In this document: one piece after another, positions 1 to 64,000 of the stretch
Layout of the letters: every line of letters starts with the position of its first letter
How positions within the stretch are numbered: the stretch's first letter is position 1
Assembly: GCA_038065455.1 (NCBI GenBank)
Contig: JBBTQX010000002.1
Location: 1-64,000 of the forward strand
Origin: Patescibacteria group bacterium
GTDB lineage: Bacteria > Patescibacteriota > Minisyncoccia > UBA6257 > GWB1-50-10
Direction of reading: 5' to 3'
Length of the DNA stretch: 64,000 bases
Notes under the pieces: generated by a model
What the model was told of the DNA's origin: nothing
Seen by the model: only the letters and a program-made list of their open reading frames with translations
Databases searched by the model: none
Made by a program: the position numbers and the translations under genes

Positions 1-90
1 TGGCGGAGGGGGAGGGATTTGAACCCTCGAAGCCTTTTACAGCTTGCCACCTTTCCAAGATGGTGCACTAGACCGCTATGCGACCCCTCC
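1..90 (-). tRNA. tRNA-Ser(GGA)
   Basis: Reverse complement GGAGGGGTCGCATAGCGGTCTAGTGCACCATCTTGGAAAGGTGG...GGTTCAAATCCCTCCCCCTCCGCCA: cloverleaf, anticodon GGA, long variable arm, encoded CCA. Confidence 0.95.
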
Positions 91-169
91 GTTACGAATC
101 TACATTAACACTTTTCAATCGTTTTTCAAACACTCATATAAAAATAATAATAAAAGTATAATCAGGACT

Positions 170-195
170 GGGTGGTATACTTAAGTATACCACCC
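170..195. repeat. Family D palindrome, copy 1 (GGGTGGTATACTTAAGTATACCACCC)
   Basis: Perfect 26-bp palindrome; same 24-bp GGTGGT-N12-ACCACC core at 1207, 51663 and 53921. Confidence 0.85.
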
Positions 196-340
196 TCGTT
201 GCTTATCGAAGATTTTTATATTTTATTTCTTTTTCTCTCCTGTTTCCTATTCTATTTTCTTCTCTTATTTTTCCATCATCCTTAAATCGCAAGCAGAACC
301 AATCCCCCGACGAGAATGCCAAGCATGGATTAGATACGAA

Positions 341-1267
341 TTACCACCCTCCGCTTGACCCGCCGCCGCCGGAAGAGCCGCCGCCGAAGCCGCCGAAACC
401 TCCCCCGCCGGAACCGCCTCGACCACCGAATCCTCCGCCTCCAATCCACCAAGGCGGAATGCCTCCGCCGGATTTATATTTTTGATAATTTTTTGAAACG
501 ATATAATCAAATAAAAGACCGATGGGAATCAAGAGAACAATCCAAATAATACCGGTATAAAGAAAACCTTTGATTATTCCAATTATTACCCCGGCTGCGC
601 CGCCAATAACTCCGCCGGCCCACCAGGATTTGGAACGGCCGAGAATACTCGCGAGCCAGATCGGCACGAAAAATACCAGGAAGAACCAATCAAAACGGGA
701 ACTGCCGCCGGAATTCGACGGACTAGCGCCGGGAATTTCTTCAGTGCCGGAAATTGCTCCGATTATCCTATCTGCCGCGCCGTTCAATCCACCCGCGTAA
801 TCGGCGTTCTTGAAAGCGGGCGTGAGCACGTCGCGGATGAGCCAGAAACTCTGGGCGTCCGTCAGATATCCTTCCAAGCCGTAACCCACTTCAATCCGCA
901 TTTTGCGGTCTTCTTTGGAGACCAATATCAAAACGCCATTGTCTTTTTTCTCATCGCCTATCCCCCACTCCTTGAAAAGTTCTGCGGCGAAATTTTCAAT
1001 CGTATCGCCGCCCAGATTATTTATCGTGGCAATCACAATTGCATTGCCGGTTTGTTTTTGAAAATCGGAAAGTTTGGCATTTAATCCTTCGATTTCGCTC
1101 GGACCAAGCATTCCGGCAAAATCATTCACCGCGCCTTTGGGCGCGCCCGGGTTTTGATAGGCCAAAACCGCCATCGGAATAATACCGAAGATGAGAATAA
1201 AGACGAGGGTGGTATCTTTAAAGATACCACCCAGAGAAAAACTATTAGAACTGGACTGAAGGCGCAT
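341..1267 (-). CDS. TPM-domain (YgcG-like) membrane protein with Gly-rich C-terminus
   Basis: VNDFAGML, WGIGDEKKDNGVLILVS, RIEVGYGLEG motifs; GGGSSGGGGSSGGW tail; lies next to lemA; start codon uncertain. Confidence 0.9.
   Translation of the reverse strand: MRLQSSSNSFSLGGIFKDTTLVFILIFGIIPMAVLAYQNPGAPKGAVNDFAGMLGPSEIEGLNAKLSDFQKQTGNAIVIATINNLGGDTIENFAAELFKEWGIGDEKKDNGVLILVSKEDRKMRIEVGYGLEGYLTDAQSFWLIRDVLTPAFKNADYAGGLNGAADRIIGAISGTEEIPGASPSNSGGSSRFDWFFLVFFVPIWLASILGRSKSWWAGGVIGGAAGVIIGIIKGFLYTGIIWIVLLIPIGLLFDYIVSKNYQKYKSGGGIPPWWIGGGGFGGRGGSGGGGFGGFGGGSSGGGGSSGGW
1207..1232. repeat. Family D palindrome, copy 2 (inside the 5' end of the TPM ORF)
   Basis: GGGTGGTATCTTTAAAGATACCACCC, perfect palindrome. 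Confidence 0.85.
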
Positions 1268-1802
1268 TTTCGGAACCGGCCTGAGCCTCAAAATATTCCC
1301 GCGCCGAGAAGCCGAAGATGCCAGCCACGATATTCGAAGGAAATCTCTTCGTCATGGCATTGAAGCTCCGCACGCTGTCATTGAAGCGCTGGCGCTCCAC
1401 GCTTACGCGATTCTCCGTGCCTTCCAGCTGAACCATCAGGGTCTGCACCGTATCGATTGATTTCAATTGCGGATAATTTTCCATTATGGCGAGCAGGCGC
1501 CCGAAAGCGGTTTCTATTTGGCCCGCGGCAGCAGCTTTTTGGTCCACCGTGGCGGCGGCGCCGTACTTGGTACGCGCCTCTGCAATTGCGTCAAAAACCT
1601 GCTGTTCCTGCTTCATCGCGCCCTTCACGGAATTGACCAAATTTGGAATCAAGTCCAGCCGGCGCTGGTATTGCGCCTCCACCTGGGCCCATTGGCCGTT
1701 AATGGCCTCGCGCCCATTCACGAAATTATTATAAGTGCCGAAGAAATAAATGACGACCAAGAGAACGATTGCTCCGATAATCAACCAAGTTTTATTTTTC
1801 AT
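1245..1802 (-). CDS. lemA: LemA family protein
   Basis: N-terminal TM; QYQRRLDLIPNLV, ENYPQLKS, LEGTENR and FPSNIVA motifs. Confidence 0.95.
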   Translation of the reverse strand: MKNKTWLIIGAIVLLVVIYFFGTYNNFVNGREAINGQWAQVEAQYQRRLDLIPNLVNSVKGAMKQEQQVFDAIAEARTKYGAAATVDQKAAAAGQIETAFGRLLAIMENYPQLKSIDTVQTLMVQLEGTENRVSVERQRFNDSVRSFNAMTKRFPSNIVAGIFGFSAREYFEAQAGSENAPSVQF

Positions 1803-1841
1803 AATGATATTATACCAAATCTTTATAGATAAATCCCAAAT

Positions 1842-3476
1842 CTAGTACTCCCCCATTCCGCCAGGCATTCCGCCGCCCGGCAAATCCTTCTTGGGAATTT
1901 CAACGACGCCTGCGCCGATAGTAAGGTAGGTGGCCGCGACCGAAACGGCGTTCCGGAAGGCGGTCTTCGTAACTTTCAGCGGGTCAATGATGCCAGCGGC
2001 TTTCAAATCATCCATATCGTTTTTTGAAGCGTTGAAGCCTTTCCAATTTTCGTTCGGAGCGCGCTTCTTGAGCTTCTCGATAATTTTAGCCGGACTCTCG
2101 CCGCTGTTCGCCACAATGGCGGTCAAAGGCGCCTCAATGGCTCGGCTTAATATCTGGGCCACCGCTTCGGACACGGGATTCGCCTGGCTGTTTTTCGCCG
2201 CCGTCTCGTAAGTATTGAAAAGCGCGATGCCGCCGCCGGGCACGATTCCTTCTTCCATTGCAGCGCGCGTAGCAGCCACCGCGTCCTCTACTCGCTGTTT
2301 CAATTCTTTTTGGGCAGACTCGGTCGGCGCGCCCACTTTGATGATTGCAACGCCGCCGGAAAGTTTGCCGAGGCGCTCCTGTAATTTTTCCTTGTCGAAA
2401 TCGGAATCAATGGTTTTGATTTGCGCCTTGATTTGCTTCACCTGTTCGTCGATAGCATTCTTGTTTCCCTTGCCGCCCACGATTATCGTCTTGTCTTTAT
2501 TGGAGACTACGCGATGGGCGTGTCCGAGATCGCTCAATTCCACTCCATCCATTTTTTTGCCCAAATCTTCGGAGATGAAATTCGCGCCGGTCACGACGGC
2601 GATATCCTGGAGCATTTCTTTTTTTCGGTCGCCGAAGCCCGGCGCCTTTACCACGAGAACGCTGAAGATACCGCGAATCTTGTTCACGACGATGGTCGCG
2701 AGCGCTTCGCTATCCACCTCTTCGGCTACGATTAAAAGTTCTTTTTTGCCGCTCTGGATGACTTTTTCGAGAAGCGGGAGCAGATCGCTGATGGCCGAAA
2801 TCTTCCGATCAGTCACTAGAATATAGGGGTCTTCCAGAACCGCTTCCATCCGCTCCTGATTCGTCACCATATATTGCGAGACGTAGCCGCGGTCGAACTG
2901 CATACCCTCCACCATTTCATGGGAATTGCCGACGGTATTGGAGTCCTCGATAGTCACCACGCCTTCCCGGCCGACTTTGGACATTATCTCGGCAATCAAT
3001 TTGCCGATTTCGCTGTCTTTGGCCGACAAGGTCGCCACCTCTTCTATTTTTTTATTGTCGTTGATTTCTTCTTTCTGGCTCTCGAGCGCTTTCACAATCG
3101 CCTCACTGCCTTTTTTGAGCTCTTCGGCGAGCTGGATGACGTTGAAGCCTTTTTCGCGGATGGCCTTCTCGCCTTCTTCTATCATCGCGTGCGCCAAAAC
3201 AGTTGCAGTCGTGGTACCATCGCCCACATTGTCGTTCGTCTTGTCCGCCGCCTGTTTGATGAATTCGGCGCCGAGATTTTCGTATTTATCCTCAAATTCT
3301 ATTTCTTTCGCCACCGTCACGCCGTCGAAAGTGACTTGGGGCGCGCCATAGCCTTTTTCGATTACGACTGCCCGGCCACGAGGCCCAAGCGTCATCCTTA
3401 CCGCTTCGGCAAGCTTGTCGATACCCTTCTTCATAGCTACGCGGGCATTCTCGTTAAATTTTATTTCTTTTGCCAT
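1842..3476 (-). CDS. groL: Chaperonin GroEL
   Basis: TLGPRGR, GDGTTTAT, GMQFDRGY, KAPGFGDRKK; GGM tail. Confidence 0.99.
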   Translation of the reverse strand: MAKEIKFNENARVAMKKGIDKLAEAVRMTLGPRGRAVVIEKGYGAPQVTFDGVTVAKEIEFEDKYENLGAEFIKQAADKTNDNVGDGTTTATVLAHAMIEEGEKAIREKGFNVIQLAEELKKGSEAIVKALESQKEEINDNKKIEEVATLSAKDSEIGKLIAEIMSKVGREGVVTIEDSNTVGNSHEMVEGMQFDRGYVSQYMVTNQERMEAVLEDPYILVTDRKISAISDLLPLLEKVIQSGKKELLIVAEEVDSEALATIVVNKIRGIFSVLVVKAPGFGDRKKEMLQDIAVVTGANFISEDLGKKMDGVELSDLGHAHRVVSNKDKTIIVGGKGNKNAIDEQVKQIKAQIKTIDSDFDKEKLQERLGKLSGGVAIIKVGAPTESAQKELKQRVEDAVAATRAAMEEGIVPGGGIALFNTYETAAKNSQANPVSEAVAQILSRAIEAPLTAIVANSGESPAKIIEKLKKRAPNENWKGFNASKNDMDDLKAAGIIDPLKVTKTAFRNAVSVAATYLTIGAGVVEIPKKDLPGGGMPGGMGEY

Positions 3477-3483
3477 AGTTTTT

Positions 3484-3774
3484 TTAATCTAAAATCGCAA
3501 GGATATCATCCTCATCGCCGACCAGATATTTTTTCTTCTCGACTTCTATTTCATCGGGACCGTACTTCTTGAAAAGCACCCGATCGCCGATTTTGACCGA
3601 CATTGGGACTCTTTCTCCTTTATCGTTAAGTTTGCCGGGGCCGACAGCCACGATTTTGCCCTGCATCGGTTTTTCCTTTTCCACCGTATCCGGCAGAACT
3701 ATTCCCGATTTAGTGATTACTTCTTCCGCAAGCGGCTCGATGAATAAATGATTAGATAGTGGTTTGAAATTCAT
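3484..3774 (-). CDS. groS: Co-chaperonin GroES
   Basis: FKPL...TKSGIVLPDT...VAVGPG...DILAI. Confidence 0.98.
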   Translation of the reverse strand: MNFKPLSNHLFIEPLAEEVITKSGIVLPDTVEKEKPMQGKIVAVGPGKLNDKGERVPMSVKIGDRVLFKKYGPDEIEVEKKKYLVGDEDDILAILD

Positions 3775-3785
3775 GCTAATTATGT

Positions 3786-3853
3786 ATAAATTTTCGAGTC
3801 TGTAGATGATGAAAATTTATCTACAGAATCGAGCACCCCGCCGTCGGCGGGGT
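3786..3853 (-). repeat. Family C structured element, short copy in the groES leader
   Basis: Near-identical to 41416-41477 and 41551-41563; GC hairpin plus two interleaved stems. Confidence 0.8.
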
Positions 3854-3915
3854 AAAGGTTTTCTAGACAAATTTTCGTCGCTTTCGCTTCAGCTTGAAAA
3901 TTTGTAGAAAGCCCT

Positions 3916-3942
3916 TTAGCACTTCCGACCTTTGATTGCTAA
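3916..3942. promoter_or_regulatory. CIRCE element (HrcA operator) upstream of groES
   Basis: TTAGCACTT-N9-GATTGCTAA vs consensus TTAGCACTC-N9-GAGTGCTAA; hrcA is in this window. Confidence 0.9.
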
Positions 3943-3971
3943 CAGAAGATATATTACCCTACAATTTAATC

Positions 3972-5660
3972 ATGTCAACTGATTGGATTCCAAAAGAGGG
4001 TTTGATTCGCCGGGCTTACGAATTCGCCGATAGGGCCCATGGGGACATAAAAAGATTGCGCGGCGAGCCGTATATAGACCATTGCGTCGAGGTCGCCAAA
4101 TACGTTTCCGATTGGAGCTTGGGCGAAACGGCCATCGCGGCCGCTCTACTCCACGATGTCGTGGAAGACACCGAATATACTTTAGAGGACATCGAAAAAG
4201 AATTCGGGCCAGAGATAGCGAGCCTCGTCGATGGCCTCACAAAGATAGAAACGATGGAATATCCGGAAAAAGCCGACTCGGAAAGTTTGAGAAAAATACT
4301 CATTTCTTCCGCCAAGGATTTGAGAATTCTTCTCATAAAGCTCGCCGACCGGCTGAGCAATATGGGGACACTGGAATTCCTCCCGCTGGAACGGCAGAAG
4401 AAATATGCCTGGGAAACGGCGGAAATTTACGCCCCGCTCGCCTACCGCCTCGGCATGCAGAAACTTTCAGGCGATCTGGAAGATATGGCCTTCCCGTTTA
4501 TCTATCCCGACGAATACAAGTGGCTGACGGAAGAAGTGAAGGACGACTACTCGGAACGGCAGAAATATGCCCAGAAAGTGGTGCCGATAGTGATGAAAGC
4601 TCTCAAAGAACACAAAATCGAGCCGATCAGCATCGATTCCCGCGCCAAGCGCTATTACAGCCTCTACAAAAAACTTCTCCGCTACGATATGGATATGAGC
4701 CGGGTCTATGACCTGGTAGCGCTCCGCATCGTGGTCCAGACCGTGGAAGAGTGCTACGCGGCTCTCGGGGTAATCCACCAGCTTTGGCAGCCGATGCCGA
4801 ACCGATTCAAGGATTACATTGCCCGGCTGAAACCGAACGGATACCGGAGTCTTCACACAACCGTTTTCGCCCTGGACAACAAAATATTGGAAATCCAAAT
4901 CAGAACCAAAGAAATGCACGAAGAAAACGAGCTTGGCATCGCCGCCCATTGGGCCTATCAGCAGGTAAAAAGTTCGGCGGAAAAAAGCAAAAAATGGCTC
5001 GGTGTGAAAGACAAAAGTGAGATGCTCTGGATGGAACAATTGAGCAATTGGCAGAAACACGCCAACGACGAGGATGATTTCCTGGAATCATTGAAGGTGG
5101 ATTTTTTCAAAGACCGCATCTTCGTGCTGACGCCCCAGAACGACATAATCGATTTGCCGGCGGGCGCGACGCCGGTGGATTTCGCCTACCGCATCCACTC
5201 GGATATCGGCGACAACTGCGTGGGCGCGAAGGTGAATGGTAAAATCGCTCCCCTCGATTATGAGCTCCAAACGCGCGATGTGGTGGATATCATTACCCAA
5301 AAAAACAGAAAACCTTCCGAAGACTGGCTCCGATTCGTCAAAACCTCGCTCGCCAAAAAACATATCCGCGAAGTACTGAACGAGGACAGCCGGCGCATCC
5401 GGAAAAAACTGATTGTTCCCCAATTGGAAACGAAGATAGCCAATGACGACCGACCCGGCTATCTCAAGGAGGTTACCGCTGTCTTCGGCGAGATGAAAAT
5501 AAATATCACCTTTCTTCAAAGTTTTACGGATAACCGCGGGGCGCTCTCGTCCGTCATCGTGCGTTCCGACGTGCCCTCCCCCGACCGCATCCAGAAGCTT
5601 ATGGTGCGGCTAAAAAAGATTCCGGGCACCAAAGAGGCGAATCACAAGATTAGCCGCTGA
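3972..5660 (+). CDS. rel: RelA/SpoT family (p)ppGpp synthetase/hydrolase (HD, synthetase, TGS, ACT)
   Basis: LLHDVVED, IKLADR, RFKDYI..KPNGYRSLHT, EIQIRT, TPVDFAY; ATG 3972 chosen because TACAAT lies 6 nt upstream. Confidence 0.95.
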   Translation: MSTDWIPKEGLIRRAYEFADRAHGDIKRLRGEPYIDHCVEVAKYVSDWSLGETAIAAALLHDVVEDTEYTLEDIEKEFGPEIASLVDGLTKIETMEYPEKADSESLRKILISSAKDLRILLIKLADRLSNMGTLEFLPLERQKKYAWETAEIYAPLAYRLGMQKLSGDLEDMAFPFIYPDEYKWLTEEVKDDYSERQKYAQKVVPIVMKALKEHKIEPISIDSRAKRYYSLYKKLLRYDMDMSRVYDLVALRIVVQTVEECYAALGVIHQLWQPMPNRFKDYIARLKPNGYRSLHTTVFALDNKILEIQIRTKEMHEENELGIAAHWAYQQVKSSAEKSKKWLGVKDKSEMLWMEQLSNWQKHANDEDDFLESLKVDFFKDRIFVLTPQNDIIDLPAGATPVDFAYRIHSDIGDNCVGAKVNGKIAPLDYELQTRDVVDIITQKNRKPSEDWLRFVKTSLAKKHIREVLNEDSRRIRKKLIVPQLETKIANDDRPGYLKEVTAVFGEMKINITFLQSFTDNRGALSSVIVRSDVPSPDRIQKLMVRLKKIPGTKEANHKISR

Positions 5661-5679
5661 TTTTTAACATTAGTCTTTT

Positions 5680-6618
5680 TTATTCCGCGCCCGGACCGAG
5701 CAGTTTTTCCAAAACGCCGTGCCATTCCTCATCGGAATAAAAATCAATCGCCACCCGGCCCTTCCCTCCATGCTTCGTTACTTTAACTGGCACGCCCAAT
5801 CCTTCTTCCAATCTTTTTTGCCAATAAACCGTTTCCGGGTCGGCCGCTTCCGTTTTCCGGACTTCGCTCTTCGCCGCCCGGACGGTCAAGCCGCGCGACA
5901 AAATGTTTTCAAAAATTCTTTTTTGCTCGTCAACGCTTTCTATGCCCAAAAGCGTCCGTGCCTGAGATTCATTCAATTTATTTTGGATTAAAGCCTCTTG
6001 AATATATGAAGGGAGATTTAAAAGACGCATCGTATTCGCCACCGTTTCCCGGCTCTTGCCCACCCGCACCCCAATCTCCTTCTGGGTCAAGCCGAATTCA
6101 TCCTGAAGGCGCGAATAGGCCTTGGCGGATTCGATGGGATTCAAATTATGGCGCTGGAGATTCTCGATGAGCGCCATCTCGAGCTTTGTCCGGTTTGCAT
6201 CCACTTTCTTCACGATGGCCGGCACGCGTTCCAAACCGGCGAGCTTCGCGGCCCGCAAACGGCGTTCCCCCGCAATCAATTGGTATTCCACATCCGTCCC
6301 CGCCTCCGTTTCCTTGAAAACTTTGGAAACGATGAGCGGCTGAATAATGCCGAACTCCCGAATTGATTGGGCAAGATCGCCAAGCTCTTCGTCGTTGAAA
6401 TCATGGCGCGGCTGGAAAGGATTGGGCTTAATTTTCTCCACCTCTATCTGGAAGATGGATTCGCCATCGGATATTTTTTTAGGTCCATTGTTTCCACCCG
6501 CATTCCTCGCCGAAGCAACAGGAGAATAGTTGTTATTATTCATCGGAGAATGTGCCTTCCCATCCGACGTTTCTTTTTGCGGCGGTATTAAAGATGAAAG
6601 TCCTCTTCCAATTGGCAT
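5680..6618 (-). CDS. parB: ParB/Spo0J partition protein
   Basis: GRGLSSLI, NPFQPR, LIAGERRLRAA, IENLQR, HTH. Confidence 0.96.
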   Translation of the reverse strand: MPIGRGLSSLIPPQKETSDGKAHSPMNNNNYSPVASARNAGGNNGPKKISDGESIFQIEVEKIKPNPFQPRHDFNDEELGDLAQSIREFGIIQPLIVSKVFKETEAGTDVEYQLIAGERRLRAAKLAGLERVPAIVKKVDANRTKLEMALIENLQRHNLNPIESAKAYSRLQDEFGLTQKEIGVRVGKSRETVANTMRLLNLPSYIQEALIQNKLNESQARTLLGIESVDEQKRIFENILSRGLTVRAAKSEVRKTEAADPETVYWQKRLEEGLGVPVKVTKHGGKGRVAIDFYSDEEWHGVLEKLLGPGAE

Positions 6619-6924
6619 AATAGTTTAATTATAGTTTATTTTTTGGAAACTAAAACAGAGGGGTGAAAACCTCCCTTAACGCCGCTTTCCTTCAATTGAA
6701 ATTCCGAGGATTTGATATAAATAAATTAAAAACAAAGAGCAACTCGAAACATGAAGTACTTGCAACGCGCCGGTCCGTTTCTCCTTCCTCTGTTCTAGGA
6801 AACGCACATGTACGCTGGTCGAAACTTTATTAAAATACCCTCCTGCCGATTGCAAAGCTGCAGACTCCGCCGCCGACATTTGAAATACCCTACGTCAGCC
6901 CGAACCGTGGAAAATAATAACATC

Positions 6925-7749
6925 CTACTTCCCGATGTCAAACGAAGGGAAATTCGCCTCCTGGGGATAAAATACCTCCCCTTCCGAAACCGCTTTTCCT
7001 TCGATGATTTCCCTGGCCAATCTCTCATAGGCCAAAGCACCGGGACTCTGGGGTGCGTAAAGCATAATGGGCTTTTGAAAACTGGGCGCCTCGGCCAAGC
7101 TTACCGAGCGCGGAATCTCGACTTCGAAGACTTTGTAGGGGAAACGTTTGCGCACTTCTCGCGCGATTTCCCGCGAGAGCCTTTCCCGCTTGTCATACAT
7201 CGTAAGAAGCGCGCTCACGGATTTTATTTCGTGTCCCAGATTATTTTTCACCAAGTCCACGCTCTCCAGAAGCTGACTCAAGCCTTCCAGGCTGTAATAT
7301 TCGCACTGGACGGGCACGAGCACCTCGTCGGCGGAAGCCAAGCCGTTCACCGTCAAGAGATTCAAGCTCGGTCCCAGGTCAATGAGAATAAATTCATAAT
7401 TATTTCTAATTTTTTCTATGAAGTTTTTTAGATACCATTCCCGGTCCGGCAGATTCACGAGCTCCACGAGCGCCCCGGCCAAATCCGGCGAGGCCGGAAT
7501 CATCTGGAGATTCGAGAGATAGGTGTCCTTAATCGCCCGCTCCGGCGCCTGGCCGGCCAGAAGGATATGGTAAATGGTTTCATCCGGCGCCCGCTGAATG
7601 CCGAGGCCGACCGTCGCGTTGTATTGCGGGTCGAAATCGATTAGAAGCGTCTTCCGCCCCGTCATCGCCAAATAAGCGGAGAGATTCATCGCCGTGGTCG
7701 TCTTTCCAACGCCGCCTTTGGCATTGTAAATGCAAATTACTCTGGCCAT
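6925..7749 (-). CDS. parA: ParA/Soj ATPase
   Basis: KGGVGKTTT deviant Walker A, IDFDPQ, PVQCEYY, LAEAPS; start moved to ATG 7749 because the longer ORF overlaps a tRNA. Confidence 0.96.
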   Translation of the reverse strand: MARVICIYNAKGGVGKTTTAMNLSAYLAMTGRKTLLIDFDPQYNATVGLGIQRAPDETIYHILLAGQAPERAIKDTYLSNLQMIPASPDLAGALVELVNLPDREWYLKNFIEKIRNNYEFILIDLGPSLNLLTVNGLASADEVLVPVQCEYYSLEGLSQLLESVDLVKNNLGHEIKSVSALLTMYDKRERLSREIAREVRKRFPYKVFEVEIPRSVSLAEAPSFQKPIMLYAPQSPGALAYERLAREIIEGKAVSEGEVFYPQEANFPSFDIGK

Positions 7750-7792
7750 TATGTTGATTTTAGTGTAAAAAAATCGTATTATCAAATAAATT

Positions 7793-7879
7793 GCCTGGGT
7801 GGCGGAATTTGGTTTACGCGTAGCACTCAAAATGCTATGGCCTTCACTGGCCGTGTGGGTTCGAGTCCCACCTCAGGCA
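7793..7879 (+). tRNA. tRNA-Leu(CAA)
   Basis: GCCTGGGTGGCGGAATTTGG...TAGCA-CTCAAAA-TGCTA...GGTTCGAGTCCCACCTCAGGCA; long variable arm; CCA not encoded. Confidence 0.93.
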
Positions 7880-8066
7880 CACATGAGAGGATATTTCAGA
7901 ACCTCAAAGGTAAATAAATAATAATAAAAAATAATTGGCCTATATAATCGGCCTTTCATTGGGCGATGGCAACCTTTTTTCTTGTATTGTATCTGCCATG
8001 CTGATTGCCATATATCCGAGCATATCCCGCATGGTGCCAAATGTCCTTGCACATTACCGATTTCAC

Positions 8067-8095
8067 TTGACAGTAAGGTTATATTCTGCTATATT
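8067..8095 (+). promoter_or_regulatory. Sigma70-type promoter for the 66-aa gene
   Basis: TTGACA-N17-TATATT. Confidence 0.7.
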
Positions 8096-8172
8096 TAAAA
8101 CACTCTTAAAATGATTGGGAGTCCGGGCTACGAAGGTTTCGTGGCAAATTTGTATCTTGAAAGGAGGATCCT

Positions 8173-8373
8173 ATGGATCCCAAACGACAGGGCGAGATCG
8201 CTCTCAAACTGGTGAAGCAACTCATGCGCAAGCGTGGCATCCAACTCTCGCAGGACAACATGCGCGAGTTCGGAAATGTCGCGAAGGCAATTGAGGTGCC
8301 TGTCGAGGAGCTGAAGCAGTTCGCCAAGCCCCTCATGCAGGAATTCCTCGACGAGTGCTTCTCCGCCAAGTAG
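8173..8373 (+). CDS. Small hypothetical helical protein (66 aa)
   Basis: Strong SD (AAAGGAGG), own promoter and downstream terminator. Confidence 0.8.
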   Translation: MDPKRQGEIALKLVKQLMRKRGIQLSQDNMREFGNVAKAIEVPVEELKQFAKPLMQEFLDECFSAK

Positions 8374-8486
8374 TAGTCGGGAAACTAGGGTGGAGCTTCT
8401 AGTTCCCTAAAAGGGTAATTGCACCTCGCCGTCACAAGCGGACAAGGGCAGAACAAGAACCTAACCCCATTTTCCGGCAATACAAC

Positions 8487-8519
8487 CCCACTATCCTTTA
8501 AAATAGTGGGACTTTTTTT
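8487..8519 (+). terminator. Intrinsic terminator
   Basis: CCCACTAT...ATAGTGGG followed by a T-run, between convergent genes. Confidence 0.65.
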
Positions 8520-8523
8520 ATTA

Positions 8524-8811
8524 TCAGTCGGGCTTCAACCATACATCATTCCCGGACCCATTATATTGCACCTTCTTTTTTAAGGATGGAAATCTTCCTG
8601 TTCTCGCCCCGATTATACCCGCGCCCAGCTTTCCGTTCGAGCGGATGACGCGGTGGCAAGGAATTTTCGGATTATAGTTGCCATTCAGGATATTCCCGAC
8701 GGCCCGATAGGCCTTCGGCCGGCCCGCGAGCTTCGCGACGGCCTTATACGTCAGAACCTCGCCTTTCGGAATTTTTCCGACGATTCGAAGAACTTTTTCT
8801 TTGAATTCCAT
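8524..8811 (-). pseudogene. MGMT/Ogt-family alkyltransferase with apparent frameshift near the 3' end
   Basis: IPKGEVLTY, RAVG, IPCHRV motifs; expected GYN...KISILKKEG tail is in another frame after an extra GC at ~8621-8624. Confidence 0.75.
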
Positions 8812-9032
8812 ATGTCGTCTATTTCAAATATTTTTTCTTTCGACATCGCGCCCCCGGCGAGCGCTATGTTTATCTTGGATATCCCCAAAAATTCGGAAAG
8901 CGCGTCCGCAACCGCCTTGTTCGCCTTCCCTTCCTTAGGTGGCGCATTCACGCTCACCTTGTAGTGGGTTTCGTCGAGTTTTTCGACTTTTTCGTTTTTG
9001 GCGTTGGCTTTTACCGATACATATATTTTCAT
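8751..9032 (-). CDS. DUF167/YggU family protein
   Basis: VKANAK...VNAPPKEGKANKAV...FLGISK...SKEKIFEI. Confidence 0.88.
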   Translation of the reverse strand: MKIYVSVKANAKNEKVEKLDETHYKVSVNAPPKEGKANKAVADALSEFLGISKINIALAGGAMSKEKIFEIDDIWNSKKKFFESSEKFRKARF

Positions 9033-9074
9033 AAATTTAATTTTAAGTTTTAAATTTTAATTTAATGTTCAAAT

Positions 9075-9923
9075 TTAAGAAAAATAACTTTTTAAAATCT
9101 TAATGTTTCTTTTATCGGGACCGTTATTATCAAACCCGGGCACCTCCAAGAGCCACGCCTTGTCCCAAAGGCGCTTTTCCTTCGCGAGCGCTTTGAATCC
9201 CGGAAGGCCGACATAGCCTTCGCCGATATTTTCATGCCGGTCGTTGTGCGAATTCCAGAGGGTTTTGGAGTCATTTGCGTGAATGGCAACGACATTCTCC
9301 AAACCGATTTCCTTATCCACCCTGTCCGCGAATGCCTTAATATTTCCCGCGTCATATTTGACGATTCCCGATTCAAAAGCGTGGGCGGTATCCAAACAGA
9401 TTTTTACGCGCTTCGAGCCGATTTTTTTGAAGATAAACGCGAGCTCTTCGATGGTTTTTCCGATTTTCTCTCCCCCGCCGGCGGTATTTTCCATCACGAG
9501 AAAACTTTTGCCCGGAACATTCGCCAAGACTTTTTTCATTCCGGATATCGCCTGATTCAGCGATTTTTCCTTATCCATTCCAGTACTCGAGCCGATATGG
9601 AAGATAAGCCCGGCCGCCCCGATAAGTTCGGCGATTTTCAGATGATCCGACAGGTTTCTGATTGATTTCGAAACCAGCTCCGGATTCGGACTGCCGAGAT
9701 TCACCAGATACGAGGCGTGGAGATAAGCCGGGCCGATGCCGGTTCTTTTTCCCTCCTCTTTGAATTTATTTATTTCATCCTCATTCGGCAGCTTTGTCTG
9801 CCAGGTGCGAGGCGAGGCGCCGAAAATCTGAATGCAATCCGCGCCGATTTCTTTGGCGCGCCCGAAGGCCGTCCAAAGCCCGCCGGCGGTAGAAACATGC
9901 GCTCCGATTTTAGGCTTAGTCAT
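9075..9923 (-). CDS. nfo: Endonuclease IV
   Basis: IGAHVSTAGG, HASYLVNLGS, ENTAG, CLDTAH, HANDSK, DRHENIGEG. Confidence 0.96.
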   Translation of the reverse strand: MTKPKIGAHVSTAGGLWTAFGRAKEIGADCIQIFGASPRTWQTKLPNEDEINKFKEEGKRTGIGPAYLHASYLVNLGSPNPELVSKSIRNLSDHLKIAELIGAAGLIFHIGSSTGMDKEKSLNQAISGMKKVLANVPGKSFLVMENTAGGGEKIGKTIEELAFIFKKIGSKRVKICLDTAHAFESGIVKYDAGNIKAFADRVDKEIGLENVVAIHANDSKTLWNSHNDRHENIGEGYVGLPGFKALAKEKRLWDKAWLLEVPGFDNNGPDKRNIKILKSYFS

Positions 9924-10034
9924 TATTTAAATATAACATGGGCCCTAAAATAAAAGGATCAGACGAATTAAAAAAGTGGGTAAGACTTGGCCTAGCGGCC
10001 CGGAGCGCACACTTTTTTGGTTCGGCTGATCCTT

Positions 10035-11051
10035 TTAAGATATAGCACTTCCGGGAGGGACTTCCCTGTCTGGTTTCAATAATACCGGCCCGCCGTCATT
10101 GGCCGCCAGGAGCATTCCTTGGCTCTCCAGACCCATCATCATTCGCGGCTCCAGATTCGCAACAACGATTATCTCGCGGCCAACCATCTCTTCCGGCAAG
10201 TAAACCTTCCCGACACCGGCTAGAATTTGTCGCGGTTCCGGTTCGCCTAAGTCCACTTTTAGCTTCAAAAGCTTTTCGGAACCTTCCACGCGTTCGGCCT
10301 CAAGCACTCTCGCGACCTTCATTTCTATCTTTTTAAATTCATCAAAATTTATGTTCATATTATTATATTTTTGTACCTCAGTGCTACAATTGATTGTAGC
10401 ATCGGACTTTACGAGCTTCTCCAATTGAACGAGACTCAGGGATTCTTTTTCCGTAAAATCCCCCACTCTCGTCCTTTTGAGCGCCGCGAGATACGCGCCG
10501 GTTCCCAATTCTTTTCCGATATCGCGGGCCAAAGCCCTTACATAAACTCCTGGACCGGTCACGGCACGCAGTTCTAAATAAGGCCACTCGTATTCCAAAA
10601 TCTCAATCTCTTTTATCTCAGCTTCTCTTTCCAATAATACCGGCTTCTCGCCTTTTCTGGCAAATTTATAAGCTTCCTTACCACTCACCTTGATAGCGCT
10701 GTAAATGGGCGGAATCTGCTTGATTTTGCCGATGAATTTTTTTACCGCTTCTTTGATTTCCGAAAGAGCCGGCTTTCTGTCCGACACGGAGGTTTTCTCC
10801 CCCTCCTCGTCGTCCGTGGCGCTCGTCTCGCCCAATTTAATCTTGGCGAGATATTCTTTTTCTTTCTTCACTTCAATGCCCAATTTTTTCGTAGCTTCGC
10901 GGCCGACGCCCACGACAAGCACGCCTTCGGCCAAAGGATCGAGCGTTCCGGCATGGCCGACCTTCTCGCCTCCGGTAATCCTCTTTATGCTCTGAACAAT
11001 ATCATTCGAGGTTGGGCCTTTCGGTTTATAGATAGCGAAGATTCCTTTCAT
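10035..11051 (-). CDS. truB: tRNA pseudouridine(55) synthase TruB running in-frame into a Trbp111/CsaA/MetRS C-terminal tRNA-binding OB domain
   Basis: KVGHAGTLDPLAEG, PPIYSAIKV, GVYVRALARDIG; then EKLLKLKVDLG..RQIL..NLEPR..ESQGMLLA. Confidence 0.92.
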   Translation of the reverse strand: MKGIFAIYKPKGPTSNDIVQSIKRITGGEKVGHAGTLDPLAEGVLVVGVGREATKKLGIEVKKEKEYLAKIKLGETSATDDEEGEKTSVSDRKPALSEIKEAVKKFIGKIKQIPPIYSAIKVSGKEAYKFARKGEKPVLLEREAEIKEIEILEYEWPYLELRAVTGPGVYVRALARDIGKELGTGAYLAALKRTRVGDFTEKESLSLVQLEKLVKSDATINCSTEVQKYNNMNINFDEFKKIEMKVARVLEAERVEGSEKLLKLKVDLGEPEPRQILAGVGKVYLPEEMVGREIIVVANLEPRMMMGLESQGMLLAANDGGPVLLKPDREVPPGSAIS

Positions 11052-12161
11052 TCAGAACTCACTTTGTAGGTCTTCGAGCAATTTCTTCGCCTTGCTAGAT
11101 ATATGTTTGGGCAGTTTCAAATTAAAAGTTATATAAAGATCGCCGCGCGAAGACGAACCGAGCTTCGGCATACCGCGATGAGATACTTTCATTTTTTCCT
11201 GAAGCGAAAAACCGCCGGGAATCTTGACCGAAAACACTTCTCCGCTGATATCCGCAATCGGAATGTCTTTTTCGAGCAATGCCTCCGCTATGCCGATATC
11301 CTTCGTAAGATATAGATCTTCTTTTTTCCTCGTAAAAGCCGAATGAGACTTAATTCTCACTATCACATAAAGGTCGCCCACTCCGCCCTGGCGCTCGCCC
11401 GCTTCGCCGGCACCATGAAGTTTGATAATCTGGCCATCCTCCACGCCCGGAGCAATATTCACGTTCGCTTCCCGATTACCTGAAATTCGCCCTTTTCCTT
11501 TGCACTTCGGACACGGCGCTTTGGGTAATTGGCCCGAACCGGAACATTCGGAACAAATTCTCACTTGAGCGAATTGGCCGAAAAAAGTCTTGCGCTCCAC
11601 GTTTATCTCACCCCGTCCGCCGCACACATTGCAGGTCTCGAAACCCTTGTTTTTATCATGGCCCAAGCCCTGACAATCGCCGCAGACGAGATAGGTTTTG
11701 AAATTAATCCGGCGATTGACGCCCCGAAAAGCTTCCTCGAGCATCAAATCCTGAACCGTTTCGATGTCCGAACCTTGGGCATAGGTCTTCCGCCTCTGGC
11801 CGGATGCGCCGCCGAACTGCTCAAAAATAGTCTCGAAAATATCGTTCAGGTCGCCGTTGCCGCCGCCGAATCCCCCAAAACCTCCGGAGAATCCGCCGAA
11901 ATCGGAAGCGGAAAATCCGCCCGCGAAAGGATTGCCGCCGCCCTGGCCGCCTTCAAACACCTGGCCGAAGCGATCATATTGCGCGCGCTTATCCTTATTG
12001 GAAAGGATTTGATAAGCCTCGTTCACTTCTTTGAACTTGCCCTCGTTGCCACCCTGCTTATCCGGATGATGCTGATGGGCCAGTTTGCGATAAGCCTTCT
12101 TTATATCCTCTTCCGTGGCCGTCTTTCCGACGCCGAGAATTTTGTAGTAATCTTTCGCCAT
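11052..12161 (-). CDS. dnaJ: Chaperone DnaJ
   Basis: HPD J-domain, G/F region, four CxxCxGxG repeats. Confidence 0.97.
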
Positions 12162-13205
12162 TTAGGATAGGAGTGTAAACTCGCGGCTCCGCGTTTCCAA
12201 ATTGAAATAAGCGAATCCGAAAACAACGAGTATTTTGAAAATAATAAATGCCAATAGAGCGACAAACCAATATAAAAGAAAGAAAGCACTTTTTACCGTG
12301 AAGAAGAAAATAAACGAAACGGCCAACGGTAAAATCCAAGATGAACTGTTGAAAGAATTAAAATATTTCGCAACGATATCATAAGCGAAATCGGCCGTTC
12401 CCTGAACGGGATTGAGATCCACAAACTGTTTTTTGAGGACTTCCAATAGCTGATCCGTGGCCTGATCGATGAATTTATTCTGATCCTTCTGAGGCAAGGA
12501 ACGAAAATCGGTCTCCGGACTTCCGGCGCTCACGCCCGGAATTTCCAATTTAGTCCGGCTTAATTTTTCGGCAGCTAGGCTCCGCAAAAGGTTTCGAACA
12601 GTTCCGTTCAAAGAAATACCCGGCACAATGACCCGCGCGACGGGTTCGCTTGCAGTAATGGTTCCCGACACTAGCCGCCGACCCATCGCTTCGGTGAATT
12701 TCCCCCATTCGAAATAATTGAGATAGAGAACGACCGAAAGGAATATCAAAAAGCCTGTTACGATTTTCGGCAGAAACACTCTGGTGGTTTCAAAAAAATG
12801 GAGCTTAATGCCATTCAAAACGAAGTTCCGGCCGTGCTTCATCGCTTCGACAATGAAAACAAAAGCCACGAATGCTCCAATAAGAAGCGGAACGGACGTC
12901 TCCGGATAAACCTTATCCGGAAAAACGGCGAGCGCGGCGGCCACTTCCAAAAATGCGATAAGCGAAAGTTTTCCCAGGCCTTTTATGAAAAAAACCTGGA
13001 GAATAACCACTATCAAAAAGAAAGCGAAAGCGAGAACGGTCGGCCAGAAATAAACGTTATCCAAGCCGGAGATAAGGCGCAAAAAACCGGAGAAGGTCGC
13101 GAAGCTTCCCACGATTCCCAAAAAACCTAGAAGCAGTATCTTCCAAACACTGCGGTCTACTTCCGCTTCATGGGACTCACTGGTTATTTGAAGGCTGGGT
13201 GTCAT
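12162..13205 (-). CDS. Hypothetical multi-pass membrane protein
   Basis: Long ORF with several hydrophobic segments filling the dnaK-dnaJ gap; start uncertain. Confidence 0.75.
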   Translation of the reverse strand: MTPSLQITSESHEAEVDRSVWKILLLGFLGIVGSFATFSGFLRLISGLDNVYFWPTVLAFAFFLIVVILQVFFIKGLGKLSLIAFLEVAAALAVFPDKVYPETSVPLLIGAFVAFVFIVEAMKHGRNFVLNGIKLHFFETTRVFLPKIVTGFLIFLSVVLYLNYFEWGKFTEAMGRRLVSGTITASEPVARVIVPGISLNGTVRNLLRSLAAEKLSRTKLEIPGVSAGSPETDFRSLPQKDQNKFIDQATDQLLEVLKKQFVDLNPVQGTADFAYDIVAKYFNSFNSSSWILPLAVSFIFFFTVKSAFFLLYWFVALLAFIIFKILVVFGFAYFNLETRSREFTLLS

Positions 13206-15060
13206 CTTTTTTATTATAGAGGGCTTCCCCGATCTTTTGAAGCGAGGTGGAAAGTTCATTCGCCGCCGCCGTTATTGCTGCGGCATCGCTTCCTTCTTGA
13301 ATTTCTTTTATTTTGGCGATTTTTGCATTCACGTCTTCTTTCACGTCTGCCGGGACTTTGTCCCCCGCGTCCTTCAGGCCCTTCTCCGCCGCGTAGACAA
13401 GCGACTCCGCCTGGTTCTTCGCATCGATGAGTTCGCGCTTCTTCTGGTCTTCCGTCGCATGTTCGGCCGCTTCTTTCTTGAGCTTTTCAATTTCGTCTTT
13501 ATTCAAGCTCGTCGAAGCTTCGATTTTCACCGACTGAGCCTTGTTTGTCGCTTTATCTTTCGCGGAAACGGTAAGGATGCCGTTCGCGTCGATATCAAAA
13601 GTTACTTCGATCTGGGGAACGCCGCGCGCCGATGGCGGTATGCCATCCAAAATGAATCTGGCCAATGTCTTGTTGTCGGCCATCATCGGACGTTCTCCCT
13701 GTCCGATGTGGATTTCAACCGAGGTCTGATTGTCCGCGGCCGTCGAAAAAACTTGAGTCTTCGCGGTTGGCATTGTGGTGTTCTTCTGAATCATCGGAGT
13801 GGCGACCGCACCCATTGTCTCAATACTTAAAGTGAGAGGTGTCACATCAAGGAGTAAAACTTCACCTTCGGTTTTACGTCCTTCTTTTTTAGCTAAAAGT
13901 ATCTCGCCTTGAATTCCAGCCCCAATCGCCACCACTTCATCGGGATTGATACCTTGATGGGGATCCTTGCCGAAGAGCTTCTTCACGGCCTCCTGAATGG
14001 CCGGCATTCTGGTCTGTCCACCGACCAAAATAATTTCATTTATATCTGAAAATTTCAGACCAGCGCCCTTCGGAGTCGGCGAAGTGACCGCGTCTTTCAC
14101 GAGATCAATGGAGTGATTGATCATATCGCCGACCAGAGATTCGAGCTTCGCCCGCGTGAGCTTCATCACTAGATGCTTTGGCCCCGAAGAATCGGAAGTG
14201 ACGTAGGGCAGATTTATTTCGCTCTCGGCCGCCGTCGAAAGCTCGTGCTTCGCGCGCTCGGCCGCTTCCCGCAAACGCTGGAGTGCCAGAGTGTCCTTCG
14301 AAATATCGATGCCTTCCTGTTTTTTATATTCGCCCACGAGATATTCTATGATAACCTTGTCGAAATCGTCTCCGCCCAAATGAGTGTCGCCGCCGGTCGC
14401 CTTCACTTCCACCGTCTGTTCTTTAGTCTCCGAATCGTAACTCATTTCAAGCACGGATACGTCGAAAGTGCCGCCGCCGAAATCGTATACGACGATCTTC
14501 TGATTCTTTTCTTTCCCGAATCCATAGGCAAAAGCCGCCGCAGTCGGCTCATTGATAATGCGGTCCACTTTCAATCCAGCGATTTCCCCCGCATTCTTGG
14601 TCGCCTGCCTTTGGCTGTCGTCGAAGTAAGCCGGCACCGTAATAACCGCCTCATCAACCGTTTCTCCGAGTTTCGCCTCCGCATCTGCTTTTATTTTCTG
14701 CAAAACCATCGCGGATATTTCTTCCGGCTTATACCACCGGTCCGCCATTTTTATCTCCACGCCGCCCGTCGCCGATTCCTTTATCTCGTACGAAAGCCAC
14801 TTGCGGTCGCGCTGGACCTCTAGATCCGAAAACTTCCGCCCGATCAAGCGCTTCACCGAATAAATGGTATTCTGCGGATTCACTACGCCCTGCCGCTTAC
14901 CCAGAAGACCTGTCAGACGCTCGCCTGATTTGTTGACTGCGACAATCGAGGGAGTGGTGCGCGCTCCTTCGCTGTTCTCCAATATTTTCCCTTCGCCGCC
15001 TTCCATCACCGCAACCGCCGAATTCGTCGTCCCCAAATCTATTCCCAAAATTTTTGCCAT
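13177..15060 (-). CDS. dnaK: Chaperone DnaK
   Basis: GIDLGTTNS, TVPAYF, DFGGGTFDVS, VGGQTRMP, LLLDVTPL. Confidence 0.99.
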   Translation of the reverse strand: MAKILGIDLGTTNSAVAVMEGGEGKILENSEGARTTPSIVAVNKSGERLTGLLGKRQGVVNPQNTIYSVKRLIGRKFSDLEVQRDRKWLSYEIKESATGGVEIKMADRWYKPEEISAMVLQKIKADAEAKLGETVDEAVITVPAYFDDSQRQATKNAGEIAGLKVDRIINEPTAAAFAYGFGKEKNQKIVVYDFGGGTFDVSVLEMSYDSETKEQTVEVKATGGDTHLGGDDFDKVIIEYLVGEYKKQEGIDISKDTLALQRLREAAERAKHELSTAAESEINLPYVTSDSSGPKHLVMKLTRAKLESLVGDMINHSIDLVKDAVTSPTPKGAGLKFSDINEIILVGGQTRMPAIQEAVKKLFGKDPHQGINPDEVVAIGAGIQGEILLAKKEGRKTEGEVLLLDVTPLTLSIETMGAVATPMIQKNTTMPTAKTQVFSTAADNQTSVEIHIGQGERPMMADNKTLARFILDGIPPSARGVPQIEVTFDIDANGILTVSAKDKATNKAQSVKIEASTSLNKDEIEKLKKEAAEHATEDQKKRELIDAKNQAESLVYAAEKGLKDAGDKVPADVKEDVNAKIAKIKEIQEGSDAAAITAAANELSTSLQKIGEALYNKKDDTQPSNNQ

Positions 15061-15106
15061 ATTATTGTATTTTTGTTTATTTTTATATTTAACCTTGACC
15101 TTTTGA

Positions 15107-15167
15107 CCGGGCAGTAGAAATTCGATCAGTTCTTCTGCCGTGTTGCAATCGAATTTTCACTGCCCGG
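15107..15167. mobile_element. Family B hairpin element in the 3' end of grpE, TTGA duplicated on both sides
   Basis: CCGGGCAGTAGAAATTCGAT...ATCGAATTTTCACTGCCCGG; TTGA at 15103-15106 and 15168-15171. Confidence 0.75.
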
Positions 15168-15642
15168 TTGACAATTTCACCCTGACGGGTTTTATGACTT
15201 TATTGTGCAACTTGTATCCTCCCGATACCTCTTCCGCTATCGTTCCCGGCGGCTCCGCGGCATTCACTTCGCCTATCGCTTCCGCCAGATTAGTATCGAA
15301 AGGGTCGCCGCGCTGAATTTTGATTCTTTCGAGGCCGTGTTTTTTCAAAATATCCTCGAGCTGACTCCTGATCAGCTCCACTCCTTTCTTCGCCGGATCG
15401 CCGTCCTTCAAGACCGAGAGGCTCAATTCGAAGCTATCCAAAGCGGGAATAAGGTCGGCTATGAGCATTTCATTCGAGAACTTGGCAAAGTTTTCCAGAC
15501 GCCCCGCTTCTTCTTTTTTGTAATTAATCAGGTCGGCTTTCGCCCGCTTCCACCCGTTCAGATACTCCTCTTTTTCCCTTTCCAGTTTCGCAATCGGGTC
15601 TTCCGGAATATTATTATTATTTAAATCTTGTTCTTCGGACAT
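15157..15642 (-). CDS. grpE: Nucleotide exchange factor GrpE
   Basis: RAKADLINYKK, LIPALDSF, FDTNLAEA, GYKLHNKVIKPVRV; operon position. Confidence 0.96.
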   Translation of the reverse strand: MSEEQDLNNNNIPEDPIAKLEREKEEYLNGWKRAKADLINYKKEEAGRLENFAKFSNEMLIADLIPALDSFELSLSVLKDGDPAKKGVELIRSQLEDILKKHGLERIKIQRGDPFDTNLAEAIGEVNAAEPPGTIAEEVSGGYKLHNKVIKPVRVKLSTGQ

Positions 15643-15643
15643 A

Positions 15644-15786
15644 CCAGGTTAGTAGAAACTCGATTGCAAATTAACGATTTGCTGAATCGAATCATGATTA
15701 ATATATTTAATTTGACCTTTCATATTATATTTTTCCATATCCATTGTTAATTTGACGGCAAATCTAATCGAGTTTTCACTACCTGG
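15644..15786. mobile_element. Family B element on the grpE start codon, carrying a 46-codon mini-ORF (15649-15789, - strand)
   Basis: Arms CCAGGTTAGTAGAAACTCGATT / AATCGAGTTTTCACTACCTGG; ATG on both sides; interior resembles 40810-40952. Confidence 0.75.
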
Positions 15787-15793
15787 CATGTTT

Positions 15794-16495
15794 TTAATTT
15801 TCCATTGATTTTTCGAGCGACTTTAAGAATCTTATCGGCTTCGTGTAATCCATCCGTTTCGGACCGATGGTAATCATCAGGAAATCTTCCGGCCCGCGAT
15901 TGAAATAAGTGGCGAAAACGGAAATATGGGGACTCCGCGTGACCGGGCTCTGGCCCACGAAAACGCGCGGCCAATCTTTTTCCTTCTCCCACCAGGATTT
16001 ATTTTCCAATATCCTTTCCGGCAATTTCTCGAAATCCCGCACCACCTCCACCAAATCTTTCTTGGCCACGGTATCGAGCTGTTCTAAAAGTTCCTCCAGT
16101 CCGCTGCCGAAAAATTCGCCTTCGTGAGGCAGGAATCCCACACCCATAAGACCGAGTTCTTCGGCCACCTCTTCCACGAAAGATTTTCTCCCGCCTCTCA
16201 TAAAATCCGCGGTCAATTCTTTTAGGACATTCGAATCCTTTTCTTTTTTCGGCTCCTCAGTCAAAAATTGTTCGGCCAAGAAGCGATAGGCTTTGTCGGT
16301 CGGAATCCGCCCGCCCGAAGGATGTTTGCGGGAAAAGTAGCCGTCTTCGGCCAACTCGGAAAGCTCCAGTCGAATCATGGCCGGCCGGATGCCAAAATCG
16401 TAGTTCTCAAAAAGATGGTCGGAGGTGACCGGCTGGCCCGTTTTCACGAAGTCCCGCACCGCCGCTTCCAATATATCTCTGCTCCTTTCCGTCAT
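15794..16495 (-). CDS. hrcA: Heat-inducible repressor HrcA (short form)
   Basis: TGQPVTS, ATIR-like segment, HPSGGRIPTDKAYR, IGPKRMDY; heads grpE-dnaK. Confidence 0.92.
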   Translation of the reverse strand: MTERSRDILEAAVRDFVKTGQPVTSDHLFENYDFGIRPAMIRLELSELAEDGYFSRKHPSGGRIPTDKAYRFLAEQFLTEEPKKEKDSNVLKELTADFMRGGRKSFVEEVAEELGLMGVGFLPHEGEFFGSGLEELLEQLDTVAKKDLVEVVRDFEKLPERILENKSWWEKEKDWPRVFVGQSPVTRSPHISVFATYFNRGPEDFLMITIGPKRMDYTKPIRFLKSLEKSMEN

Positions 16496-16502
16496 AGTGG
16501 GA

Positions 16503-16537
16503 ATTATATATTAGCACTCAAATGTGTCAAGCGCCAA
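16503..16537 (-). promoter_or_regulatory. hrcA promoter overlapped by a CIRCE element
   Basis: - strand TTGACA(16530-16525)-N16-TATAAT(16508-16503); TTAGCACTC-N9-AAGCGCCAA at 16511-16537. Confidence 0.85.
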
Positions 16538-16543
16538 TTGATT

Positions 16544-16699
16544 GGGATACCGTGCCCCTATTCCCTTCAGCACCGGGTGTCGCGGTTCTCCCGCGGAACC
16601 GCGCACCACTAAGCTCTCGGCGAAAAATCCACCCTTCTGGGTGGAGCCGAGCTTTTTCGCCTCCGAGATTTGCTTCAGGGAACACGGGCACGGTATCCC
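16544..16699. repeat. 156-nt multi-hairpin element with 14-bp perfect terminal inverted repeat (MITE-like or ncRNA)
   Basis: GGGATACCGTGCCC...GGGCACGGTATCCC enclosing CGCGGTTC/GAACCGCG and TCCACCC/GGGTGGA stems. Confidence 0.65.
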
Positions 16700-16877
16700 T
16701 TATTTCCAAAAAATTATTTATTTAACAAATATCCTTATTGCAACCTACATTTATCTAAATAAATATCAAATGAATAAGGGGTTATTATCCCAGAAAATGA
16801 AATTTTCTGATTAATTTTTAATGCTGCTGCGGTTTTTGCCCAATCTGAATCAAAGAGACAATGTATTATTTAATGTT

Positions 16878-17693
16878 CTACGGGCAGGTGGCGGTCGAGG
16901 TGGCGATAGCGCCAGTATTTGAAATACCCAAAAGGAAGCAGGTGCCGCCTGCCGATTTCAAAATGACGCCGTAAGCCGAATCGGAAAATCCGATATTCCC
17001 CGCCGCTTTAATGAGCGCATTGGTAGAAGGCGAAAAATTTACTCCCAAGCCGATCTGGCCATATTGGCCGCCGATTGAAACATTATTATTGAAATAGCCC
17101 GTGTACCACGGATTCACGGCTGTACCCAATGTAAGAGAACTAGAGGCGGCGGTGGGATAAACTGCCGAATCGAATTGGGCAGCCGAAACTCGAGCAATGG
17201 CTGTCTGAAGCGAACGAGTAAGTTGAGCGGAAGGAGTAGGCGAATTGTAAGTCATTGTGACGCCCAATTGAATGATGGCGAGCCCACCGGGATTTTCGTA
17301 TTTGGTAGCCGTAAAACTATTGACGGTCACGTTGGAATTGGTAATGGCGACGGGCGTGCTTGATGGAATCACCGAACCCTCGCTCAAGTAAACCGCGGTA
17401 CCGCTCGCGTAAATAAGGGTCGGGTCGAGCGTCGAGGAAGTCATCCTTAACTTGATAGTCGAGGTTGCGACGCCGCCTTCCATATCAATCAGGCTCGAAT
17501 CGCGAACTAATTGCTGGACAGTGCCCGCGACGAAAGAAACTTGGTTGTTAACCTCATTCACGGAGTTTTGGCGAGTTTGGATCCTCGTAACCGAGAGCAA
17601 AATCGCCGTCAAAAACACCGCGCTCCCCGCGAAGATGGCGACATAAATAAGAAGTTCAATAAGTGAATAGCCTTTTTCTTCCTTGAAATTCAT
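16878..17693 (-). CDS. Type IV pilin-like protein (prepilin N-terminal cleavage/methylation motif)
   Basis: KG^YSLIELLIYVAIF class III signal peptide; Ser/Thr-rich beta-type C-terminal part. Confidence 0.88.
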   Translation of the reverse strand: MNFKEEKGYSLIELLIYVAIFAGSAVFLTAILLSVTRIQTRQNSVNEVNNQVSFVAGTVQQLVRDSSLIDMEGGVATSTIKLRMTSSTLDPTLIYASGTAVYLSEGSVIPSSTPVAITNSNVTVNSFTATKYENPGGLAIIQLGVTMTYNSPTPSAQLTRSLQTAIARVSAAQFDSAVYPTAASSSLTLGTAVNPWYTGYFNNNVSIGGQYGQIGLGVNFSPSTNALIKAAGNIGFSDSAYGVILKSAGGTCFLLGISNTGAIATSTATCP

Positions 17694-17725
17694 AGTTCTT
17701 TTCTCTTTATAGTATAATAACACAA

Positions 17726-19546
17726 ATGAAAGATAAGTTTTACGGTTTTATTCCATCTATTCTTCTTGTAATCATCGTTCTGGGAAGCGGACTATTAATG
17801 TTTGATGTTTCCCGGCAAGAATCGGCGACAATGGATGAATTGGCCCATATTCCGGCCGGCTATTCCTATGTAAAATATCTGGATTATCGCCTGAATCCAG
17901 AGCATCCCCCGCTCTTGAAGGTACTCGCCGCCCTTCCGCTCCTCGGCATGGACCTCAAATTTCCGACGGACAGTCCCAAATGGGAAAAAGAAGTAAATTA
18001 CCAATGGGATATAGGTTCTCTTTTCCTTTTCAATTCGGGCAATAATCCGGACGACATCGTAAAAAACGCCCGAATTTTTCCGATAATCATCACACTTCTT
18101 ACCGTTATTCTTATTTACCTTTGGTCCCGAGAACTTTTGGGCAAATGGTGGGCGCTTCTGCCCGCCTTCCTTTTCGCCGTCTCCCCCTCCGTATTGGCCC
18201 ACGGACACTATGTGACGACGGACATCGCTGCCGCTTTCGGCTTTCTCCTCGCTACTTATCTTTTCGTTAAATTCCTGAACCGGCGAAGCGGTCTGAATAT
18301 TATTTTGGCCGGCATCGGACTCGGCATCGCTTTGCTTCTGAAATTCTCCACAGTCCTTTTGATCCCTCTTTTCATCGCGCTCGCGTTCTTCTACTGGCTC
18401 GGCGAAAAAATCCGGGGATTCGAAACGAGTTTCTGGCGACACGCGAAAAATCTGATATTAATTTTTATTGTCGCGCTCGCCGCCATCTATGCCGCTTACT
18501 TCGTCTTTACTTTGAACTATCCGATCGAGAAACAGGTAAGCGATACGAAAAGTATCTTGGAAAATTTCCAGCCTCAAGCACTCGCCCAATTCAACGTGAA
18601 ATTATCGGAAAGCCGGCTCATGCGCCCGCTCGGAGAATATTTCCTCGGTGTGATGATGGTGATCCAACGCTCGGCCGGCGGAAACACTTCTTATTTTTTG
18701 GGCGAGGTTTCGAAAATCGGCTGGCATTATTACTTCCCTGTCGTCTTCCTCCTTAAAGAATCTATTCCCGCCCTTATTCTGCTCTTCCTCTCGATGTTCT
18801 TCGGGCTGAAAAACATTATTGTAAAATTCAAAGGCGGGAAAATATTCCAAAAATTCGCCGAATATCTCGGTACCAATTTTGCCGAGTTCAGTCTATTCCT
18901 CCTTATTCTCCTATATTGGGCTTACAGCATAAATAGCACGCTGAATATCGGCTTCCGCCATCTTCTGCCATTGATAGCCCCGATGTATATTCTCGCCGCG
19001 AGCGGTCTAAAAAATTGGCTGAGTGCTGGGTCAAATAACGGCCCGAAACGCGCTATTCTTGCGATTGTACTCGTCTGGTGCGCGGCCGAAACTTTTGCAG
19101 CCTACCCCTATTTCCTCTCCTATTTCAACGAAATCGGCGGCGGAACGATGAACGGCTACAAATATGTTGTGGATTCCAATTATGACTGGGGGCAAGACTT
19201 GAAACGCCTTGCAAAATTCGTGAAGAATCCGCCGGGCGGCGGAAGTATTGAGAAAATCGCCGTGGATTATTTCGGCGCCGGCGACCCGGCATATTATCTC
19301 GGCAAAGACACGGTGGAGGGTTGGTATTCCTCGAAAGGCGACCCGCGGGAAGAGAATATCGAATGGCTCGCGGTGTCGGCGGAATTTCTTCAGAACTCCG
19401 TCCAGCCGACCGACAGTACCATTACCCGGAAACCCGGCGAGGATTACGGCTGGCTGAAAGAATTGCGCCCGGCTCCCGCCGGACTCGGCAACACTCCCCA
19501 GCCGGATTACCGTGTCGGCACCTCCATCTTCATATATCACTTGTAG
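17726..19546 (+). CDS. GT39/ArnT-like (GT-C) membrane glycosyltransferase
   Basis: TMDELAH, NPEHPPL, VTTDI, ALLLKFS, DSNYDWGQD; many TM segments. Confidence 0.85.
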   Translation: MKDKFYGFIPSILLVIIVLGSGLLMFDVSRQESATMDELAHIPAGYSYVKYLDYRLNPEHPPLLKVLAALPLLGMDLKFPTDSPKWEKEVNYQWDIGSLFLFNSGNNPDDIVKNARIFPIIITLLTVILIYLWSRELLGKWWALLPAFLFAVSPSVLAHGHYVTTDIAAAFGFLLATYLFVKFLNRRSGLNIILAGIGLGIALLLKFSTVLLIPLFIALAFFYWLGEKIRGFETSFWRHAKNLILIFIVALAAIYAAYFVFTLNYPIEKQVSDTKSILENFQPQALAQFNVKLSESRLMRPLGEYFLGVMMVIQRSAGGNTSYFLGEVSKIGWHYYFPVVFLLKESIPALILLFLSMFFGLKNIIVKFKGGKIFQKFAEYLGTNFAEFSLFLLILLYWAYSINSTLNIGFRHLLPLIAPMYILAASGLKNWLSAGSNNGPKRAILAIVLVWCAAETFAAYPYFLSYFNEIGGGTMNGYKYVVDSNYDWGQDLKRLAKFVKNPPGGGSIEKIAVDYFGAGDPAYYLGKDTVEGWYSSKGDPREENIEWLAVSAEFLQNSVQPTDSTITRKPGEDYGWLKELRPAPAGLGNTPQPDYRVGTSIFIYHL

Positions 19547-20319
19547 TAAATCCGATTTGGAACCCTTAAGTCAATGTATCCCGCCGCACCGACATTAATC
19601 TCTTTCTTCAGGTTTTTAAGAACGGAATCTAGGTTCTCAGGTGAGAAATTCAAACTGAAATAGAAATTCGATCCTTTGGCCGTGCGCGCTGTCCATTCGC
19701 GGAGCGATAAATCCCCTATTTCGGCCGAGACGACTTTCAATCCGTTCCGATTCAGGACTTCAATGGATTGCTTCAAATTAGCAAACCATTCGGGCCTCGA
19801 AAAAAGTCCTTGGCCGGGAAAGAAAAATCTTTTGTTGATGTCACTTATCTTCAGTATCAAAAAGCCGGAAACCGAGGGTACCTTGCTGAAAATCACGCCG
19901 TTCTCGTCGAGACCGAAACAGGAAAGATTATTCTCGTCGCAAACCACCCCCCAAAGCTGTCTTTCCCCGGCTGAGATTTTCACGGAATGCTTCCAGAAAT
20001 CGGTCTCGACTTTCAAATCTTTCACAGCCGGAATGCGGTAGAGCGAATCGGGATATTTGCCGAACTCCCAAAAGAGAATATTTTCGGGACCCACCATCGC
20101 CCGGAATTTTCCCTCAAGCATCCGAGTTTTGAGGGAATCGAATATTTCTTCCCGCGAAATGCCCGGAAGATTCGGCACGTCGAAATTCTGCACCTTAAGC
20201 CAAGGCGAACGGAGAATAAAATAAAACAAGCCAATCAATACGATAAAAAAAAGAAAGAAACCGCCCAAAACAAAATAAAACCGAAAATGGTGCTTTTTTT
20301 TTGTTATCAGGTTTTCCAT
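19537..20319 (-). CDS. FtsQ/DivIB-like cell division protein
   Basis: N-terminal TM, POTRA-like region, LDENGVIF, C-terminal YIDLRVPNRIYYK. Confidence 0.75.
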   Translation of the reverse strand: MENLITKKKHHFRFYFVLGGFFLFFIVLIGLFYFILRSPWLKVQNFDVPNLPGISREEIFDSLKTRMLEGKFRAMVGPENILFWEFGKYPDSLYRIPAVKDLKVETDFWKHSVKISAGERQLWGVVCDENNLSCFGLDENGVIFSKVPSVSGFLILKISDINKRFFFPGQGLFSRPEWFANLKQSIEVLNRNGLKVVSAEIGDLSLREWTARTAKGSNFYFSLNFSPENLDSVLKNLKKEINVGAAGYIDLRVPNRIYYK

Positions 20320-20326
20320 TTTATTA

Positions 20327-20929
20327 TTACTGATACACGCGCACTGGGAACGAATAAATATTCGTGGAAACGCTGTTACCTACGCTCACATTCACCTTAT
20401 AATCGCCTTCGTTCTTCCAGATATGGCTTACAATAATAGTCTTGCCGGTTTCCGTCGCACCCTGGTCTTTCAGGCCATCGCCCCAATCAATTTTATAAAC
20501 CTGGCCGCTGTTTACGGAAAATGACAGGGGTTCATTCATCTTTATCACTATCGTCGCCGGAGGCGGCGGAACATTGAAAGCGGAGCTGGTCGGCGCGGGA
20601 ATAATTCCTGAAAGCGGGCTCGCCGGAATTTGCGTTTGGACGAACGCCGGAACGGAAGAGGCCACACCGGACAAATTCAAACCAGCCGATTGGATTTCTT
20701 CTCCTACGCTCGCGATGAAATTCCCCACTTGGTTTTTTACGAACGCCGTGGCGGTTTGTTTCGTCGAACTCGCGACGGATTTGGCATAATCGCCGATTTT
20801 TTGGCCCGCCTCTTCCCTGATCGCCTTTCCACTATCGGCCTTCCACCAATTGTCATAAGCGTAAAAACCCCCGTAAACCGCTCCGCCCAAAATCGCAACC
20901 CAAAGAATGAATTTCAAAAAAGTCTTCAT
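20327..20929 (-). CDS. Membrane-anchored PKD-domain protein
   Basis: N-terminal TM; IDWGDG...SHIWKNEGDYKVNV. Confidence 0.75.
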   Translation of the reverse strand: MKTFLKFILWVAILGGAVYGGFYAYDNWWKADSGKAIREEAGQKIGDYAKSVASSTKQTATAFVKNQVGNFIASVGEEIQSAGLNLSGVASSVPAFVQTQIPASPLSGIIPAPTSSAFNVPPPPATIVIKMNEPLSFSVNSGQVYKIDWGDGLKDQGATETGKTIIVSHIWKNEGDYKVNVSVGNSVSTNIYSFPVRVYQ

Positions 20930-21221
20930 TAGATTAATTCTACTAAATTGGTAGGAGTTAGAATAGCAGAACCTTCCTTCTAAAACACGCTATCAAATTC
21001 CCCGGCGTGGAATTTGCGCTCGCTCTCGGCCTCACTCTTCCGCTTCGCGGAAACCTTGCCCGTTCGGCCTGCGAGACGGTTTAAGGAGCAGGAAAATAGG
21101 ACTGTTTGAATCCCGAAGCGAAGCGGAGGTTAAGTTCCGCATTTTCCGTCGGCGGATGATGAGGAATGAGCCTTGAAATTATCCGAGCGGAGAGCTGTTG
21201 ATGAGTGGAGAAGAAATTACC

Positions 21222-22487
21222 CTACCCAATCTCCTTCTTTCCGACGTAATCCTGAAGCGCTTTCGGAACCCTCACCTTCCCCTCTTTCGTCTGATAATTT
21301 TCCAAAATAGAAATAATGGTCCGGCCGATGGCGAAGGCCGTGCCGTTCAAGGCATGCGTGAACTCCTTCTTCCCTTCGGCTGTTTTATATTTGACGTTTA
21401 TGCCCCGCGTCTGGAAATCGGCGGTATTGGAACATGAATGCGTTTCGCGATACTCGTTCTGGCCCGGAAGCCAAGTTTCAATATCAAATTGGCGCGCACC
21501 TACCCAATCCATATCACCGGTGCAAATCTCCACCACCCTATATGGCAATTCCAGCTTCTGCATCAACTTCTCTTGGAGCGAAACCAAAAATTGATGCTCT
21601 TTTTCGGAATCTTCCGGTTTTGAGAAAGAGAACATTTCTACCTTATCAAACTGATGGACCCGTAATATCCCTTTTGTGTCTTTGCCATATGAACCGGCCT
21701 CGCGCCGAAAACAGGTCGAAAAACCGACATAGCGGCGCGGCAAATCTTTTCCTTCGAAAACTTCGTTCATTTGGAGCGGGCCCAAAGTATGTTCGGCGCT
21801 TCCCACTAAATATAAATCATCCTTGGGCAAATAATATTTATCTTCTTTTTGTTCGCCCACAAGTTTTCCCATGCCGGCAAATACGTCCGATTTTATCATC
21901 ACGGGCGGCACCACGGGAATGAATCCCTCTTCCAATAATATTTTGAACGCGAGTTGAACCAGACCGAATTCCATGAGCGCCGCTTCATTCATCAAATATC
22001 CGAAACGACTGCCGGAAACCTCGGCGGCCTTTTTCACGTCGATAAGACCGAGCTTTTCTCCCAAAGAAAGATAATCTTTGGACTTGAATCCGTCCTCGGC
22101 GGAGAATTTTGGTTTCTCGCCCCATTCCCGGATCACTTTATTCCCGTTTTCGTCTTTCCCGATCAAAACGTCTTCGAAGGGGATATTCGGAATCTTATTC
22201 AAAATTTCATCGCGTTTGGTCTCGAGAGTTCCGCGCTCCGCTTCAATGTCGCCGATGCGCTGTTTCAAAAGCTGGGCGCGGCTTATCAAATCCTCTTTCC
22301 GTTCCTTCGCCAATTCCTTCGAGAGTTCGTTCTGCTCCGCCTTGAGCTCGTCCAATGCTTTTACCTTCGTTCGCCACTCCTCATCCACCCGCAGGAATTT
22401 ATCCACCAATTTCGGATCGGCTTTTTTCTTCTCTATCCCCCTTTTTACTTTGTCGGGATTCTCCCGAATGAGATTTATATCGAGCAT
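21222..22487 (-). CDS. serS: Serine--tRNA ligase
   Basis: MLDINLIR, FRREAGSYGKDTKGILRVHQF, ETHSCSN, LNGTA. Confidence 0.98.
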   Translation of the reverse strand: MLDINLIRENPDKVKRGIEKKKADPKLVDKFLRVDEEWRTKVKALDELKAEQNELSKELAKERKEDLISRAQLLKQRIGDIEAERGTLETKRDEILNKIPNIPFEDVLIGKDENGNKVIREWGEKPKFSAEDGFKSKDYLSLGEKLGLIDVKKAAEVSGSRFGYLMNEAALMEFGLVQLAFKILLEEGFIPVVPPVMIKSDVFAGMGKLVGEQKEDKYYLPKDDLYLVGSAEHTLGPLQMNEVFEGKDLPRRYVGFSTCFRREAGSYGKDTKGILRVHQFDKVEMFSFSKPEDSEKEHQFLVSLQEKLMQKLELPYRVVEICTGDMDWVGARQFDIETWLPGQNEYRETHSCSNTADFQTRGINVKYKTAEGKKEFTHALNGTAFAIGRTIISILENYQTKEGKVRVPKALQDYVGKKEIG

Positions 22488-22488
22488 T

Positions 22489-23937
22489 TTATTTTTTATC
22501 TTCGCGCATCAAGGGAAAAACGACTGTTTCCCGAATCGGCTTATCCATTAATACCGAAAAGACCCGCTCGGACATTCCGAAACCGGCCGCGGGCGGCATG
22601 CCATATTCCATCGCTTCCAAGAAATCTTCGTCCAAATACTGGGCTTCTTTATCACCCTTCGCCCGCAAGGCCATCTGGGCCTCAAAACGCTCCCGCTGGT
22701 CCAAGGGGTCGTTCAGCTCCGAAAATCCTTTGCCGAGTTCCGTACCATAAGCCATTATCTGCAGGCGCTCAACACGCCGTGAATCCTCGGCGGAACGCTT
22801 AGCCAAAGGCTCTATTTCCACCGGCGGATTTACGAGGAATCCGGGCTCCACAAGCTTCGGTCGAACAGTCTTTTTGTAGATAAGATCGATGAGCCGGCCC
22901 CTTTGTGCCGAAGGCTCGTATTTCAAACCCAGTTCATCCGCCTTCTTTTTGAGTCCGCTATCGGAAACCTTGTTCAAATCCAATCCGGCGTATTTTTTGA
23001 AAAGCTCGTAATAATCGTAGGTCTTCCAGGGCTTGCCCCAGTCGGCTTCGTATCCCTGGCTCTTAATTTTGAGAGTTCCGAAAGTTTTTTTGATGACCGT
23101 TTGAAACATTTTCGGAAGGAATTTCATCAAATCCCGATAATTGGCATAAGCCCAATAAAACTCCATATGCGTGTAATCCTGAAGATGTTCGGCATCGATG
23201 CCTTCGTTCCGGAAGATACGCCCGATTTCGAAGACTTTTTCGTAGCCGCCCACGAGCAATTTTTTGAGCGGAAGTTCCAGGGAAATGCGCAGATAAAAAT
23301 CCCGATCCAGGGCATTGTGATGGGTTTTGAATGGTTCGGCTTCCGCTCCGCCCGGCAATCCCTCCAGAACCGGCGTCTCCACTTCGAGAAAATTTTCCTG
23401 TTTCAAAAAATCCCGCACCGCGCCCCAGAAAACGCTCTTTTTTACGAACATTTCCTTCACTTCGGGATTCAGAATCGTATCGAGATACCGCTTCCGCAGG
23501 CGGGTTTCCGTATCCTCGAGACCATACCAGCTCTGGGGCAACGGCCGCAAGCTTTTGGCGATAATCCGGGCCTGTTTCGCCAGGATGGATCTTTCTCCCC
23601 GCTTCGTTTTAAAAAGCGTTCCCTTCGCTTCCGCGAAATCTCCGATATCGAGCGTTTCCTTTAATATATCAAAATTATCCGTCTCTCCCTTCTTGAGGAT
23701 GAGCTGAATCTGCCCGCTCTCGTCTTTCAAATCGGCGAAGATTATCCCGCCCTGGCCCCTCACGGCTCCCACCCGTCCGGCGAGCCATAAAACTTTCTTC
23801 GATTTCGCCAACTTCGGAAAAGCGGAAACCGCCTCCTTTACGGACGCAGTCCTTTTTACTTCGGCGGGATATGGATCGGCGTATTTTTTGTAACGCTCGA
23901 GCTTTGCCTTCCGTTCCCGGATTAAATCTTCCAGCAT
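22489..23937 (-). CDS. lysS: Lysine--tRNA ligase (class II)
   Basis: YLRISLEL, FRNEGID, YGMPPAAGFG. Confidence 0.98.
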   Translation of the reverse strand: MLEDLIRERKAKLERYKKYADPYPAEVKRTASVKEAVSAFPKLAKSKKVLWLAGRVGAVRGQGGIIFADLKDESGQIQLILKKGETDNFDILKETLDIGDFAEAKGTLFKTKRGERSILAKQARIIAKSLRPLPQSWYGLEDTETRLRKRYLDTILNPEVKEMFVKKSVFWGAVRDFLKQENFLEVETPVLEGLPGGAEAEPFKTHHNALDRDFYLRISLELPLKKLLVGGYEKVFEIGRIFRNEGIDAEHLQDYTHMEFYWAYANYRDLMKFLPKMFQTVIKKTFGTLKIKSQGYEADWGKPWKTYDYYELFKKYAGLDLNKVSDSGLKKKADELGLKYEPSAQRGRLIDLIYKKTVRPKLVEPGFLVNPPVEIEPLAKRSAEDSRRVERLQIMAYGTELGKGFSELNDPLDQRERFEAQMALRAKGDKEAQYLDEDFLEAMEYGMPPAAGFGMSERVFSVLMDKPIRETVVFPLMREDKK

Positions 23938-23949
23938 TTATCTGGTTGG

Positions 23950-24423
23950 TTAGTCAACGCTTAAAACGATATATTCAACCGGCCCCTTGGGGGTTTGAAT
24001 CTGTATTTTTTCGCCGGATTTCTTGCCCAAAAGTTCGTGTCCCAAAGGAGACTCGTTGGAGATGAGTCCGCCCGCCGGATCGGCTTCATTCGATCCGACC
24101 ATGGTGTAATTGACGGCCGAGCCGTTCTTATTGAGCGAGATTTTGGAACCAAGCCTGACCACGCCCGTGCTCGAAAGCCCGGTGGCGGACTGCTTCTCGA
24201 AAATAGCGGAATTTTTAATGAGATCGTCCAATTCGGCGATCTTTTTCTCCAAAATGCTCTGGTCTTCCCTAGCCGACTGGTATTCGGCATTCTCCGAAAG
24301 ATCACCCAAATCCTTGGCGTGCTTCAAGCGCTCCATCACGGATTGACGGCCCTCTTTCTTCAGTTTATCCAGTTCGTCCACGAGCTCGTTATAACGCTCT
24401 TTGGTCAGATATTTTTTAGCCAT
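23950..24423 (-). CDS. greA: Transcription elongation factor GreA
   Basis: GDLSENAEY, ISNESPLG. Confidence 0.97.
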   Translation of the reverse strand: MAKKYLTKERYNELVDELDKLKKEGRQSVMERLKHAKDLGDLSENAEYQSAREDQSILEKKIAELDDLIKNSAIFEKQSATGLSSTGVVRLGSKISLNKNGSAVNYTMVGSNEADPAGGLISNESPLGHELLGKKSGEKIQIQTPKGPVEYIVLSVD

Positions 24424-26269
24424 TGATTCGGTTATTATAGTACCACAAGAAAACGTCCCTAGCCACCGGCACGACGTTCAAACTGCCTTCCCGCGCATTT
24501 TCCACGAGTATTAAAATGGCGATTTTGGGGTCGTCATAAGGAGCGAAGCCGACGAAAAACGCGTTGGTCTTCGTGTTGTTCGAAACCTGGGCCGAGCCGG
24601 TTTTGGCGGCGACCGGAATCGGCAAGTCATGCAGAAGATAGGAAGTGCCGTAATCCCGAATCACGCCTTCGCGCATCCCCTTCCTCACTTCCGCGAGCGC
24701 CGGACCGATCTCGGCCGAAAGGTCGCGGAGAATCGCCGCCTCGTTCTTCAAAATCGTCTCGCCTTTGATATTTTTTATTTCATTCATCACGCGCGGCTTG
24801 TTCAGCTTGCCGCCATTTGCAACTGCATTTATGTAATTCAGAAGTTCGATGGGCGTCACCGAAAAATCGCCCTGGCCAATCGAGACGTTGAAAGTATCTC
24901 CCAAGCGCCATGGCTCGCCTTTTACTCTTTCTTTCCATGCTGGATCCGGCAAGAAACCAGCATCCTCCCCCGTTAAATCTATATTCGTCTTTTCGTCGAG
25001 ACCGAAATTATGCCACCACTTTTTCAATCTTTCTATTCCCAAGCCTTTCTGGTCTCCGAAACCGCCGCCCACGGAATAGAAATAGACATTCGAGGAACGA
25101 GCCAGAGCCGAATATAAATCCACCCAACCCTGCGGCCGCCAATCCAAAAATCGGCTCGGATGCTCCGGGTTGTAGGGATTCGGAACATCGAGATAGCCCG
25201 GCGAATAAATTTGATGTTTCGGATCCAAGATGCCTTCCGTAAGCGCCGCGGTTCCCACCAGGGGCTTAATGGTCGAACCGGGATTGTAAATACCGGAAAT
25301 CGCCCGATTAAAGAGCGGCTGATTGGCAGAGGTAAGATACTTTCCTATTTTATTCGAATCGAACGAAGGAATATTCACAAGAGAAAGAACTTCGCCGTTC
25401 CGCGGGTCCATCGCTATCGCAAGGCCGGTATCCCGGCCCAAATCGCGAAGCGCTTGGCTCAAGCGGTCGTAGATATATGTCTGGAGATCCCGATCAATAA
25501 AAGATGTAAGATTGTTGCCTGGAATCGGCTCCTGAACCGTTCTTTCTTTTTCGGTTCCGCCCACTGCGTTCGTGAGCGCAACCTTCTCACCGCTCGTTCC
25601 CCGAAGATATCCGTCGTAAAAAGCCTCGAGACCATTCCGCCCGACCTGGTCGTCGATATGCAACTCCGAATCTTTCTTCATATCACTCTTGTTTGCCAAA
25701 CCAGTATAGCCGACTACGTGGGAAAATTTGAAAAGCGGCGTTTGAACGCGCCGGAACGACGGGTCTATCTCCAAGCCCGGAAGATTCGCGGCGGAGAGGG
25801 ATACTAATTCATCGTGATCAAGATCGGGTTTCAAAAGAAATCGGTCGGTCAAATTCCAGTCCCGTTCCTCGAGAGCTCCAAGCACCTCGTTCTCATATAA
25901 ACCCAAAGTATTCAAAACATCTCCAATTGCCATTCGCCTTTCCGCAGAAGTTTTCGGAAGAGATTTCGGAACGAGATAGGCATCGAAAGCGGGCTCGTTT
26001 TCGACCATAGCCTTTCCGAAACGGTCGTAGATAATCCCCCGCGGAGCGGGCTCCGTTTTTATATCGCTCATATTCGCCGTAGCGCGCCGGGAATAGGGTT
26101 CATGATTCAAGACCGCCAAGTTCACAAATTGGGCGAAGACGGCAAGAAAAACCAGCGCGACCAAGATGATGAAATTCCTGAAAACCCGGTCCGTGAGAGG
26201 AATTTCCAAAAGGTCTTCCTCGACCGTTCGGTCGGTCAGAATGTCTTCCAGATTAAGCTCGGGATTCAT
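24416..26269 (-). CDS. mrdA: Penicillin-binding protein 2
   Basis: PRGIIYDR, GSTIK (SxxK), SSN, KTG; follows mreBCD. Confidence 0.95.
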   Translation of the reverse strand: MNPELNLEDILTDRTVEEDLLEIPLTDRVFRNFIILVALVFLAVFAQFVNLAVLNHEPYSRRATANMSDIKTEPAPRGIIYDRFGKAMVENEPAFDAYLVPKSLPKTSAERRMAIGDVLNTLGLYENEVLGALEERDWNLTDRFLLKPDLDHDELVSLSAANLPGLEIDPSFRRVQTPLFKFSHVVGYTGLANKSDMKKDSELHIDDQVGRNGLEAFYDGYLRGTSGEKVALTNAVGGTEKERTVQEPIPGNNLTSFIDRDLQTYIYDRLSQALRDLGRDTGLAIAMDPRNGEVLSLVNIPSFDSNKIGKYLTSANQPLFNRAISGIYNPGSTIKPLVGTAALTEGILDPKHQIYSPGYLDVPNPYNPEHPSRFLDWRPQGWVDLYSALARSSNVYFYSVGGGFGDQKGLGIERLKKWWHNFGLDEKTNIDLTGEDAGFLPDPAWKERVKGEPWRLGDTFNVSIGQGDFSVTPIELLNYINAVANGGKLNKPRVMNEIKNIKGETILKNEAAILRDLSAEIGPALAEVRKGMREGVIRDYGTSYLLHDLPIPVAAKTGSAQVSNNTKTNAFFVGFAPYDDPKIAILILVENAREGSLNVVPVARDVFLWYYNNRING

Positions 26270-26388
26270 CCCGTTAGAAACAGGATGCGCTTAACAAGCA
26301 CATCCGTCTAGATTCAAACGACTTTATTATTGCAATGTTCCCCTGTATTGTTTCCATGATATTTCTGAATTTGCCCGTTTCTAACGGG
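26270..26388 (-). mobile_element. Family A element (nuclease-less) at the mrdA start codon
   Basis: CCCGTTAGAAAC...GTTTCTAACGGG; ATGAAT on both sides (- strand). Confidence 0.85.
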
Positions 26389-26875
26389 ATTCATGAAGAT
26401 AACCGTATTTTCCAAAAAAATTCAAACAAAGCCAAAAAATCGAACCCAAAACCAGATTATAAACGACTTCGCCAAAAACAAAACCGCCGGCAAAAACACT
26501 GCCGGCCGTAAATTTGAGCGCTCCGTAAAATATTACTGTTCCCAAGCCGACGGCCAAAAGAAAATCTTGGAAGGACCGGCCCGTGAAGAAGTTTCGCAGG
26601 AAGAAGATTGCAAGAATTATCAAAAGGAGTATGGCCCAAGGCAACATCCAAAAATCGGACAAAATCAAAGTTACCGCAAAAGCAAAAAACAGCAGAATAT
26701 ATAAAAAACCCGGCTTTATCCGTTTCTTGAAATAAGGTTCGAGAAGCAAGCCAGAGAAAAATATGAGCGCCAGATTGGGATTGATTCCGCCTAAACTCAA
26801 AATTCGGGTCATTCCCAAAAAAATCAAAAGTCCCAGGAAAAGGAGTACAAAAACGAAACGGAACAAATCTCCCAT
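26381..26875 (-). CDS. mreD: MreD-like membrane protein
   Basis: Hydrophobic, INPNLAL motif, lies between mreC and mrdA; stop codon falls in the family A repeat. Confidence 0.75.
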   Translation of the reverse strand: MGDLFRFVFVLLFLGLLIFLGMTRILSLGGINPNLALIFFSGLLLEPYFKKRIKPGFLYILLFFAFAVTLILSDFWMLPWAILLLIILAIFFLRNFFTGRSFQDFLLAVGLGTVIFYGALKFTAGSVFAGGFVFGEVVYNLVLGSIFWLCLNFFGKYGYLHESR

Positions 26876-26880
26876 CGGCC

Positions 26881-27576
26881 TTACGGAAAATCCGTGATTA
26901 CCAGGACCTTTTTGAGATTTTCGAAGCTAATGGGCGGCTCCAGCTTCACTCGCGACCAAATGCCATTCTCCCCGTCGCTTCGGCCTATGACTTTTCCGAT
27001 ATTCAGATTAAGGGGAGAATCTTTGGCGAGATTGAAAACCGCGTCGTTCATCTTCACGACCGCGTCTTTGGGCACCAAATCCAGATAAGGCGCGGGGCCG
27101 CCCACGAGAAGCGCTTTTATTCTATCCGGCCCGAAAGCCGCCGCACTCCGCCAATTCGGGTCGAAAATCGTTGCCGCTTCGCTCTGGGTTTTTTTCACTT
27201 CTTTTATCCTCCCGATTAGGATTCCTTCGGCAGCCAAGACCGGCATGCCGATTTTCAAGCCGTCATCGGCGCCGGCATTTATCACGATTGAGCCGTAATT
27301 ATTGAAGGGGTAATCTGAAAAAACTCCGGCAATTTTGTAGCGGTATTCGCCGCTCAAAGGCGTTTCCTCTTTCGCGCCCGCGGAAATCTGGGCCAAAAGA
27401 CCGTTCTGAATTTTCAGATTCTGCCAATTCTCATAGTTGAATTCGGGATCGGCGGCGCCAAAAACGACAACGCGGATATTCCGGAAAAAACCGACGAGGG
27501 GCTGTCTGAAAAGAAAAATGGCTCCGACGAGCCCGGCAAAAACCATTCCCAATACCAGGATGCGGAACGACTTCAT
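26881..27576 (-). CDS. mreC: Rod shape-determining protein MreC
   Basis: INAGADDGLKIGMPV..GILIGRI; operon position. Confidence 0.9.
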   Translation of the reverse strand: MKSFRILVLGMVFAGLVGAIFLFRQPLVGFFRNIRVVVFGAADPEFNYENWQNLKIQNGLLAQISAGAKEETPLSGEYRYKIAGVFSDYPFNNYGSIVINAGADDGLKIGMPVLAAEGILIGRIKEVKKTQSEAATIFDPNWRSAAAFGPDRIKALLVGGPAPYLDLVPKDAVVKMNDAVFNLAKDSPLNLNIGKVIGRSDGENGIWSRVKLEPPISFENLKKVLVITDFP

Positions 27577-28601
27577 AGATTGATTATCTTTGAGTTCGAA
27601 AAATTATCCAAAAGATTCCGATAAGCGCCGATGTTTTCGCTCATAAGCCCCGTGCCGCGCGAAACGCAGAGAATGGGTTCGTCCGCCAGATGCACTTCGA
27701 CGCCGATTTCTTTTTTTATGACTTGGTCTATGCCCCGAAGCAGGCTTCCGCCTCCGCAAAGATAAATGCCGTTCTTGAAAACGTCTCCAGTCAGTTCCGG
27801 CGGCGTCTCGTCAATCAGCTCCTTCAGCGACTCCACCATCATCTTTACCGGCTTCGCCAGCCAATAGCGCACTTGGGTGTCTTTAATAGCCGCTTCCCGT
27901 GGCAGGCCACTCGCCGCGTCCCGTCCGCGAATCATAATTTCCAAATGCTCGGTTTGGGGTATCGCCGCTCCAACCGCTATTTTTATTTCTTCGGCCGTCG
28001 GTTCGCCGATATGTAATTTCATTTCTTCCTTCACCCCTTTCAATATTTCTTGATTCAAATAATCTCCGGCCACTTTGAGCCTGCGCGAAATAACGATGCC
28101 GTTCATCGAGATGATGGCGATGCCCGTCGTACCCGCCCCAATGTCCACGATAAGATGGGCCGTCGGTTGATTAATATCCAATTGATTCCCCAGGGCCGCG
28201 GCGACCGGCTGTTCCACCAAGTGCACCCGACTTACCCCGACTTCCTTCAAGAGGTCTTCCACCGACTTTCTTTCCACCTCCGTCAGGTTGGTCGGCACGC
28301 TTACGATGGTCTCGGTGAACCAGGACCAGGGCAATTTCTTGTTTTTCAAAATGTGCTGAATCATTTCTTTGGCCATGTCGAAATCGCCGATGACGCCGTT
28401 CACCATCGGCCGCAAAGCCGTCACGTGGGTCGGCGTACGCGAGAGCATCCGCTTGGCTTCGGTGCCCACGGCCACCACCCGATTCGTGCGGTTGTTGAAT
28501 GCCACAATCGACGGTTCGCTCAGAATTATTCCCGTGCCTTTCAAATAGACGCGGGTCGCGTCCGTTCCCAAATCTATGCCGATGATTTTTTTGAAGATCA
28601 T
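27573..28601 (-). CDS. mreB: MreB (paralog 1)
   Basis: GIDLGT, EPSIVA, VDIGAGTT, LCGGGSLL. Confidence 0.95.
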   Translation of the reverse strand: MIFKKIIGIDLGTDATRVYLKGTGIILSEPSIVAFNNRTNRVVAVGTEAKRMLSRTPTHVTALRPMVNGVIGDFDMAKEMIQHILKNKKLPWSWFTETIVSVPTNLTEVERKSVEDLLKEVGVSRVHLVEQPVAAALGNQLDINQPTAHLIVDIGAGTTGIAIISMNGIVISRRLKVAGDYLNQEILKGVKEEMKLHIGEPTAEEIKIAVGAAIPQTEHLEIMIRGRDAASGLPREAAIKDTQVRYWLAKPVKMMVESLKELIDETPPELTGDVFKNGIYLCGGGSLLRGIDQVIKKEIGVEVHLADEPILCVSRGTGLMSENIGAYRNLLDNFSNSKIINL

Positions 28602-28604
28602 AAA

Positions 28605-29858
28605 TTAGCTTTTTATTTCTCTGATAAAATCTTGAACTTTTACCAATTTTGTTTCTTTACTGTTTCTTTTCTTTACTTCAATTTTATCCTGAACCATTGT
28701 CTTCTCGCTCACGACGACTCTCCACGGCAAGCCGATAAGGTCGGCATCGAAGAATTTTTCGCCGGCCGAAAGTCCGGCCCGATCGTCGAAAAGCGGCTCT
28801 ACACCCTCTTTCACGAGCTGATTATAAACTAGGGCGCCGAACTTTTGAAGCTCGGTGGTACTTTCGCCGATTTGGAGAAGATGGGCCGGAAACGGGGCGG
28901 CTTCTTCGGGCCATAATATCCCCTTTTCGTCGTGATGAACCTCGACAATCGCGCCCATCAACCTATCCACGCCGATGCCATAACAGCCCATCACGACGGG
29001 CAAAACTTCACCCTTCTTATTCTTGAAGGTCAGCCCGACGGGCTCCGAAAACTTGGTGCCCAGTTTGAAAATATTCCCCACCTCGATGCCTTTCACTTTT
29101 TCGAGCACGCCCGCTCCGCATTTTGGACAGCTTTCTTCCGCTTTCAACTCCGCGATTTCCTTGTTACGCGCGAAACCGCAAAGCCGGCAAAGCAGTATCT
29201 CATCCTCGCCCGCCTCGCTTTCCACCATGAATTCATGGGAAATATTCTTCGTAAAATCTCCGCCGGAAGCCTCCGTCACGTATGCCTTCAATCCGAGCCG
29301 GCTGAAAACCTTCAAGTAGGCTTTTCTGGCCTCATCGTAATATTCTTCGAGCGAAGTTTCGTTCTCGTGGAAGCTATAAAGGTCTTTCATTATGAATTGC
29401 CGCCCGCGGATGAGGCCGGATTTGGCGCGAGGCTCGTCGCGGAATTTCATCTGGATTTGGTAGACGGAAAGAGGCAAATCGGCGTAGGAACTAATGATGG
29501 GCTTCGCGAGCGGAGTCACGATTTCCTCATGCGTGGGACCGAGGCCGAATTCGTGGCCGGCGCGGTCTTTGAACTGGTACATTACCTTGGACATTCCCTC
29601 CCACCGGCCCGTCACGTCCCACGCCGATCGCGGATGGAGCGCGGGCATCAGTATCTCGCTCGCCCCGAGCGCGTTCATTTCTTCGCGGATGACATTCTGG
29701 ATTTTTTCGATTACCCGCCAGCCGAGCGGAAGAAATGAATAGGCGCCGGCCATCAATTTTTGGACAAAATTCGCCCGAATCAGGAATTGGGCGTTCGCGG
29801 ACGTTTCATCCTTGGGAAAATCTTTTTGGGTCTTGAAAAATAGATGCGATTGTCTCAC
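28605..29858 (-). CDS. proS: Proline--tRNA ligase (short, no INS editing domain)
   Basis: LGPTHEE, KFRDEPR, MKDLYSF, EVGNIFKLG, MGCYGIG. Confidence 0.96.
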   Translation of the reverse strand: MRQSHLFFKTQKDFPKDETSANAQFLIRANFVQKLMAGAYSFLPLGWRVIEKIQNVIREEMNALGASEILMPALHPRSAWDVTGRWEGMSKVMYQFKDRAGHEFGLGPTHEEIVTPLAKPIISSYADLPLSVYQIQMKFRDEPRAKSGLIRGRQFIMKDLYSFHENETSLEEYYDEARKAYLKVFSRLGLKAYVTEASGGDFTKNISHEFMVESEAGEDEILLCRLCGFARNKEIAELKAEESCPKCGAGVLEKVKGIEVGNIFKLGTKFSEPVGLTFKNKKGEVLPVVMGCYGIGVDRLMGAIVEVHHDEKGILWPEEAAPFPAHLLQIGESTTELQKFGALVYNQLVKEGVEPLFDDRAGLSAGEKFFDADLIGLPWRVVVSEKTMVQDKIEVKKRNSKETKLVKVQDFIREIKS

Positions 29859-29884
29859 ACAAAAATCTTACCAAGGAAAATGAA

Positions 29885-30853
29885 CTACTTCAACAGCGAG
29901 CCTTCAATGACGATTTCCAAAAGCTTCGGGAAGGAGATATTCAAAACTTTGGCGGCCTTTGGAAGCAGGCTGTTTTCGGTCATTCCCGGAATAGTATTGG
30001 TCTCGAGCATATAAAGCTTTCCTTTCGGGTCCAGGATAAAATCGCTTCGGGAAAAGCTCCGACAGCCCAATATCTTGTGGGCGAGAAGCGCCGTCCGCTT
30101 CACCATCTGCGTATGCGAATCCGGCAGATTAGCCGGTGTCATTTCCAAAGTCGCCGGATCGTATTTCGTCTTGTAATCGAAAAATTGGGCGCCGGCCGAC
30201 ACGATTTCGGTCGGCGGCAGGGCAAAAGCGGAACGGGGCATACCCGAATCCACGACGCCGCAAGTCAGCTCCCGGCCGGGAATGAATTCCTGAATAATGA
30301 TTTCTTTGGATTCCTTGAAAGAAAGCTCCAGCGCTTGTTTCAAATCCTTCGCGTCTTTCTCGATTCTCACGCCCAGGCTAGAACCGCTCGCATTGGGCTT
30401 TATCACCCAAGGCTTTCCAAAAAGCGAAATGATTTTTTTCGCGACGCCATCCCGATCCTTGAACCATTCGTGTTTCGATAAGTGGATGGTAGGCGGAACC
30501 GAAATTCCGGCGTCCCGGAAAAGGCGGAGCGAGAGCCATTTATTCATCCCGAGCGCGCTTGCCATCGCGTCCGAACCCGTATAGGGCATTCCCACGGAGT
30601 CCAGAATGGTCTGCACCGTGCCGTCCTCGCCGTAAGGGCCGTGCATCGCGATAAAAGCCAAATCGAAAAGCTTATTCAGTTCTTCGGGTTCCACGGGCCA
30701 CTCCCCGCTCCGGCTTATCGTGAATTCTTTGGCTTCATATTTTTCCGGGTCGAGATTCAAAACAATATTCTTGCCGGTCGCGAGAGACACATCGTGTTCC
30801 GGCGAAGGCCCTCCGGTTAATACGGCAATTTTCTTTTTATTGTGTTTAGTCAT
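29885..30853 (-). CDS. ddl: D-alanine--D-alanine ligase
   Basis: GGPSPEHDVS, HGPYGEDG, GSSLG, ETNTIPGMT. Confidence 0.96.
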   Translation of the reverse strand: MTKHNKKKIAVLTGGPSPEHDVSLATGKNIVLNLDPEKYEAKEFTISRSGEWPVEPEELNKLFDLAFIAMHGPYGEDGTVQTILDSVGMPYTGSDAMASALGMNKWLSLRLFRDAGISVPPTIHLSKHEWFKDRDGVAKKIISLFGKPWVIKPNASGSSLGVRIEKDAKDLKQALELSFKESKEIIIQEFIPGRELTCGVVDSGMPRSAFALPPTEIVSAGAQFFDYKTKYDPATLEMTPANLPDSHTQMVKRTALLAHKILGCRSFSRSDFILDPKGKLYMLETNTIPGMTENSLLPKAAKVLNISFPKLLEIVIEGSLLK

Positions 30854-30863
30854 GCCAGATAAT

Positions 30864-31889
30864 TTAAAAAAACCTTACAACATCCTTTACGGTAATAAAA
30901 ACCATAAGAAGGATCAATGCCGCGAAACCGGCGCCGTTCACCCATATCTGAAACTGCTTGGAGATGGGCCGGCGGATAATCTTCTCGATTATGAGAAAGA
31001 GGAAGCGCCCGCCGTCCAAAGCCGGAAAAGGCAGAAGATTCAAAACGGCCAGATTAACCGAGATGAGCGCCAAAAGCTGGATAAGATAAATGAAACCCAA
31101 AGAGGTGGCTTGGGCCGCGATAAAGACGATTCCCACTGGCCCCGCGACATTCTCTATGGCCCGGGGCGCGGTGAAGAGCTGACCGAAAAACATAACCAGT
31201 CCCTCAATGACCATTTTGGATGTCTCCCAAACTCCGGTAAAGCCCGAAACAAAAGCGCTTGAAATCGGCTGGGCGACAAAACCCGTCTCCGTGATATTCA
31301 CGCCGAGCGGACCCTGGCCTTCCGGCGGATTCAGCCGAGGCGCGATCTCGATATTCATTTTTTTGCTTCCCCGCTCGATTCCGAGAATAATATTGGGAGC
31401 GCCTTTTACGGCTCCGGTAAAGTCCTGAGAAGATATCGGGTCGGCGAAATTCATATCCCCCGCTTTCAAATTCGATACGACATCGCCTGCCAAAAGCCTC
31501 GCGGCCGAGGCCGGCGAACCCGGCGCCACTTCCAATATCATCAGATGTTGCGGCGCTCCAACCGCGAAAACAACGCTCAAGAGAAGCCAGCCAAGCAGAA
31601 GATTCATAAAAATCCCCGCTAGGATTACCGGGATCTTTTTTCGGGCCGGTTCGTCATTAAAACCACCCTTCTCCGAACCATCCTCATTTTGAAGCCGCAC
31701 GAAACCGCCGAAAGGCAGGAGATTCACGCTATAATCGGTTTCCCCAAATCTTTTTTTGAACAATCTCGGCGGAAAACCGATGCCGAATTCCTCCACCTTC
31801 ATTCCCAGAAGCTTCGCGGTGATGAAATGGCCGAACTCGTGGATGAGAATAAGCGCCGCCAGGCCCAATATCACGACAACAAAGGTCAT
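30864..31889 (-). CDS. rseP: RseP-like site-2 metalloprotease with PDZ domain
   Basis: HEFGH, NLLPFPALDGG. Confidence 0.93.
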   Translation of the reverse strand: MTFVVVILGLAALILIHEFGHFITAKLLGMKVEEFGIGFPPRLFKKRFGETDYSVNLLPFGGFVRLQNEDGSEKGGFNDEPARKKIPVILAGIFMNLLLGWLLLSVVFAVGAPQHLMILEVAPGSPASAARLLAGDVVSNLKAGDMNFADPISSQDFTGAVKGAPNIILGIERGSKKMNIEIAPRLNPPEGQGPLGVNITETGFVAQPISSAFVSGFTGVWETSKMVIEGLVMFFGQLFTAPRAIENVAGPVGIVFIAAQATSLGFIYLIQLLALISVNLAVLNLLPFPALDGGRFLFLIIEKIIRRPISKQFQIWVNGAGFAALILLMVFITVKDVVRFF

Positions 31890-32437
31890 TCGTTTATTTC
31901 TCTGATTTTATTTTCCAGGACTTTTTCCATATTTCCGTTCAACTCGTCCACTTCCTTCTGGATTTGTTCTTTCGTTTTAAACTTCCCATCCTCATCCAAT
32001 TCCTTTCCGTCAAAAGCAGTTTGAACTTTTCTGTTGGTTTCATCTCGCAAATGGCGCATTTGGATTTTATGTTCTTCCATCACTTTCTTGATGTGCTTTA
32101 CGAGTTCATCTCGCCGTTCCTGACTCAATTCAGGCAAAAATATCCGGATAATCTGGCCGTCGATATTAGCCGAGAGATTCAAAGTGGAAAGCTCGATTGC
32201 CTTGGCGACCGAAGGCACGGCGGCCTTGTCCCAAACCTGGATGACGATTTCCCGCGGCGGCTGAACGCTGATTGTTCCCAATTGCTTTATGGACGTCATT
32301 TGGTCGTAATAATTGGTCTTCAAATCTTCGACAATCGCCGCGTTCGGCCGCGTCGTGCGGACGGCGGCTAGAGCTTTTTTCAAGCTATCCAGAATCATTT
32401 GTCCCTTCGCCTCCAATTCGTTTAAAATTATTTCCAT
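31886..32437 (-). CDS. frr: Ribosome recycling factor
   Basis: VRTTR, IQVWDK, PELSQERRDELVK. Confidence 0.93.
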   Translation of the reverse strand: MEIILNELEAKGQMILDSLKKALAAVRTTRPNAAIVEDLKTNYYDQMTSIKQLGTISVQPPREIVIQVWDKAAVPSVAKAIELSTLNLSANIDGQIIRIFLPELSQERRDELVKHIKKVMEEHKIQMRHLRDETNRKVQTAFDGKELDEDGKFKTKEQIQKEVDELNGNMEKVLENKIREINE

Positions 32438-32438
32438 T

Positions 32439-33203
32439 TTATTTGTTTATTCTTTCTTCAATAGCCTTTTTCTGGAGATTCATATTCAAATTATACCTTT
32501 TTACCGACATTTCTCTATCCAGAAGCCAAACCAGTATTTCCGCGTTCTTCTTCAGATTCGCCCGGCGCAATTCCAATATCCTGTTTTCTAGTATTTTTTC
32601 GAGATTTTCTTCTTCCTTATCCGGCAAATCATCCAGAATTTCGAAAGCCAAACCCGGCCGGCCGAAAGACTGCCGGGTGATTTGTTCGGCTTTCTCTCCC
32701 CCGACTCCCCGCTCGTCTTTCAATATCCGGACGATTTCCGATTTCGGGAAGCGCGGAAAATAAATCTTAGTCAGGCGTGAAAGAAGCGGCGGCAAAAGAA
32801 CATTCTCGTCGTGGGAAACGAATACAAGCAGTCCGTGGGTCGGCGGCTCTTCCACAACCTTCAAAAGCGCTCCCTGGGCCTCCGGCGTCAAATCCTCGGC
32901 ATTATCTATGATCGCGAGCCGATAGTGCGATTTAAGAGGTTTCTGCCAAAGAAATCTTTTTGCCTCCAGAACCTTATCTATTCCCAAACTGTTTTTTTCC
33001 TCGTCCTTCACGACGAAGAGCGCGTCCAAAAGCGTCTCGGGCGTTATTTCGAATTTGCCCGTCTCGAGCGCATAAGCCAGAAGCTTCGCGAAAGAATATT
33101 TGCCGATTCCCCGGTCGCCGTAGAAAAGATACGGTTGGCCGAGCTTATCTTCCTTTATGAGTTTTTCGAAAGACTTTATTTTTTCGTCGTATCCGAAAAG
33201 CAT
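32439..33203 (-). CDS. holB: DNA polymerase III delta' subunit-like
   Basis: YLFYGDRGIGK, IIDNAEDLTPEAQGALLKVVEEP, LSR. Confidence 0.85.
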   Translation of the reverse strand: MLFGYDEKIKSFEKLIKEDKLGQPYLFYGDRGIGKYSFAKLLAYALETGKFEITPETLLDALFVVKDEEKNSLGIDKVLEAKRFLWQKPLKSHYRLAIIDNAEDLTPEAQGALLKVVEEPPTHGLLVFVSHDENVLLPPLLSRLTKIYFPRFPKSEIVRILKDERGVGGEKAEQITRQSFGRPGLAFEILDDLPDKEEENLEKILENRILELRRANLKKNAEILVWLLDREMSVKRYNLNMNLQKKAIEERINK

Positions 33204-33207
33204 ACGG

Positions 33208-34215
33208 TTAACGTTTATTCAAAAGAGTTCTCTTATAAACGTCCAAGTGATTCAAAATTATGGCCGTCCCCTTCGCCACGCAAAGAATCGGGTCTTCGGC
33301 CGTGTAGGCCGACACGCCGAGCGAGCGCTTGATGAATTCTTCAAGGTCGCGTACCTGCGAACTCCCGCCCGAAAGAATGATGCCTTTTTCCATTATATCG
33401 GCGGCGAGCTCCGGCGGCGTCACATTGAAAACAGACTGCACCGCGCCCATTATTTCCACCAAATGCGGATTGATAGCTTCGGCGATTTCGTTGGAATTGA
33501 TAATGAGGTCTTTAGGCAAACCGGAGGCCAAGTCGCGCCCGCGGATTTTCATTTCTGTTTTTGTTCGATTTGGCAGCGCCGTGCCTATCGTTATTTTTAT
33601 CGTCTCCGCCGTCGTTTCGCCGATCGCGAGACCATATTTTTTCTTGATGTATTCGGAGATAGATTGGTCGAAGCGATTGCCGGCGACGCGCAAACTTGCC
33701 CAAGTCACGATGCCGCCAAGGGAAATTACGGCCACCTCGGTCGTTCCTCCGCCGATATTCACCACCATATTACCTTCGGCCGAATGGATGGGAATGCCAG
33801 CACCCAAGGCCGCCAAAATCGGCTCTTTGACCAGATAAACCTCCTTCGCGCCTGATTCCTTAGCCGCGTTCATCACGGCCCGGTATTCGGTGGAGGTAAT
33901 GCCGGCCGGCACCGAAATGACCACCTCCGGCCGAAAAATGTTGAAAGCGCCTATGCTTTTCGATATAAAATAGCGAAGCATCGCTTGGGTGATATAATAA
34001 TCGGCGATGACGCCGTCCTTCAAAGGCTTATAGGTGACGATATTATCGGGCGTGCGCCCCACCATTTCTTTCGCCTCCGCCCCCACGGCCAAGACTCCGT
34101 TGTCGGGCTTCCGCAAAGCGACGACCGTCGGTTCGTTGATGACGATGCCCCGGTTCGGCAAAAAGACCAAAGTATTGGTCGTCCCCAAATCGATTCCTAT
34201 TTTTCGGATAAACAT
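33208..34215 (-). CDS. mreB: MreB/Mbl (paralog 2)
   Basis: GIDLGTTN, PLKDGVIAD, IGGGTTEVAVISLGG, TPPELAAD. Confidence 0.95.
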   Translation of the reverse strand: MFIRKIGIDLGTTNTLVFLPNRGIVINEPTVVALRKPDNGVLAVGAEAKEMVGRTPDNIVTYKPLKDGVIADYYITQAMLRYFISKSIGAFNIFRPEVVISVPAGITSTEYRAVMNAAKESGAKEVYLVKEPILAALGAGIPIHSAEGNMVVNIGGGTTEVAVISLGGIVTWASLRVAGNRFDQSISEYIKKKYGLAIGETTAETIKITIGTALPNRTKTEMKIRGRDLASGLPKDLIINSNEIAEAINPHLVEIMGAVQSVFNVTPPELAADIMEKGIILSGGSSQVRDLEEFIKRSLGVSAYTAEDPILCVAKGTAIILNHLDVYKRTLLNKR

Positions 34216-34225
34216 GATTAAAAAA

Positions 34226-35527
34226 TTAATTTGAAACTCTTTTGATGTCGGCTCCGAGGAAGCTCAAGCGCTCCACGATCTTTTCGTACCCCCGGTCTAT
34301 TTCATGCACGCCCAATATTTCCGATTCCCCTTCCGCAATCAAAGCCGCGAGCACATGGGCGATGCCCGCCCGCAAGTCCGGCACCGTGAGCGTCGCGCTA
34401 TGAAGTTTCGTCGGCCCCTTCACGATTGCGCTATGCGGACAATTCTTTTCTTTGAAACGGCAAGGAACTTCGCTCAAACATTCATTTACCACTCTAATGT
34501 CCGCGCCCATTAAATTCAAGTCTTCAATATAGCCGAAGCGAGCTTCATAGACGGTTTCGTGGATGATTGATTCGCCCTGCGCCTGCGTGAGCATAGTCAG
34601 AAACGGCTGTTGCCAGTCCGTCATAAAACCCGGATGGGTGTCGGTTTCCAACTTGATGCCGGTCAATGGCCGCGCCCGGAAGAAAAGAATGCCCTCACTC
34701 GTCACTTCATACTCTCCGCCGATTCGCCTTAAATTATTCAAAAATGTGATGAGGTCGCCCTGGTCGGCTCCCTTCACCAATATCTTCCCGTTCGTCGCGA
34801 CCGCAAGGCACGCGAAAGAAACGGCCTCATTCCTGTCCGGCAATACCTTATGCCGCGCGCCATACAGTTTTGGAACGCCGTAAATCGTGACGGTGCGGTT
34901 TGTGCCAATCTCGATGATTGCCCCCATTTTCTGGAGCATCTTTATCAAGTCCGTGATTTCCGGCTCGACGGCAGAATTGATAATGGTTGTCTTCCCCTCG
35001 GCCAAAACCGAAGCGAATATTATCTGCTCCGTCGCACCGACGCTGGGATATTTTAAGGCAATAGTCGCTCCCTTGAGCCTTCCCGTGATTCTCGCCTTAT
35101 ATGAATCGGGGCTAGCTTCTATCTCTGCTCCAAGCGCCTTCAGGGATTCCAAATGCATATCCACGGGCCGCGGGCCGATCTTATCTCCGCCCACGATCGG
35201 CACCTCCGCCTCCCCCGCCCGATTCAGAAGCGGCCCCAAAGCCAGAATCGATACTCGATTTTTTTGATTCAGGGAAATCGCCTTGGTGTTTTTTATCTCC
35301 GGCGTCCTTATGACCAGATTGGAATCGATGGATTTTATTTCGCTTCCCAGCGCCACGCAAAGCTCTTTTACGATTTCCGCATCCCCGATTCGGGGGAAAT
35401 TCTCGAACACGCACTCCTCATCGGTTAAAAGCGAGACGATGAGCATTTTCGTCGCCGCGTTCTTCGCCCCGGCCAGTTTTATTTCGCCCGTGAGCGGCCG
35501 CCCACCCCGGATTATGAATTTATCCAC
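34226..35527 (-). CDS. murA: UDP-N-acetylglucosamine 1-carboxyvinyltransferase
   Basis: GAKNAA, GGDKIGPRPVD (Asp at the catalytic Cys position, the fosfomycin-insensitive type), SVGATE, PGFMTD, DLRAG, IDRGYE. Confidence 0.96.
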   Translation of the reverse strand: MDKFIIRGGRPLTGEIKLAGAKNAATKMLIVSLLTDEECVFENFPRIGDAEIVKELCVALGSEIKSIDSNLVIRTPEIKNTKAISLNQKNRVSILALGPLLNRAGEAEVPIVGGDKIGPRPVDMHLESLKALGAEIEASPDSYKARITGRLKGATIALKYPSVGATEQIIFASVLAEGKTTIINSAVEPEITDLIKMLQKMGAIIEIGTNRTVTIYGVPKLYGARHKVLPDRNEAVSFACLAVATNGKILVKGADQGDLITFLNNLRRIGGEYEVTSEGILFFRARPLTGIKLETDTHPGFMTDWQQPFLTMLTQAQGESIIHETVYEARFGYIEDLNLMGADIRVVNECLSEVPCRFKEKNCPHSAIVKGPTKLHSATLTVPDLRAGIAHVLAALIAEGESEILGVHEIDRGYEKIVERLSFLGADIKRVSN

Positions 35528-35535
35528 GCATCCAT

Positions 35536-35609
35536 TATACCCGGTATTACAATGTTTAGAAAAGTTGCTGGTTCATTTTTTTTTGATTAGGTTTGTAATA
35601 CCGGGTATA
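35536..35609. repeat. 17-bp perfect inverted repeat spanning two divergent promoters
   Basis: TATACCCGGTATTACAA (35536-35552) / TTGTAATACCGGGTATA (35593-35609). Confidence 0.8.
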
Positions 35610-35620
35610 TTATTAAAGGT

Positions 35621-35908
35621 ATGTATCCCGTTAGAGACATTTCTATGTATTACAATTACGTTTTAAGAAGCAAAAAAGATGGGAAATGGTATACTGGCTA
35701 CACGAATGATCTACGGAAGCGCTTTAGCCAGCACAATAGCGATAAATTCCCTCAATGGACCAAAAATCGGGGTCCTTTTGAAATCATATACTATGAAGCC
35801 TGCAAAGATCTGCAAGATGCAAGGTCGAGGGAATATTATCTAAAAACAGGAATGGGTAAACGTTATATCAAAAATAGGCTAAAGCGCTTCCTGTCTCTAA
35901 CGGGATGA
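35621..35908 (+). CDS. Small GIY-YIG nuclease family protein encoded inside a family A element
   Basis: YYNYVLRS...WYTGYTNDLRKRFSQHN...YYEA...ARSREYYLK; its first and last codons are formed by the terminal repeats. Confidence 0.92.
   Translation: MYPVRDISMYYNYVLRSKKDGKWYTGYTNDLRKRFSQHNSDKFPQWTKNRGPFEIIYYEACKDLQDARSREYYLKTGMGKRYIKNRLKRFLSLTG
35625..35906 (+). mobile_element. Family A element, nuclease-encoding copy
   Basis: 15-bp perfect TIR ATCCCGTTAGAGACA / TGTCTCTAACGGGAT; same termini at three other loci. Confidence 0.85.
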
Positions 35909-37149
35909 ACCTCAAAACCCGGCGAACTCTCTTTTACTTCTTCATTCTCATATTCGTCCTTGCGGGCGCTTATCTCCTCGCAACCGCCCAGGGGCTGGTC
36001 CTGGATTTCAAAAATCTGAAGATTACCGGCACTGGCGGGCTCTTTTTGAAGTACGTTCCGCCCGACGCGACTGTGGAATTGAACGGCAAAAAAACCGATG
36101 TTTCGCCCGGCCTCGTTTCGAGCGGAATTTTCATCTCTAAATTAATTCCCGACGAATACCGGGTAAAGATTTCAAAACCGGGCTTCTCTGCCTGGGAAAA
36201 GACACTCGCGGTTAAGAACGGCGCGGTGGCTTCGGCGAGCCAAATCAGGCTCTGGCCCGAAGTCTGGGATTTGAATGTCATTACGACGAGCTCCGTCCGG
36301 GATTTCCGGCTCACGGGTGCGGGTCTAGTACTCCAAGGAAAAAACGGAACTCTTCGGCTGGACGGATTTTCTTTGGGAAACAGGAGTGTCGCTTTGAGCG
36401 GGCCGGACTCGTCCCTCATCGTTACGACCGATGAAAAAGAAAATTTTGTAACCAATCTCGAAGATTTGTCACCCGCGCTCGATATCGTCCGGCTCTTTAA
36501 TTCGCTGAAACAAAGCCAGTTGAATCTTCCCGGCACGATCATTCCTAAAAATTACTTCCTTCATCCCTTTAACGCCAAAATTCTCATCACGACCGGAAAC
36601 GCGCTTTACTCGCTCGATATCAAAAGATTGAGACTTGAAAAACTGACCGATATGGCAGGAATTAAGAAGGCGGAATTAAGGGGAAACGAAATGTTTCTTT
36701 TCGATATGAAAGACAATATAACGACATTCAATCTTTTTCTCCAAACTGCCAGAATTTATGAATCGACCTCCACCGAAGCCATCGGAATAGGAGCGAGCCT
36801 GGCCGGCTTGCCGGCCCCCGACGGGAAAAAGATTTTTTTGCTTTCAAAAAACGACACGCTTTCTTTGAAAGTTTTGGAAAATTATTATGCCGACGGCGAA
36901 GTGAGAAAGGGCGATATGTGGCCCGTTTTTTCCGACCGGGGCAAAATAACGGATTTCAAATGGTTGAATGGCAATTCTAATTATGCGCTGGTACTTGCCG
37001 AAAAAAACTTGTTCATCGTTGAAACCGACCGGCGCACCCCGCAGAATATCCGACTCATATCCCAAGGAGTGGAAAAATTCGCGACGGAGGGAAACGATCT
37101 CTATATCCTCAAAACCGACGGCACGCTTCTGAGGGCGAGTTTGAAGTAG
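35905..37149 (+). CDS. PEGA-domain membrane-anchored protein
   Basis: N-terminal TM; TGGLFLKYVPPDATVELNG...LIPDEYRVKISKPGFSAWEK. Confidence 0.8.
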   Translation: MNLKTRRTLFYFFILIFVLAGAYLLATAQGLVLDFKNLKITGTGGLFLKYVPPDATVELNGKKTDVSPGLVSSGIFISKLIPDEYRVKISKPGFSAWEKTLAVKNGAVASASQIRLWPEVWDLNVITTSSVRDFRLTGAGLVLQGKNGTLRLDGFSLGNRSVALSGPDSSLIVTTDEKENFVTNLEDLSPALDIVRLFNSLKQSQLNLPGTIIPKNYFLHPFNAKILITTGNALYSLDIKRLRLEKLTDMAGIKKAELRGNEMFLFDMKDNITTFNLFLQTARIYESTSTEAIGIGASLAGLPAPDGKKIFLLSKNDTLSLKVLENYYADGEVRKGDMWPVFSDRGKITDFKWLNGNSNYALVLAEKNLFIVETDRRTPQNIRLISQGVEKFATEGNDLYILKTDGTLLRASLK

Positions 37150-37159
37150 AAGACGAATT

Positions 37160-37528
37160 TTAAAAAATATCAGAGACTCTAGTCAGTGCAAGCCGATTCA
37201 TGACTTCATCGTCATAGTTATCCATATGGACACAGATGCAAAGTAAGACGATAACGGCGCCTTTTACTGCGAACCACATTCGGGGATACTGATTGGGTCT
37301 TAAATTATCATTAGGAACAACGAGTTCTACTTTCCATAAGGTCCAGATATCATTCTGCGTTACCCTGTGTAATTTTGCCGGGGCTATTATTTGCTTCGGA
37401 TTCTCCGGATTGAATTGAAATTCGCACAACCTCTTGAATGAATCTAAACCGTCTTTAAGATGACGAAATCGCCGCTCAAGGGCGGCGATTTCTTTTTCTA
37501 TGCCGTCATGATACAGAAATTCAATCAT
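37160..37528 (-). CDS. Putative RelE/ParE-fold toxin
   Basis: 122 aa, ATGA-coupled behind a Panacea gene; EKEIAALERRFR...WKV..RMWF pattern. Confidence 0.6.
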   Translation of the reverse strand: MIEFLYHDGIEKEIAALERRFRHLKDGLDSFKRLCEFQFNPENPKQIIAPAKLHRVTQNDIWTLWKVELVVPNDNLRPNQYPRMWFAVKGAVIVLLCICVHMDNYDDEVMNRLALTRVSDIF

Positions 37529-38016
37529 AGGTCGCTGAAATCCGTACCGCGATAGAACGCGAGTTCATATGAAATATCCTCTCCCGGCTTCGTCCCAACA
37601 TATGGGGCCTCAGCATGGGAAAGTTCGCCAAGCTGTTTTCCATTCAATTGGCCGTATTTTATGGCAACGCGATCAAGCATTCTTCTTTCTTCGATATCTA
37701 ATATTAATTCATCCGGTTCCGCCAAAGAACTGTAAACCTCAATTGGATTATATCCATTTCCCAATTCGACGGCTTTGGCAAGAAGTATTTTTTTCTCGGA
37801 CATTTCCGATATAATTTTCTCAAAAGAGACTGGTACTGGCCCCATAGGAAGGGCTTTATATGTATCCCCAGTTATAGGTTTCTGATTCTTTTCGAAGAAA
37901 TCAAAATCAGCAAAATAAAGGAGTTTTGCTAGTTTTTTCTTCCCTTGGATTTCACCTCCTAATTTCTTACAGAGATATAGTATAACTTGCTGATATTTCT
38001 TCTTTTGGAGGGTCAT
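37525..38016 (-). CDS. Panacea (DUF4065/SocA/GepA-like) antitoxin
   Basis: KLAKLLYFADF...PITGDTYKALPMGPVP...LSHAEAPY. Confidence 0.88.
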   Translation of the reverse strand: MTLQKKKYQQVILYLCKKLGGEIQGKKKLAKLLYFADFDFFEKNQKPITGDTYKALPMGPVPVSFEKIISEMSEKKILLAKAVELGNGYNPIEVYSSLAEPDELILDIEERRMLDRVAIKYGQLNGKQLGELSHAEAPYVGTKPGEDISYELAFYRGTDFSDL

Positions 38017-38133
38017 TTTACTTAACAGTATTATACCACAATAAAACTCAAAACAACAAGAAAATGGCTATCTGAATAGTAAAATGAAGACTTAACTTAA
38101 ATGTTTCAATGCTCCTTCTCAATGCAACAGTGG

Positions 38134-38160
38134 AAAAAAAATCCCCGAAGGGATTTTTTT
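38134..38160 (-). terminator. Intrinsic terminator after rpsI
   Basis: A-run, ATCCC-CGAA-GGGAT stem-loop, T-run. Confidence 0.75.
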
Positions 38161-38611
38161 AACGCTTGCGCCACTGTTGCGGCCGTCTCGCTTTCCGCAG
38201 GCCGTATTTCTTGCGCTCCACCTTCCGGGGGTCGCGTTTCATAAAGCCGAGGGATTTCAATTTGGAACGCCAGGTGGGATTCAAAGCGACGAGGGCGCGA
38301 GACAAGCCGAGCCGGATGGCTTCTGCCTGGGAACTCAAGCCACCTCCTCCAACCAATGCCGTCGCGTGGTATTCCTTGAGCGAAAGCTCGCCGAAGGGAG
38401 CGAGGACGGTCTTCTGCAATTTCGCGGTCGGAAAATATTCGGAAAAGGGCAAATCATTCACGATAATCTCCGGAGTCTTGCTCGCCGCTTTGCGGCCGGA
38501 AAAAAGCCGGACGCGGGCGACCGCGGTCTTCCGGCGGCCGATAGCCTCGATATATTTATCCTTTTCCTTTTCAATTTTCTTCGCCGGATGGGCGGTTGTT
38601 TTCGAAGGCAT
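38159..38611 (-). CDS. rpsI: 30S ribosomal protein S9
   Basis: GRRKTAVARV, GGGLSSQAEAIR, RDPRKVERKKYG. Confidence 0.97.
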   Translation of the reverse strand: MPSKTTAHPAKKIEKEKDKYIEAIGRRKTAVARVRLFSGRKAASKTPEIIVNDLPFSEYFPTAKLQKTVLAPFGELSLKEYHATALVGGGGLSSQAEAIRLGLSRALVALNPTWRSKLKSLGFMKRDPRKVERKKYGLRKARRPQQWRKR

Positions 38612-38612
38612 T

Positions 38613-38954
38613 TTATTTTTCGATAATGAGATTTTTAAGCCGTTTCGCATTCAGGCGGTTTTTGGGCAACATCAGGCGCACGGCGTGCCGGAGAACCCAG
38701 GCCGGATTCTTTTTGAAAACATCGGCGAATTTCCGCTCCTTGAGATGTCCCAGGGGGCCGGTGTGCTTATAATAAATCTTCTGATTGGTCTTCTTGCCGG
38801 AAACGGCGATTTGCGAAGCGTTCGTGACCAGTACCCGGTCGGTATTCATAAGCCGCGGATTATAATTCGGGCTCTTCTTACCTTGGAGCAAAAAAGCTAT
38901 CTCCGAGGAGAGCCGGCCTAATTTTTTGTTTTTCGCGTCGATTTGATGGTCCAT
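38613..38954 (-). CDS. rplM: 50S ribosomal protein L13
   Basis: IDA..LGRLSS...LQGK, YYKHTG, MLPKNRL. Confidence 0.96.
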   Translation of the reverse strand: MDHQIDAKNKKLGRLSSEIAFLLQGKKSPNYNPRLMNTDRVLVTNASQIAVSGKKTNQKIYYKHTGPLGHLKERKFADVFKKNPAWVLRHAVRLMLPKNRLNAKRLKNLIIEK

Positions 38955-38955
38955 A

Positions 38956-39309
38956 TTATTTTACGAATTCGATGACGGCCATTTTGGAGCCGTCGTGCTT
39001 CCTCGGAGTAACCGTTTTTACCACCCGGGTGTATCCCCCTTTCCGCTCTTTATAGCGCGGGGCGATTTCGTGGTAAACCTTGTAGGCTGCCGCTTTCGGC
39101 AATTTCTCCAAAAGCAGTTTCATTCCGGCCAGATTTTGCTGTTTGCCGTAGGTGATATAGCGCTCCACGATGCCCTTCAATTCCTTGGCGCGCGCCTCGG
39201 TCGTCGTAATCTTTTCGTGGCTCACAAGGTTATTGGCCAGAATCCTCAAAAAAGACCTGCGAGGGCCTTTTTTCAAACCGAATTTTCTCCCCTTGTGCAT
39301 GTGCCGCAT
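38956..39309 (-). CDS. rplQ: 50S ribosomal protein L17
   Basis: MRH, ITTTEARAKE, GGYTRV. Confidence 0.97.
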   Translation of the reverse strand: MRHMHKGRKFGLKKGPRRSFLRILANNLVSHEKITTTEARAKELKGIVERYITYGKQQNLAGMKLLLEKLPKAAAYKVYHEIAPRYKERKGGYTRVVKTVTPRKHDGSKMAVIEFVK

Positions 39310-40056
39310 TTATTTTTCTTTCTTTTTCTTTTCGGGTTTGCCGGAAATCAATTCCGCCGGAACTACTTCGATGGCCAGAACTTTGTCGAAATGGTCTTTC
39401 AAAATATTGCTCGCCTTGTGGAGCGCCTCCGAAGGGCTAATGGAGCCGTCGGTCTCTATTTCCAATTTCAAGCGGTTATAATCGGTGCGGTCGCCCACGC
39501 GCATATCTTCCGAGTGGAAGGATACCCGGACAACCGGGGAAAAGATGGCATCAAGCACGATCGTGCCGACCGAAAGCCTCTCCATCCGGCGGGATTCGCT
39601 CATCACGTAGCCCAAGCCCTTTTCGACGGTGATTTCCATATCCAAATCGGCGGACTTTTTCGAAAGAGTCGCGAGATGCAAATCCTTGTTGATTACCCGC
39701 ACGAGCGTGGAAGATTCGATATCCTCCGCCTTCACTTCCTTCTCGCCTTTCACGTGAAGTTTTAAAGTCTGCGGCTCATCGGCGGTAAAATGAAAGCGGA
39801 CTTTCTTCAGGTTCAACGTGAACTCCACGATATCCTCCACCATGCCGGGCAAAGTCGAAAATTCATGGTCTATATTCTTAATCTTAATCTGAGTAATAGC
39901 CGAACCCGGAAGCGAGGAAAGGAGCGCGCGCCGAAAAGCATTCCCCAAAGTGACGCCATAACCGGTAAAAAGACCTTCAATGTAAAAAACACCGATATTG
40001 TCCTTTTCGGAAATTTTCTTGACCTCGACCGCTTCGCTGATATGTGTATATTTCAT
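39310..40056 (-). CDS. rpoA: RNA polymerase alpha subunit (NTD only, 248 aa)
   Basis: GYGVTLGNAFRRALLSS, HEFSTLPG, GLGY, DAIFSPV, ETDGSISP. Confidence 0.96.
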   Translation of the reverse strand: MKYTHISEAVEVKKISEKDNIGVFYIEGLFTGYGVTLGNAFRRALLSSLPGSAITQIKIKNIDHEFSTLPGMVEDIVEFTLNLKKVRFHFTADEPQTLKLHVKGEKEVKAEDIESSTLVRVINKDLHLATLSKKSADLDMEITVEKGLGYVMSESRRMERLSVGTIVLDAIFSPVVRVSFHSEDMRVGDRTDYNRLKLEIETDGSISPSEALHKASNILKDHFDKVLAIEVVPAELISGKPEKKKKEK

Positions 40057-40074
40057 TTTTTTGTTTTATAAAAT

Positions 40075-40674
40075 TTAACGCGAATAGAATTGGCCGACCA
40101 CGTTTATATCGAAAGGTAGTTGCACTCCGGTAACGGGCGGTTTTGCCACGCACTCGCCTTTCAATTCCTCCGCTTTGAGCTTAAGCCACTCAGGCGGGGT
40201 GTATTGCTTCAACCGGAGTTGAATATCATCGAAAATCTTCGCCGAGCGGGATTCGGGCCGCACAGCAATAATGTCTTTAACCCTAACATAATAGGAAGGA
40301 ATTGTCACTTTTCGGCCATTCACGTGGATATGGCCGTGGGAGACGAGCTGGCGGGCGATTCTCGGAGACTTCGCGAATCCCAAAAGAAAAACCACGTGGT
40401 CGAGGCGGCTTTCGAGCTTGGTCATAATGCCGTCTTTGTCGGAATTCCGGAACATTCTCATCATCTGATGATTATTCAGCCCGTAAAGAATTTGGATTTT
40501 CTGTTTTTCCTGGAGCTGCTTTCCGAATTCGGAAACGGAGTGGCGCGCCTGGCCGTGCTGGCCCGGGCGGTAAGGATGGCGTACCATCGCGCACTTCGGC
40601 GAATTACAGCGGTCTCCCTTGAGGAAGAGTTTGATGCCCAGCGATCTTTCTTTTTTCTCTTTGATTCTTTTCAT
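40075..40674 (-). CDS. rpsD: 30S ribosomal protein S4
   Basis: KLFLKGDRC, PGQHG, QLQEKQK, LESRLD, ARQLVSHGHI; start set at the ATG abutting the element. Confidence 0.96.
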   Translation of the reverse strand: MKRIKEKKERSLGIKLFLKGDRCNSPKCAMVRHPYRPGQHGQARHSVSEFGKQLQEKQKIQILYGLNNHQMMRMFRNSDKDGIMTKLESRLDHVVFLLGFAKSPRIARQLVSHGHIHVNGRKVTIPSYYVRVKDIIAVRPESRSAKIFDDIQLRLKQYTPPEWLKLKAEELKGECVAKPPVTGVQLPFDINVVGQFYSR

Positions 40675-40796
40675 CCCGTTTAGAGACAGGATACGCTTAA
40701 GAAGCATATCCGTGAAGCATTAGCCGATTCGACTTTATTGGATTCTATTGATTGTTTGATAATCATGTTATTCATAAGTTTGATGTCTCTAACGGG
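40675..40796 (-). mobile_element. Family A element (nuclease-less) at the rpsD start codon
   Basis: CCCGTTTAGAGAC...GTCTCTAACGGG (one extra T); ATGAA on both sides. Confidence 0.85.
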
Positions 40797-40809
40797 ATTC
40801 ATATTTTTA

Positions 40810-40952
40810 CCAGGCAGTGAAAATGCGATTGCAAATCGTGATTGAATCGACGATTCTCGCTATTTCCAATGACCTTTTATTTATATTCATATGTTTTGAT
40901 ATTATGATGGTTTTCGATTTGAATTCAATCTAATCGCATTTCTACTGCCTGG
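40810..40952. mobile_element. Family B element at the rpsK stop codon
   Basis: CCAGGCAGTGAAAATGCGATT...AATCGCATTTCTACTGCCTGG; TAA on both sides (- strand). Confidence 0.78.
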
Positions 40953-41402
40953 TTAAACCCTTCTGGTCTTGGCCGGACGCGGTCCGTTGTGCGGAATCGG
41001 CGTCACATCCTTGATGGACAGTATATTCAAGCCCTTGCCGGCGAAAGAACGGATGGCGGAATCGCGGCCGCTACCCACGCCGCGCACGAAAATCTCCACG
41101 GTATTCGGGCCGGTCTTTTCCAATTTCTGGGCAATGGCTTCGGCGACTTTGGAAGACGCGAAAGGAGTCGCCTTCTTGGGTCCGGAAAATCCCAAAGAGC
41201 CAGCGGACATCCATGTAATCACGGCACCCTTATCGTCGGTTACGGTAATAATGGTGTTATTATAGGTGGCTTGAATATAGATACGGCCGTTTTCCCAGTG
41301 CTGTTTGGATGTGGACGAAGATTGCTTAGCCGGCGCCTTTTCGGCCGTCCCCGCTTCCTTCACCGCTTCGTCTTTGGTTTTTATGACTTTTTTCTTTCCC
41401 AT
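40953..41402 (-). CDS. rpsK: 30S ribosomal protein S11
   Basis: ATYNNTIIT, KKATPFAS, GVGSGRDSAIR, DVTPIPHNG. Confidence 0.98.
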   Translation of the reverse strand: MGKKKVIKTKDEAVKEAGTAEKAPAKQSSSTSKQHWENGRIYIQATYNNTIITVTDDKGAVITWMSAGSLGFSGPKKATPFASSKVAEAIAQKLEKTGPNTVEIFVRGVGSGRDSAIRSFAGKGLNILSIKDVTPIPHNGPRPAKTRRV

Positions 41403-41415
41403 TTGCCGATTATAT

Positions 41416-41563
41416 ATGAATTTTCGAGTCTACAGACGATGAAAATTCATCCATAGAATCGAGCACCCCGCCATCATCCCCGACTTGGAGCAGGATATTT
41501 TCTTTCATTATGATTTTCGTTATTTTATTGTTTTTCATATTTTTAGTGTAATGATGGCGGGGT
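41416..41563 (-). repeat. Family C element between rpsM and rpsK with a 42-codon mini-ORF (41410-41538)
   Basis: ACCCCGCCATCAT/ATGATGGCGGGGT 13-bp IR plus the motif shared with the groES leader. Confidence 0.8.
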
Positions 41564-41573
41564 AAGTGTTCCC

Positions 41574-41957
41574 TTATTTCAAATCGACTTTCCGCTTGCC
41601 ACTACCGGCCGTCTTCCTGACGTTGCCGCGCACCGTCCGGGAATTCGTTTTCGTCCGCTGGCCGCGCACCGGAAGCTTTCGCAAATGACGCACGCCGCGA
41701 TAGGCTTTAATATCTTTCAAGCGAGCGATGTTCTGTTTTATCACTTGCCGCAACTCTCCCTCAATCTTGTAGTTCTTCTCTATCATTGATTGGATGCGGT
41801 TCACCTCGTCCGGCGCCAAATCCTTCGCTCGTTTTTGGAGGTCGATTTTCGCGCCGACCAAAACCTTGGCGGCCAAGGTCGGGCCAATGCCGTAGATGTA
41901 GCCCAAGGCCACGTAGATTTTTTTGTTATCGGGTATGTTTACTCCGGCGATTCTCAT
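41574..41957 (-). CDS. rpsM: 30S ribosomal protein S13
   Basis: MRIAGVNIP, YIYGIG, YRGVRH..LPVRGQRTKTNSRT. Confidence 0.98.
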   Translation of the reverse strand: MRIAGVNIPDNKKIYVALGYIYGIGPTLAAKVLVGAKIDLQKRAKDLAPDEVNRIQSMIEKNYKIEGELRQVIKQNIARLKDIKAYRGVRHLRKLPVRGQRTKTNSRTVRGNVRKTAGSGKRKVDLK

Positions 41958-41959
41958 AA

Positions 41960-42076
41960 TTATCCTTGTCTTTGTTTATGCCTCGGGTTCTTGGCACATA
42001 TGACGTAAACCCGCCCTTTTCGACGGACGGTCTTGCAAACGCTGCAGATTTTTTTTACCGATGCTCTGACTTTCAT
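41960..42076 (-). CDS. rpmJ: 50S ribosomal protein L36 (missing from ORF track, 38 aa)
   Basis: Hand translation [38 protein letters not shown]. Confidence 0.97.
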
Positions 42077-42196
42077 CCCGTTAGAGACAGGATACGCTTA
42101 AAAAGCGCATCCGTGATATGTCGCTTGGTTTGATTATTCCGACCTGTTGGTTATTCATATTGATACATTATTCAAAATTTGTTTGTCTCTAACGGG
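42077..42196 (-). mobile_element. Family A element (nuclease-less) at the rpmJ start codon
   Basis: 15-bp perfect TIR ATCCCGTTAGAGACA/TGTCTCTAACGGGAT; ATGAA on both sides. Confidence 0.87.
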
Positions 42197-42208
42197 ATTC
42201 ATAAAACT

Positions 42209-42436
42209 TTACAATCTTCGCACGATTCGTCCCCGTTTGTCCAGGATGTTCGCCATCTCCACCATAACCCTGTCTCCGGGGATAACCCGGATGCGGTTGA
42301 TTTTAAGCTTGCCGGCGGGATGCGCTAAAATGTCTTTTTCTTCCCCGTTTTCAAGTTTGACCTTCACGCGGAAAAGCAAACCCGGCAGTGCCTCCACCGC
42401 TATTCCCTCAATCCTGACTAAAGGCGTATTTTCCAT
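42209..42436 (-). CDS. infA: Translation initiation factor IF-1
   Basis: EG...EALP...FRV...ILAH.AGK...RIRVIPGDRV.VE...RGRIVRR. Confidence 0.93.
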   Translation of the reverse strand: MENTPLVRIEGIAVEALPGLLFRVKVKLENGEEKDILAHPAGKLKINRIRVIPGDRVMVEMANILDKRGRIVRRL

Positions 42437-42451
42437 TAACAAACAGAGTGA

Positions 42452-42480
42452 ATTTTAGACAAATACAGATTTTTTGTCAA
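42452..42480 (-). promoter_or_regulatory. Promoter of the infA-rpmJ-alpha cluster
   Basis: TTGACA-N17-TAAAAT on the - strand. Confidence 0.7.
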
Positions 42481-42525
42481 TTTTTTAATCTATAAATCGT
42501 CTTTAATATCAGTTGTGGATAACTA

Positions 42526-42642
42526 TTGACGCTTATTCATGTAAGTCGTTATAATGATAATACAGAATAACTTCTGTCCTGCCCGTGGATATGGGTTAAC
42601 TTTCCGCAAGACCTGATTCTCTTGAGTCAGGTTTTTGCTTTT
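42526..42642 (+). ncRNA. Candidate small RNA antisense to the 3' end of the NYN gene (promoter, two hairpins, terminator)
   Basis: TTGACG-N18-TATAAT; ACAGAA/TTCTGT and GCCCGT/ATGGGT hairpins; GACCTGATTC/GAGTCAGGTT plus T-run; no ORF. Confidence 0.45.
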
Positions 42643-43306
42643 TAACCGCAATATACTTTTTTATGTCTTGAGCATTGATTTTATTATCAACTAGCTCTCC
42701 TAACGACGCATCAATATGCCCTCCTTTTATTAAAATTATCTTTTTCTTTTGTTTCTTTAAGAAACGGATAAGAGCGGCGAAATCGGCATCGGACGATAAT
42801 AGACAGAACGTATCATATGAATTGATGAGTCTTACGGAATCAACTGAAACCTCCACGTCAAAATTGCACTTCGGAATCAATATAAAATTCCCTCCCTTAT
42901 CAACATTTATCTTCCGCATTGTCTCGCTTTTTTCTTCGGAATCCAGATAATGCTTGATTTGCTGTATTGGTTTAGTGAAAACCCTAGACTTACCGAAAAT
43001 ATGTTCCGCGGCCCGTTTGAATCTTAAAGACCCTGGATTAACAGGGTCGTGTCCATAATAAAAACGATCATCGCTGGAAAACGCGCTCAAGAAATCTTTT
43101 AATTTTTGCAGACCAATCGTTAACAACTCATTATCTGCCATTTTCACTCCGCTCTCATCAAAATCATCTTCATCAAACCAATGATTGACGTTCGCAAAAT
43201 CAATGAATGAGATAATGTTCGGATACCTGTCCGGTAAGATATCAAGATTTTTTCTTATTTGATCTTTTTTAAGTTCTTCCAAATCCATTTTAATTTTCTC
43301 CTTCAA
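42596..43306 (-). CDS. NYN-domain (LabA/DUF88, PIN-like) protein
   Basis: FIDFANV, FYYG, KCNFDVE, LLSSDADFAAL; true start may be ATG ~43288. Confidence 0.85.
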   Translation of the reverse strand: MKEKIKMDLEELKKDQIRKNLDILPDRYPNIISFIDFANVNHWFDEDDFDESGVKMADNELLTIGLQKLKDFLSAFSSDDRFYYGHDPVNPGSLRFKRAAEHIFGKSRVFTKPIQQIKHYLDSEEKSETMRKINVDKGGNFILIPKCNFDVEVSVDSVRLINSYDTFCLLSSDADFAALIRFLKKQKKKIILIKGGHIDASLGELVDNKINAQDIKKYIAVKKQKPDSRESGLAES

Positions 43307-46142
43307 CTGTTTTTATTTCTTCCTCCGTTAAGCCGTAGAGCTTATATACCTCCTCATCAATTTTCTTGTCGGTTCTTCCTATTTCGGATTTCAGTCGTTC
43401 CCATTCGTTGGAATTTTCCTCGACGTCGTGAAATTCTTTATTAAGAAGGATTATCTTATCAACATAAGAAATTATTAATTTCTGCGATGCCTCGTCTGCA
43501 ATATAAATTGGTAGATCTAATAGTGGCTCCTTATCTATTTGTAGTTGATCACCCTGTAATTTCCCCTTATTTCTTAACCAGAAATGCATGATGTTTGAAT
43601 TGAGTAATCCAAGAACATATTTGAGATTCACTTTATCCAATTTTAAAATTATAAAAGCTCTTGTAACATAACAAGGAAAATCAACATATGAAAAGGATGG
43701 TTTTATGGTTTTCCTTATTGAAAAAATACAGTGGCCCTCAAAAAATCTTTCTTCGCGTGCCCTATGAAGACCATAGGGAGCATACACAGAAGTTAAAATT
43801 TTAGAAAATTTATCTAGGTGTTTTTTGAGATTAGGAAACTGTTCAATATGTTCCCGGAAATAACTGTCCGCATAAATTATACGGAGGCTTGTGTTTTTAA
43901 TAGATAAGTATCTATTTATTTCTTTTGTTGTATAGTACGGTCTTAAATATTGATCTTCAGGTTTTGTTGGTGAAAGTTCTTTAATTTCGTCCTCAGATAA
44001 AATAAATATGCCATCGCCTTTCTTTATTGTTTTATCTGACAAACCCTGTAGGTGCTTTTCAGTGATAAAATCTTGCAAAACATCAATGCCATTACCGACA
44101 TCTTTTTCGTTAATGTGGTAATTCTGTTTTGATTTTATCTTTTCTAGGAGAATGTCTTTATTGCTCTCGGTAAAAATTAAAAAGTGGCCCAGTAATTTTT
44201 CTGGTTTAATCTCAATTTCGGTTTTTTCACCAAAAATTCTGGAAATAAGTTCGTTTTCCGCTATATTCCTATCGGGAATCCTTAAATAACTTACCTTGTA
44301 TTTTTCATCTGGTTTTCCTTTTTTAAAGGTAAAAATCATTGTTTGAATCCCAGCTTGTTCAAAAACCTTATAGTCACCAAAATCTAGGAAGGATTTTAGT
44401 TCGCCATCTTTTAAAATTTTATCTCTAAAAATATCTGCGCCGGCATTGCTTACCCAATTATTCGGAGCGATAAAACTCAAAATTCCCCCGTCTTTAAGTA
44501 AATCTATTGAAATGCACGCAAACATTGTCCAAATATCCATTTTACCCTGATAATATGGGCTATCGTGCAGACCATTAAAAGCTTCTTTATTCACAAACTC
44601 CTTGATATACGGCGGGTTTCCGATAATCACATCAAACCCGCCTTGTTTGAAAACCTCCGGAAATTCCTCTTCCCAGTTAAACGGCTTCTTATTGCGAAAA
44701 TTTGCACCAAAATGCTTTTTAAGTTCCGAGTCGGTGCCCGAAATGAGCGAGTTTCCATTCTTTATATTTTTATCGAGCGATGGCAGCTTCTGCCTTTCAT
44801 TTAAAGCGCCTACAAGAAGATTTAATCTGGCGATTTCAACCGCTTGCTCGTCCAGATCAACCCCATAGATATTCTCTAAAAGTATTTGGATTTTTGTGAA
44901 AACATTCCCTGGTGCGCCCATTTTCTTGTATTTTTCATTGATAAGTTCCAACGCCTGAACAAGAAACGAACCGGAACCACAGGCCGGGTCCAGTACCTTT
45001 ATCTTCTTCAAATCCTCTATAGTGTTGCACTTTTCCAAAACCGGCCCCAAGGCGTTTTTCACGATATACTCAACGATAAAATGGGGCGTGTAATAAATCC
45101 CCTGCTCCTTGCGCTTCTTAGCATCCTTATGAACTTCTACGCCCTTCTTTGATTGAGAAAGTTTATAGCCGAGATAGTTTTCATAAACTGTTCCTAGAAC
45201 ATCAGCGGGCATCGCCTTGAAATCATATTCATAATAGCCCGGTTTGCCGTAGAGAATCTGAATAACTTTCTCCGTGGCGTCGCCATATTCCTCCCATTCT
45301 TCAAACGGGTGTTCGGAAAAAAGATTGGAATTGTAGGTTTTATCCAATTCCCTGAATTTATCCACCATGTGCTTGTAAAGCGGCACCTCGTTTTGGTCTT
45401 TGCGATTTTTCCATTCACGAAGCAATGGGATAAGCGTTGGCGGTTCAATTCCTCTATCCTCGGCAACACGTAAAAAGATAAGTCTGTCCAAAAGCTTTTG
45501 AACGCCTTCATCTAAAAATTGGGGGGCAATTTTAGAATTCCAAGCCTTCAACGATTTAGTAAGAATCTCCCGACATTCGTTCAGGTCGTTGAATAACAGC
45601 GAAGTTACCGGAATTTTCTGGAATTTCTTTCCGAATTTTTCTGCCTCTGTATCGATAAGATTTTTCTCGAATGATTCTCTTGATAAGAGCGAAAGTTGGT
45701 CAAAACATTCAATATATCTATCGTAGGAAATTTCAAAGAGAAGTTTGGCGGCCAATGTCGCTTTCGCATCCTGCGTGTTGAAAACTTTTATACTCTCAAA
45801 GTCGGTAAGCACTGCCCAAGTTACGCCCTTATTCCAAGAATATCTTATTGCTTGTTTGGCATATTCTTCGCGATGCAAATCCACCTTAAGTGATTTGGCC
45901 TCTAAATAGAATTTCGCCCGGCCATTTAAATAAAATCCGTAATCAACTCTATCCGAGGATGATAAATTTTCTTCCGCTGAAACCTCATTTTTGTTATGGA
46001 CATCCCACCCAAGCGCTTCAAAAATCGGCAGAATAAAATCTTTTTTTGTTTCCTCTTCCGTATAACTCTTTATCTTGCCGGCCGATTTAGCAATTTCATA
46101 CTTATCAATAAGCAACCTTATCTTCTCTTTCGGGTCATTCAT
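43290..46142 (-). CDS. Type IIG restriction-modification enzyme (nuclease + N6-MTase + TaqI-C-like TRD)
   Basis: RVDY...EAK nuclease motif, GIYYTP, LDPACGSGSFL, IGNPPY, LLNS, IDEEVYKLYGLT; AT-rich. Confidence 0.92.
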   Translation of the reverse strand: MNDPKEKIRLLIDKYEIAKSAGKIKSYTEEETKKDFILPIFEALGWDVHNKNEVSAEENLSSSDRVDYGFYLNGRAKFYLEAKSLKVDLHREEYAKQAIRYSWNKGVTWAVLTDFESIKVFNTQDAKATLAAKLLFEISYDRYIECFDQLSLLSRESFEKNLIDTEAEKFGKKFQKIPVTSLLFNDLNECREILTKSLKAWNSKIAPQFLDEGVQKLLDRLIFLRVAEDRGIEPPTLIPLLREWKNRKDQNEVPLYKHMVDKFRELDKTYNSNLFSEHPFEEWEEYGDATEKVIQILYGKPGYYEYDFKAMPADVLGTVYENYLGYKLSQSKKGVEVHKDAKKRKEQGIYYTPHFIVEYIVKNALGPVLEKCNTIEDLKKIKVLDPACGSGSFLVQALELINEKYKKMGAPGNVFTKIQILLENIYGVDLDEQAVEIARLNLLVGALNERQKLPSLDKNIKNGNSLISGTDSELKKHFGANFRNKKPFNWEEEFPEVFKQGGFDVIIGNPPYIKEFVNKEAFNGLHDSPYYQGKMDIWTMFACISIDLLKDGGILSFIAPNNWVSNAGADIFRDKILKDGELKSFLDFGDYKVFEQAGIQTMIFTFKKGKPDEKYKVSYLRIPDRNIAENELISRIFGEKTEIEIKPEKLLGHFLIFTESNKDILLEKIKSKQNYHINEKDVGNGIDVLQDFITEKHLQGLSDKTIKKGDGIFILSEDEIKELSPTKPEDQYLRPYYTTKEINRYLSIKNTSLRIIYADSYFREHIEQFPNLKKHLDKFSKILTSVYAPYGLHRAREERFFEGHCIFSIRKTIKPSFSYVDFPCYVTRAFIILKLDKVNLKYVLGLLNSNIMHFWLRNKGKLQGDQLQIDKEPLLDLPIYIADEASQKLIISYVDKIILLNKEFHDVEENSNEWERLKSEIGRTDKKIDEEVYKLYGLTEEEIKTVEGEN

Positions 46143-46148
46143 CTTATT

Positions 46149-47885
46149 TTATTCCGCCAGAATCTTTACCTTGTTCAAATAATTGGGAACGGATTTTACC
46201 CAGAAAGGCCAGAAAGAAATGTTGGCTTTTTGGAGGCCCGGCAGAGCGAAAATTTGTGTTTTGAGCGTTTCGCCGTCGAGGCCGAGAATCTGATTTTTGA
46301 AACTTTCCAAATTTATCTTCGGTTCGTAGGTAAGGACGCCGTTCACCGAAAAAGTCATCTTGCCGGCGGCGAAATCCGCGGTACTCGTCGAATAGTCCAT
46401 CGAGAAATTCCTGACCGTAATCTCCTCGGTCGATGTACTCAAAAAATCCACCAGAGCATCTCGGAGCATTCCCTCGTTGAAACCCAGTTGGCGCAACTCC
46501 CCTGCCACGAGGACGCTGAAATTGCCGTCCTGGTCGACTTGGCTCGAAACATTCTCGCTCGTCACTTTGAATTCCGAACCGTTATCCATTATTTTCAAAT
46601 TCTGCGAATCCAAAATCATCGTTTTGCTTTTAAGCGTATTCAAAAGCGCTTCTTCTATTTTCGCCTTCGCGCCGCTCACATCGCTTTCGGAAGGAACGAT
46701 CTGATTGCCTTCCGCTCCGCCCGTCATCGAGGATATTGATTCGGCATAGAATCCTTTATAGAGCGCCGGCGTCGCCTTGAAGCCCGGTATCTTCCATCCT
46801 CCACTCGGGGGCAAGTTGTAATCCGAACCCGCCTTATCCGCCACGACTTTCACCTCGACGGATGACGGCGTTCCATTCGCGGTTTTCATTCCCGGTACCA
46901 CGGCCCTATTCACCAATCTGAAAATTTTTCCTTCCGGAGATTCAAAACGGGTAGTCGCTACGAGCGTCTGGGACTTGGTGCTATAGACGTTATAAACGGT
47001 AAGCGTTCCGCCAGCCTTGGTACTCAAGGTGGAGCTGCCGGTTGCGGGAAAATTCATACTTAGATTCCCGGGCGCCACCGAAAGCTGGCCGGGCAGACTC
47101 GCCGCGTTGCCGCTCACGGAAGGAGTATTCACCTCTTTATCCGCCGTTACCCGAATGGAAAACGGAACAGTAGTTTTTTGTATGAAAATGTTGATTATTG
47201 CTCTGGGCAGAATGTCCGCCACCGCGAAATATCCCGCCGCCAAAACGACGGCCGTGCTGACGAGCATTATCGCCCAGAATTTTTTTCCGCGCTTCGCTTT
47301 CTTTTCGACATTCCTTTCAATCCTTTCGAAATTCTTTTCGATTCTTTCTTCCACTATCGGAGCCGGAATGTATTTCACCAATTCCTCTTCCGACGCGACG
47401 GGCTCCGTAATCGGAATTTTGGTTTCTTCGATTGCCGGGGCTTTTTTCTTTCTCGCGACTCTCGGCTTTTTCACCCCGGACTTCCTCGCCGGTTTTCGTC
47501 CCTCGATTTTTTCCTTCCCTCCGCGTTCCGCGTTCGGGACTTCGCTTTGCCTGACCAATTCTATTTCGGCCGCACCGACATCATCCAATCCCGGCAAAAT
47601 ATCCACCACAGATCTTTCCCTGGTTTTGAAAACCGGATTTATGGCCGGAATAGTCGCCAAGGACGCCAATTCCAGAATACGCTCGTCCACCGATTCTATC
47701 GCCAATTCCTTGCCGGCCGTTTCACACTCGCGCTCCAGTATTTGGAAATTATGGACCGAGGAACCCAGAACGGAGTTTTTGGGAATATTGAGAATGATTT
47801 TTTCCGCCTCGACGGCAGTCAGCTGGCCGACTACTTTGTTCAAGTCGTCGTCTTTGTCCAAAAATATCTTTTTTTCCGATGCCAT
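46149..47885 (-). CDS. Hypothetical membrane-anchored protein with baseplate-J-like extracellular domain
   Basis: Single TM at ~aa 200; VYN..S..QTLVATTRF...AGSDYNL...MTGG; SFWPFWVKSVP. Confidence 0.6.
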   Translation of the reverse strand: MASEKKIFLDKDDDLNKVVGQLTAVEAEKIILNIPKNSVLGSSVHNFQILERECETAGKELAIESVDERILELASLATIPAINPVFKTRERSVVDILPGLDDVGAAEIELVRQSEVPNAERGGKEKIEGRKPARKSGVKKPRVARKKKAPAIEETKIPITEPVASEEELVKYIPAPIVEERIEKNFERIERNVEKKAKRGKKFWAIMLVSTAVVLAAGYFAVADILPRAIINIFIQKTTVPFSIRVTADKEVNTPSVSGNAASLPGQLSVAPGNLSMNFPATGSSTLSTKAGGTLTVYNVYSTKSQTLVATTRFESPEGKIFRLVNRAVVPGMKTANGTPSSVEVKVVADKAGSDYNLPPSGGWKIPGFKATPALYKGFYAESISSMTGGAEGNQIVPSESDVSGAKAKIEEALLNTLKSKTMILDSQNLKIMDNGSEFKVTSENVSSQVDQDGNFSVLVAGELRQLGFNEGMLRDALVDFLSTSTEEITVRNFSMDYSTSTADFAAGKMTFSVNGVLTYEPKINLESFKNQILGLDGETLKTQIFALPGLQKANISFWPFWVKSVPNYLNKVKILAE

Positions 47886-47901
47886 TGGCTTTTATTTTAA
47901 C

Positions 47902-49026
47902 CTAGAAATTGGGAATCAGCCACTTCACCCGACGCTTTAAAAGCCGGTTTAGATACTCGAATTTCGGAAGATCATATTCGAAAACCAAAAGAGCTAGGGC
48001 ATTCTGTTCGATGAGCGGTTCGAAGCCCAAAGCGGCATTTTTTTTCTTTATAATATACTCTTTACGCTCCAATTCCTCATCGACCCGGATAGCCGCCCCG
48101 GGGAAATTCTTGATCCGGCCGGAAAAATAGATTTTAGGCCGGCTGATTTTTGTTTTTTTCTTGAGCGGCTCCAAAAGACCGGCGAGCTCCCGAACGCTTT
48201 CGTTCACTCTTCCTTCCAGCCATTTTTTTACCTTGACCGAAACATTGTTTTCGAAATAAAGGCGGATTATCGCTCTGGCCGAGGCTTCGTCTATGCCCAG
48301 TTCGGCGGCTACTCCGCCGGTAAAAGTCCCCGTCCCCCAGCCATAACCGACTTCAAAGGCTTTTTCGTTTCCGTGGACTTTGAAAACCGAGGTGGCGGTC
48401 TCGCCGATCTGAACCGAAAAGCTCCCGGATTCGGGAAGGAAGTCCCCCAAAACGCTCGCGCTTTCGAAGACGAATATCTTGCCCCAGTCTTTGAAGCGTT
48501 CCAGAGAAGGCAAAGTTTCGCGCGGAACGAATGTGCCTCGGATTTTCAAATTCAATTCTTTTCCTTCAAAGCCGACCGGGTTATACATTTTGTGAGTTCC
48601 AATGGAAACATCGCGTACCTGGACATAAGCCATAATCAAATCCGAGTCGCTCGTCTTCATTTTTTTGGCCGCCATCGCCCGATAGCGATTCAGAAAATCC
48701 CAAAATCCTTTGTGGACCAGTTGGTCCATTTCGCTTTCGGTTATCGCTTCATTGGGTTTCGGGCGCTTCAAAACCACGGTATTTTCCGCGGTCGTGGCTC
48801 TTTCGCTTCCGAGTGAAAAAATTATGTAGTCCGTCTTCTTGGTAGGCCGCCTCACGCCATCCAAATCCTTCACCGCGTACCCTTCGCAAATCGTGATTTC
48901 TTTCTTCTTCAGATTCCGATAGGCTCGCGTAACCTCATACGCGCCGTTCCATTCCTCCACCAGAAGGAAATATTCCCGGCTGCCGTTCCAAAAATTCTGA
49001 ACGAAATTCCACGTTTTCCAGACCAT
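47902..49026 (-). CDS. Hypothetical protein, possibly a degenerate FtsA/actin-like fold
   Basis: RPKPNEAITESEM, NPVGFEG, QIGETATSV, GTGTFT..VA.ELGI. Confidence 0.5.
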   Translation of the reverse strand: MVWKTWNFVQNFWNGSREYFLLVEEWNGAYEVTRAYRNLKKKEITICEGYAVKDLDGVRRPTKKTDYIIFSLGSERATTAENTVVLKRPKPNEAITESEMDQLVHKGFWDFLNRYRAMAAKKMKTSDSDLIMAYVQVRDVSIGTHKMYNPVGFEGKELNLKIRGTFVPRETLPSLERFKDWGKIFVFESASVLGDFLPESGSFSVQIGETATSVFKVHGNEKAFEVGYGWGTGTFTGGVAAELGIDEASARAIIRLYFENNVSVKVKKWLEGRVNESVRELAGLLEPLKKKTKISRPKIYFSGRIKNFPGAAIRVDEELERKEYIIKKKNAALGFEPLIEQNALALLVFEYDLPKFEYLNRLLKRRVKWLIPNF

Positions 49027-49054
49027 TACTAATTAGTATAGCTCAATTCTTTTC

Positions 49055-50788
49055 CTACTCCACTGTGGCGCGGATGCGCCGGATGCCGGCCGCCACCGCC
49101 TCTTCTTTGATGATTTTGAACTTCCCTACCTCCCCCGTGCGCGCCACATGCGGCCCGCCGCAGAATTCGATGGAAAATGATTTTTCAAATTGGGGACTTT
49201 CCGCTGTCGCACCCTTCGGGCCGACCGAATAGATTGATACAATATCGGGATACTTCTGGCCGAATTCGTGCTCGGCGCCGAGCTTCTCCGCCTCTTCGCG
49301 GGCGATTTCGCTGTGCACGACCGGCAAGTCTTCCGCAATCTTTTCGTTCACTATCCGCTCCGTTTCTTTTTTCTGCTCGTCCGTCATTTTCGCATTATGT
49401 ATAAAATCCATCCGCAGACGCTCGCTTGTGATGTTGCTTCCCCGCTGTTTCACCTCCGGCCCCAGCACGATTTGGAGCGCTTTGAGAAGAAGATGGTGGG
49501 CTGTATGCAAACGTATAGTTTTTTCCGAATGGTCGGCAAGGCCGCCCTTGAACTGCCCAGCCGAAGACGTCCGAGATAATTCTTGATGGGCTGATTTTCT
49601 GCGTTCGAAATCTGCCTTATCGATTGAAACTCCCTTCTCTTTCGCCAACTCCTCAATCATCTCAATCGGCAAGCCGTGCGTCTGGTACAGGTCGAAAACG
49701 ATTTCTCCGGTCAACTCCGCTTTTTCGAATTCCCGTGCTCCTTTTTTCAACGCTTCGGAAAAAGCTTCTTTTTCCTTATTAAACTCATCAAGCACTAGCT
49801 CCCGGTTTAATTCCGGATAGAACCCCTCGTAATTTTCGAATACTTCGCCGAATAGATGTTCGGCTAACTCTTCGTTTTTGGAAAGATGGAGATGAACCAT
49901 TACCCGCCTCATCAAGCGCCGGAGGACATATCCGGCTTCTTTATTGGACGGCTTCACGCCATCGGAAATCAAAAATGCGATGCCGCGGATATGGTCGCTT
50001 AAAATACGGCGCGTCCGAACTTCCATTTCTTCCGGCAAAAGGGCTATTATCGGCGCAAATAAATCTGTTTCGAATATAGTCGCCTTCTTCTGCGACACCA
50101 TAGTAAGTCTCTCCAAACCCATGCCCGTATCCACGCCCGGCGTTTCGAGCGGGGTAAGTTTTTGATTTTTCGCGTAGAACTGATTGAAAACGATATTCCA
50201 AACCTCGACGGCTTTCCCAGCAGCGTTTTTCACGTAAATTTCCGTTGTCGGACCGCACGGGCCTTCGTTCCCCGTCGGACCCCAGAAAACGTCCACGCCC
50301 TCGCGGATTATTTTTTTCTCCGGCATCCCGATATCTTTCCAGATATCGTAGGATTCTTGGTCGAACGGCACGCCGTTTTTCCGCCAATCTCCTGCCGGCA
50401 CCTTGACCGGATCAAAAATCGTCACATAATCGATATCCAATCCCATTTCTTTCACGATGAAATCGTGGCCGAATCGAATGGCTTCTTTTTTGAAATATCC
50501 GCCGAAGGAAAAATTGCCGAGCATTTCGAAGAATGTCAGATGACTTTCATCCCCCACTTCGTCTATATCCGAAGTGCGGAAGCATTTTTGAACCGAGGCG
50601 GTATTCTTCGAATTGAAATCCTTCATCGGGTCGGAATCGTTCGTGTAGTAGGGCTTGAACTGCTGCATGCCCGCAGTCGTAAGGAGCACCGACGGATCGT
50701 CGGGAATCAAAGATGAGGACGGCACGACCGCGTGCCCGTTCTTCTCAAAAAACTCCAGGAATTTTCTGCGTATCTCCGAAGAGGTCAT
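49055..50788 (-). CDS. alaS: Alanine--tRNA ligase (short, lacks C-Ala)
   Basis: TTAGMQQFK, HLTFFEMLGNFS, DTGMGLER, HTAHHLL, EFCGGPHV, GIRRI. Confidence 0.97.
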   Translation of the reverse strand: MTSSEIRRKFLEFFEKNGHAVVPSSSLIPDDPSVLLTTAGMQQFKPYYTNDSDPMKDFNSKNTASVQKCFRTSDIDEVGDESHLTFFEMLGNFSFGGYFKKEAIRFGHDFIVKEMGLDIDYVTIFDPVKVPAGDWRKNGVPFDQESYDIWKDIGMPEKKIIREGVDVFWGPTGNEGPCGPTTEIYVKNAAGKAVEVWNIVFNQFYAKNQKLTPLETPGVDTGMGLERLTMVSQKKATIFETDLFAPIIALLPEEMEVRTRRILSDHIRGIAFLISDGVKPSNKEAGYVLRRLMRRVMVHLHLSKNEELAEHLFGEVFENYEGFYPELNRELVLDEFNKEKEAFSEALKKGAREFEKAELTGEIVFDLYQTHGLPIEMIEELAKEKGVSIDKADFERRKSAHQELSRTSSAGQFKGGLADHSEKTIRLHTAHHLLLKALQIVLGPEVKQRGSNITSERLRMDFIHNAKMTDEQKKETERIVNEKIAEDLPVVHSEIAREEAEKLGAEHEFGQKYPDIVSIYSVGPKGATAESPQFEKSFSIEFCGGPHVARTGEVGKFKIIKEEAVAAGIRRIRATVE

Positions 50789-50805
50789 CTATACAATCTA
50801 GAGAA

Positions 50806-51228
50806 TTACCTCAAACTCATCAAGACGGCGCCGGCCGTGAGAAGCGCCGCGCCAAGGCCGGATTTCCAAGTCAGGTTTTCCCCTAAAAAGAGAATAGCGA
50901 GAACGAGCACAAAAACCACGCTTAGCCTATCCAAAGCCGCGACACCAGAGGCCGGGCCGTTCTTCAGGGCGAAGAAGTAGAAGAGCCACGAAAGCGCCCC
51001 GGCAACGCCGGAAAGAGCGATAAAAACCAGGGCTTTGTTATCTATGGATCTAAACGATTCCCAACTTCCGAGGCCAAAAGAAACGGCCAAAAGGAAAACT
51101 GCCATTATAACGGCGCGGACGGTCGTAGCAAGCGTCGAGTCGATGTTCGATATCCCGATTTTGCCGAAGACGGCGACGAGCGCCGCCGAAACAGCCGATA
51201 ACAAAGCGAAAAATATCCAACTAGGCAT
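50806..51228 (-). CDS. EamA/DMT family small transporter
   Basis: WIFFALLSA...KIG...STLATTVR...LDRLSVV...LFLGE. Confidence 0.9.
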   Translation of the reverse strand: MPSWIFFALLSAVSAALVAVFGKIGISNIDSTLATTVRAVIMAVFLLAVSFGLGSWESFRSIDNKALVFIALSGVAGALSWLFYFFALKNGPASGVAALDRLSVVFVLVLAILFLGENLTWKSGLGAALLTAGAVLMSLR

Positions 51229-51646
51229 TGATTTTATTATACCTCAAAGAAAATGTGAGGCCGAGAGCGAAAAGAATAATTGAATCGAAAGCCGAGAAGA
51301 GGCAATAAAAACAAAGCGAATGGATTATGAAAAGCTGGACATATAAGAACCAAAGCGAGGCAATAAATCCGAAAATCGTCAAAAGCCCGGCCAAGAAGAA
51401 CAATTTTTCGTCTCTCTTTATAAACGAAATAAGAGAAAGAATGAATATGCCGAGATAATAAACCACGCCGAGGAGCGACACCGGCACCGAGCCTAGTGTG
51501 GCATAGGAGCTTTGGAGCACCAAATCGCAGGTATTTATAAGCAGACAAACTACCGACACATCCTGATAATGCGTTATCGTAAGATATGTAGCATCAATCA
51601 ATCCAAGAAAGCTCAATACCAAAAAAATTATCGCTATTTTTTTCAT
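51221..51646 (-). CDS. Vitamin K epoxide reductase (VKOR) family protein
   Basis: C....CDLVLQSSYA..GSVPVS.LG; CFYC. Confidence 0.9.
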   Translation of the reverse strand: MKKIAIIFLVLSFLGLIDATYLTITHYQDVSVVCLLINTCDLVLQSSYATLGSVPVSLLGVVYYLGIFILSLISFIKRDEKLFFLAGLLTIFGFIASLWFLYVQLFIIHSLCFYCLFSAFDSIILFALGLTFSLRYNKINA

Positions 51647-51662
51647 TTTAAATTAGTCTATG

Positions 51663-51686
51663 GGTGGTATAATTGACTATACCACC
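51663..51686. repeat. Family D palindrome, copy 3 (contains the doxX stop codon)
   Basis: GGTGGTATAATTGACTATACCACC. Confidence 0.75.
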
Positions 51687-52135
51687 TGGTTTTTTACTCT
51701 GGATACTTTGCCATCCAAGCCGAAATAATTTCCGGCGTCCATTATGAAGAATAAAATAAGTAGCGCGGCGTAGATAACATGGTCGTCCACGATAAATCCG
51801 TTCGCCACGACCGGAAAAGCGTTGCCGGCAAAATAATACAAAACCATTAAAAGCGCCCCGGGGATGGCGCTCCACCGCACGAAGAGCCCCAATATAAGGG
51901 AAATGCCCAAAAGCAAAAGTGCCCATTCGTTTATGAAATTCACAACCCCGATGACACTCGGCCCGGCAAACCAGGCATATAATCCGGAAAATGTCTTGGC
52001 ATTAGCCAGGAATCCCGCCGCGCTCCAACTCGCGTCCAATATCTTCACGAGTCCGGCATAAAAGAAAATCCAGCCCAGCGCTATTCTCCCGACAGCCAGC
52101 CAAACCTTCGTATTTTTATTTAAAATATTTTCCAT
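51677..52135 (-). CDS. DoxX family membrane protein
   Basis: RIALGWIFFYAGLVK...WSAAGFL...LILGLFVR...GLD; ATG 52135 follows TATAAT. Confidence 0.88.
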   Translation of the reverse strand: MENILNKNTKVWLAVGRIALGWIFFYAGLVKILDASWSAAGFLANAKTFSGLYAWFAGPSVIGVVNFINEWALLLLGISLILGLFVRWSAIPGALLMVLYYFAGNAFPVVANGFIVDDHVIYAALLILFFIMDAGNYFGLDGKVSRVKNQVV

Positions 52136-52142
52136 ACTTCGA

Positions 52143-53912
52143 TTATACCACCTCGGCGTTATAGCAGCTTTCACAATATACGATTTCCTTGCGGTCGGGG
52201 GAATATGAGGTTTCGAATTCATTCGGGCACTTCCCTTCTCTATGCTGGTGCTTCACGGTGTTTTGATAAATTCCGTTCTCCGATTTTTGACTGGAGCATT
52301 GGCATTGGCGATGCCAAAGCGAAAATGGATTGCGTAATCCAAAACGCGCCCCGGCTCGACAATGAAAACAATTATGCGGTATTGGAATACGCATTTTTCT
52401 GTAGAACATTAATTCCGACGGCACAATCCGATAATTTCTTGCGCATAATGAACAACGCAGAGTTTCATTTAAGATAGTATCCGACACATCGGAAATGCTC
52501 TCCGGCAACTTATCCAGGGAAATAGTTTCTTTGCCGGTAGTAACTTGAAAATGTTCTTGCCAACAGATTTTTTCTTCTTCCGCCTGTTTTTGAGTTATCG
52601 GAAAAAAATCCTGCGCTACCGTTTCATTGTAGGCAAAGTACGATAGTTCAGTCGGAAAGAATTCTCCATGTTTGTATGTTCTTCCTTTCGAATCGATGTA
52701 TGGTATTTCATCCATTTGTTTCTTTATTTTTGAAATCAATTCTTCATATTCTTCTTTGGAATATTGCTTATTCAAAACGCAATATTGGGCTTTCTTCAGG
52801 CCGCAACAGCCAAAAATGTCTTTTGACGAGTGGCATCCATCGACATAGGAAACTTCCGTATTTTTCCAGGAAAATATCGAGAAGCGGCTTCTATACGAGT
52901 GGTCGGGAGTAATTCCTTCATAGCATTGATCAAGCTCGCCTCCTACACTTAGGTCATAGCTCGCTTTAGGGGTATCGGAATTTTCAACCCATCGGCAATC
53001 TTCCGGACGCTGAACATTGAAACAGTCTCTGGAATTCTTGCCGTTTATGAGGGCATCACCCGTGCAATTAACACAATTTCTTAAACTTGAGAATTTCCTG
53101 GGGTAGAGAGGAAAAATAGATAAAAGCTCTTTCATTGCTCTTTCTGCGCCTGCGTGGGTATCAAGCCGATATTCGGCGAGAATGCGATTGTATTCCTCTT
53201 TTGTATATTCTTTATTCTTGAAACAATAACGCTTATGCCTGATGCCGACAGATAGGAAACAATCGGAACAATCCCTGCAATCCCAGCAAAAATTGCAATC
53301 GGAAAGCGCGACGGAATAATAAACATTCCGACATCGATAACATTTCTCCGTATAAACAGTTTCATAAATCGCTTCGCATTCTCCCATTGAATTAAGGCTA
53401 TCCACAATTTCTTTTCCATCGAGGAGATAAACGCTATAAAGACATTCTTCAAGTTTCCAGGCAATAAAAACCATATAGCAGTTCTTGCTACGCGCGAAAT
53501 CCTGGGTATATTCGCAATTCAAGCTTCCGATTCCGTTGTCATTCACCATCGCGAGCGCTGGCACGCGTCTTTGCAGTTCCGCGAATTGTTCGAAGAATGA
53601 TTTGGAAAAATCATATTCTTGCGCATAAGACTTCGGATCCCATCCGTCGGACCACCAGCATTTCTGACAATACACGCTTTTCATTGGTCCATCCGGAGAA
53701 TAGAGGGAAATTATGTTTTTATTGCATAAGTCGCATTTTCTGGAGTAAAGCGATAAATCATTCCGCCAGGAAAGCCGGCGCTGTTTTCGGCATTCCGGGC
53801 ACCAAGTCGGCGGCGGAACCTTCATTTTCTCATAAAACAAGAAATCGTCCGGTTCGATTGTGAACGGGTTTTTGCAGTTCTGACAGTTTTTGGTTTCTAT
53901 TTTATTACTCAT
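52143..53912 (-). CDS. Cys-rich zinc-ribbon/repeat protein of unknown function (CPR-type)
   Basis: CQNC, CPEC, CDLC, CQKC; CxxCxxCxxC repeats; HGEFFP; C-terminal VYCESCY. Confidence 0.8.
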   Translation of the reverse strand: MSNKIETKNCQNCKNPFTIEPDDFLFYEKMKVPPPTWCPECRKQRRLSWRNDLSLYSRKCDLCNKNIISLYSPDGPMKSVYCQKCWWSDGWDPKSYAQEYDFSKSFFEQFAELQRRVPALAMVNDNGIGSLNCEYTQDFARSKNCYMVFIAWKLEECLYSVYLLDGKEIVDSLNSMGECEAIYETVYTEKCYRCRNVYYSVALSDCNFCWDCRDCSDCFLSVGIRHKRYCFKNKEYTKEEYNRILAEYRLDTHAGAERAMKELLSIFPLYPRKFSSLRNCVNCTGDALINGKNSRDCFNVQRPEDCRWVENSDTPKASYDLSVGGELDQCYEGITPDHSYRSRFSIFSWKNTEVSYVDGCHSSKDIFGCCGLKKAQYCVLNKQYSKEEYEELISKIKKQMDEIPYIDSKGRTYKHGEFFPTELSYFAYNETVAQDFFPITQKQAEEEKICWQEHFQVTTGKETISLDKLPESISDVSDTILNETLRCSLCARNYRIVPSELMFYRKMRIPIPHNCFHCRAGARFGLRNPFSLWHRQCQCSSQKSENGIYQNTVKHQHREGKCPNEFETSYSPDRKEIVYCESCYNAEVV

Positions 53913-53920
53913 TTTATTTC

Positions 53921-53950
53921 CTAGGTGGTGTCTTTAAAGACACCACCTAG
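53921..53950. repeat. Family D palindrome, copy 4
   Basis: CTAGGTGGTGTCTTTAAAGACACCACCTAG, perfect 30-bp palindrome. Confidence 0.85.
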
Positions 53951-53968
53951 TTTTTGTCTTATTTTATA

Positions 53969-55168
53969 TCAACCGTATAGTCTTTCTAGCTCCTTGTATT
54001 TGGAATTGCGGCTCTCGACGGGCGCGCCGATCTTCACGCCATAGGCGCCGCCGGCCTTGGCGAAGTGGATTATGAAAGCGTCCTCCACTTCCCCCGAACG
54101 GTGGGAAACGATGGTTTTCACGCCGTTCAAGCGGGCAATCTTCATGGCTTCGCAGGTTTCGGTCACAGTGCCGATTTGATTCGGCTTCACTATCAATCCG
54201 CTGATTAGCCCTTCGCGGACTGCCTTCTCAATCGCGATGGGATTGGTTGTCGTGAGGTCATCCCCCACCACAAGCGCTCCCGCGGAACGGGAAGTTAATT
54301 TCTTGAAGCCTTCTTCGTCGGTTTCGGCGAACGGGTCTTCGATAGACATAAGAAGCGGGAAGGATTTCAGATAGAATTCGTAAACCTCCGCCATCTCATT
54401 GGTCGAAAGATTCCGTCCGTCGAATCGGTAGCGGCCGTTCTCAAAAAATCCGCTCGCGGCGGCATCAATAGCCAGAGAAAAATCGGGCGCCAACTTCCCC
54501 TCTTCTATCGCTTTTCCGAGAACTCTCAAAGGCCCGGCATTATCGGGAAAATCCAGAGAATATCCCCCTTCGTCCCCCAGCACCAATTTTCTTAGGCCGA
54601 ATTCTTCTTTGATTTTCCCTCCCAATTTTTCATAGAAATCTTTCAATTCCGCGATGCTCCTCCCGAAGGAATCGTGGGTTTTCGCCACAACCATATATTC
54701 CTGGATATCCAGATTGTTCTTCGCGTGCGTCCCGCCATTTATGAGATTAGAAAATATTAGCGGATTTTCCCCAAAAATCTCTCCGCCGAAGAATTCCTCG
54801 TTCAAAACTTCCCACAATTCCTTGTTCTTCGACTTGGCAACCAGACGCGCGAAAGAAACCGAGATGCCTAATATCAGGTTCCCGCCCAATATTTCTTTCC
54901 GCGGCGTGCCGTCCAAAGTGATGAGGAACGCATCCAGTTCGCCGATAGATTCGAAGTTCCGCCTTAAAATCTCCGGCTTTATCTTTTTTCCTGCGACTCG
55001 TATCGCCTCCGCGGGCTCCAGAACATCCGCCTCGTTCTTTCCCCGGCTCTTACCGGAGGGAATCTGCGCCGAAGCGGTATCGCCATATTCTCCCGTCAAA
55101 AACACCTCGATGGTCGGCTTCCCCCTGAAATCCGTTATTTCCTTTACTTCAATGTCTTTTATCCTCAT
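53969..55168 (-). CDS. eno: Enolase (divergent)
   Basis: RGKPTIE, INGGTH, QEY, GDEGG, SIEDPF, VGDDL, KPNQIG, SHRSGE. Confidence 0.93.
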   Translation of the reverse strand: MRIKDIEVKEITDFRGKPTIEVFLTGEYGDTASAQIPSGKSRGKNEADVLEPAEAIRVAGKKIKPEILRRNFESIGELDAFLITLDGTPRKEILGGNLILGISVSFARLVAKSKNKELWEVLNEEFFGGEIFGENPLIFSNLINGGTHAKNNLDIQEYMVVAKTHDSFGRSIAELKDFYEKLGGKIKEEFGLRKLVLGDEGGYSLDFPDNAGPLRVLGKAIEEGKLAPDFSLAIDAAASGFFENGRYRFDGRNLSTNEMAEVYEFYLKSFPLLMSIEDPFAETDEEGFKKLTSRSAGALVVGDDLTTTNPIAIEKAVREGLISGLIVKPNQIGTVTETCEAMKIARLNGVKTIVSHRSGEVEDAFIIHFAKAGGAYGVKIGAPVESRNSKYKELERLYG

Positions 55169-56163
55169 GCGATGAAATTCTTCGGGTCTGCGCTGTTATT
55201 AATAAAACCCGAGATGTTCTGGAGTGTTACGGTCAATATCCTCATTAAAGCTTCGACGGTATTGAAAGCGTTGTGCGGAGTGATTAAAACGTTCGGCATT
55301 TTTATGAGCGCGTGATTTTCGAGAATTATTTTCATCGCTTCTCCGCTCGGCTCCGGCCCTTTTTCATATTTCGTTCCGCTCTCTTCTTCGAGTACATCCA
55401 ATCCCGCGCCAGCCAGTATTCCATCTTGGAGCGCTTTCACGAGCGCATTCGTCTCCACGATCGGCCCGCGGGCGGTATTCACCAAATACGCTCCTCTTTT
55501 TATCAAACTAATGTTATTTATATTAATGAGATGGCGGGTTTCCGGAGTCAAAGGACAATGGATAGTGAGTACATCGGACTGCTTGAGCAATTCCTCGAGC
55601 GGAAGATATATGAAACCCAGTTCCTTTGCAGCCGCCGCATTTTCTATTACATCATAGGCGATGATTTTCATCCCGAAGCCGTTCGCGATTCTCGCCGATT
55701 CCAACCCGATCCGGCCCGTACCGATAATGCCGATTGTCCGGCCCTTGAGATCGATACCTCGAAGACCTTCAAGCGAAAAAGAGCCGCTTTCCTTGATGCG
55801 GTCTACCGCCAGATAGATTTTCCGGGTTAAATTCAGAAGGAGTCCGAAGGCCAGTTCCGCCACCGTGTTGTTGCCATAGCCCGGCACGTAACCCACTTTT
55901 ATTCCTTTCGCTTTGCACGCCTCAAGGTCGATATGGTCGAAGCCGGTGGAATTTGTCGTCACCATCTTCAAATTTGGGAAATGTTCCAACACCTTCGCCG
56001 TTATCTTCGAATTGACGAAAATGGCGAGAATGTCGAAATCGTTCCGTTCCGGCAGTTCTTCCTCCGTAATCGCCTTATTCGAGAAATACAATTCGTGGCC
56101 GGGCAGGCTCTCTCGCGCCGTTTTTTCCTCCCACCCCTCCGCCTCGAAAAATCCTATTTTCAT
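55165..56163 (-). CDS. D-2-hydroxyacid dehydrogenase (D-lactate dehydrogenase/hydroxypyruvate reductase-like)
   Basis: STGFDHID, GTGRIG, HCPLT, NTARG, LDVLEEE, TPHNAF. Confidence 0.93.
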   Translation of the reverse strand: MKIGFFEAEGWEEKTARESLPGHELYFSNKAITEEELPERNDFDILAIFVNSKITAKVLEHFPNLKMVTTNSTGFDHIDLEACKAKGIKVGYVPGYGNNTVAELAFGLLLNLTRKIYLAVDRIKESGSFSLEGLRGIDLKGRTIGIIGTGRIGLESARIANGFGMKIIAYDVIENAAAAKELGFIYLPLEELLKQSDVLTIHCPLTPETRHLININNISLIKRGAYLVNTARGPIVETNALVKALQDGILAGAGLDVLEEESGTKYEKGPEPSGEAMKIILENHALIKMPNVLITPHNAFNTVEALMRILTVTLQNISGFINNSADPKNFIA

Positions 56164-56202
56164 ATGGCTTCATTATAACGGAATGGGCCGATTTATAAAA
56201 AC

Positions 56203-56230
56203 AAAAAAACCGCGGTATATAATACCGCGG
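56203..56230 (-). terminator. Intrinsic terminator
   Basis: CCGCGGTAT/ATACCGCGG stem followed by T7 on the - strand. Confidence 0.75.
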
Positions 56231-56231
56231 C

Positions 56232-56486
56232 TTATAATGACTGTAATCCGGAAAAGGCAAATTCGTCGAAATCTTCGATTGGTTCCGAGATCAAATCATC
56301 CTTGGAGATATCGCAACCGAGTTTTTCACTTGAAATTATCCCTTTTCCCGATTTGAATATCGTTCCGATAATTTCTCTGCCTTTGATTTCCTCTATTTTT
56401 ACCACAAATATCGAGGTTCCTTCTATCTTCGCATGGGAACCGTAGAATTTGCCGATCTCGAACTTTTTCGAGTCACCGTTTTTCAT
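56232..56486 (-). CDS. Small hypothetical protein (84 aa)
   Basis: Clean intergenic ORF with purine-rich RBS and a terminator. Confidence 0.6.
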   Translation of the reverse strand: MKNGDSKKFEIGKFYGSHAKIEGTSIFVVKIEEIKGREIIGTIFKSGKGIISSEKLGCDISKDDLISEPIEDFDEFAFSGLQSL

Positions 56487-56591
56487 AGGGTTCTTTTCCT
56501 TTCTTTTTTGATTGGTGATATAAAACTACTGAATAAAAAATAACACCGGAACGAGTCCGGTGTCAAACCCAGGCGTGTTTTAGAGACGAAA

Positions 56592-57032
56592 TTAACTTTC
56601 CTTCGTTACTAGATAAATACCGAAGATTATTGCGATTACCGGCCAGATGAACATTCCCATATGAAAGAATGGGAAGAATTGCTGAATCATGAAAAAGATG
56701 CCGGCAACGACAATAATCGCCCCGATAATGACGCGGAAGCCGCCGTGCTTCTTGTCTTTCTTGATTTCTTCCGCCACCACCTTTGCTTCTTTTTTGACCT
56801 TCTTGGCAAAATCTTTCACCTCTTCTTTCGGGCTCGTTTCCGCTCCCGCTTCAAGCGGAGTTATAACGGAGAGTACCAAATATACGAAAAGACCCACGCC
56901 GCCGGGCATTGTAAGGAGAACGAAGATGATCCTCACGACCGTCGAATCGATATTGAAATATTTTCCCAATCCGCCGCACAAGCCGAATATCATCCTATCG
57001 CTCCGCGAACGATAAAGTTTTTTATGTTCCAT
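56592..57032 (-). CDS. pspC: PspC-domain membrane protein
   Basis: KKLYRSRSDRMIFGLCGGLGKYFNIDSTVVRI. Confidence 0.9.
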   Translation of the reverse strand: MEHKKLYRSRSDRMIFGLCGGLGKYFNIDSTVVRIIFVLLTMPGGVGLFVYLVLSVITPLEAGAETSPKEEVKDFAKKVKKEAKVVAEEIKKDKKHGGFRVIIGAIIVVAGIFFMIQQFFPFFHMGMFIWPVIAIIFGIYLVTKES

Positions 57033-57047
57033 AATCTAAAATATAAT

Positions 57048-59462
57048 CTATTTCCGGCTTAATTTCAAAATCGTCTTGATGACGGAATCCGGATTCAAAG
57101 AAATGCTCTTTATCCCCTCCTTTACCAAGAATTCCGCGAAATCGGGATAATCGGAGGGCGCCTGGCCGCAAATGCCAATGTATTTTTTCTTCGCGTTGCA
57201 CTTGTGGATTATTTCCGCGATGAGTTTTTTGACCGAAGGGTTATTCTCGTTCGCGATATGGGTCACGATACCAGAGTCCCTATCCAAACCGAGCGTGAGC
57301 TGAGTCAGATCGTTGGAACCGATGGACATCCCGTCGAAAATTTCCAAAAATTCGTCCGCCAAGAGTATATTGGAAGGAATTTCGCACATCACATAAATCT
57401 TGAGATTTTTGTCTTTTTTCCTGTTCAAGCCGTACTTCGCCATTATCTCCACTACTTTTCTTCCCTCTTCGGGCGTCCGGCAGAAAGGTATCATCGCTAC
57501 TACATTTTGAAGCCCCATCGTCTCACGCACTTTCTTCAGAGCTTTCACTTCCAAACTGAAAGCATCCTTGAACTTCGGGTCATAGTAGCGAGAAGCGCCG
57601 CGCCAGCCAAGCATCGGGTTTTCTTCGTTCGGCTCGTAACGCTCGCCGCCCAAAAGCTTGGAATATTCGTTTGTTTTGAAATCCGAAAAGCGGATAATCA
57701 CTTCGTTCGGCCAGAAGGCCGCGCCGATTTTCGCGATGCCCTCCGCGAGCTCGTCCACGTAGAAGTCTGTCTTCCGGCGGTAACCGAGCGTGATGGCGTC
57801 TATTTTCTCTACCAATTTTTTGGTTGCGGGATTCTTCTTCGCTTCGGAAACCAATTTCGGATAGTCGATGAGCGCGTTCGGATGGATTTTGATATGCGAA
57901 GCGATAATGAATTCGAGCCGTCCCAAGCCGACGCCCTGCGCCGGCAAGAAATGATTCTTGAAAGCCTCATCCGGCGAAGCGACATTCACCATCACTTTCA
58001 CTTTAGACTTCGGAAGCTTGTCCAAATGACGCTCCGTGACGCCAAAAGGCAGAATGCCCGCATATACCTTCCCCTCCTCGCCCGAGGCGCAATCCACCGT
58101 CACCTTCTGGCCGGTCTTCAAAACTTTCGTCGCCTTGCCCGCGCCTACGATGCACGGAATGCCAAGCTCGCGCGAAACGATTGCGGCGTGGGATGTCCGG
58201 CCGCCCTTGTCCGTAACGATGGCCGAGGCGATTTTCATAATCGGCTCCCAATCCGGATCGGTAATCTCGGTCACCAGCACCTCCCCTTTTTTGAAATCTT
58301 TTATTTTCTTAGCATCTTTGATGACGCGCACCGGACCCGCACCGATTTTCGCCCCGACAGCGATGCCATTTATAAGAACTTTAGATTGTTTCTGAAGATG
58401 GTATTCCTTATATATTTTCTTGTCCGTCAGAGCCTGAACGGTTTCCGGTCTGGCCTGGACAATGAAAAGCTTCTTCGTCCGTCCGTCCTTCGCCCACTCT
58501 ATATCCATCGGCTGATAGTGTTTATGGAGTTTCGAAAAATACTTCTCTATCTCCAAAGACCATTTCGCGAGCGTAAGCACCTCGTCCTCCGAAATGCAGA
58601 ACTTCGCCTGCTGGGACTCCGTTACCGAAACTCTCTTCGTTCCCTCTTTTCCGTATATGAGCTTCACATTCTTCTTCCCCAAATTCTGCTCGATAATGGC
58701 GCGATGGCCGGTTTCAAGCGTCGGTTTGAAAACCATGAATTCGTCCGGCGTCACCTGACCTTGAACGATCATCTCTCCTAAGCCCCAGGAGCCGGTGATA
58801 ATAATGGCGTTATCGAAGCCGCTCTCGGTATCAATCGTGAAAGCCACGCCCGAGGAGGCCAGGTCGGAGTGCACCATCTTCTGCACGCCGACCGAAAGCG
58901 CAATATCCGTATTGGCGAAACCCTTATCCACGCGGTATGAAATAGCGCGGTCGGTAAAAAGCGAAGCGATGCATTTTTTAGCCGAAAGAAGAACCGCTTC
59001 CACTCCCACTACATTCAGATAAGTTTCCTGCTGGCCGGCGAAAGATGCGCCCGGCAAATCCTCTGCAGTCGCGGACGAACGCACAGCCGTGTCGGTATTT
59101 TTGCCGTACATCTTCTCCAGTTTCCGATAGGCTTCGCGGATAGCCCTCGTGAGCTCTTTCGGTAATTCGGCTTCAATTATTATTTTGCGAATTTCTTTTC
59201 CGCTTTTCTGCAGTTCCCGAATATCCTTTGTATTCGTCCTCTTCATTATCTCCCGGATTTTCTTGTCCAAACCGGTCTTTTTCAAAAAGAAGCGGTAGGC
59301 AAAGGCGGTGAGCGCGAAACCGTTCGGGATATTTACGCCGAGCGGAACGAGGTGCGAATACATCTCCCCCAGTGCGGCGTTCTTCCCGCCCACGAGTGGG
59401 ACATCCTTGATACCAAGTTCCTTGAACCACAAAACGAACGATTTTTTCTTAGATTGAGCCAT
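57048..59462 (-). CDS. ppsA: Phosphoenolpyruvate synthase
   Basis: VGGKNA, VRSSATAEDL, QARPETV, GGRTSHAAIVSRE, EENPMLGWRG, SIGSNDLTQ. Confidence 0.98.
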   Translation of the reverse strand: MAQSKKKSFVLWFKELGIKDVPLVGGKNAALGEMYSHLVPLGVNIPNGFALTAFAYRFFLKKTGLDKKIREIMKRTNTKDIRELQKSGKEIRKIIIEAELPKELTRAIREAYRKLEKMYGKNTDTAVRSSATAEDLPGASFAGQQETYLNVVGVEAVLLSAKKCIASLFTDRAISYRVDKGFANTDIALSVGVQKMVHSDLASSGVAFTIDTESGFDNAIIITGSWGLGEMIVQGQVTPDEFMVFKPTLETGHRAIIEQNLGKKNVKLIYGKEGTKRVSVTESQQAKFCISEDEVLTLAKWSLEIEKYFSKLHKHYQPMDIEWAKDGRTKKLFIVQARPETVQALTDKKIYKEYHLQKQSKVLINGIAVGAKIGAGPVRVIKDAKKIKDFKKGEVLVTEITDPDWEPIMKIASAIVTDKGGRTSHAAIVSRELGIPCIVGAGKATKVLKTGQKVTVDCASGEEGKVYAGILPFGVTERHLDKLPKSKVKVMVNVASPDEAFKNHFLPAQGVGLGRLEFIIASHIKIHPNALIDYPKLVSEAKKNPATKKLVEKIDAITLGYRRKTDFYVDELAEGIAKIGAAFWPNEVIIRFSDFKTNEYSKLLGGERYEPNEENPMLGWRGASRYYDPKFKDAFSLEVKALKKVRETMGLQNVVAMIPFCRTPEEGRKVVEIMAKYGLNRKKDKNLKIYVMCEIPSNILLADEFLEIFDGMSIGSNDLTQLTLGLDRDSGIVTHIANENNPSVKKLIAEIIHKCNAKKKYIGICGQAPSDYPDFAEFLVKEGIKSISLNPDSVIKTILKLSRK

Positions 59463-59506
59463 ATTTCGTATTTCAGACTACCTCGCTATTATAACACTAC
59501 CGATAT

Positions 59507-60784
59507 TTACCCTTTAATTGCGATAATTAAATCCGACACATTGGAACCGGTGTCGCCGGTCAGGAGATAGTCCCCAACTTCTTTGAAAAACGCGTAGGAA
59601 TCGTTGTTCTTCAAAAATTCCTCCGGCTTCAGACCGAGTTTCGCGGCCTTTTCACTGGTTATTTTATCACAAAGCGCGCCCGCGAAATCGGTGTTGTCCC
59701 GCCCATCCGAGGCAAAAGAAAGTATCAGTTCGCCGTCGCCTACCTCTCCCAAAGCACCCATCGCCACCTCCTGGTTCCGACCGCCTTCACCCGCGCCTTT
59801 CACACAAACAGTCGTCTCTCCGCCATAAAGAACGGCGGTTTTTCGGTTCTCCTTATGGAGATTGGCGGCAATTTCCTTTCCCTTATCCCTCGCTTCTCCC
59901 TCCAGGATATTGGTATGGATATCGGCATCGAAACCCAACTCCTTCGCCTTTTCGGACATAGCCGAAAGAGCGGTGATGTTGTCCATAAAAACGATATTCG
60001 CCATCTTCTCGAAGAATTTGTTTCCTTTGGGCGTTTCGAGCGGCTCTATTTTCAAGCCGATTGATTTTTCAATGCCGTATTTTTCCAAAACGAGGCGCGC
60101 ATCCTCCACTGTCGTCGTATCTTTCACCGTCGGCCCGGAAGCGACGAATTCGATGCTTCCCCGCACATCCGAAAAAATGAGCGCGACCGAGGTGGCCGGA
60201 TAGGCGTAGGCCGCGAGATGCCCGCCGCGCGCGAGCGATAAGTGCTTCCGAACCGTATTGGTTTCCTCAATATTGGCGCCCGCGCGAAAAAGCGCCTGCA
60301 GAATATCCTTTTCATCCTGACAGACCAACTCTTTGGGCTGGCATAAAAGCGTCGAGCCGCCGCCGGATATCACAAACAAAACAAAATCCTTTTCGGCCAA
60401 AGAAGAAAGTAGTTTGATTATCTCCGCCGTCGCATCGATATTCCTAGGCTCGGGAAAAGGATGGGCGCCGGCGAATGTCTTTATTTTATTTAAGCTTCCT
60501 TCGTGCACATCGAGTACGATGCCGCCGTTCAATTTTTCGCCCAAAATCTCCTCAAGCGCTCGGCCGGCCTCAAGCGCGCACTTCCCCACCCCCACCACGA
60601 AAATGCGTTCAAAATGCGAAAGGTCAAATTCCCTGCCTTTTACGGAAAGAGTGTTTTCCCCGAGAATAATTTCTTTTTTTATATATTTTTCCGTATCAAT
60701 CGCATCGAGTCCCGCCTCCGCTATTTCCAAAGCGGCTTTCCGCAAATCCGTCTCCGCCAATTCCTTGAAATTCCGGATCTTCAT
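59507..60784 (-). CDS. Glycerate 2-kinase (MOFRL/TtuD family)
   Basis: GVGK, HPFP, ISGGGS, RKHLS..RGG, SDV, SGPT, GGETTV, GGRNQE, TGSNVSD. Confidence 0.93.
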   Translation of the reverse strand: MKIRNFKELAETDLRKAALEIAEAGLDAIDTEKYIKKEIILGENTLSVKGREFDLSHFERIFVVGVGKCALEAGRALEEILGEKLNGGIVLDVHEGSLNKIKTFAGAHPFPEPRNIDATAEIIKLLSSLAEKDFVLFVISGGGSTLLCQPKELVCQDEKDILQALFRAGANIEETNTVRKHLSLARGGHLAAYAYPATSVALIFSDVRGSIEFVASGPTVKDTTTVEDARLVLEKYGIEKSIGLKIEPLETPKGNKFFEKMANIVFMDNITALSAMSEKAKELGFDADIHTNILEGEARDKGKEIAANLHKENRKTAVLYGGETTVCVKGAGEGGRNQEVAMGALGEVGDGELILSFASDGRDNTDFAGALCDKITSEKAAKLGLKPEEFLKNNDSYAFFKEVGDYLLTGDTGSNVSDLIIAIKG

Positions 60785-60802
60785 TTATCTAACATTTTAG
60801 CA

Positions 60803-62947
60803 CTAAAGAACCCTTCGTTTCAGCAGAACGGCATTCACCGAAACAATTACGGTGCTTAATGACATTAAAACAGCCGAAACAGCCGGTTGAAGCAGAATTC
60901 CGTAGGAAACGAGAACGCCCGCCGCGAGCGGCATCGCGATAATGTTGTATCCGGTCGCCCACCACAAATTCTGAATCATTTTTGCGTATGTCAGGCGCGA
61001 AAGCTTTATTATCTTCGGAATATCCCTCGGATCGTTCCTGACCAATATGATTCCGGCCGATTCCACCGCTACATTCGTTCCGGCGCCGATGGCGATTCCC
61101 AAATCCGCCTGGGTCAAAGCCGGCGCATCGTTTATGCCATCGCCCACCATCGCGACTTTAAGGCCCTTGGATTGGAGTAATTTAACCTTCTCCGATTTTT
61201 CTCCCGGCAGAACCCGAGCGAAATATTCGTCGATTTCCAGTTCGTCCGCCACCCACTTCGCCACTTCTTCGGAATCGCCGGTAACCATCGCTGTTTTTAT
61301 GCCCATCGCTTTCAATCCGGCAATCGCTTCGCGCGATTCGTTTCGAATGATATCTCCCAAAACGATGAATCCAATTATATTTTCATCCGCTATAGCATAA
61401 ATAATCGTCTTCCCCTGCCCAGCAGATAACCCGATTTCTTTTGGAGTTTGGAATTTGGAATTTGGAATTTCCGAAAGTATCGCCTCTCCTCCGGCAAGAA
61501 TCCTTTTCCCTTGCACCGAGGCGCTTACGCCTTTTCCCGAAATTCTTTTGAAATCCTCAATCGGCAGAAGCGGAATATTTTTATCTTTCGCATACCGGAC
61601 AATAGCCTTGGAAACGAAGTGCTCCGAATGGCTGTCTACCGAAGCGGCCAACTGAATCACATCGCTCTCTTTCTGATTCGGCGCGGCAACGACTTTTTCC
61701 ACACCGTATTCGCCGGTCGTGAGCGTTCCCGTTTTATCGAAAAGGATTATGTCGATATTCCGGGCGGACTCCAACGCCATTCGCTGTTTCACCAAAAATC
61801 CGTTTTTGGCGGCAAGCGTCGTCGAGATGGAAGCGATGAGCGGCACCGCAAGACCCAAAGCGTGCGGACAAGCGATGACCAGAACCGCCACCAATCTCTC
61901 GATTGCGAATGAAGCTCCGCTCCCGCCCGAAAGCCACGCGGCGAAAGTTATAACGCCGACGGTTATAGCGATAAGCGTGAGATAGAAAGCGGCCCTATCC
62001 GAAAGAACCTGGAGGCGGGATTTCGAAGATTGGGCCTCCTGCACCAATTTCATCACGCCGGCCAGAAAAGTGTGTTCGCCGATTTTGGTCACTTGAATCT
62101 TCAATGAACCGTCGGCATTCAAGGTGCCGGCAATAACTTCGCTCCCCTCGCTCTTCAAAATCGGCTTTGACTCTCCGGTCACGGCGGATTCATTGACCTC
62201 CGATTTGCCTTCCACCACTTTTCCGTCGGCGGGAATCTTCGCTCCGGGCCGCACAAAAACCACGTCCCCGACCTTCAATTCGGCCAGAGGGATGGATATG
62301 CTATTGCCGCCGCGCAACACTTCTGCCATATCGGGCAAGAGCTTCGACAATTCTTTCAAGGCTCCCTGAGCGCTCTGGACCGACTTCATCTCGATATAAT
62401 GGCCCAAGAGCATTATCGTTATCAGAGTCGCAAGCTCCCAAAACAGCGTGTGTTCGCTTCCGGAAATAACCGACCCAACACTGAAAAAATAAGCGGCAGA
62501 AACCGCGATAGCGATAAGCGTCATCATTCCGGGCAAGCGCGCCCGAAGCTCGTGCCAAGCACCCATTAGAAAAACCCAGCCGCTGTAGAAAAACACTATT
62601 GAGCCCAAAATCAGCGCTAGATACCGGGAACCGACGAATGCCGGGAATTGCCAACTGAAAAGTGCTTCCGGCAAATCCGAATAAGCCAATATCGGAATCG
62701 TAAGAATCAGGCTTATCCAAAATTTACCGAGAAAACTCGATGTTTTGTGTCCGGCATGTCCCGATGGCTTTGCCATCGAGGATCCTCGATTGTTATACAA
62801 TCGGGACTTGTTGAATTCTTTTTTCTTTTTCTCCGGCACCAGATTCATTCCGCATTCCGGGCAATGGCCCGGCTTGTCGCTCTTCACTTCCGGATGCATC
62901 GGACAGATGTAGGTTTTTTGCTGTTCTCCTTGATTTTCGTGATTCAT
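60803..62947 (-). CDS. Copper-translocating P1B-type ATPase (CPH motif) with N-terminal metal-binding domain
   Basis: YICPMHP..CPECGM, TGES, ACPHALG, DKTGT, SEH, GDGINDAP, YN, MSLS. Confidence 0.95.
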   Translation of the reverse strand: MNHENQGEQQKTYICPMHPEVKSDKPGHCPECGMNLVPEKKKKEFNKSRLYNNRGSSMAKPSGHAGHKTSSFLGKFWISLILTIPILAYSDLPEALFSWQFPAFVGSRYLALILGSIVFFYSGWVFLMGAWHELRARLPGMMTLIAIAVSAAYFFSVGSVISGSEHTLFWELATLITIMLLGHYIEMKSVQSAQGALKELSKLLPDMAEVLRGGNSISIPLAELKVGDVVFVRPGAKIPADGKVVEGKSEVNESAVTGESKPILKSEGSEVIAGTLNADGSLKIQVTKIGEHTFLAGVMKLVQEAQSSKSRLQVLSDRAAFYLTLIAITVGVITFAAWLSGGSGASFAIERLVAVLVIACPHALGLAVPLIASISTTLAAKNGFLVKQRMALESARNIDIILFDKTGTLTTGEYGVEKVVAAPNQKESDVIQLAASVDSHSEHFVSKAIVRYAKDKNIPLLPIEDFKRISGKGVSASVQGKRILAGGEAILSEIPNSKFQTPKEIGLSAGQGKTIIYAIADENIIGFIVLGDIIRNESREAIAGLKAMGIKTAMVTGDSEEVAKWVADELEIDEYFARVLPGEKSEKVKLLQSKGLKVAMVGDGINDAPALTQADLGIAIGAGTNVAVESAGIILVRNDPRDIPKIIKLSRLTYAKMIQNLWWATGYNIIAMPLAAGVLVSYGILLQPAVSAVLMSLSTVIVSVNAVLLKRRVL

Positions 62948-62958
62948 ATTTTTTATTT

Positions 62959-63711
62959 TTATACTCCGCAAGACGAGCCTTTATTCTCGGTCGGCTTTAA
63001 TTTCGCGACTATCGCCTGATATCCCGAAGCGCTTGAATAGTTGGCCGAAAGAATCTCTTTGGCGGATATTCCGTCAGCTGACGAACCAATACTCTTTCCT
63101 TGTTGGGCCAAATATGCCTCAATGTTCGCATACATATCCGGAAACCAGGAAGTGTTGGCTTTTAGCGCCTCGTCATACATTTCCGCTTCATCCGCGCCTT
63201 GGCTTGCCATCAATTCAAGAAGCCCCAGCATCGCCATTCCGTGATTGCAATCCGGAAAATAAACCGAGTTGCCGCAACAAGGACGAAAGATGTTTTTGGA
63301 CACTCTTTCGACAAGCGCCTGCTGTTCCGGAGTCAATTCGATGAAATTATGCATCGAATAGTGATTCATCGCATTGCCGACGGAAATAGTCCAGCCGCCG
63401 GTCGAAGCGAATTTGTCCGCGCCGCCGTAGCTTGAATCCATCATCGGCCCTTTTTCCAAAATCGGATTTTTATTGGATAAGCCGAGCGCCCAAAGAAGAT
63501 TGAGGGTCGTGCTGGCCGATTCGAATTTTTTTTCGTCTATCACGCCCGCCTGAACCATTTTTATTTTAAGGCTCCCCAAATCGAGACTTCTATTTCCGGT
63601 CCGATTGGAATCGGCCGGAACACCCGCCCGATAAACTAGAGCCAAAGCGACAATCAAAACGGAAAACAAAACGCTGATCAGAATCAAATAATTCCCATTT
63701 TTATTTATCAT
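62959..63711 (-). CDS. Hypothetical membrane-anchored Cys/His motif protein
   Basis: N-terminal TM; RPCCGNSVYFPDCNHGM; ends SSCGV; directly upstream of the Cu ATPase. Confidence 0.7.
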   Translation of the reverse strand: MINKNGNYLILISVLFSVLIVALALVYRAGVPADSNRTGNRSLDLGSLKIKMVQAGVIDEKKFESASTTLNLLWALGLSNKNPILEKGPMMDSSYGGADKFASTGGWTISVGNAMNHYSMHNFIELTPEQQALVERVSKNIFRPCCGNSVYFPDCNHGMAMLGLLELMASQGADEAEMYDEALKANTSWFPDMYANIEAYLAQQGKSIGSSADGISAKEILSANYSSASGYQAIVAKLKPTENKGSSCGV

Positions 63712-63729
63712 AGTGATTTTTAAGAGCGG

Positions 63730-64000
63730 TTAATTCTGAGGCAAGGGGCACACCGTCTTGTCGGATAATTCCTGAAAAGACATTTCTCCCGCTATCCGAC
63801 TGCCATCCTGGAATATCCAGGTCGGATATCCATTAATGCCCTTTGCGGTGCATTTTGCCGTTTCCTGAGTACATTCTACATACGGCACATATTGGAACGC
63901 GCTCCCGAAAAGTTTCTTCTGATTCTGGCAATGAGGGCACCAATAGGCGCCGTACATCACGACATCTTTGGATGCCAAACATTTGGCGAATGTATCTATC
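63730..64000 (-). CDS. Thioredoxin/glutaredoxin-like protein (5' end outside the window)
   Basis: FAKCL...MYGAYWCPHCQNQK.LFG...YVEC...GYPTW. Confidence 0.85.
   Translation of the reverse strand, partial: IDTFAKCLASKDVVMYGAYWCPHCQNQKKLFGSAFQYVPYVECTQETAKCTAKGINGYPTWIFQDGSRIAGEMSFQELSDKTVCPLPQN

Follow-up and report, generated by a model that had tools for sequence, protein, structure and literature searches.

The closest published system to the element described here is that of the nuclease Ssn and its NTS repeats. Ssn is a single-domain GIY-YIG nuclease of 94 aa; it binds single-stranded DNA, namely, one strand of the NTS/SRM hairpin, and its cuts lie next to the hairpin (PMC11893778). Moreover, the ssn gene is often flanked by repeats, and the authors note a likeness to insertion sequences and to REP/RAYT (PMC11893778; Chenal et al. 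2025, Nat Commun 16:2388). Apart from this related Ssn/NTS system, a search of main texts brought up no published account of MITEs or GIY-YIG elements that occur in Patescibacteria or lie at start codons. RAYT proteins are IS200/IS605-like, and REPs usually lie after genes. The Correia elements (CREE/NEMIS) of Neisseria are bacterial MITEs that are transcribed with neighbouring genes.

The window, i.e., the whole stretch of 64,000 nucleotides that was analyzed, belongs to contig JBBTQX010000002.1 of a Patescibacteria group bacterium. In a preliminary description, a pseudoknot-like RNA motif of two interleaved stems (stems 1 and 2) had been proposed for the leaders of groES and rpsK. This motif is very probably one end of a small mobile DNA element in a copy that has lost or lacks its gene, namely, the right-hand terminal module, which is the one next to the start codon. 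The element is palindromic and MITE-like, and its place is the gap that separates the host ATG from the upstream stop codon (or the promoter region). Read along the mRNA strand, this stop codon or promoter region precedes, in this order, a left module, the 5′ arm of a hairpin termed P0, a variable insert, the 3′ arm of P0, a right module, and the ATG; the insert is a nuclease gene, a relic thereof, or nothing. The left module is approximately 60 nt long and begins with (A)GGGC, and the right module consists of the motif described earlier and a further 11 nt ending in GGC. The left module follows the right-module design in inverted form, the arms of P0 and of P2 (stem 2) being common to both. 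Judged from sequence comparison, what moves is DNA, namely, a GIY-YIG element and its gene-less derivatives.

In common with Ssn (PMC11893778), the system has a single-domain GIY-YIG protein of less than 100 aa, GC-rich palindromes on both sides, and gene-less repeat copies near genes. In addition, P0 has the general look of the dRS3/NTS repeats, in which a short loop is enclosed by a pyrimidine-rich CCCGC arm that follows an A and by a GCGGG arm that precedes a T. However, the published SRM pattern, written as a regular expression, had no match at P0 on either strand, and it occurred at one site in this genome compared with 1–4 sites in five shuffles. Compared with the published arrangement, the nuclease gene here lies inside the loop of one hairpin instead of between two complete hairpins, each element end bears an extra P1–P2 module of approximately 60 nt, the copies lie exactly between stop and start codon, and 3–29 copies are present, not hundreds. 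The element protein (74–85 aa, fitted by a single PF01541 domain) was set beside Ssn (cd10448, approximately 94 aa) by size and Pfam domain.

The likeness to Correia MITEs lies in short, gene-less, palindromic copies, which are many, differ in presence between close relatives, lie next to genes, and would be transcribed with them, so that their hairpins become part of mRNA leaders. Unlike those MITEs, the parent here encodes a GIY-YIG nuclease and not a DDE transposase, a clear target-site duplication is lacking (at most one A), the copies are flush with start codons, and one element end carries an extra helix that is seemingly selected in RNA. The enzyme also differs from RAYT, which is an HUH tyrosine transposase, and the position at start codons differs from that of REPs. 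Nevertheless, REP/BIME repeats and RAYT (cited in PMC11893778) likewise combine extragenic palindromes with a small nuclease-type enzyme that recognizes them as single-strand hairpins and whose gene is flanked by the repeats. Finally, the right module resembles the sequester and anti-sequester helices of riboswitches and attenuators, in that one strand has two exclusive partners, one fold would bury the start and the other would free it, and the order of transcription would favor the freeing fold. Unlike riboswitch platforms, it comes without a sensor domain or ligand, belongs to a mobile element and not to a regulon, and has no Shine–Dalgarno sequence.

Materials and methods

Matches of covariance model R1 were sought in 151 genomes sampled from the order. 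The sample comprised 159 model matches from 109 sources (108 loci and the window), the loci being the best-scoring R1 places among these genomes together with BLAST hits. The 158 distinct matches were divided into 115 right, 35 left, and 8 unclassified modules, and the eight were excluded from the counts. Pair counts were obtained from an alignment in which G·U-type and A·C-type mismatches were scored alike. As the copies are related, all p-values are nominal. Constrained folding was applied to the 115 right modules, each with 25 nt of the gene.

Copies of the motif and architecture of the element

Both copies of the preliminary description were present in the window on the minus strand, that of groES running from 3853 to 3786 and that of rpsK from 41464 to 41416. 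A 27-letter degenerate pattern derived from the two matched only these two sites in the window and none of 100 shuffles. The downstream genes were identified by Pfam as Cpn10 (groES; E 4.5e-29) and ribosomal protein S11 (rpsK), and the gene upstream of rpsK as S13. BLAST of the whole genome (654 kb, 10 contigs) revealed a third copy before rplF, the L6 gene, and after rpsH (G000:C5:14485-14554). Between groES and rpsK, stems 1 and 2 paired as had been claimed, including the G-U pairs and the change from A-U to G-C, and the rplF copy added one further double change in stem 2 and further G-U pairs in stem 1. Taken together, the three copies kept all variable positions of stem 1 paired, several of them via G-U, and showed double-sided changes at two positions of stem 2.

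The distances from the motif to the ATG were also as reported earlier, i.e., 11 nt at groES and 13 nt at rpsK. The 11 nt are no mere spacer, as they form the 3′ strand of a third helix, P1, which was missing from the preliminary description; its partner is the same 5′ arm that is used by stem 1. P1 and P2 stack into one long nested hairpin, the base of which touches the start codon. The GC-rich hairpin before the motif was likewise found as described, empty at groES (19 nt, 3835–3853) and filled at rpsK, but it is read here as P0 of the mobile element. Table 1 gives the features of both copies.

Table 1. Features of the element copies before groES and rpsK (positions in the window)
Feature	Position	Strand	Remark
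groES start codon	3772..3774	-	flush with right end of element; ORF 3484-3774
P1 3′ strand, groES	3775..3785	-	11 nt before ATG; partner is the 5′ arm
P2 3′ half (stem 2 3′ strand), groES	3786..3795	-	
P2 loop, groES	3796..3810	-	contains stem 1 3′ strand, core 3799-3807
P2 5′ half (stem 2 5′ strand), groES	3811..3820	-	
5′ arm, groES	3821..3834	-	common to stem 1 and P1, hence mutually exclusive
P0, groES	3835..3853	.	GC-rich palindromic hairpin, collapsed to 4-nt loop
Left terminal module, groES	3854..3915	+	inverted P1-P2 hairpin, without stem 1
Host inverted repeat, taken to be CIRCE-like	3916..3942	.	last TAA adjoins left end of element
Predicted groES promoter	3951..3978	-	TTGACA, 16 nt, TAATAT; upstream of element
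rpsK start codon	41400..41402	-	2 nt between right module and ATG
Right terminal module, rpsK	41405..41464	-	5′ arm 41451-41464; P2 halves 41441-41450 and 41416-41425; loop 41426-41440; P1 3′ strand 41405-41415
P0, rpsK	41465..41563	-	13-nt arms (41551-41563 and 41465-41477) around 73-nt AT-rich insert (41478-41550)
Left-module remnant, rpsK	41564..41573	-	10 nt, directly after rpsM stop codon (41574-41576)

In the case of groES, model R1 matched the left module on the plus strand at 3847–3913 (E 1.7e-7). As the element lies downstream of the predicted promoter, the leader transcript of groES would include it. A terminator was considered as well, and no terminator-like site was found in 3650–4050. 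Among public sequencing data, 18 runs include part of 3400–4400, and contigs were examined for four of them, one of RNA (X17) and three of DNA. The X17 contigs cover part of the neighbouring RelA/SpoT-like gene and not the element, which has no bearing on the expression of the element. No joint across the element was listed in the contigs of these four runs, and this has no bearing on empty alleles.

Searches of the whole window and of both loci gave no match to a known Rfam family (Rfam 15), in line with the preliminary description. At the gathering threshold, only two tRNAs were obtained from the whole window, and local searches of both loci with E up to 10 yielded chance-level matches only, the best of which reached 19.6 bits compared with a gathering score of 95. 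A self-cleaving ribozyme, which had been suggested as a possibility, or an RNase-processing module that separates cistrons would fit a compact fold with interleaved helices between cistrons, and nothing else points to it. Even at E up to 10, no Rfam ribozyme was matched and no evidence for the suggestion was obtained; furthermore, the conserved nucleotides lie inside helices and not in a junction core, and the left end has the same P1–P2 design in antisense orientation. Such an activity is thus regarded as extremely unlikely.

The likely parent of the gene-less copies was found among the sampled loci. An intact ORF of 74–85 aa inside P0 accompanied 8 of the 115 right modules, ending at most 14 nt upstream of the module or overlapping it by at most 3 nt; it is the sole gene of the full-length form. 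All seven ORFs tested matched the Pfam family GIY-YIG (PF01541) as single-domain proteins (E 2e-10 to 2e-18). In the two full-length copies whose surroundings were inspected, L084 and L085, the ORF was flanked by P0 arms and modules. The solved chains nearest to the nuclease were UPF0213 (E 1.9e-5) and SLX1, and an NCBIfam search gave sub-threshold matches only. P1 and P2 are probably the terminal DNA structures of the element, which the predicted nuclease would read as hairpins.

The element ends were closely fitted to the host genes. The ATG position in the 115 right modules was scored for ORFs of 50 codons or more. The ATG followed the end of P1 immediately (0 nt) in 79, at +1 in 2, and at +2 in 9; it lay 5–6 nt inside P1 in 19, and no assignment was obtained in 6. 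At the left end, a stop triplet stood directly before the module in 30 of 35 cases by pattern, and a TAA was seen by eye in the other five.

Spread and insertion sites

Model R1 had matches in 42 of the 151 genomes sampled from the order, with a patchy distribution across families and up to 29 matches per genome. The present genome had five module matches and seven GIY-YIG matches, all of the latter lying away from the modules, and no autonomous copy was recognized in it. A copy that was 96% identical over 56 nt was found in a genome of another family (G040), where it precedes a gene identified by Pfam as S10. The gene upstream of the G040 copy was read by eye as EF-Tu from its C-terminus. When the genes downstream of ten copies were tested, ten unrelated Pfam families were obtained: S10, L6, L27, RpoC, ClpB, MraZ, Fpg, SSB, T2SS-F, and DnaB.

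Empty sites were found in genomes of the same genus. The groES leaders of G001–G004 are without the element, and that of G001 consists of the promoter, a CIRCE-like repeat, 11 nt, and the ATG, so that the repeat is present there without the element. In the case of rpsK, the site was empty in every congener whose junction was read (G001, G003, and G004): between rpsM and rpsK, the junction reads TAA, 4 nt, ATG in G004 (99% identity in S11) and TAA, 7 nt, ATG in G001. The rpsH–rplF junction reads TAA, 1–4 nt, ATG in G001–G003 and G005, and an identical filled site occurs in G004. Comparison of the empty site of G001 (TAAcATG) with the filled rplF site placed the insertion directly after the TAA with at most one duplicated A, and no target-site duplication longer than this one A was seen between the two. 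Many short copies with inverted terminal structures, longer copies that carry the enzyme, and insertion polymorphism between close relatives are features by which MITEs are recognized, and all three were present.

The preliminary description had considered a mobile RNA module or a regulator. Mobility stood in spirit, although it is DNA that moves, but a regulator of the host did not, given ten unrelated downstream families and congeners without the motif. A host cis-regulatory RNA of the groES, rpsK, and rplF leaders, be it a pseudoknot, a riboswitch, a thermometer, or a ribosomal-protein site, would agree with a constant position in the 5′ leader on the sense strand, with covarying helices, and with alternative folds that are isoenergetic. 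It is nevertheless highly improbable, since the motif is missing at the same genes in congeners (the rplF copy being common to G004), is followed by unrelated gene families in all ten cases tested, and is multi-copy and patchily distributed. Moreover, the inverted copy is the other end of the same insertion, some copies contain a nuclease gene, and no conserved unpaired core resembling a ligand pocket was evident.

Pairing of the helices

In alignment A3, P1 and P2 were 97.4% paired compared with 74.4% in shuffles, a near-perfect pairing that is partly due to sample selection because model R1 rewards both helices; 18 of the 20 pairs changed on both sides. Their covariation score was 0.55, compared with 0.137 in shuffles (none of 500 reached 0.55) and a maximum of 0.062 in slid controls. 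On A4, a structure-blind gapless MAFFT alignment of 19 diverse 73-nt copies, P1 and P2 were 96.5% paired and 14 of 21 pairs were double-changed. The covariation of stems 1 and 2 claimed earlier was also borne out on A4, with 91.9% of positions paired compared with 83.8% in shuffles and 13 of 22 pairs changed on both sides; stem 1 alone was 87.7% paired, with many U·G cells.

Stem 1, which is outside model R1, was present in 80 of the 115 right modules and in only 1 of the 35 left modules, i.e., only at the start-codon end, and it was weak or missing in the remaining 35 right modules. Table 2 lists the pair cells of each helix; P1 and P2 were almost purely Watson–Crick.

Table 2. Pair cells by helix
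Helix	Watson-Crick	G·U	A·C	Transversion
P1 (right modules)	1204	8	12	29
P2	1056	1	2	2
Stem 1	796	64	10	19
P0 (95 helices)	1510	54	71	

In stem 1, G·U cells exceeded A·C cells approximately 6:1, and the excess survived clustering at 90% (32:5), 80% (11:2), and 70% identity (6:1). The G·U share was 86% compared with 64% under a composition null in which the loop strand alone was free to mutate against the U/G-rich 5′ arm (nominal p 1.3e-5). In 56 of the 64 G·U cells, the U was in the 5′ arm and the G in the loop, a stronger asymmetry than would be expected if G·U were simply tolerated. The bias was lacking in the neighbouring controls, where the G·U:A·C ratios were 8:12 in P1, 1:2 in P2, and 54:71 in P0. 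A G·U excess in P1 of the left modules (31:9) was set aside as uninformative, as it comes from one fixed wobble beside one fixed A·C mismatch and is the same on either strand. The pattern in stem 1 makes it reasonably probable that this helix is selected in a single strand of the sense orientation, most simply the mRNA.

The same data bear on a reading in which all three helices act in DNA only, as single-strand hairpins that the predicted GIY-YIG nuclease reads or cuts as Ssn reads NTS; stem 1 would then be a structure of the top strand at the right end, and the transcript fold a by-product. P0, P1, and P2 should in that case be single-strand DNA structures too, yet none of them has the G·T excess. 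The tolerance of G·T in single-stranded DNA hairpins speaks for this reading and leaves some probability to a top-strand DNA role of stem 1. The asymmetry of stem 1 agrees with the frequent asymmetry of mobile-element ends, but stem 1 takes the strand needed for P1 and would compete with the terminal hairpin in DNA as well, and it is weak or absent in the 35 right modules mentioned above. The reading gains from the published Ssn nucleases, which bind one strand of the hairpin repeat as single-stranded DNA and are inactive on RNA or the reverse strand (PMC11893778), and from the modest rise of start-site accessibility with stem 1 that is given in the next section. On this evidence, we consider an exclusive role in DNA unlikely, and an action of stem 1 in the transcript is tentatively preferred.

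Alternative folds and the host start codon

An H-type pseudoknot or a two-state switch had been proposed for the motif. The connecting loops of a pseudoknot must be long enough to cross the helix grooves. Between stem 1 and P2, with helices of 9–14 and 10 bp, the connectors measure 0 nt between the 5′ strands (with a 2-nt overlap) and 0–3 nt between the 3′ strands. Set against general pseudoknot geometry, such connector lengths make a full H-type pseudoknot geometrically implausible. The interleaved, covarying helices of the proposal thus held, the full pseudoknot is implausible with such connectors, and the two-state switch was the nearer half, as the 5′ arm can pair in stem 1 or in P1 but not in both at once.

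For the 80 modules with stem 1, constrained folding gave a mean of −16.9 kcal/mol for P1 and P2 compared with −16.9 kcal/mol for the stem 1 state, with stem 1 being lower in 52%. In the groES copy, the stem 1 state was at −16.3 compared with −11.5 kcal/mol. The minimum-energy fold of the whole groES element (−56 kcal/mol, z −7.3) contained the left hairpin, P0, stem 1, and a short closing helix between the flanks, and that of the rpsK element contained P0 and P1 with P2. From these models, the right module would be best described as bistable. In the 80 modules with stem 1, the probability that the P1 3′ strand and the AUG are unpaired was 0.40 in natural modules compared with only 0.31 in loop-shuffled ones; for the rpsK copy, the values were 0.36 compared with 0.38.

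The sequence before the start codons was examined in this genome. Of 634 long ORFs, 36 have GGAG or GAGG between −18 and −5, compared with 6.3% for shuffled upstream regions. In the 12 nt that precede the starts, A is abundant and G is scarce, and the empty operon junctions of 1–7 nt contain no Shine–Dalgarno sequence. The 3′ end of the 16S rRNA was not found by a simple pattern search. On these upstream regions, the genome is taken to be Shine–Dalgarno-less. Start sites without a Shine–Dalgarno sequence should depend on an open, A/U-rich upstream stretch.

A mechanism can be proposed on this basis. P1 and P2 would act in DNA, and in RNA they would bury the A/U-rich stretch before the AUG. Stem 1 is transcribed before the 3′ half of P2 and the 3′ strand of P1, could thereby capture the 5′ arm first, and would leave the A/U-rich 21 nt before the AUG unpaired. 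It would serve as an RNA-level decoy that keeps the Shine–Dalgarno-less start region open, so that the insertion would spare the expression of the host gene. Where the AUG lies inside P1 (19 copies), stem 1 was found in 84%, compared with 69% where the AUG follows P1 (90 copies), which is the predicted direction but not significant. A role of stem 1 specifically in opening the start codon is possible but somewhat doubtful. The whole account, i.e., an element end with P1 and P2 acting in DNA and stem 1 acting in RNA, is the best explanation at hand and is held tentatively, at not quite an even chance.

Two further readings of the region before the ATG were weighed. An outward-facing promoter in the right end, with its −10 in the P1 3′ strand, would yield a leaderless or near-leaderless host mRNA, and RNA structure would be irrelevant to that transcript. 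The sequence TCTACA, 16 nt, CATAAT at 3806–3779 on the minus strand agrees at 9 of 12 positions, and a C·U mismatch in P1 is kept in the groES-type subfamily, so that the 3′ strand reads CATAAT or TATAAT; 6 nt separate the hexamer from the ATG in the rpsK and rplF copies. In most other subfamilies, however, these 11 nt do not resemble a −10 box and are free to covary with the 5′ arm, the −35 position falls within the variable strand of stem 1, and the common form, with the ATG right at the element end, leaves only 4 nt from the hexamer to the A of the ATG. A promoter of this kind is considered improbable.

The second is a short upstream ORF through the module, with a GUG or AUG immediately behind P0 as its start, from which ribosomes would be passed on to the host ATG. 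A GTG or ATG follows P0 in 111 of 115 modules, but this start belongs to the conserved junction of P0 and the module. In 53 of 115 modules, no stop interrupts its frame through P2, compared with 22 and 16 for the other two frames, and 63 of 115 modules have a length divisible by 3; an in-frame stop nevertheless occurs in 62 of 115 modules. In the three copies of this genome, a UAA stop lies 4–6 nt before the ATG, but subfamilies differ both in the stop position and in the frame relative to the host ATG, and the peptides show no more conservation than the conserved nucleotides by themselves impose. A small-ORF reading in the frame of these three copies was rejected, as that frame is not kept family-wide. 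A ribosome relay is therefore considered very unlikely, and the account of an element end with helices acting in DNA and in RNA is retained.

Biological meaning

What is new is a helix specific to one end, and its pairing pattern speaks for selection in the sense single strand. "Leader RNAs" of ultra-small bacteria that are conserved and covary can turn out to be mobile-DNA ends; a check for empty sites is needed in the discovery of RNA motifs in these genomes. Moreover, the end-specific, G·U-rich helix suggests that selection acts on a mobile element through the host transcript. As the element adjoins essential genes (groES and those of ribosomal proteins, RpoC, and DnaB), it is relevant to translation initiation and to the coupling of operon genes without a Shine–Dalgarno sequence. 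A bolder version is a double-coded structure, in which the DNA would form the P1–P2 hairpin required by the nuclease and the mRNA would prefer the G·U-dependent stem 1, a helix poor in DNA and good in RNA, which would unmask the host start codon; at present, this is speculative and rather unlikely. If it were true, a parasite placed precisely between the stop and start codons of a Shine–Dalgarno-less minimal genome would be translationally invisible.

Predicted fold and probable promoter region of the groES copy

In the copy of the family-C module (the start-codon-end module of the palindromic element) that lies before groES, the final 5 nt before the ATG, 3775–3779, depart from the usual end of the element. 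These nucleotides are complementary to 3916–3920, the 5 nt of host sequence immediately left of the groES element. As a result of this complementarity, the minimum-energy fold closes the entire 141-nt insertion as a three-hairpin junction, and the left flank and the ATG would be brought side by side in this predicted structure. A CIRCE-like inverted repeat, a putative CIRCE element of the kind linked to HrcA, was located downstream of the probable groES promoter. Among the same-genus congeners, the repeat was also present in G001, appeared partially lost in G003, and was not seen in G002 and G004.

In the groES-type subfamily, a conserved C·U mismatch in the helix P1 makes the 3' strand CATAAT or TATAAT, a −10-like hexamer positioned 4–6 nt before the ATG. 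The coordinates of these and the other features are summarized in the table.

Features of the window and of related loci
Feature	Location	Strand	Remarks
CIRCE-like inverted repeat	3916–3942		9-nt arms, 9-nt spacer
groES promoter	3951–3978		probable promoter, TTGACA / 16 nt / TAATAT; upstream of CIRCE-like repeat
−10-like hexamer	3779–3784; 41409–41414		also loci L008, L010, L037, L038, L069 and others
GIY-YIG ORF (small)	35645–35851	+	PF01541, E 2.6e-16
P0 insert, gene-less copy (example)	41478–41550
Other repeat families	26265–26395; 40671–40803; 42072–42203; also 169–194; 1206–1231; 51661–51686; 53922–53947
Sister-family copies	G000:C5:17640–17693 (L066); L053:1948–2001; L072:2103–2156; L013:1582–1631
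Module-like sequence in L043	G025:C1 about 232604–232651	−

GIY-YIG genes and other repeats

The 654-kb genome of the window (G000) contained seven GIY-YIG matches, including the small ORF in the window, and none of the seven adjoined a family-C module. Gene-less copies usually kept an AT-rich insert between the arms of the GC-rich hairpin P0, with a median length of 66 nt. Further repeat families, separate from the family-C finding, were detected in the repeat scan of the window; two linked families occupy ribosomal-protein operon spacers, and another is a GGTGGTAT-type palindrome.

Translation starts

Across the 634 long ORFs of G000, no Shine–Dalgarno signal was found: 36 of them carry GGAG or GAGG between −18 and −5, a frequency no different from that in shuffled upstream regions. 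Positions −7 and −6 before the starts were enriched in T and A, respectively, which fits a TAA of the upstream gene placed 4 nt before the ATG.

Related modules

A sister family shared the P0 junction, P1 and the flush ATG with family C, and the inner helix P2 was replaced by a different short inner hairpin. The sister family precedes rpsK in G003, and family C precedes the same gene in the window. In L043, a locus of genome G025, a real GGAGG precedes a module-like sequence, which itself sits at the 5' end of a prepilin-like gene, in the reading frame of that gene. This sequence appears to supply a leader peptide ahead of the kind of hydrophobic N-terminal stretch that pilins typically have; in L043 the end of an element may have been captured as coding sequence, or the locus may be a clue to the origin of the module.

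Follow-up and report, generated by a model that had tools for sequence, protein, structure and literature searches.

A GIY-YIG gene fills an inverted-repeat element at a host start codon

We analysed a 64-kb stretch of CPR DNA, hereafter the window, whose source is described as ultra-small groundwater bacteria. On its plus strand, a 95-codon ORF (35621-35908) encodes a GIY-YIG protein (Pfam PF01541, E 5.5e-16) and spans the whole of a 280-bp element (35626-35905) that is made up of a terminal T, a core of the form CCCG...CGGG (35627-35904), and a terminal A. The element is bounded by an outer inverted repeat, ATCCCGTTAGAGACA/TGTCTCTAACGGGAT, whose left (35625-35639) and right (35892-35906) arms were located on the plus strand by an arm search and by pairing in 77 nuclease elements. 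The left arm of an inner stem (35715-35729, plus strand) falls at approximately codons 32-36 of the ORF and pairs with a right arm (35877-35891) that directly abuts the right outer arm. A 4-nt repeat flanks the element: the left copy (35622-35625) is degenerate here (TGTA), and the right copy (35906-35909) is TGAA, which together with the last A of the element makes up the host ATGAA. The ATG of the nuclease ORF is the original host start, and its TGA, inside the right copy of the duplicated TGAA, overlaps the rebuilt ATG of the downstream host ORF (35905-37149, plus strand, 414 aa).

A previous sequence-only reading of the window had described both the GIY-YIG ORF bounded by an inverted repeat and the stop codon overlapping the next start, and the arm matches, the Pfam match and the ORF coordinates confirmed both. 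The host gene had also been named as PEGA; the match is weak, however, and at 20.1 bits falls under the cut-off of 20.8. The promoter supposed to precede the nuclease ORF came down to one weak site (TTGATT-17-TATATT, 35583-35611), against 1.6 expected by chance, which is not evidence for a promoter.

At up to three mismatches, the 15-nt arm matched seven times in the window against 1.21 expected, and none of 100 shuffles reached seven. The matches (26268-26282/26376-26390, 35625-35639/35892-35906, 40784-40798, and 42075-42089/42184-42198) enclose the nuclease ORF and three copies of ~120 bp; the other arm of the copy at rpsD, at 40675-40688, has one extra T. All three short copies are on the minus strand and lie, as had been proposed, at the start codons of a PBP2/mrdA-like gene (26269-26389, 121 bp; PBP transpeptidase, 6.8e-57), rpsD (40674-40797, 124 bp, one arm with the extra T; ribosomal S4, 5.2e-17) and rpmJ (42076-42197, 122 bp; L36, 4.5e-22).

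Short copies retain the two stems and an open frame

The 654-kb genome holds at least 24 repeat pairs and 19 long copies, of which two carry the nuclease gene and the other 17 are short. Each of the 19 abuts a host ATG directly and in the sense orientation, which bears out the orientation proposed for the window, and they occupy 19 different host genes with ORFs of 38-1000 aa. A crude count over the genome gave 8191 TGAA sites, of which 764 fall outside any ORF with at least 100 aa, and at most 173 ORFs that start with ATGAA. Replication strand was considered as the cause of the orientation and rejected: the plus-strand copy at 35627 sits between minus-strand copies at 26270 and 40675, therefore orientation follows the gene.

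The short copies had been said to share their 3' sequence with the nuclease gene. This holds for the last ~30 nt (27/30), which correspond to the right arm of the inner stem plus the right outer arm; apart from these, only the first ~19 nt can be aligned. No alignment to the nuclease element was obtained for the interiors, and the idea that short copies are internal deletions of the nuclease gene was rejected on that ground. Weak peptide similarity between a short copy and the nuclease (E 0.18), plus a 17-residue C-terminal match at the rpmJ copy, offers hints only.

In 26/30 short copies, the right-arm TAA, 4 nt upstream of the host ATG, closes an ORF of at least 20 codons that starts with ATG. 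This frame contains seven stops in 750 codons, versus 32 and 78 in the other sense frames. The stretch from the upstream ATG to the right-arm stop is uninterrupted in only 13 of the 30 copies; 11 stop early and six are without an upstream start. A loose -10 pattern before the upstream ATG (27/73 copies) and an SD-like motif (5 copies) were uninformative in such AT-rich DNA, and a leaderless promoter was not pursued as an explanation. The elements have strong predicted folds (z -4.0 to -5.4). Rfam gave no match on the elements at gathering thresholds, nor at E <= 1 over 26000-43000, so that a known ribozyme or other RNA family is unsupported even at permissive thresholds. An integron attC site was likewise rejected: GTTAGAG agrees at only 6/7 positions with GTTRRRY, which we take to be the attC core, and the arrangement is different.

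Between the same 9-nt cores we also found tRNA genes, GC-rich hairpins, and mini hairpins of 30-45 nt.

The nuclease and its termini are conserved across distant lineages

The protein is a single domain of 95 aa that matches PF01541 over residues 9-76 (E 5.5e-16, 59.1 bits, cut-off 22.6); its sole other Pfam match is a weak one to T5orf172 across the same residues. The Y..Y, YTG, R, H-N, YYE and RE positions are conserved at 90% or more in a 41-sequence alignment and invariant in alignment A1; the conserved Y, R, H/N and E positions are presumably the catalytic-core residues of the GIY-YIG superfamily. The nearest named relatives are UPF0213 BH0048 (E 3.3e-12) and B. subtilis YazA (41%, E 9e-9). 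By sequence, the nuclease is a relative of the UPF0213/YazA proteins; it also bears a resemblance to the Ssn ssDNA nucleases.

The nuclease element recurs across many CPR lineages at 61-78% identity, with a wide and patchy distribution. The inverted repeat spans the nuclease ORF in 76/80 relatives (61-77% identity), and the tie between nuclease and termini thus holds across distant lineages. Both stems are conserved. Positions 0-12 of the outer arm are complementary in 97-100% of 77 nuclease elements, with compensated changes at positions 0, 6, 7, 10 and 12. For the inner stem, a mean of 13.8 of 15 positions were complementary in 76 elements versus 7.5 in a reversed control; among 60 distinct arm pairs, positions 1-12 pair in 54-60, and compensatory changes on both sides occur at synonymous sites. 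The inner-stem mismatches (GT+TG 21, AC+CA 17) do not distinguish DNA from RNA pairing.

The closest relatives of the window copy (78% and 77%) are in other families, and congeners are less identical (73, 69 and 66%); because of this, the nuclease element appears to have spread horizontally between lineages. It crosses lineages at an identity above that of host proteins. Viral contigs searched for the nuclease yielded only three distant relatives at 34-40% identity, and a phage vector is not indicated.

Elements are flanked by a 4-nt duplication and are absent from orthologous sites

A 5-bp target duplication had been suggested for this family. The flanking repeat is better fitted by 4 nt, usually TGAA, plus the element's own terminal T...A pair: three copies (GTGAAT...ATGAAC, TTAAAC...GTAAAT and ATGAAC...GTGAAA) are compatible only with the 4-nt model. 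Flank pairs covary in this genome (ATGAA/ATGAA, ATGAG/ATGAG, ATGAT/ATGAT, ATGGA/ATGGA), and a 4-nt direct repeat is present in 55 of 72 nuclease elements from other genomes (TGAA 39, TGAT 7, TGAG 2, TGAC 1, others 6). Terminal inverted repeats with 13-14-bp arms and a target-site duplication are thus both present, and empty sites hold one copy of the duplicated sequence.

The proposed targeting of start codons fits all 19 long copies here and 54/72 nuclease copies in other genomes, but the other 18/72 lie elsewhere than at gene starts. Because of these 18, the apparent targeting may reflect a preference for TGAA combined with survival, or retention, at starts.

Empty alleles exist in relatives. 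In assembled contigs of four sequencing runs, position 42071 at rpmJ is joined to 42198, skipping 126 nt with five ambiguous letters, which is a precise empty site; the flanks of one such contig are ~97% identical. RNA splicing was rejected as the source of this joint, since the same joint occurs in DNA runs; it is therefore an empty allele. The rpsD short copy is absent, together with a neighbouring repeat, from a ~93% identical relative (joint 40674->40939). At the nuclease site, four of four congeners are empty and have a single uninterrupted start; among the 15 joints listed of 30, none spans the nuclease copy. Conversely, where sites filled in relatives have an orthologue in this genome, 12/15 are empty here. 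Recent movement within the genome is suggested by near-identical copies at unrelated genes: the second nuclease copy (C8:28387-28664), whose flanks are unrelated, differs from the first at 1/278 nt, and one pair of short copies agrees at 121/121 nt. Together, the duplicated flanks and empty alleles support the sequence-only reading in its claim of a mobile family bounded by terminal inverted repeats with short, non-autonomous-looking copies.

Presence of the nuclease predicts repeat number

To relate the nuclease to the repeats, exact repeat pairs were counted in 201 genomes of the class; 104 had them. At least one pair was present in 29/31 genomes with the nuclease versus 75/170 without, and at least five pairs in 20/31 versus 33/170 (odds ratio 7.5). 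Nuclease presence thus predicts repeat copy number with an odds ratio of 7.5-18, although the genomes are related and Fisher tests overstate the association. On the other side, the cognate nuclease is absent (at E <= 1e-25) from 15 of 30 sampled genomes with at least ten repeat pairs; therefore copies last, or move, where it is missing. In four of the five genomes examined from this nuclease-free group, the repeats carried by the GIY-YIG paralogues are different ones, and one further genome (G003) has six short copies and no intact cognate nuclease gene.

A possible mode of movement, and its alternatives

We judge it probable, if by no wide measure, that the repeats belong to an active family of DNA transposon-like elements of very small size, whose autonomous form is 280 bp long with a 13-14-bp terminal inverted repeat and one 95-residue GIY-YIG gene. 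We give about even weight to the stronger proposal that this is a new class of prokaryotic DNA transposon, with a 95-residue GIY-YIG nuclease as its sole protein, that is the smallest autonomous mobile element known at 280 bp, lacks start and stop codons of its own, gains both from (A)TGAA on a host start which its last base rebuilds, and spreads between distant CPR lineages. The 280-base element may be the smallest self-contained transposon-like element known.

Under this proposal, the nuclease would be the driver of movement. Insertion would take place at T(G/A)AA, most often TGAA, leaving the element flanked by the 4-nt duplication. The host A and the left TG supply the nuclease ATG, the right TGA its stop, and the element's last A with the right TG rebuilds the host start, so that stop and start overlap as ATGA. 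The nuclease may recognise the folded ends as ssDNA hairpins and cut them, by analogy with Ssn. GIY-YIG nucleases are DNA hydrolases for which no strand-joining activity is known; insertion therefore needs a further activity, and host repair or ligation might complete it. The short ~120-bp copies, which keep the outer stem, the adjacent inner stem and an open frame, have probably moved in trans. Translation of the upstream frame could bring ribosomes to the host start, and copies may last where they sit on the start of an essential gene because such a gene tolerates no loss of the copy other than a precise one.

The alternative that survives best, which we consider unlikely, is that the repeats move or expand without the nuclease acting as their transposase. 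The nuclease would instead be a repeat-associated, possibly domesticated, Ssn-like enzyme, with the repeats spread by slippage, by recombination after transformation, or by another enzyme; its role could be to restrict incoming ssDNA in natural transformation or to cut empty alleles in a homing-like drive. Neisseria SsnA acts on transforming ssDNA, and its authors favour domestication, going by the sections covered of their paper (PMC11893778). The absence of the cognate gene from half of the high-copy genomes (15/30) and the other cargos between the same cores also fit, and conserved housekeeping host genes would aid spread by homologous recombination. Recombination between strains, however, cannot make the identical or near-identical copies at unrelated genes in one genome. 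Moreover, the ORF takes up precisely the whole element, and in most copies target codons complete it (41 of 50 elements in the standard register are intact from -6 to TGA), and short copies retain just the two stems, as expected of cis-acting ends.

We regard as very unlikely a second alternative, in which the elements serve mainly the host, as regulatory modules at the RNA level: the start codon would be hidden by the outer stem and opened by the upstream frame, the stems may be processing sites, and the distribution would result from selected function. Strict sense orientation, the start-codon position, a frame that stops 4 nt short of the host ATG (open in 26/30 short copies), the strong predicted folds and the tRNA genes between the same arms all suit such modules. 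Against them stand presence and absence that vary at orthologous genes among close strains and congeners, the 18/72 nuclease copies away from gene starts, and lineage crossing at an identity above that of host proteins; no Rfam family matched, permissive thresholds included, and G-U-type mismatches are not in excess of A-C-type ones.

Least probable of all is movement of the repeats in trans by another transposase (HUH Y1, IS200/RAYT-like, or rve DDE) with the GIY-YIG gene as a passenger: hairpin repeats are known substrates of Y1 enzymes, 125/201 genomes of the class have Y1, and this genome has two Y1_Tnp and three rve matches (PF01609 gave none), but both Y1 genes here are flanked by their own, different palindromes, IS200/IS605 elements are not known to have a terminal inverted repeat or to make a duplication, and Y1 does not predict repeat number (at least five pairs in 36/125 genomes with Y1 versus 17/76 without, odds ratio 1.4, p 0.33; at least ten pairs, odds ratio 1.06), six genomes with at least ten pairs having the nuclease without Y1 and five having neither. 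The window itself is free of transposases, as had been noted, but the genome is not, all five matches lying outside it; the autonomous copy contains no DDE transposase and no ORF other than the GIY-YIG gene.

If the nuclease does move the element, GIY-YIG would join the DDE, HUH, serine, tyrosine and Cas1 enzymes as a basis of bacterial DNA transposition, and the lower size limit of an autonomous element would drop to about 280 bp. The proposed transposon would also give a concrete mobile-element origin to Ssn-type nucleases and their unexplained hairpin repeats, and could be a natural case of translation passed from a parasite reading frame to an essential host gene. The family is common (104/201 genomes), and since it sits on the starts of ribosomal, polymerase and secretion genes, it has consequences for how genes are called and start sites annotated in CPR genomes. 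An enzyme of 95 residues able to read folded DNA ends might make a useful tool.

Comparison with known systems

Among published systems, and going by the sections covered of Chenal et al., 2025 (PMC11893778), the closest consists of the Ssn nuclease and its NTS/SRM hairpin repeats. These sections report ssDNA nucleases, small and of the GIY-YIG type, with multi-copy hairpin repeats on either side, in a layout called IS-like; the Ssn nucleases (94 aa) bind these hairpins and cleave ssDNA on their upstream side (PMC11893778). The novelty asserted in the sequence-only reading does not stand as worded, since Ssn with an IS-like layout is already described there. As far as those sections go, both systems have a single-domain GIY-YIG protein of ~94-95 aa (cd10448 size range about 94-150 aa), a gene enclosed by a palindromic repeat of which the genome has multiple copies, with each paralogue having its own repeat, and a similar hairpin foot (ATTCCC...GGGAAT in Ssn repeats, ATCCC...GGGAT here). 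By contrast, our gene lies inside the loop of one long-range hairpin, whereas the Ssn gene is described as lying between two complete hairpins of 20-50 nt, and our protein is nearest to UPF0213/YazA by sequence. The published SRM motif matched once in this genome, versus one to four times in five shuffles, with no match within 500 bp of either nuclease copy. The words "duplication", "MITE" and "start codon" have no occurrence in the main text of PMC11893778, and the sections covered make no mention of empty sites, gene-start position or short derivatives. Our literature searches found no paper describing the present element.

REP/RAYT and IS200/IS605 systems are alike in being small, with ssDNA-hairpin ends, a fixed orientation to a short asymmetric target, repeats of its own around the gene, and numerous copies that lack a gene. 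They differ in using an HUH Y1 enzyme with a covalent intermediate, and the Y1 genes here carry other palindromes; nor are they known to have a terminal inverted repeat spanning the element or to make a duplication. Bacterial MITEs, such as the Neisseria Correia elements and Rickettsia palindromic elements, are 100-150 bp long, with inverted repeats and short duplications, and are tolerated beside or inside genes. Our short copies resemble them in size, in being bounded by inverted repeats, in their short duplications and in lying next to genes. We know of no autonomous partner for Correia elements; other bacterial MITEs, to our knowledge, derive from DDE insertion sequences, and we are aware of none reported to restore the start codon of a host gene or to be partnered by a GIY-YIG enzyme.

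GIY-YIG homing endonuclease genes (I-TevI, the Seg proteins, and in-frame mobile ORFs of fungal mitochondria) are also selfish, and some are in frame or coupled with a host gene. Homing enzymes, however, have a separate DNA-binding domain, recognise one long site, and are copied by homologous repair into one allele. The element described here differs from them in that its nuclease carries no extra domain, its ends are inverted repeats flanked by a 4-nt duplication, and its copies occupy many unrelated genes.

Results

An inverted-repeat family in the window and across the genome

The window has seven matches (at most three mismatches) to the 15-nt arm ATCCCGTTAGAGACA against 1.21 expected, and at least seven matches occurred in 0 of 100 shuffles, so the inverted-repeat copies proposed in the sequence-only reading are real. 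Matches pair at 26268-26390, at 35625-35906 around the nuclease ORF and at 42075-42198; a fourth pair, with an extra T in one arm, lies at 40675-40798. By Pfam, the neighbouring host genes encode a PBP2-type transpeptidase and ribosomal proteins S4 and L36, which bears out the earlier assignments mrdA, rpsD and rpmJ. The 95-codon GIY-YIG ORF (35621-35908, + strand; Pfam E 5.5e-16) is likewise as first described, including the overlap of its TGA with the ATG of the next ORF. That ORF had been called a PEGA gene; it does follow the TGA, but its PEGA match falls slightly below the Pfam cut-off.

A scan of the whole genome (G000, 654 kb, 10 contigs, the window being C2:1-64000) for paired arms returned 19 long copies, 17 of 109–139 bp and two with the nuclease gene, as well as three copies of ~70 bp, GC-rich inside, and two mini hairpins of 30–40 bp. 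Each of the 19 long copies faces its host ORF (38–1000 aa) with the same end, and the host ATG comes directly after the core (CCCG...CGGG). The hosts putatively resemble housekeeping genes (SMC, rpoC, recR, ssb, rpsR and tRNA synthetases, named from N-termini only). The + strand copy at 35627 sits among – strand copies, hence orientation tracks the gene and not the replication arm. A single difference in 278 nt separates the two nuclease copies, whose flanks are unrelated; among short copies (without the nuclease gene), two at different genes match over 121/121 nt and a third reaches 95% identity. Such near-identity indicates recent activity of the family. The element finding is genuine, no artefact, and wider than the window alone could reveal.

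Other cargoes were seen between the same cores. GC-rich double hairpins of ~68–72 nt lie at G000:C4:18656-18721, C4:39414-39483 and C8:43685-43756; this cargo is conserved in many distant genomes of the class (e.g. G047, G152, G202, G211), with TGAA/TCAA-type flank repeats and no constant gene-start position. tRNA genes lie between the 9-nt cores at L014 (G002:C44:1014-1133; tRNA-Val(tac) by ARAGORN), G194:C1:2774-2879 and G063:C1:82882-82984, the latter two judged by eye from sequence.

The window also holds neighbouring repeats of other kinds. Immediately upstream of the copy at rpsD, 40806-40955 belongs to a second palindromic family, ACCAGGCAGTGAAAATGCGATT...AATCGCATTTCTACTGCCTGGT, which contigs of relatives skip; the arms of this family recur upstream of topA and around a second GIY-YIG paralogue, which is frameshifted and lies beyond the window (G000:C2:77687-77928). 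A 171-nt stretch at 41402-41574, with its own inverted repeat CACCCCGCCATCAT...ATGATGGCGGGGT, precedes the next ribosomal gene start; contigs of a relative with ~93% identity have 4 letters in its place. The nuclease copy has a fourth small palindromic element, CCCGGTATTACAA...TTGTAATACCGGG, a short way upstream at 35540-35605, with TATA on each side; this element includes the –35 of the sole promoter-like site, and is present in G000 and its congener G001 and absent from congeners G002–G004. At 37145-38150, 1004 nt including a 122-aa ORF (37160-37528, – strand) are swapped for 23 letters in one contig of run X9.

Flank duplication and empty sites

Left and right flanks of the G000 copies covary, being mostly ATGAA/ATGAA and otherwise ATGAG/ATGAG, ATGAT/ATGAT or ATGGA/ATGGA, and copies away from start codons are flanked by GTGAAT...ATGAAC, ATCAAT...ATCAAC or TTAAAC...GTAAAT. 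All these flank types fit an element (T/C)CCCG...CGGG(A/G) within a 4-nt direct repeat. The duplication noticed earlier therefore stands, but not its length of 5 bp, as four nucleotides fit all copies, non-start ones included. Under this model the host ATG consists of the last base of the element plus the duplicated TG; where the terminal pair is C..G, the rebuilt start is GTG (loci L028, L029, L064).

Empty alleles in relatives, which the sequence-only reading had named as a check, were found. At rpmJ, 42071 is followed directly by 42198 in contigs of four public runs, which skip 126 nt (the 122-nt element plus 4 nt; 5 letters of the joint are ambiguous), and one of these contigs has flanks about 97% identical. 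Because DNA runs carry this joint, it is an empty allele, and splicing is ruled out. The rpsD copy and its neighbouring repeat are both missing in a ~93% identical relative. The nuclease-copy site is empty in 4/4 congeners; G004, which has 83% protein identity, shows the promoter region passing directly into ATGGAACTC. Conversely, 15 of 17 congener loci checked have a G000 orthologue, of which 3 are filled and 12 empty in G000. The polA start carries a short copy in G001 (L011), a nuclease copy in G002 (L022) and none in G000, where the gene starts ATGAGA.

Borrowed start and stop codons

Nuclease ORFs in the standard register take their start from the host ATG, 6 nt 5' of the core, and their stop from the TGA of the right flank copy; no stop codon lies in the element itself. 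Among 50 standard-register nuclease elements, 41 are uninterrupted and 36 have an ATG start. Duplications begin with TGA in 49/55 cases, and copies with GTAAA flanks use TAA as stop. Catalytic-core positions are conserved in an alignment of the elements. By sequence, the nearest solved structure is UPF0213 protein BH0048 (E 3.3e-12), and among named genes of the plasmid set B. subtilis yazA is closest (41%).

Thirteen of 30 short copies are open from an upstream ATG to a right-arm stop 4 nt before the host ATG; this frame meets an early stop in 11 others and has lost its upstream start in six. An ATG-started ORF of at least 20 codons ends at the right-arm stop in 26/30, often with a start that overlaps the first frame as ATGA. 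The frame ending there contains 7 stops in 750 codons; the two remaining sense frames contain 32 and 78. This geometry is compatible with translational coupling.

Folded ends

Across 77 nuclease elements, outer-arm positions 0–12 are complementary in 97–100%, pairing falls to 34% at position 13, and all variable positions (0, 6, 7, 10, 12) are compensated on the opposite arm. In a second, inner stem, which the sequence-only reading had missed, the 15 nt adjoining the right arm pair with codons ~32–36 of the nuclease ORF (mean complementarity 13.8/15 in 76 elements, versus 7.5 for a reversed control). Positions 1–12 are paired in 54–60 of 60 distinct arm pairs, and two-sided changes at positions 5, 8, 9 and 11 fall at largely synonymous sites. 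Short copies keep the right arm of the inner stem, paired with a nearby left arm (GGATGCGCTT...AAGCGCATCC), and include compensated variants. DNA fold predictions gave z-scores of –4.0 to –5.4. Short and long copies can be aligned at these stem ends only.

Distribution

A search with one genome per species found 177 relatives of the nuclease. The best 80 of these, which were analysed further, are 61–77% identical and come from many CPR lineages and from a few bins that bear the label of another phylum. An inverted repeat of at least 9 nt spans the ORF in 76 of them, and a stricter pattern found a core pair in 72. Of these 72 elements, 55 have a 4-nt repeat. The position at start codons, complete for the long G000 copies, held elsewhere for 54 (hosts including topA and pyrG; adjoining ORF of at least 60 aa, or continuing past the locus end) and failed for 18, which mostly have the C..G terminal pair and flanks like GTTCAC...GTAAAT.

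In an even class sample of 201 genomes from 159 genera, exact core pairs 20–300 nt apart occurred in 104 genomes and 89 genera (maximum 57 per genome, with some counts inflated by nested arrays), and a reversed-pattern control gave none in any of the 201. Among genomes sampled, the window's short subfamily was confined to the genus: it was present in G000–G003, and not found in G004 or any of 36 other genera. The closest relatives of the window nuclease copy (78%, 77%) belong to other families, and congeners reach 73, 69 and 66%. Elements 65–73% identical to it occur on contigs binned as Desulfobacteraceae, Desulfacyla, Omnitrophota, Endomicrobia, Bdellovibrionales and Planctomycetota (L046, L069, L070, L083, L085 and L099), either through transfer from CPR to other lineages or through misbinning. 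Among the genes for which PMC12455944 predicts donation by Patescibacteria is one for a GIY-YIG protein.

Discussion

We consider it most likely that this is a selfish element whose nuclease, in a putative enzymatic role, would recognise its folded ends and a T(G/A)AA target, with host functions finishing insertion to yield the 4-nt duplication. Several factors probably act jointly in placing it at start codons: ATGAA would be a frequent target at gene starts, the nuclease would need a borrowed start and stop, rebuilding the start codon would render insertion harmless, and copies would be retained as essential genes may tolerate precise loss only.

Cognate nucleases (E <= 1e-25) were found in 31/201 class genomes. 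At least one repeat pair occurs in 29/31 genomes with the nuclease versus 75/170 without, and at least five in 20/31 versus 33/170 (odds ratio 7.5), although p-values overstate this association because related genomes are not independent. Under the foremost rival, the nuclease would be domesticated or of homing type and would not be the agent that transposes the repeats. A cognate nuclease is lacking in 15 of the 30 genomes that have at least 10 repeat pairs, which speaks against dependence on it. Five such high-copy genomes were examined; four have only paralogues carrying other repeats and one a degraded cognate copy, and each GIY-YIG paralogue examined bears its own inverted repeat. Alternatively, the elements might have a regulatory role at the RNA level; mismatch types in the 60 inner-stem arm pairs did not separate DNA from RNA pairing.

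A third rival is mobilisation by a Y1 or DDE enzyme. In G000, PF01609 and TnpB-type searches gave no match, and the transposase matches were three rve and two Y1_Tnp. Mobilisation by Y1, a family found in 125/201 class genomes, is disfavoured, since the G000 Y1 genes are bracketed by their own palindromes, unlike the element termini, and at least five repeat pairs occur in 36/125 genomes with Y1 versus 17/76 without (odds ratio 1.4, p 0.33). These Y1 (HUH) transposase-like genes of 235–236 aa, with REP-like palindromes, lie at G000:C3:12877-13119 and G000:C10:7617-7847.

Our literature searches found no description of a G000-type element. The nearest published system is Ssn (Chenal et al., 2025; PMC11893778), single-domain GIY-YIG proteins of 94 aa that cleave ssDNA upstream of a hairpin repeat to which they bind. 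Ssn repeats flank the gene and number hundreds of copies, a layout that the authors termed IS-like and likened to RAYT/REP. The published Ssn motif does not match the repeats described here, and the words 'duplication', 'MITE' and 'start codon' are absent from the main text of that paper, whose supplements may list CPR homologues. The element extends a system published in 2025, adding comparative evidence for mobility and an unusual coding arrangement.

Follow-up and report, generated by a model that had tools for sequence, protein, structure and literature searches.

Two stacked miniature inverted-repeat elements and a putative relay of mini-ORFs between rpsK and rpsD in a Patescibacteria group bacterium

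Some bacterial MITEs are co-transcribed with their neighbours, as in the case of the Correia elements of Neisseria, RUP of pneumococci and Nezha of cyanobacteria, and the known MITEs derive, to our knowledge, from IS elements with DDE-type transposases. Rickettsia palindromic elements (RPEs) are placed in frame inside coding sequences and form a part of the protein. Mycobacterial interspersed repetitive units (MIRUs) consist of direct repeats in tandem and lack terminal inverted repeats, and we know of no nuclease partner of these units. A MIRU has been described as a seemingly mobile short repeat located at start codons, whose internal open reading frame (ORF) is coupled at -4 nt (Brown and Wade 2025, J Bacteriol, PMC12548453). 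As considered in the same paper, translational coupling can be modelled as the unfolding of an inhibitory structure by an upstream ribosome or as reinitiation at short spacing (PMC12548453).

Another relevant system is that of Ssn, a group of single-strand nucleases of the GIY-YIG type whose genes have hairpin repeats, called NTS/SRM, on both sides (Chenal et al. 2025, Nat Commun, PMC11893778). These nucleases are defined there as the cd10448 clade, and the layout of a gene between repeats was likened by its authors to an insertion sequence. The terms 'start codon' and 'Patescibacteria' do not occur in its main text.

The window considered here is the whole stretch of 64,000 nucleotides that was analysed, positions 1 to 64,000 of contig JBBTQX010000002.1 (assembly GCA_038065455.1), and it is a part of a genome of 654 kb in 10 contigs belonging to a Patescibacteria group bacterium. 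The rpsK-rpsD spacer in it is 278 nt long and consists of two dispersed inverted-repeat elements lying end to end on the minus strand. The stops, ORFs, gaps of 4 and 5 nt and rpsD ATG listed in the preliminary description are all present in the sequence, and its statement that two different repeat families are stacked at this junction was confirmed by further copies of each, collected elsewhere in the genome by iterated nhmmer searches. In our opinion, it is rather probable that the two stacked insertions let translation pass by a relay of mini-ORFs and that they are tolerated in this essential operon because they do so.

All features of the junction are on the minus strand. The coding sequence of rpsK, encoding S11, occupies positions 40,953-41,402, and its TAA stop (40,955-40,953) doubles as the 5' TAA flank of the family B element. 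The latter (40,810-40,952) is 143 nt long and nearly all palindrome, with inverted ends CCAGGCAGTAGAAATGCGATT and AATCGCATTTTCACTGCCTGG and with TAA on either side. Its mini-ORF (40,807-40,890; 27 codons, MNINKRSLEIARIVDSITICNRIFTAW) begins in what is predicted to be the open apical region of the B hairpin and has the 3' TAA as its stop, 4 nt short of the 5' ATG of element A. These four bases, AAAT (40,803-40,806), are the sole remainder of the ancestral rpsK-rpsD spacer of 4-5 nt. They are followed by the 5' ATGAA target copy (40,798-40,802), which is predicted to be unpaired and provides the start of the A mini-ORF, and by the body of the family A element (40,675-40,797), which comprises 123 nt plus the 5-bp ATGAA duplication. 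The inverted ends of this element at rpsD are TCCCGTTAGAGACA and TGTCTCTAAACGGG; the terminal inverted repeat pair of the family is also given as TCCCGTTAGAGACA / TGTCTCTAACGGGA. The A mini-ORF (40,680-40,802; 40 codons, MNPVRDIKLMNNMIIKQSIESNKVESANASRICFLSVSCL) is open through the entire element, and only the five bases ACGGG stand between its TAA and the ATG of rpsD at 40,674. The first five bases of rpsD, which encodes S4 (40,075-40,674), are ATGAA and represent the 3' target copy. Element A also contains a subterminal hairpin of 10 bp (40,689-40,711), GGATATGCTT-CTT-AAGCGTATCC, with compensatory changes across copies.

The preliminary description spoke of a chain of mini-ORFs. The B and A ORFs do adjoin the next starts; however, the chain is interrupted after rpsK, where 62 nt separate the stop of this gene from the start of the B mini-ORF. 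The peptide MLLKRILSLNG was likewise said to be in frame with S4 owing to an extra T. The ATG at 40,707, within the subterminal hairpin, does open an 11-codon frame (40,675-40,707) that continues into S4 as MLLKRILSLNG-MKRIK, and this frame is open because of one extra A in the 3' arm (TCTCTAAACGGG), which is found in 3 of the 17 family A copies, the rpsD copy included. The two alternatives for the N-terminus of S4 are MKRIK... and MLLKRILSLNGMKRIK... Misassembly does not explain the stack, since independent DNA contigs cover the junctions with 0 differences each: those from run X9 cover 40,645-40,829 and 40,814-40,975, and that from run X8 covers 40,814-41,300. Neither run was flagged as a possible source, and X8 shares its study with one flagged sample.

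Family A is represented in the genome by 17 full copies of about 131 nt and 2 long copies, and its copies are matched on one strand only. Family B, being near-palindromic and matching both strands, has 23 loci, including 16 full copies (about 125-148 nt) and 7 partial ones. A third family, C, has 3 copies, one of them between rpsM and rpsK. The full-length family A element (35,621-35,908, plus strand) contains a GIY-YIG ORF of 95 codons, which extends from the 5' ATG to a TGA overlapping the ATG of a 414-codon host gene. The encoded protein passes the curated threshold for the GIY-YIG domain (PF01541, E 5.5e-16), and its closest solved structure is that of the UPF0213 protein 1zg2 (E 3.3e-12), with 1ywl also matched. 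The second, identical copy of the A nuclease was found at C8:28384-28668, where one base is missing at the 5' end. A long copy of family B (C2:77642-77957) carries a homologous nuclease gene, split by a frameshift. The A and B nucleases show 59% identity over 34 residues and 40% over 45 residues. The A nuclease ORF lies between inverted ends that are the same as those of the gene-less copies and runs through them, and the B nuclease is inside such ends. The sizes of these long elements are roughly 290-320 bp, and the small GIY-YIG (UPF0213-like) nuclease is their sole gene.

These data do not agree with the earlier view of A and B as unrelated families. The interior DNA of the gene-less forms shows no similarity above chance (best 26.3 bits against a shuffled maximum of 28.2), yet the full-length forms encode homologous GIY-YIG nucleases, and A and B are different elements of one kind. 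A shared A/B interior, suggested by KQSIESNKV in one and KKSIESNKI in the other, was considered and rejected, the score being no better than that of shuffled sequence. The gene-less copies are MITE-like derivatives of nuclease-bearing miniature elements. As with MITEs, they are short and non-autonomous (123 nt in A and 143 nt in B), have terminal inverted repeats, target duplications and empty sites, are present in many copies and occur within operons. Unlike known MITEs, their parent encodes only a GIY-YIG nuclease of about 95 residues; in fact, the longer elements with the same ends encode this nuclease in both families and not a transposase of a recognised class. The nuclease may be what mobilises the elements.

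Family A is also present in three same-genus relatives (G001-G003). Of 96 genomes from the same taxonomic family, 18, belonging to 10 of 43 genera, contained the terminal repeat of B in a pattern search, with 34 matches in this genome and at most 8 in any other; the reversed pattern, used as a control, gave 1 match in total. A BLAST search for family B in 5 relatives gave no match.

The very short ancestral spacer expected between rpsK and rpsD was indeed found among the relatives. The four same-genus genomes have spacers of only 4-16 nt (G004 16, G003 11, G001 4 and G002 11 nt), from which it follows that both elements are recent insertions, and the spacer does not exceed 24 nt in 22 of the 29 relatives in which rpsK and rpsD were located. 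Removal of B with one TAA, and of A with one ATGAA, leaves TAA-AAAT-ATG, which is near the TAA-AAAC-ATG of G001. In the closest relative, G004, with S11 98.7% and S4 96.5% identical, the spacer is CCAGGCAATAAAAAAC; its first 14 bases match the 5' end of B at 12 positions, and it looks like a remnant of a B element. The probable order is thus that B arrived before the G004 lineage split and A afterwards. Runs X9, X10 and X11 also have contigs in which the junction takes the short form of the G004 type.

The same operon contains a second copy of family A (42,077-42,202, minus strand), located on the start of rpmJ and carrying two mini-ORFs that share an ATGA overlap. The corresponding empty site in G004 reads AGTTTT-ATGAA-AGTCAG, and the filled site here reads AGTTTT-ATGAA-[element]-ATGAA-AGTCAG. 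Bases 4 and 5 of the duplication co-vary on both sides of the element, being ATGGA in two copies and ATGAG in one copy of this genome, as well as ATGGA at locus L038 and ATGAG at L007 in relatives. The empty sites of G004 at rpmJ and rpsD and the co-varying bases establish the target duplication of family A as 5 bp, ATGRN. The repeats flanking B are of 4 bp in some copies (TATG, TAGA, TAAA, TATA, TTTG and CAAG), and at rpsK and in 5-6 other copies TAA alone is shared, the duplication being 3-4 bp. At the starts of ssb and rpsR, family A occupies both sites in G000, only ssb in G003, only rpsR in G002 and neither in G001; in G004, the ssb site is empty, and the rpsR site may, in our own reading, hold a decayed remnant. 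Evidently, the elements are often gained and lost within the genus.

In two genera other than this one (L006 and L026), the ATG of rpsD has been occupied independently by other families with similar ends.

The final ATG of the element is the start of the host gene in 17 of 17 family A copies, and these genes have 38-1207 codons and lie on the same strand. According to Pfam, the hosts include RpoC, LeuRS, TrpRS, FtsH, SMC, SecF, PBP transpeptidase, SSB, S18 and iPGM, along with a ribulose-phosphate epimerase, an AI-2E transporter, a TraG-like ATPase, a glycosyltransferase and an oxidoreductase; the remaining ones are S4 and L36. Among 634 gene starts called by a crude procedure, about 25% begin with ATGAA. 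The presence of family A on starts may reflect either a seeking of start codons or the survival of those copies that landed there, and the sequence fits either. All three frames across the 3' end of A are safe, leading to a TGA overlapping the ATG, to TAA-N4-ATG or to a fusion in frame with the host.

The relay was defined by the following rule: reading proceeds from the 5' ATG to a stop, is restarted at an ATG, GTG or TTG within 10 nt, and so on repeatedly; a copy passes when a stop is placed -4 to +10 nt from the host ATG or when the frame enters the host gene. The limit of 10 nt and the set of restart codons are our own choice. The copies from relatives came from 16 distinct sites after the removal of five duplicate loci, and two of them were dropped, namely L039 (a split long copy) and L011 (ends unmatched by the pattern). 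In comparison with interior shuffles, the relay passed in 17 of 17 copies of this genome (5.5 expected) and in 13 of 14 copies of the relatives (5.0 expected). A single ORF across the element was found in 11 of 17 copies here against 1.5 expected and in 5 of 14 copies of the relatives against 1.65 expected, the tail frequency of the latter being about 0.017 with the copies treated as independent. A window of 5 nt gave 15/17 here and 13/14 in relatives, and a window of 15 nt gave 17/17 and 14/14. With restarts at ATG only, 29 of 31 copies passed, compared with 6.5 expected. The copies are related to one another, and the shuffle tests overstate their independence; the tail frequencies are, correspondingly, not true probabilities.

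Taken together, 30 of 31 copies have ORFs that follow one another with gaps of at most 10 nt all the way from the 5' ATG up to that of the host, while about 10.6 are expected. The ending of an ORF beside the next start, noticed earlier at rpsD, is therefore a property of the whole of family A, and its persistence is non-random. The last stop is at +4 from the host ATG in 23 of the 31 copies, at +5 in 3 and at -4 in 3; one copy is fused in frame, and in one such a stop is absent. Among the internal stop-restart junctions, 7 of 16 are NTGA overlaps.

A different explanation, which is in our opinion unlikely, regards the mini-ORFs as inert leftovers of the nuclease frame, with S4 produced by independent initiation at its own ATG, whenever the stem opens transiently, or from an element-borne promoter. 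The ends of the MITE-like copies are common to the nuclease ORF, and an open frame could simply be inherited with them. Against such inheritance, the 15 copies with premature stops have them at about 11 different positions, and 14 of these 15 have a restart codon within 10 nt; the variety of positions argues for separate, repeated repair of the relay. Reading in the wrong frame, from a start 1 or 2 bases off, passes in only 7/31 and 3/31 copies, respectively. The same explanation may draw on the absence of SD usage in this organism, where any open A-rich ATG may initiate. SD-like motifs before starts are not enriched (8.7% of 634 crude starts against a background of 9.4%), which indicates that an A-rich open start is the normal initiation signal of the genome, and the starts of the genome are preceded by A-rich, G-poor sequence. 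The host ATG following element A does not resemble them, being preceded by the G-rich CGGG. It is also predicted to be paired, with an unpaired probability of 0.25 compared with 0.59 for the 5' ATG, an order that holds in 16 of the 17 A copies; in the start codon of rpsD, the A and U are paired in the predicted inverted-end stem. Independent expression of rpsD finds some support in two promoter-like sites inside elements B and A on the gene strand, both weak with 9 of 12 matches; however, promoter-like sites in the region 40,000-42,500 number 5, not in excess of the 3.5 +/- 2.1 given by chance. No terminator-like site was found in the spacer on the gene strand.

The predicted fold of the spacer RNA consists of two long hairpins, with the inverted ends as their closing stems (-85.8 kcal/mol, z -6.9). 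The predicted pairing of the host ATG and openness of the 5' ATG are compatible with both coupling models in the form described in PMC12548453. In the subterminal hairpin of A, the 10 pairs are maintained by compensatory changes at positions 1, 5, 6 and 9. A strand-specific wobble bias was looked for in 25 of 31 copies, the other 6 being dropped for a differing register or anchor, and was absent: 229 pairs are Watson-Crick, 10 G-U, 9 A-C and 2 other. The near equality of G-U and A-C pairs (10 and 9) gives no support for selection of this hairpin at the RNA level. In the Rfam search, the whole window gave only 2 tRNAs at the gathering threshold, and the region around the spacer at E up to 10 gave chance-level matches only; a known RNA family was rejected, as no Rfam family reached the threshold. 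In one metatranscriptome library (X11), no contig of this strain was found across the spacer. A contig of 391 nt from a G004-like relative in the same library links rpsD to rpsK over a short spacer; X11 is an RNA library assembled into contigs, and this contig proves no transcription.

The support that family B gives to the relay is weaker. Its orientation agrees with that of the downstream gene in 13 of 16 copies; two of the rest match both strands equally and agree if flipped, and one has no adjacent gene. In 7 of the 16 copies, the upstream stop abuts the 5' boundary of B. Fifteen copies of B have a gene start no farther than 40 nt away. The suggestion that an ORF ends by the next start stands for 11 of them, in which the terminal ORF is 16-35 codons long and has its stop at -4 to +7 nt relative to the host start, and fails in the other four, two of which have the host ATG right at the boundary and two of which are without such an ORF. 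The median length of the terminal ORF is 27 codons, compared with a null mean of 6.6 (combined p about 9e-5, with the copies treated as independent). The start of this ORF is predicted to be more open than the average of the element in 10 of 11 copies. A copy from another genus (G099) has an ORF of 27 codons, MKTNKRSVIMIEIVDSITICNRIFTTR, whose stop is 4 nt before a gene beginning MRIKKGDNVKILTGK, which by eye resembles that of L24. For most of the 11 copies examined, the prediction gives an accessible host ATG behind B in any case (0.37-0.95), and for this reason the B ORF may be dispensable. At the rpsK-rpsD junction, B is the weaker link, since the ATG following it is predicted to be accessible anyway and its ORF starts 62 nt past the rpsK stop.

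According to the mechanism that we propose for the relay, an ancestral junction of about 4 nt, TAA-AAAT-ATG, would have been invaded twice in succession. In the first step, a family B element would have landed on the TAA of rpsK, and later a family A element on the ATGAA of rpsD, duplicating these five bases. The duplicated 5' ATG would retain its native A-rich, SD-less context and, predicted as it is to be unpaired, could serve as the place where the ribosome starts. In crossing element A, the translating ribosome would melt the inverted-end stem that otherwise pairs the rpsD ATG, stop at the TAA located 4-5 nt upstream and reinitiate on rpsD; in the full-length form, the TGA overlapping the ATG would play this role. 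Mutations that break the frame would be offset by restart codons at the new stop, often as ATGA overlaps. The B mini-ORF would start in the apical loop, read the 3' arm and stop on the flanking TAA 4 nt before the ATG of A, either feeding ribosomes to the ORF of A or holding the hairpin melted. By this mechanism, the mini-ORFs would be translated and rpsD would depend on them.

Functional small peptides, selected for themselves, might also be proposed as the products of the mini-ORFs, and this is very unlikely. The peptides do have recurring ends, CNRIFTAW at the end of those from B, and MNPVRD at the beginning and SRMRFLSASCL at the end of those from A, but these match the conserved nucleotides of the inverted ends exactly. 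The interiors vary freely, 14 of the 30 copies passing the relay contain 2-3 ORFs, the terminal frames differ, and Pfam finds no domain in the A or the B mini-ORF peptide. One might also take the spacer not for mobile DNA but for a regulatory leader dedicated to rpsD (for example, the site of S4 autoregulation or another structured cis-regulator). This idea may appeal to the strong structure of the spacer RNA and to the behaviour of S4 in E. coli, where it represses translation of the alpha operon, and can hardly be upheld, as both sequences recur before or between at least 30 unrelated genes, both elements are absent at this junction in 4 of 4 same-genus relatives, and Alpha_RBS (RF00140) reaches 13.4 bits against a gathering threshold of 38, with the match located elsewhere, at 41,928-41,959.

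Returning to translation through the stacked elements by means of a relay, it is MIRUs that come closest to this logic; A and B seem to work alike and are not members of that group. The likeness consists in the position of family A on start codons and in the putatively coupled ORFs that lead through nearly every copy to the host start. The differences are numerous. The elements considered here are single, have inverted ends of 14-21 nt (about 21 nt in the terminal inverted repeat of B) and carry target duplications of 5 bp (A) or 3-4 bp (B); a GIY-YIG nuclease is the product of their full-length form, the final stop stands mostly at +4 and not at -4, and the host is a CPR-type genome without SD usage. 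From known MITEs they differ, in addition to the parental gene, by the exclusive position of family A on start codons and by the ORF relay kept across copies. With Ssn, to the extent described in PMC11893778, they share a small single-domain GIY-YIG gene placed between copies of a repeat dispersed over the genome; the nearest solved relative here is, however, UPF0213, and Pfam gives only a generic GIY-YIG assignment. NTS are presented in that source as short hairpins, whereas the elements here are of 120-145 nt and contain ORFs. Like RPEs, they are palindromic mobile repeats tolerated in or at essential genes by keeping a frame open; unlike RPEs, they lie between a stop and a start and contain separate mini-ORFs.

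A search of open-access full texts revealed no description of such elements among the papers listed. Summarizing these comparisons, A and B might form an undescribed class of miniature DNA transposons, the sole gene of which encodes a UPF0213-type GIY-YIG nuclease of about 95 residues. Type A elements would integrate at starts of the ATGAA type, borrow the initiation signals of the host for their nuclease and return the ribosome by a stop-start overlap, and the relay would be selected in their gene-less descendants. We would place this proposal about halfway between doubt and acceptance.

If the relay is true, selfish DNA is able to colonise the most constrained sites of a minimal genome at no cost, being transparent to translation; such sites include the start codons of rpsD, rpmJ, rpoC, ssb, leuS and ftsH. 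The copies would then offer a natural series of mini-ORFs for studies of termination and reinitiation in bacteria without SD, comprising single ORFs, ATGA-linked ORFs and spacings of +4, +5 and -4. The long elements point to a possible role in mobility for the widespread and uncharacterised small GIY-YIG proteins of the UPF0213 type. For annotation, the elements explain long "leaders" in ribosomal operons of CPR bacteria, and caution is required in that the mini-ORFs should not be taken for genes, nor S4 be given an extension of 11 residues. If the reading as a class of transposons is also true, serial insertions could pile up in the essential ribosomal operons of streamlined CPR genomes devoid of SD.

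The dispersed inverted-repeat element of family A, which in the rpsK-rpsD spacer lies directly on the rpsD start codon, is also present in an intact, full-length form on the forward strand (window 35621-35908), where a 95-codon reading frame for a GIY-YIG nuclease extends across the entire element to a TGA overlapping the ATG of the next gene, of 414 codons, for which no match was found in Pfam. Another homologue of this nuclease was found in the same genome on contig C8 (92154-92369), as the third GIY-YIG homologue; over 74 residues it shares 36% identity with the family A nuclease. Two family A copies of different subfamilies, located in this genome but beyond the window (C4:4790-4938 and C6:7384-7532), share an identical 18-nt palindrome (CCTGCCTGCGCAGGCAGG) within the loop of the 10-bp subterminal hairpin near the 3' end of the element, which lengthens the mini-ORF by exactly 6 codons and leaves it open. 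A different palindrome, 26-32 nt long and GC-ended (GGGTGGTATAC...GTATACCACCC), occurs four times within the window (168-199, 1203-1234, 51661-51686 and 53922-53947).

A third repeat family, C, occupies the rpsM-rpsK spacer (window 41400-41538, reverse strand), and its conserved reading frame, with the terminal peptide ...GVLDSMDEFSSSVDSKIHI*, stops 7 nt upstream of the rpsK ATG. Two further copies (window 3774-3845 and C5:14483-14555) are positioned likewise, upstream of genes encoding proteins that begin with MNFKPLSNHLF and MSKIGKQPIKIP, and a TATAAT-like box is found 6 nt upstream of each ATG at the family C copies. Over the whole genome, positions -12 to -2 of gene starts are rich in A and poor in G, and Shine-Dalgarno-like motifs precede 8.7% of 634 crudely called starts, which is no enrichment over the background of 9.4%. 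In the window, at only 248 codons, the reverse-strand rpoA frame (39310-40056) is shorter than is usual for a bacterial alpha subunit.

In the closest relative, of the same genus (G004, locus L002), the rpsK-rpsD spacer is 16 nt long, and its first 14 bases match the 5' end of family B, the element lying on the rpsK TAA, at 12 positions; judging from this sequence, it looks like a remnant of family B left by deletion or excision. Several other relatives have spacers of 35-150 nt built of short periodic units (for example, CACGAAT or ATTCGTG), found between rpsK and rpsD (L008, L016, L017 and L019) and between infA and rpmJ (L025), and these belong to another type of repeat, sited at the same junctions. 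In two other genera (L006 of G007 and L026 of G019), the rpsD ATG carries independent insertions of different element families, whose ends are related (ATGAGTCCCGTTAATAATAG... and ATGCCCCGTAAAACTACATCGAT...).
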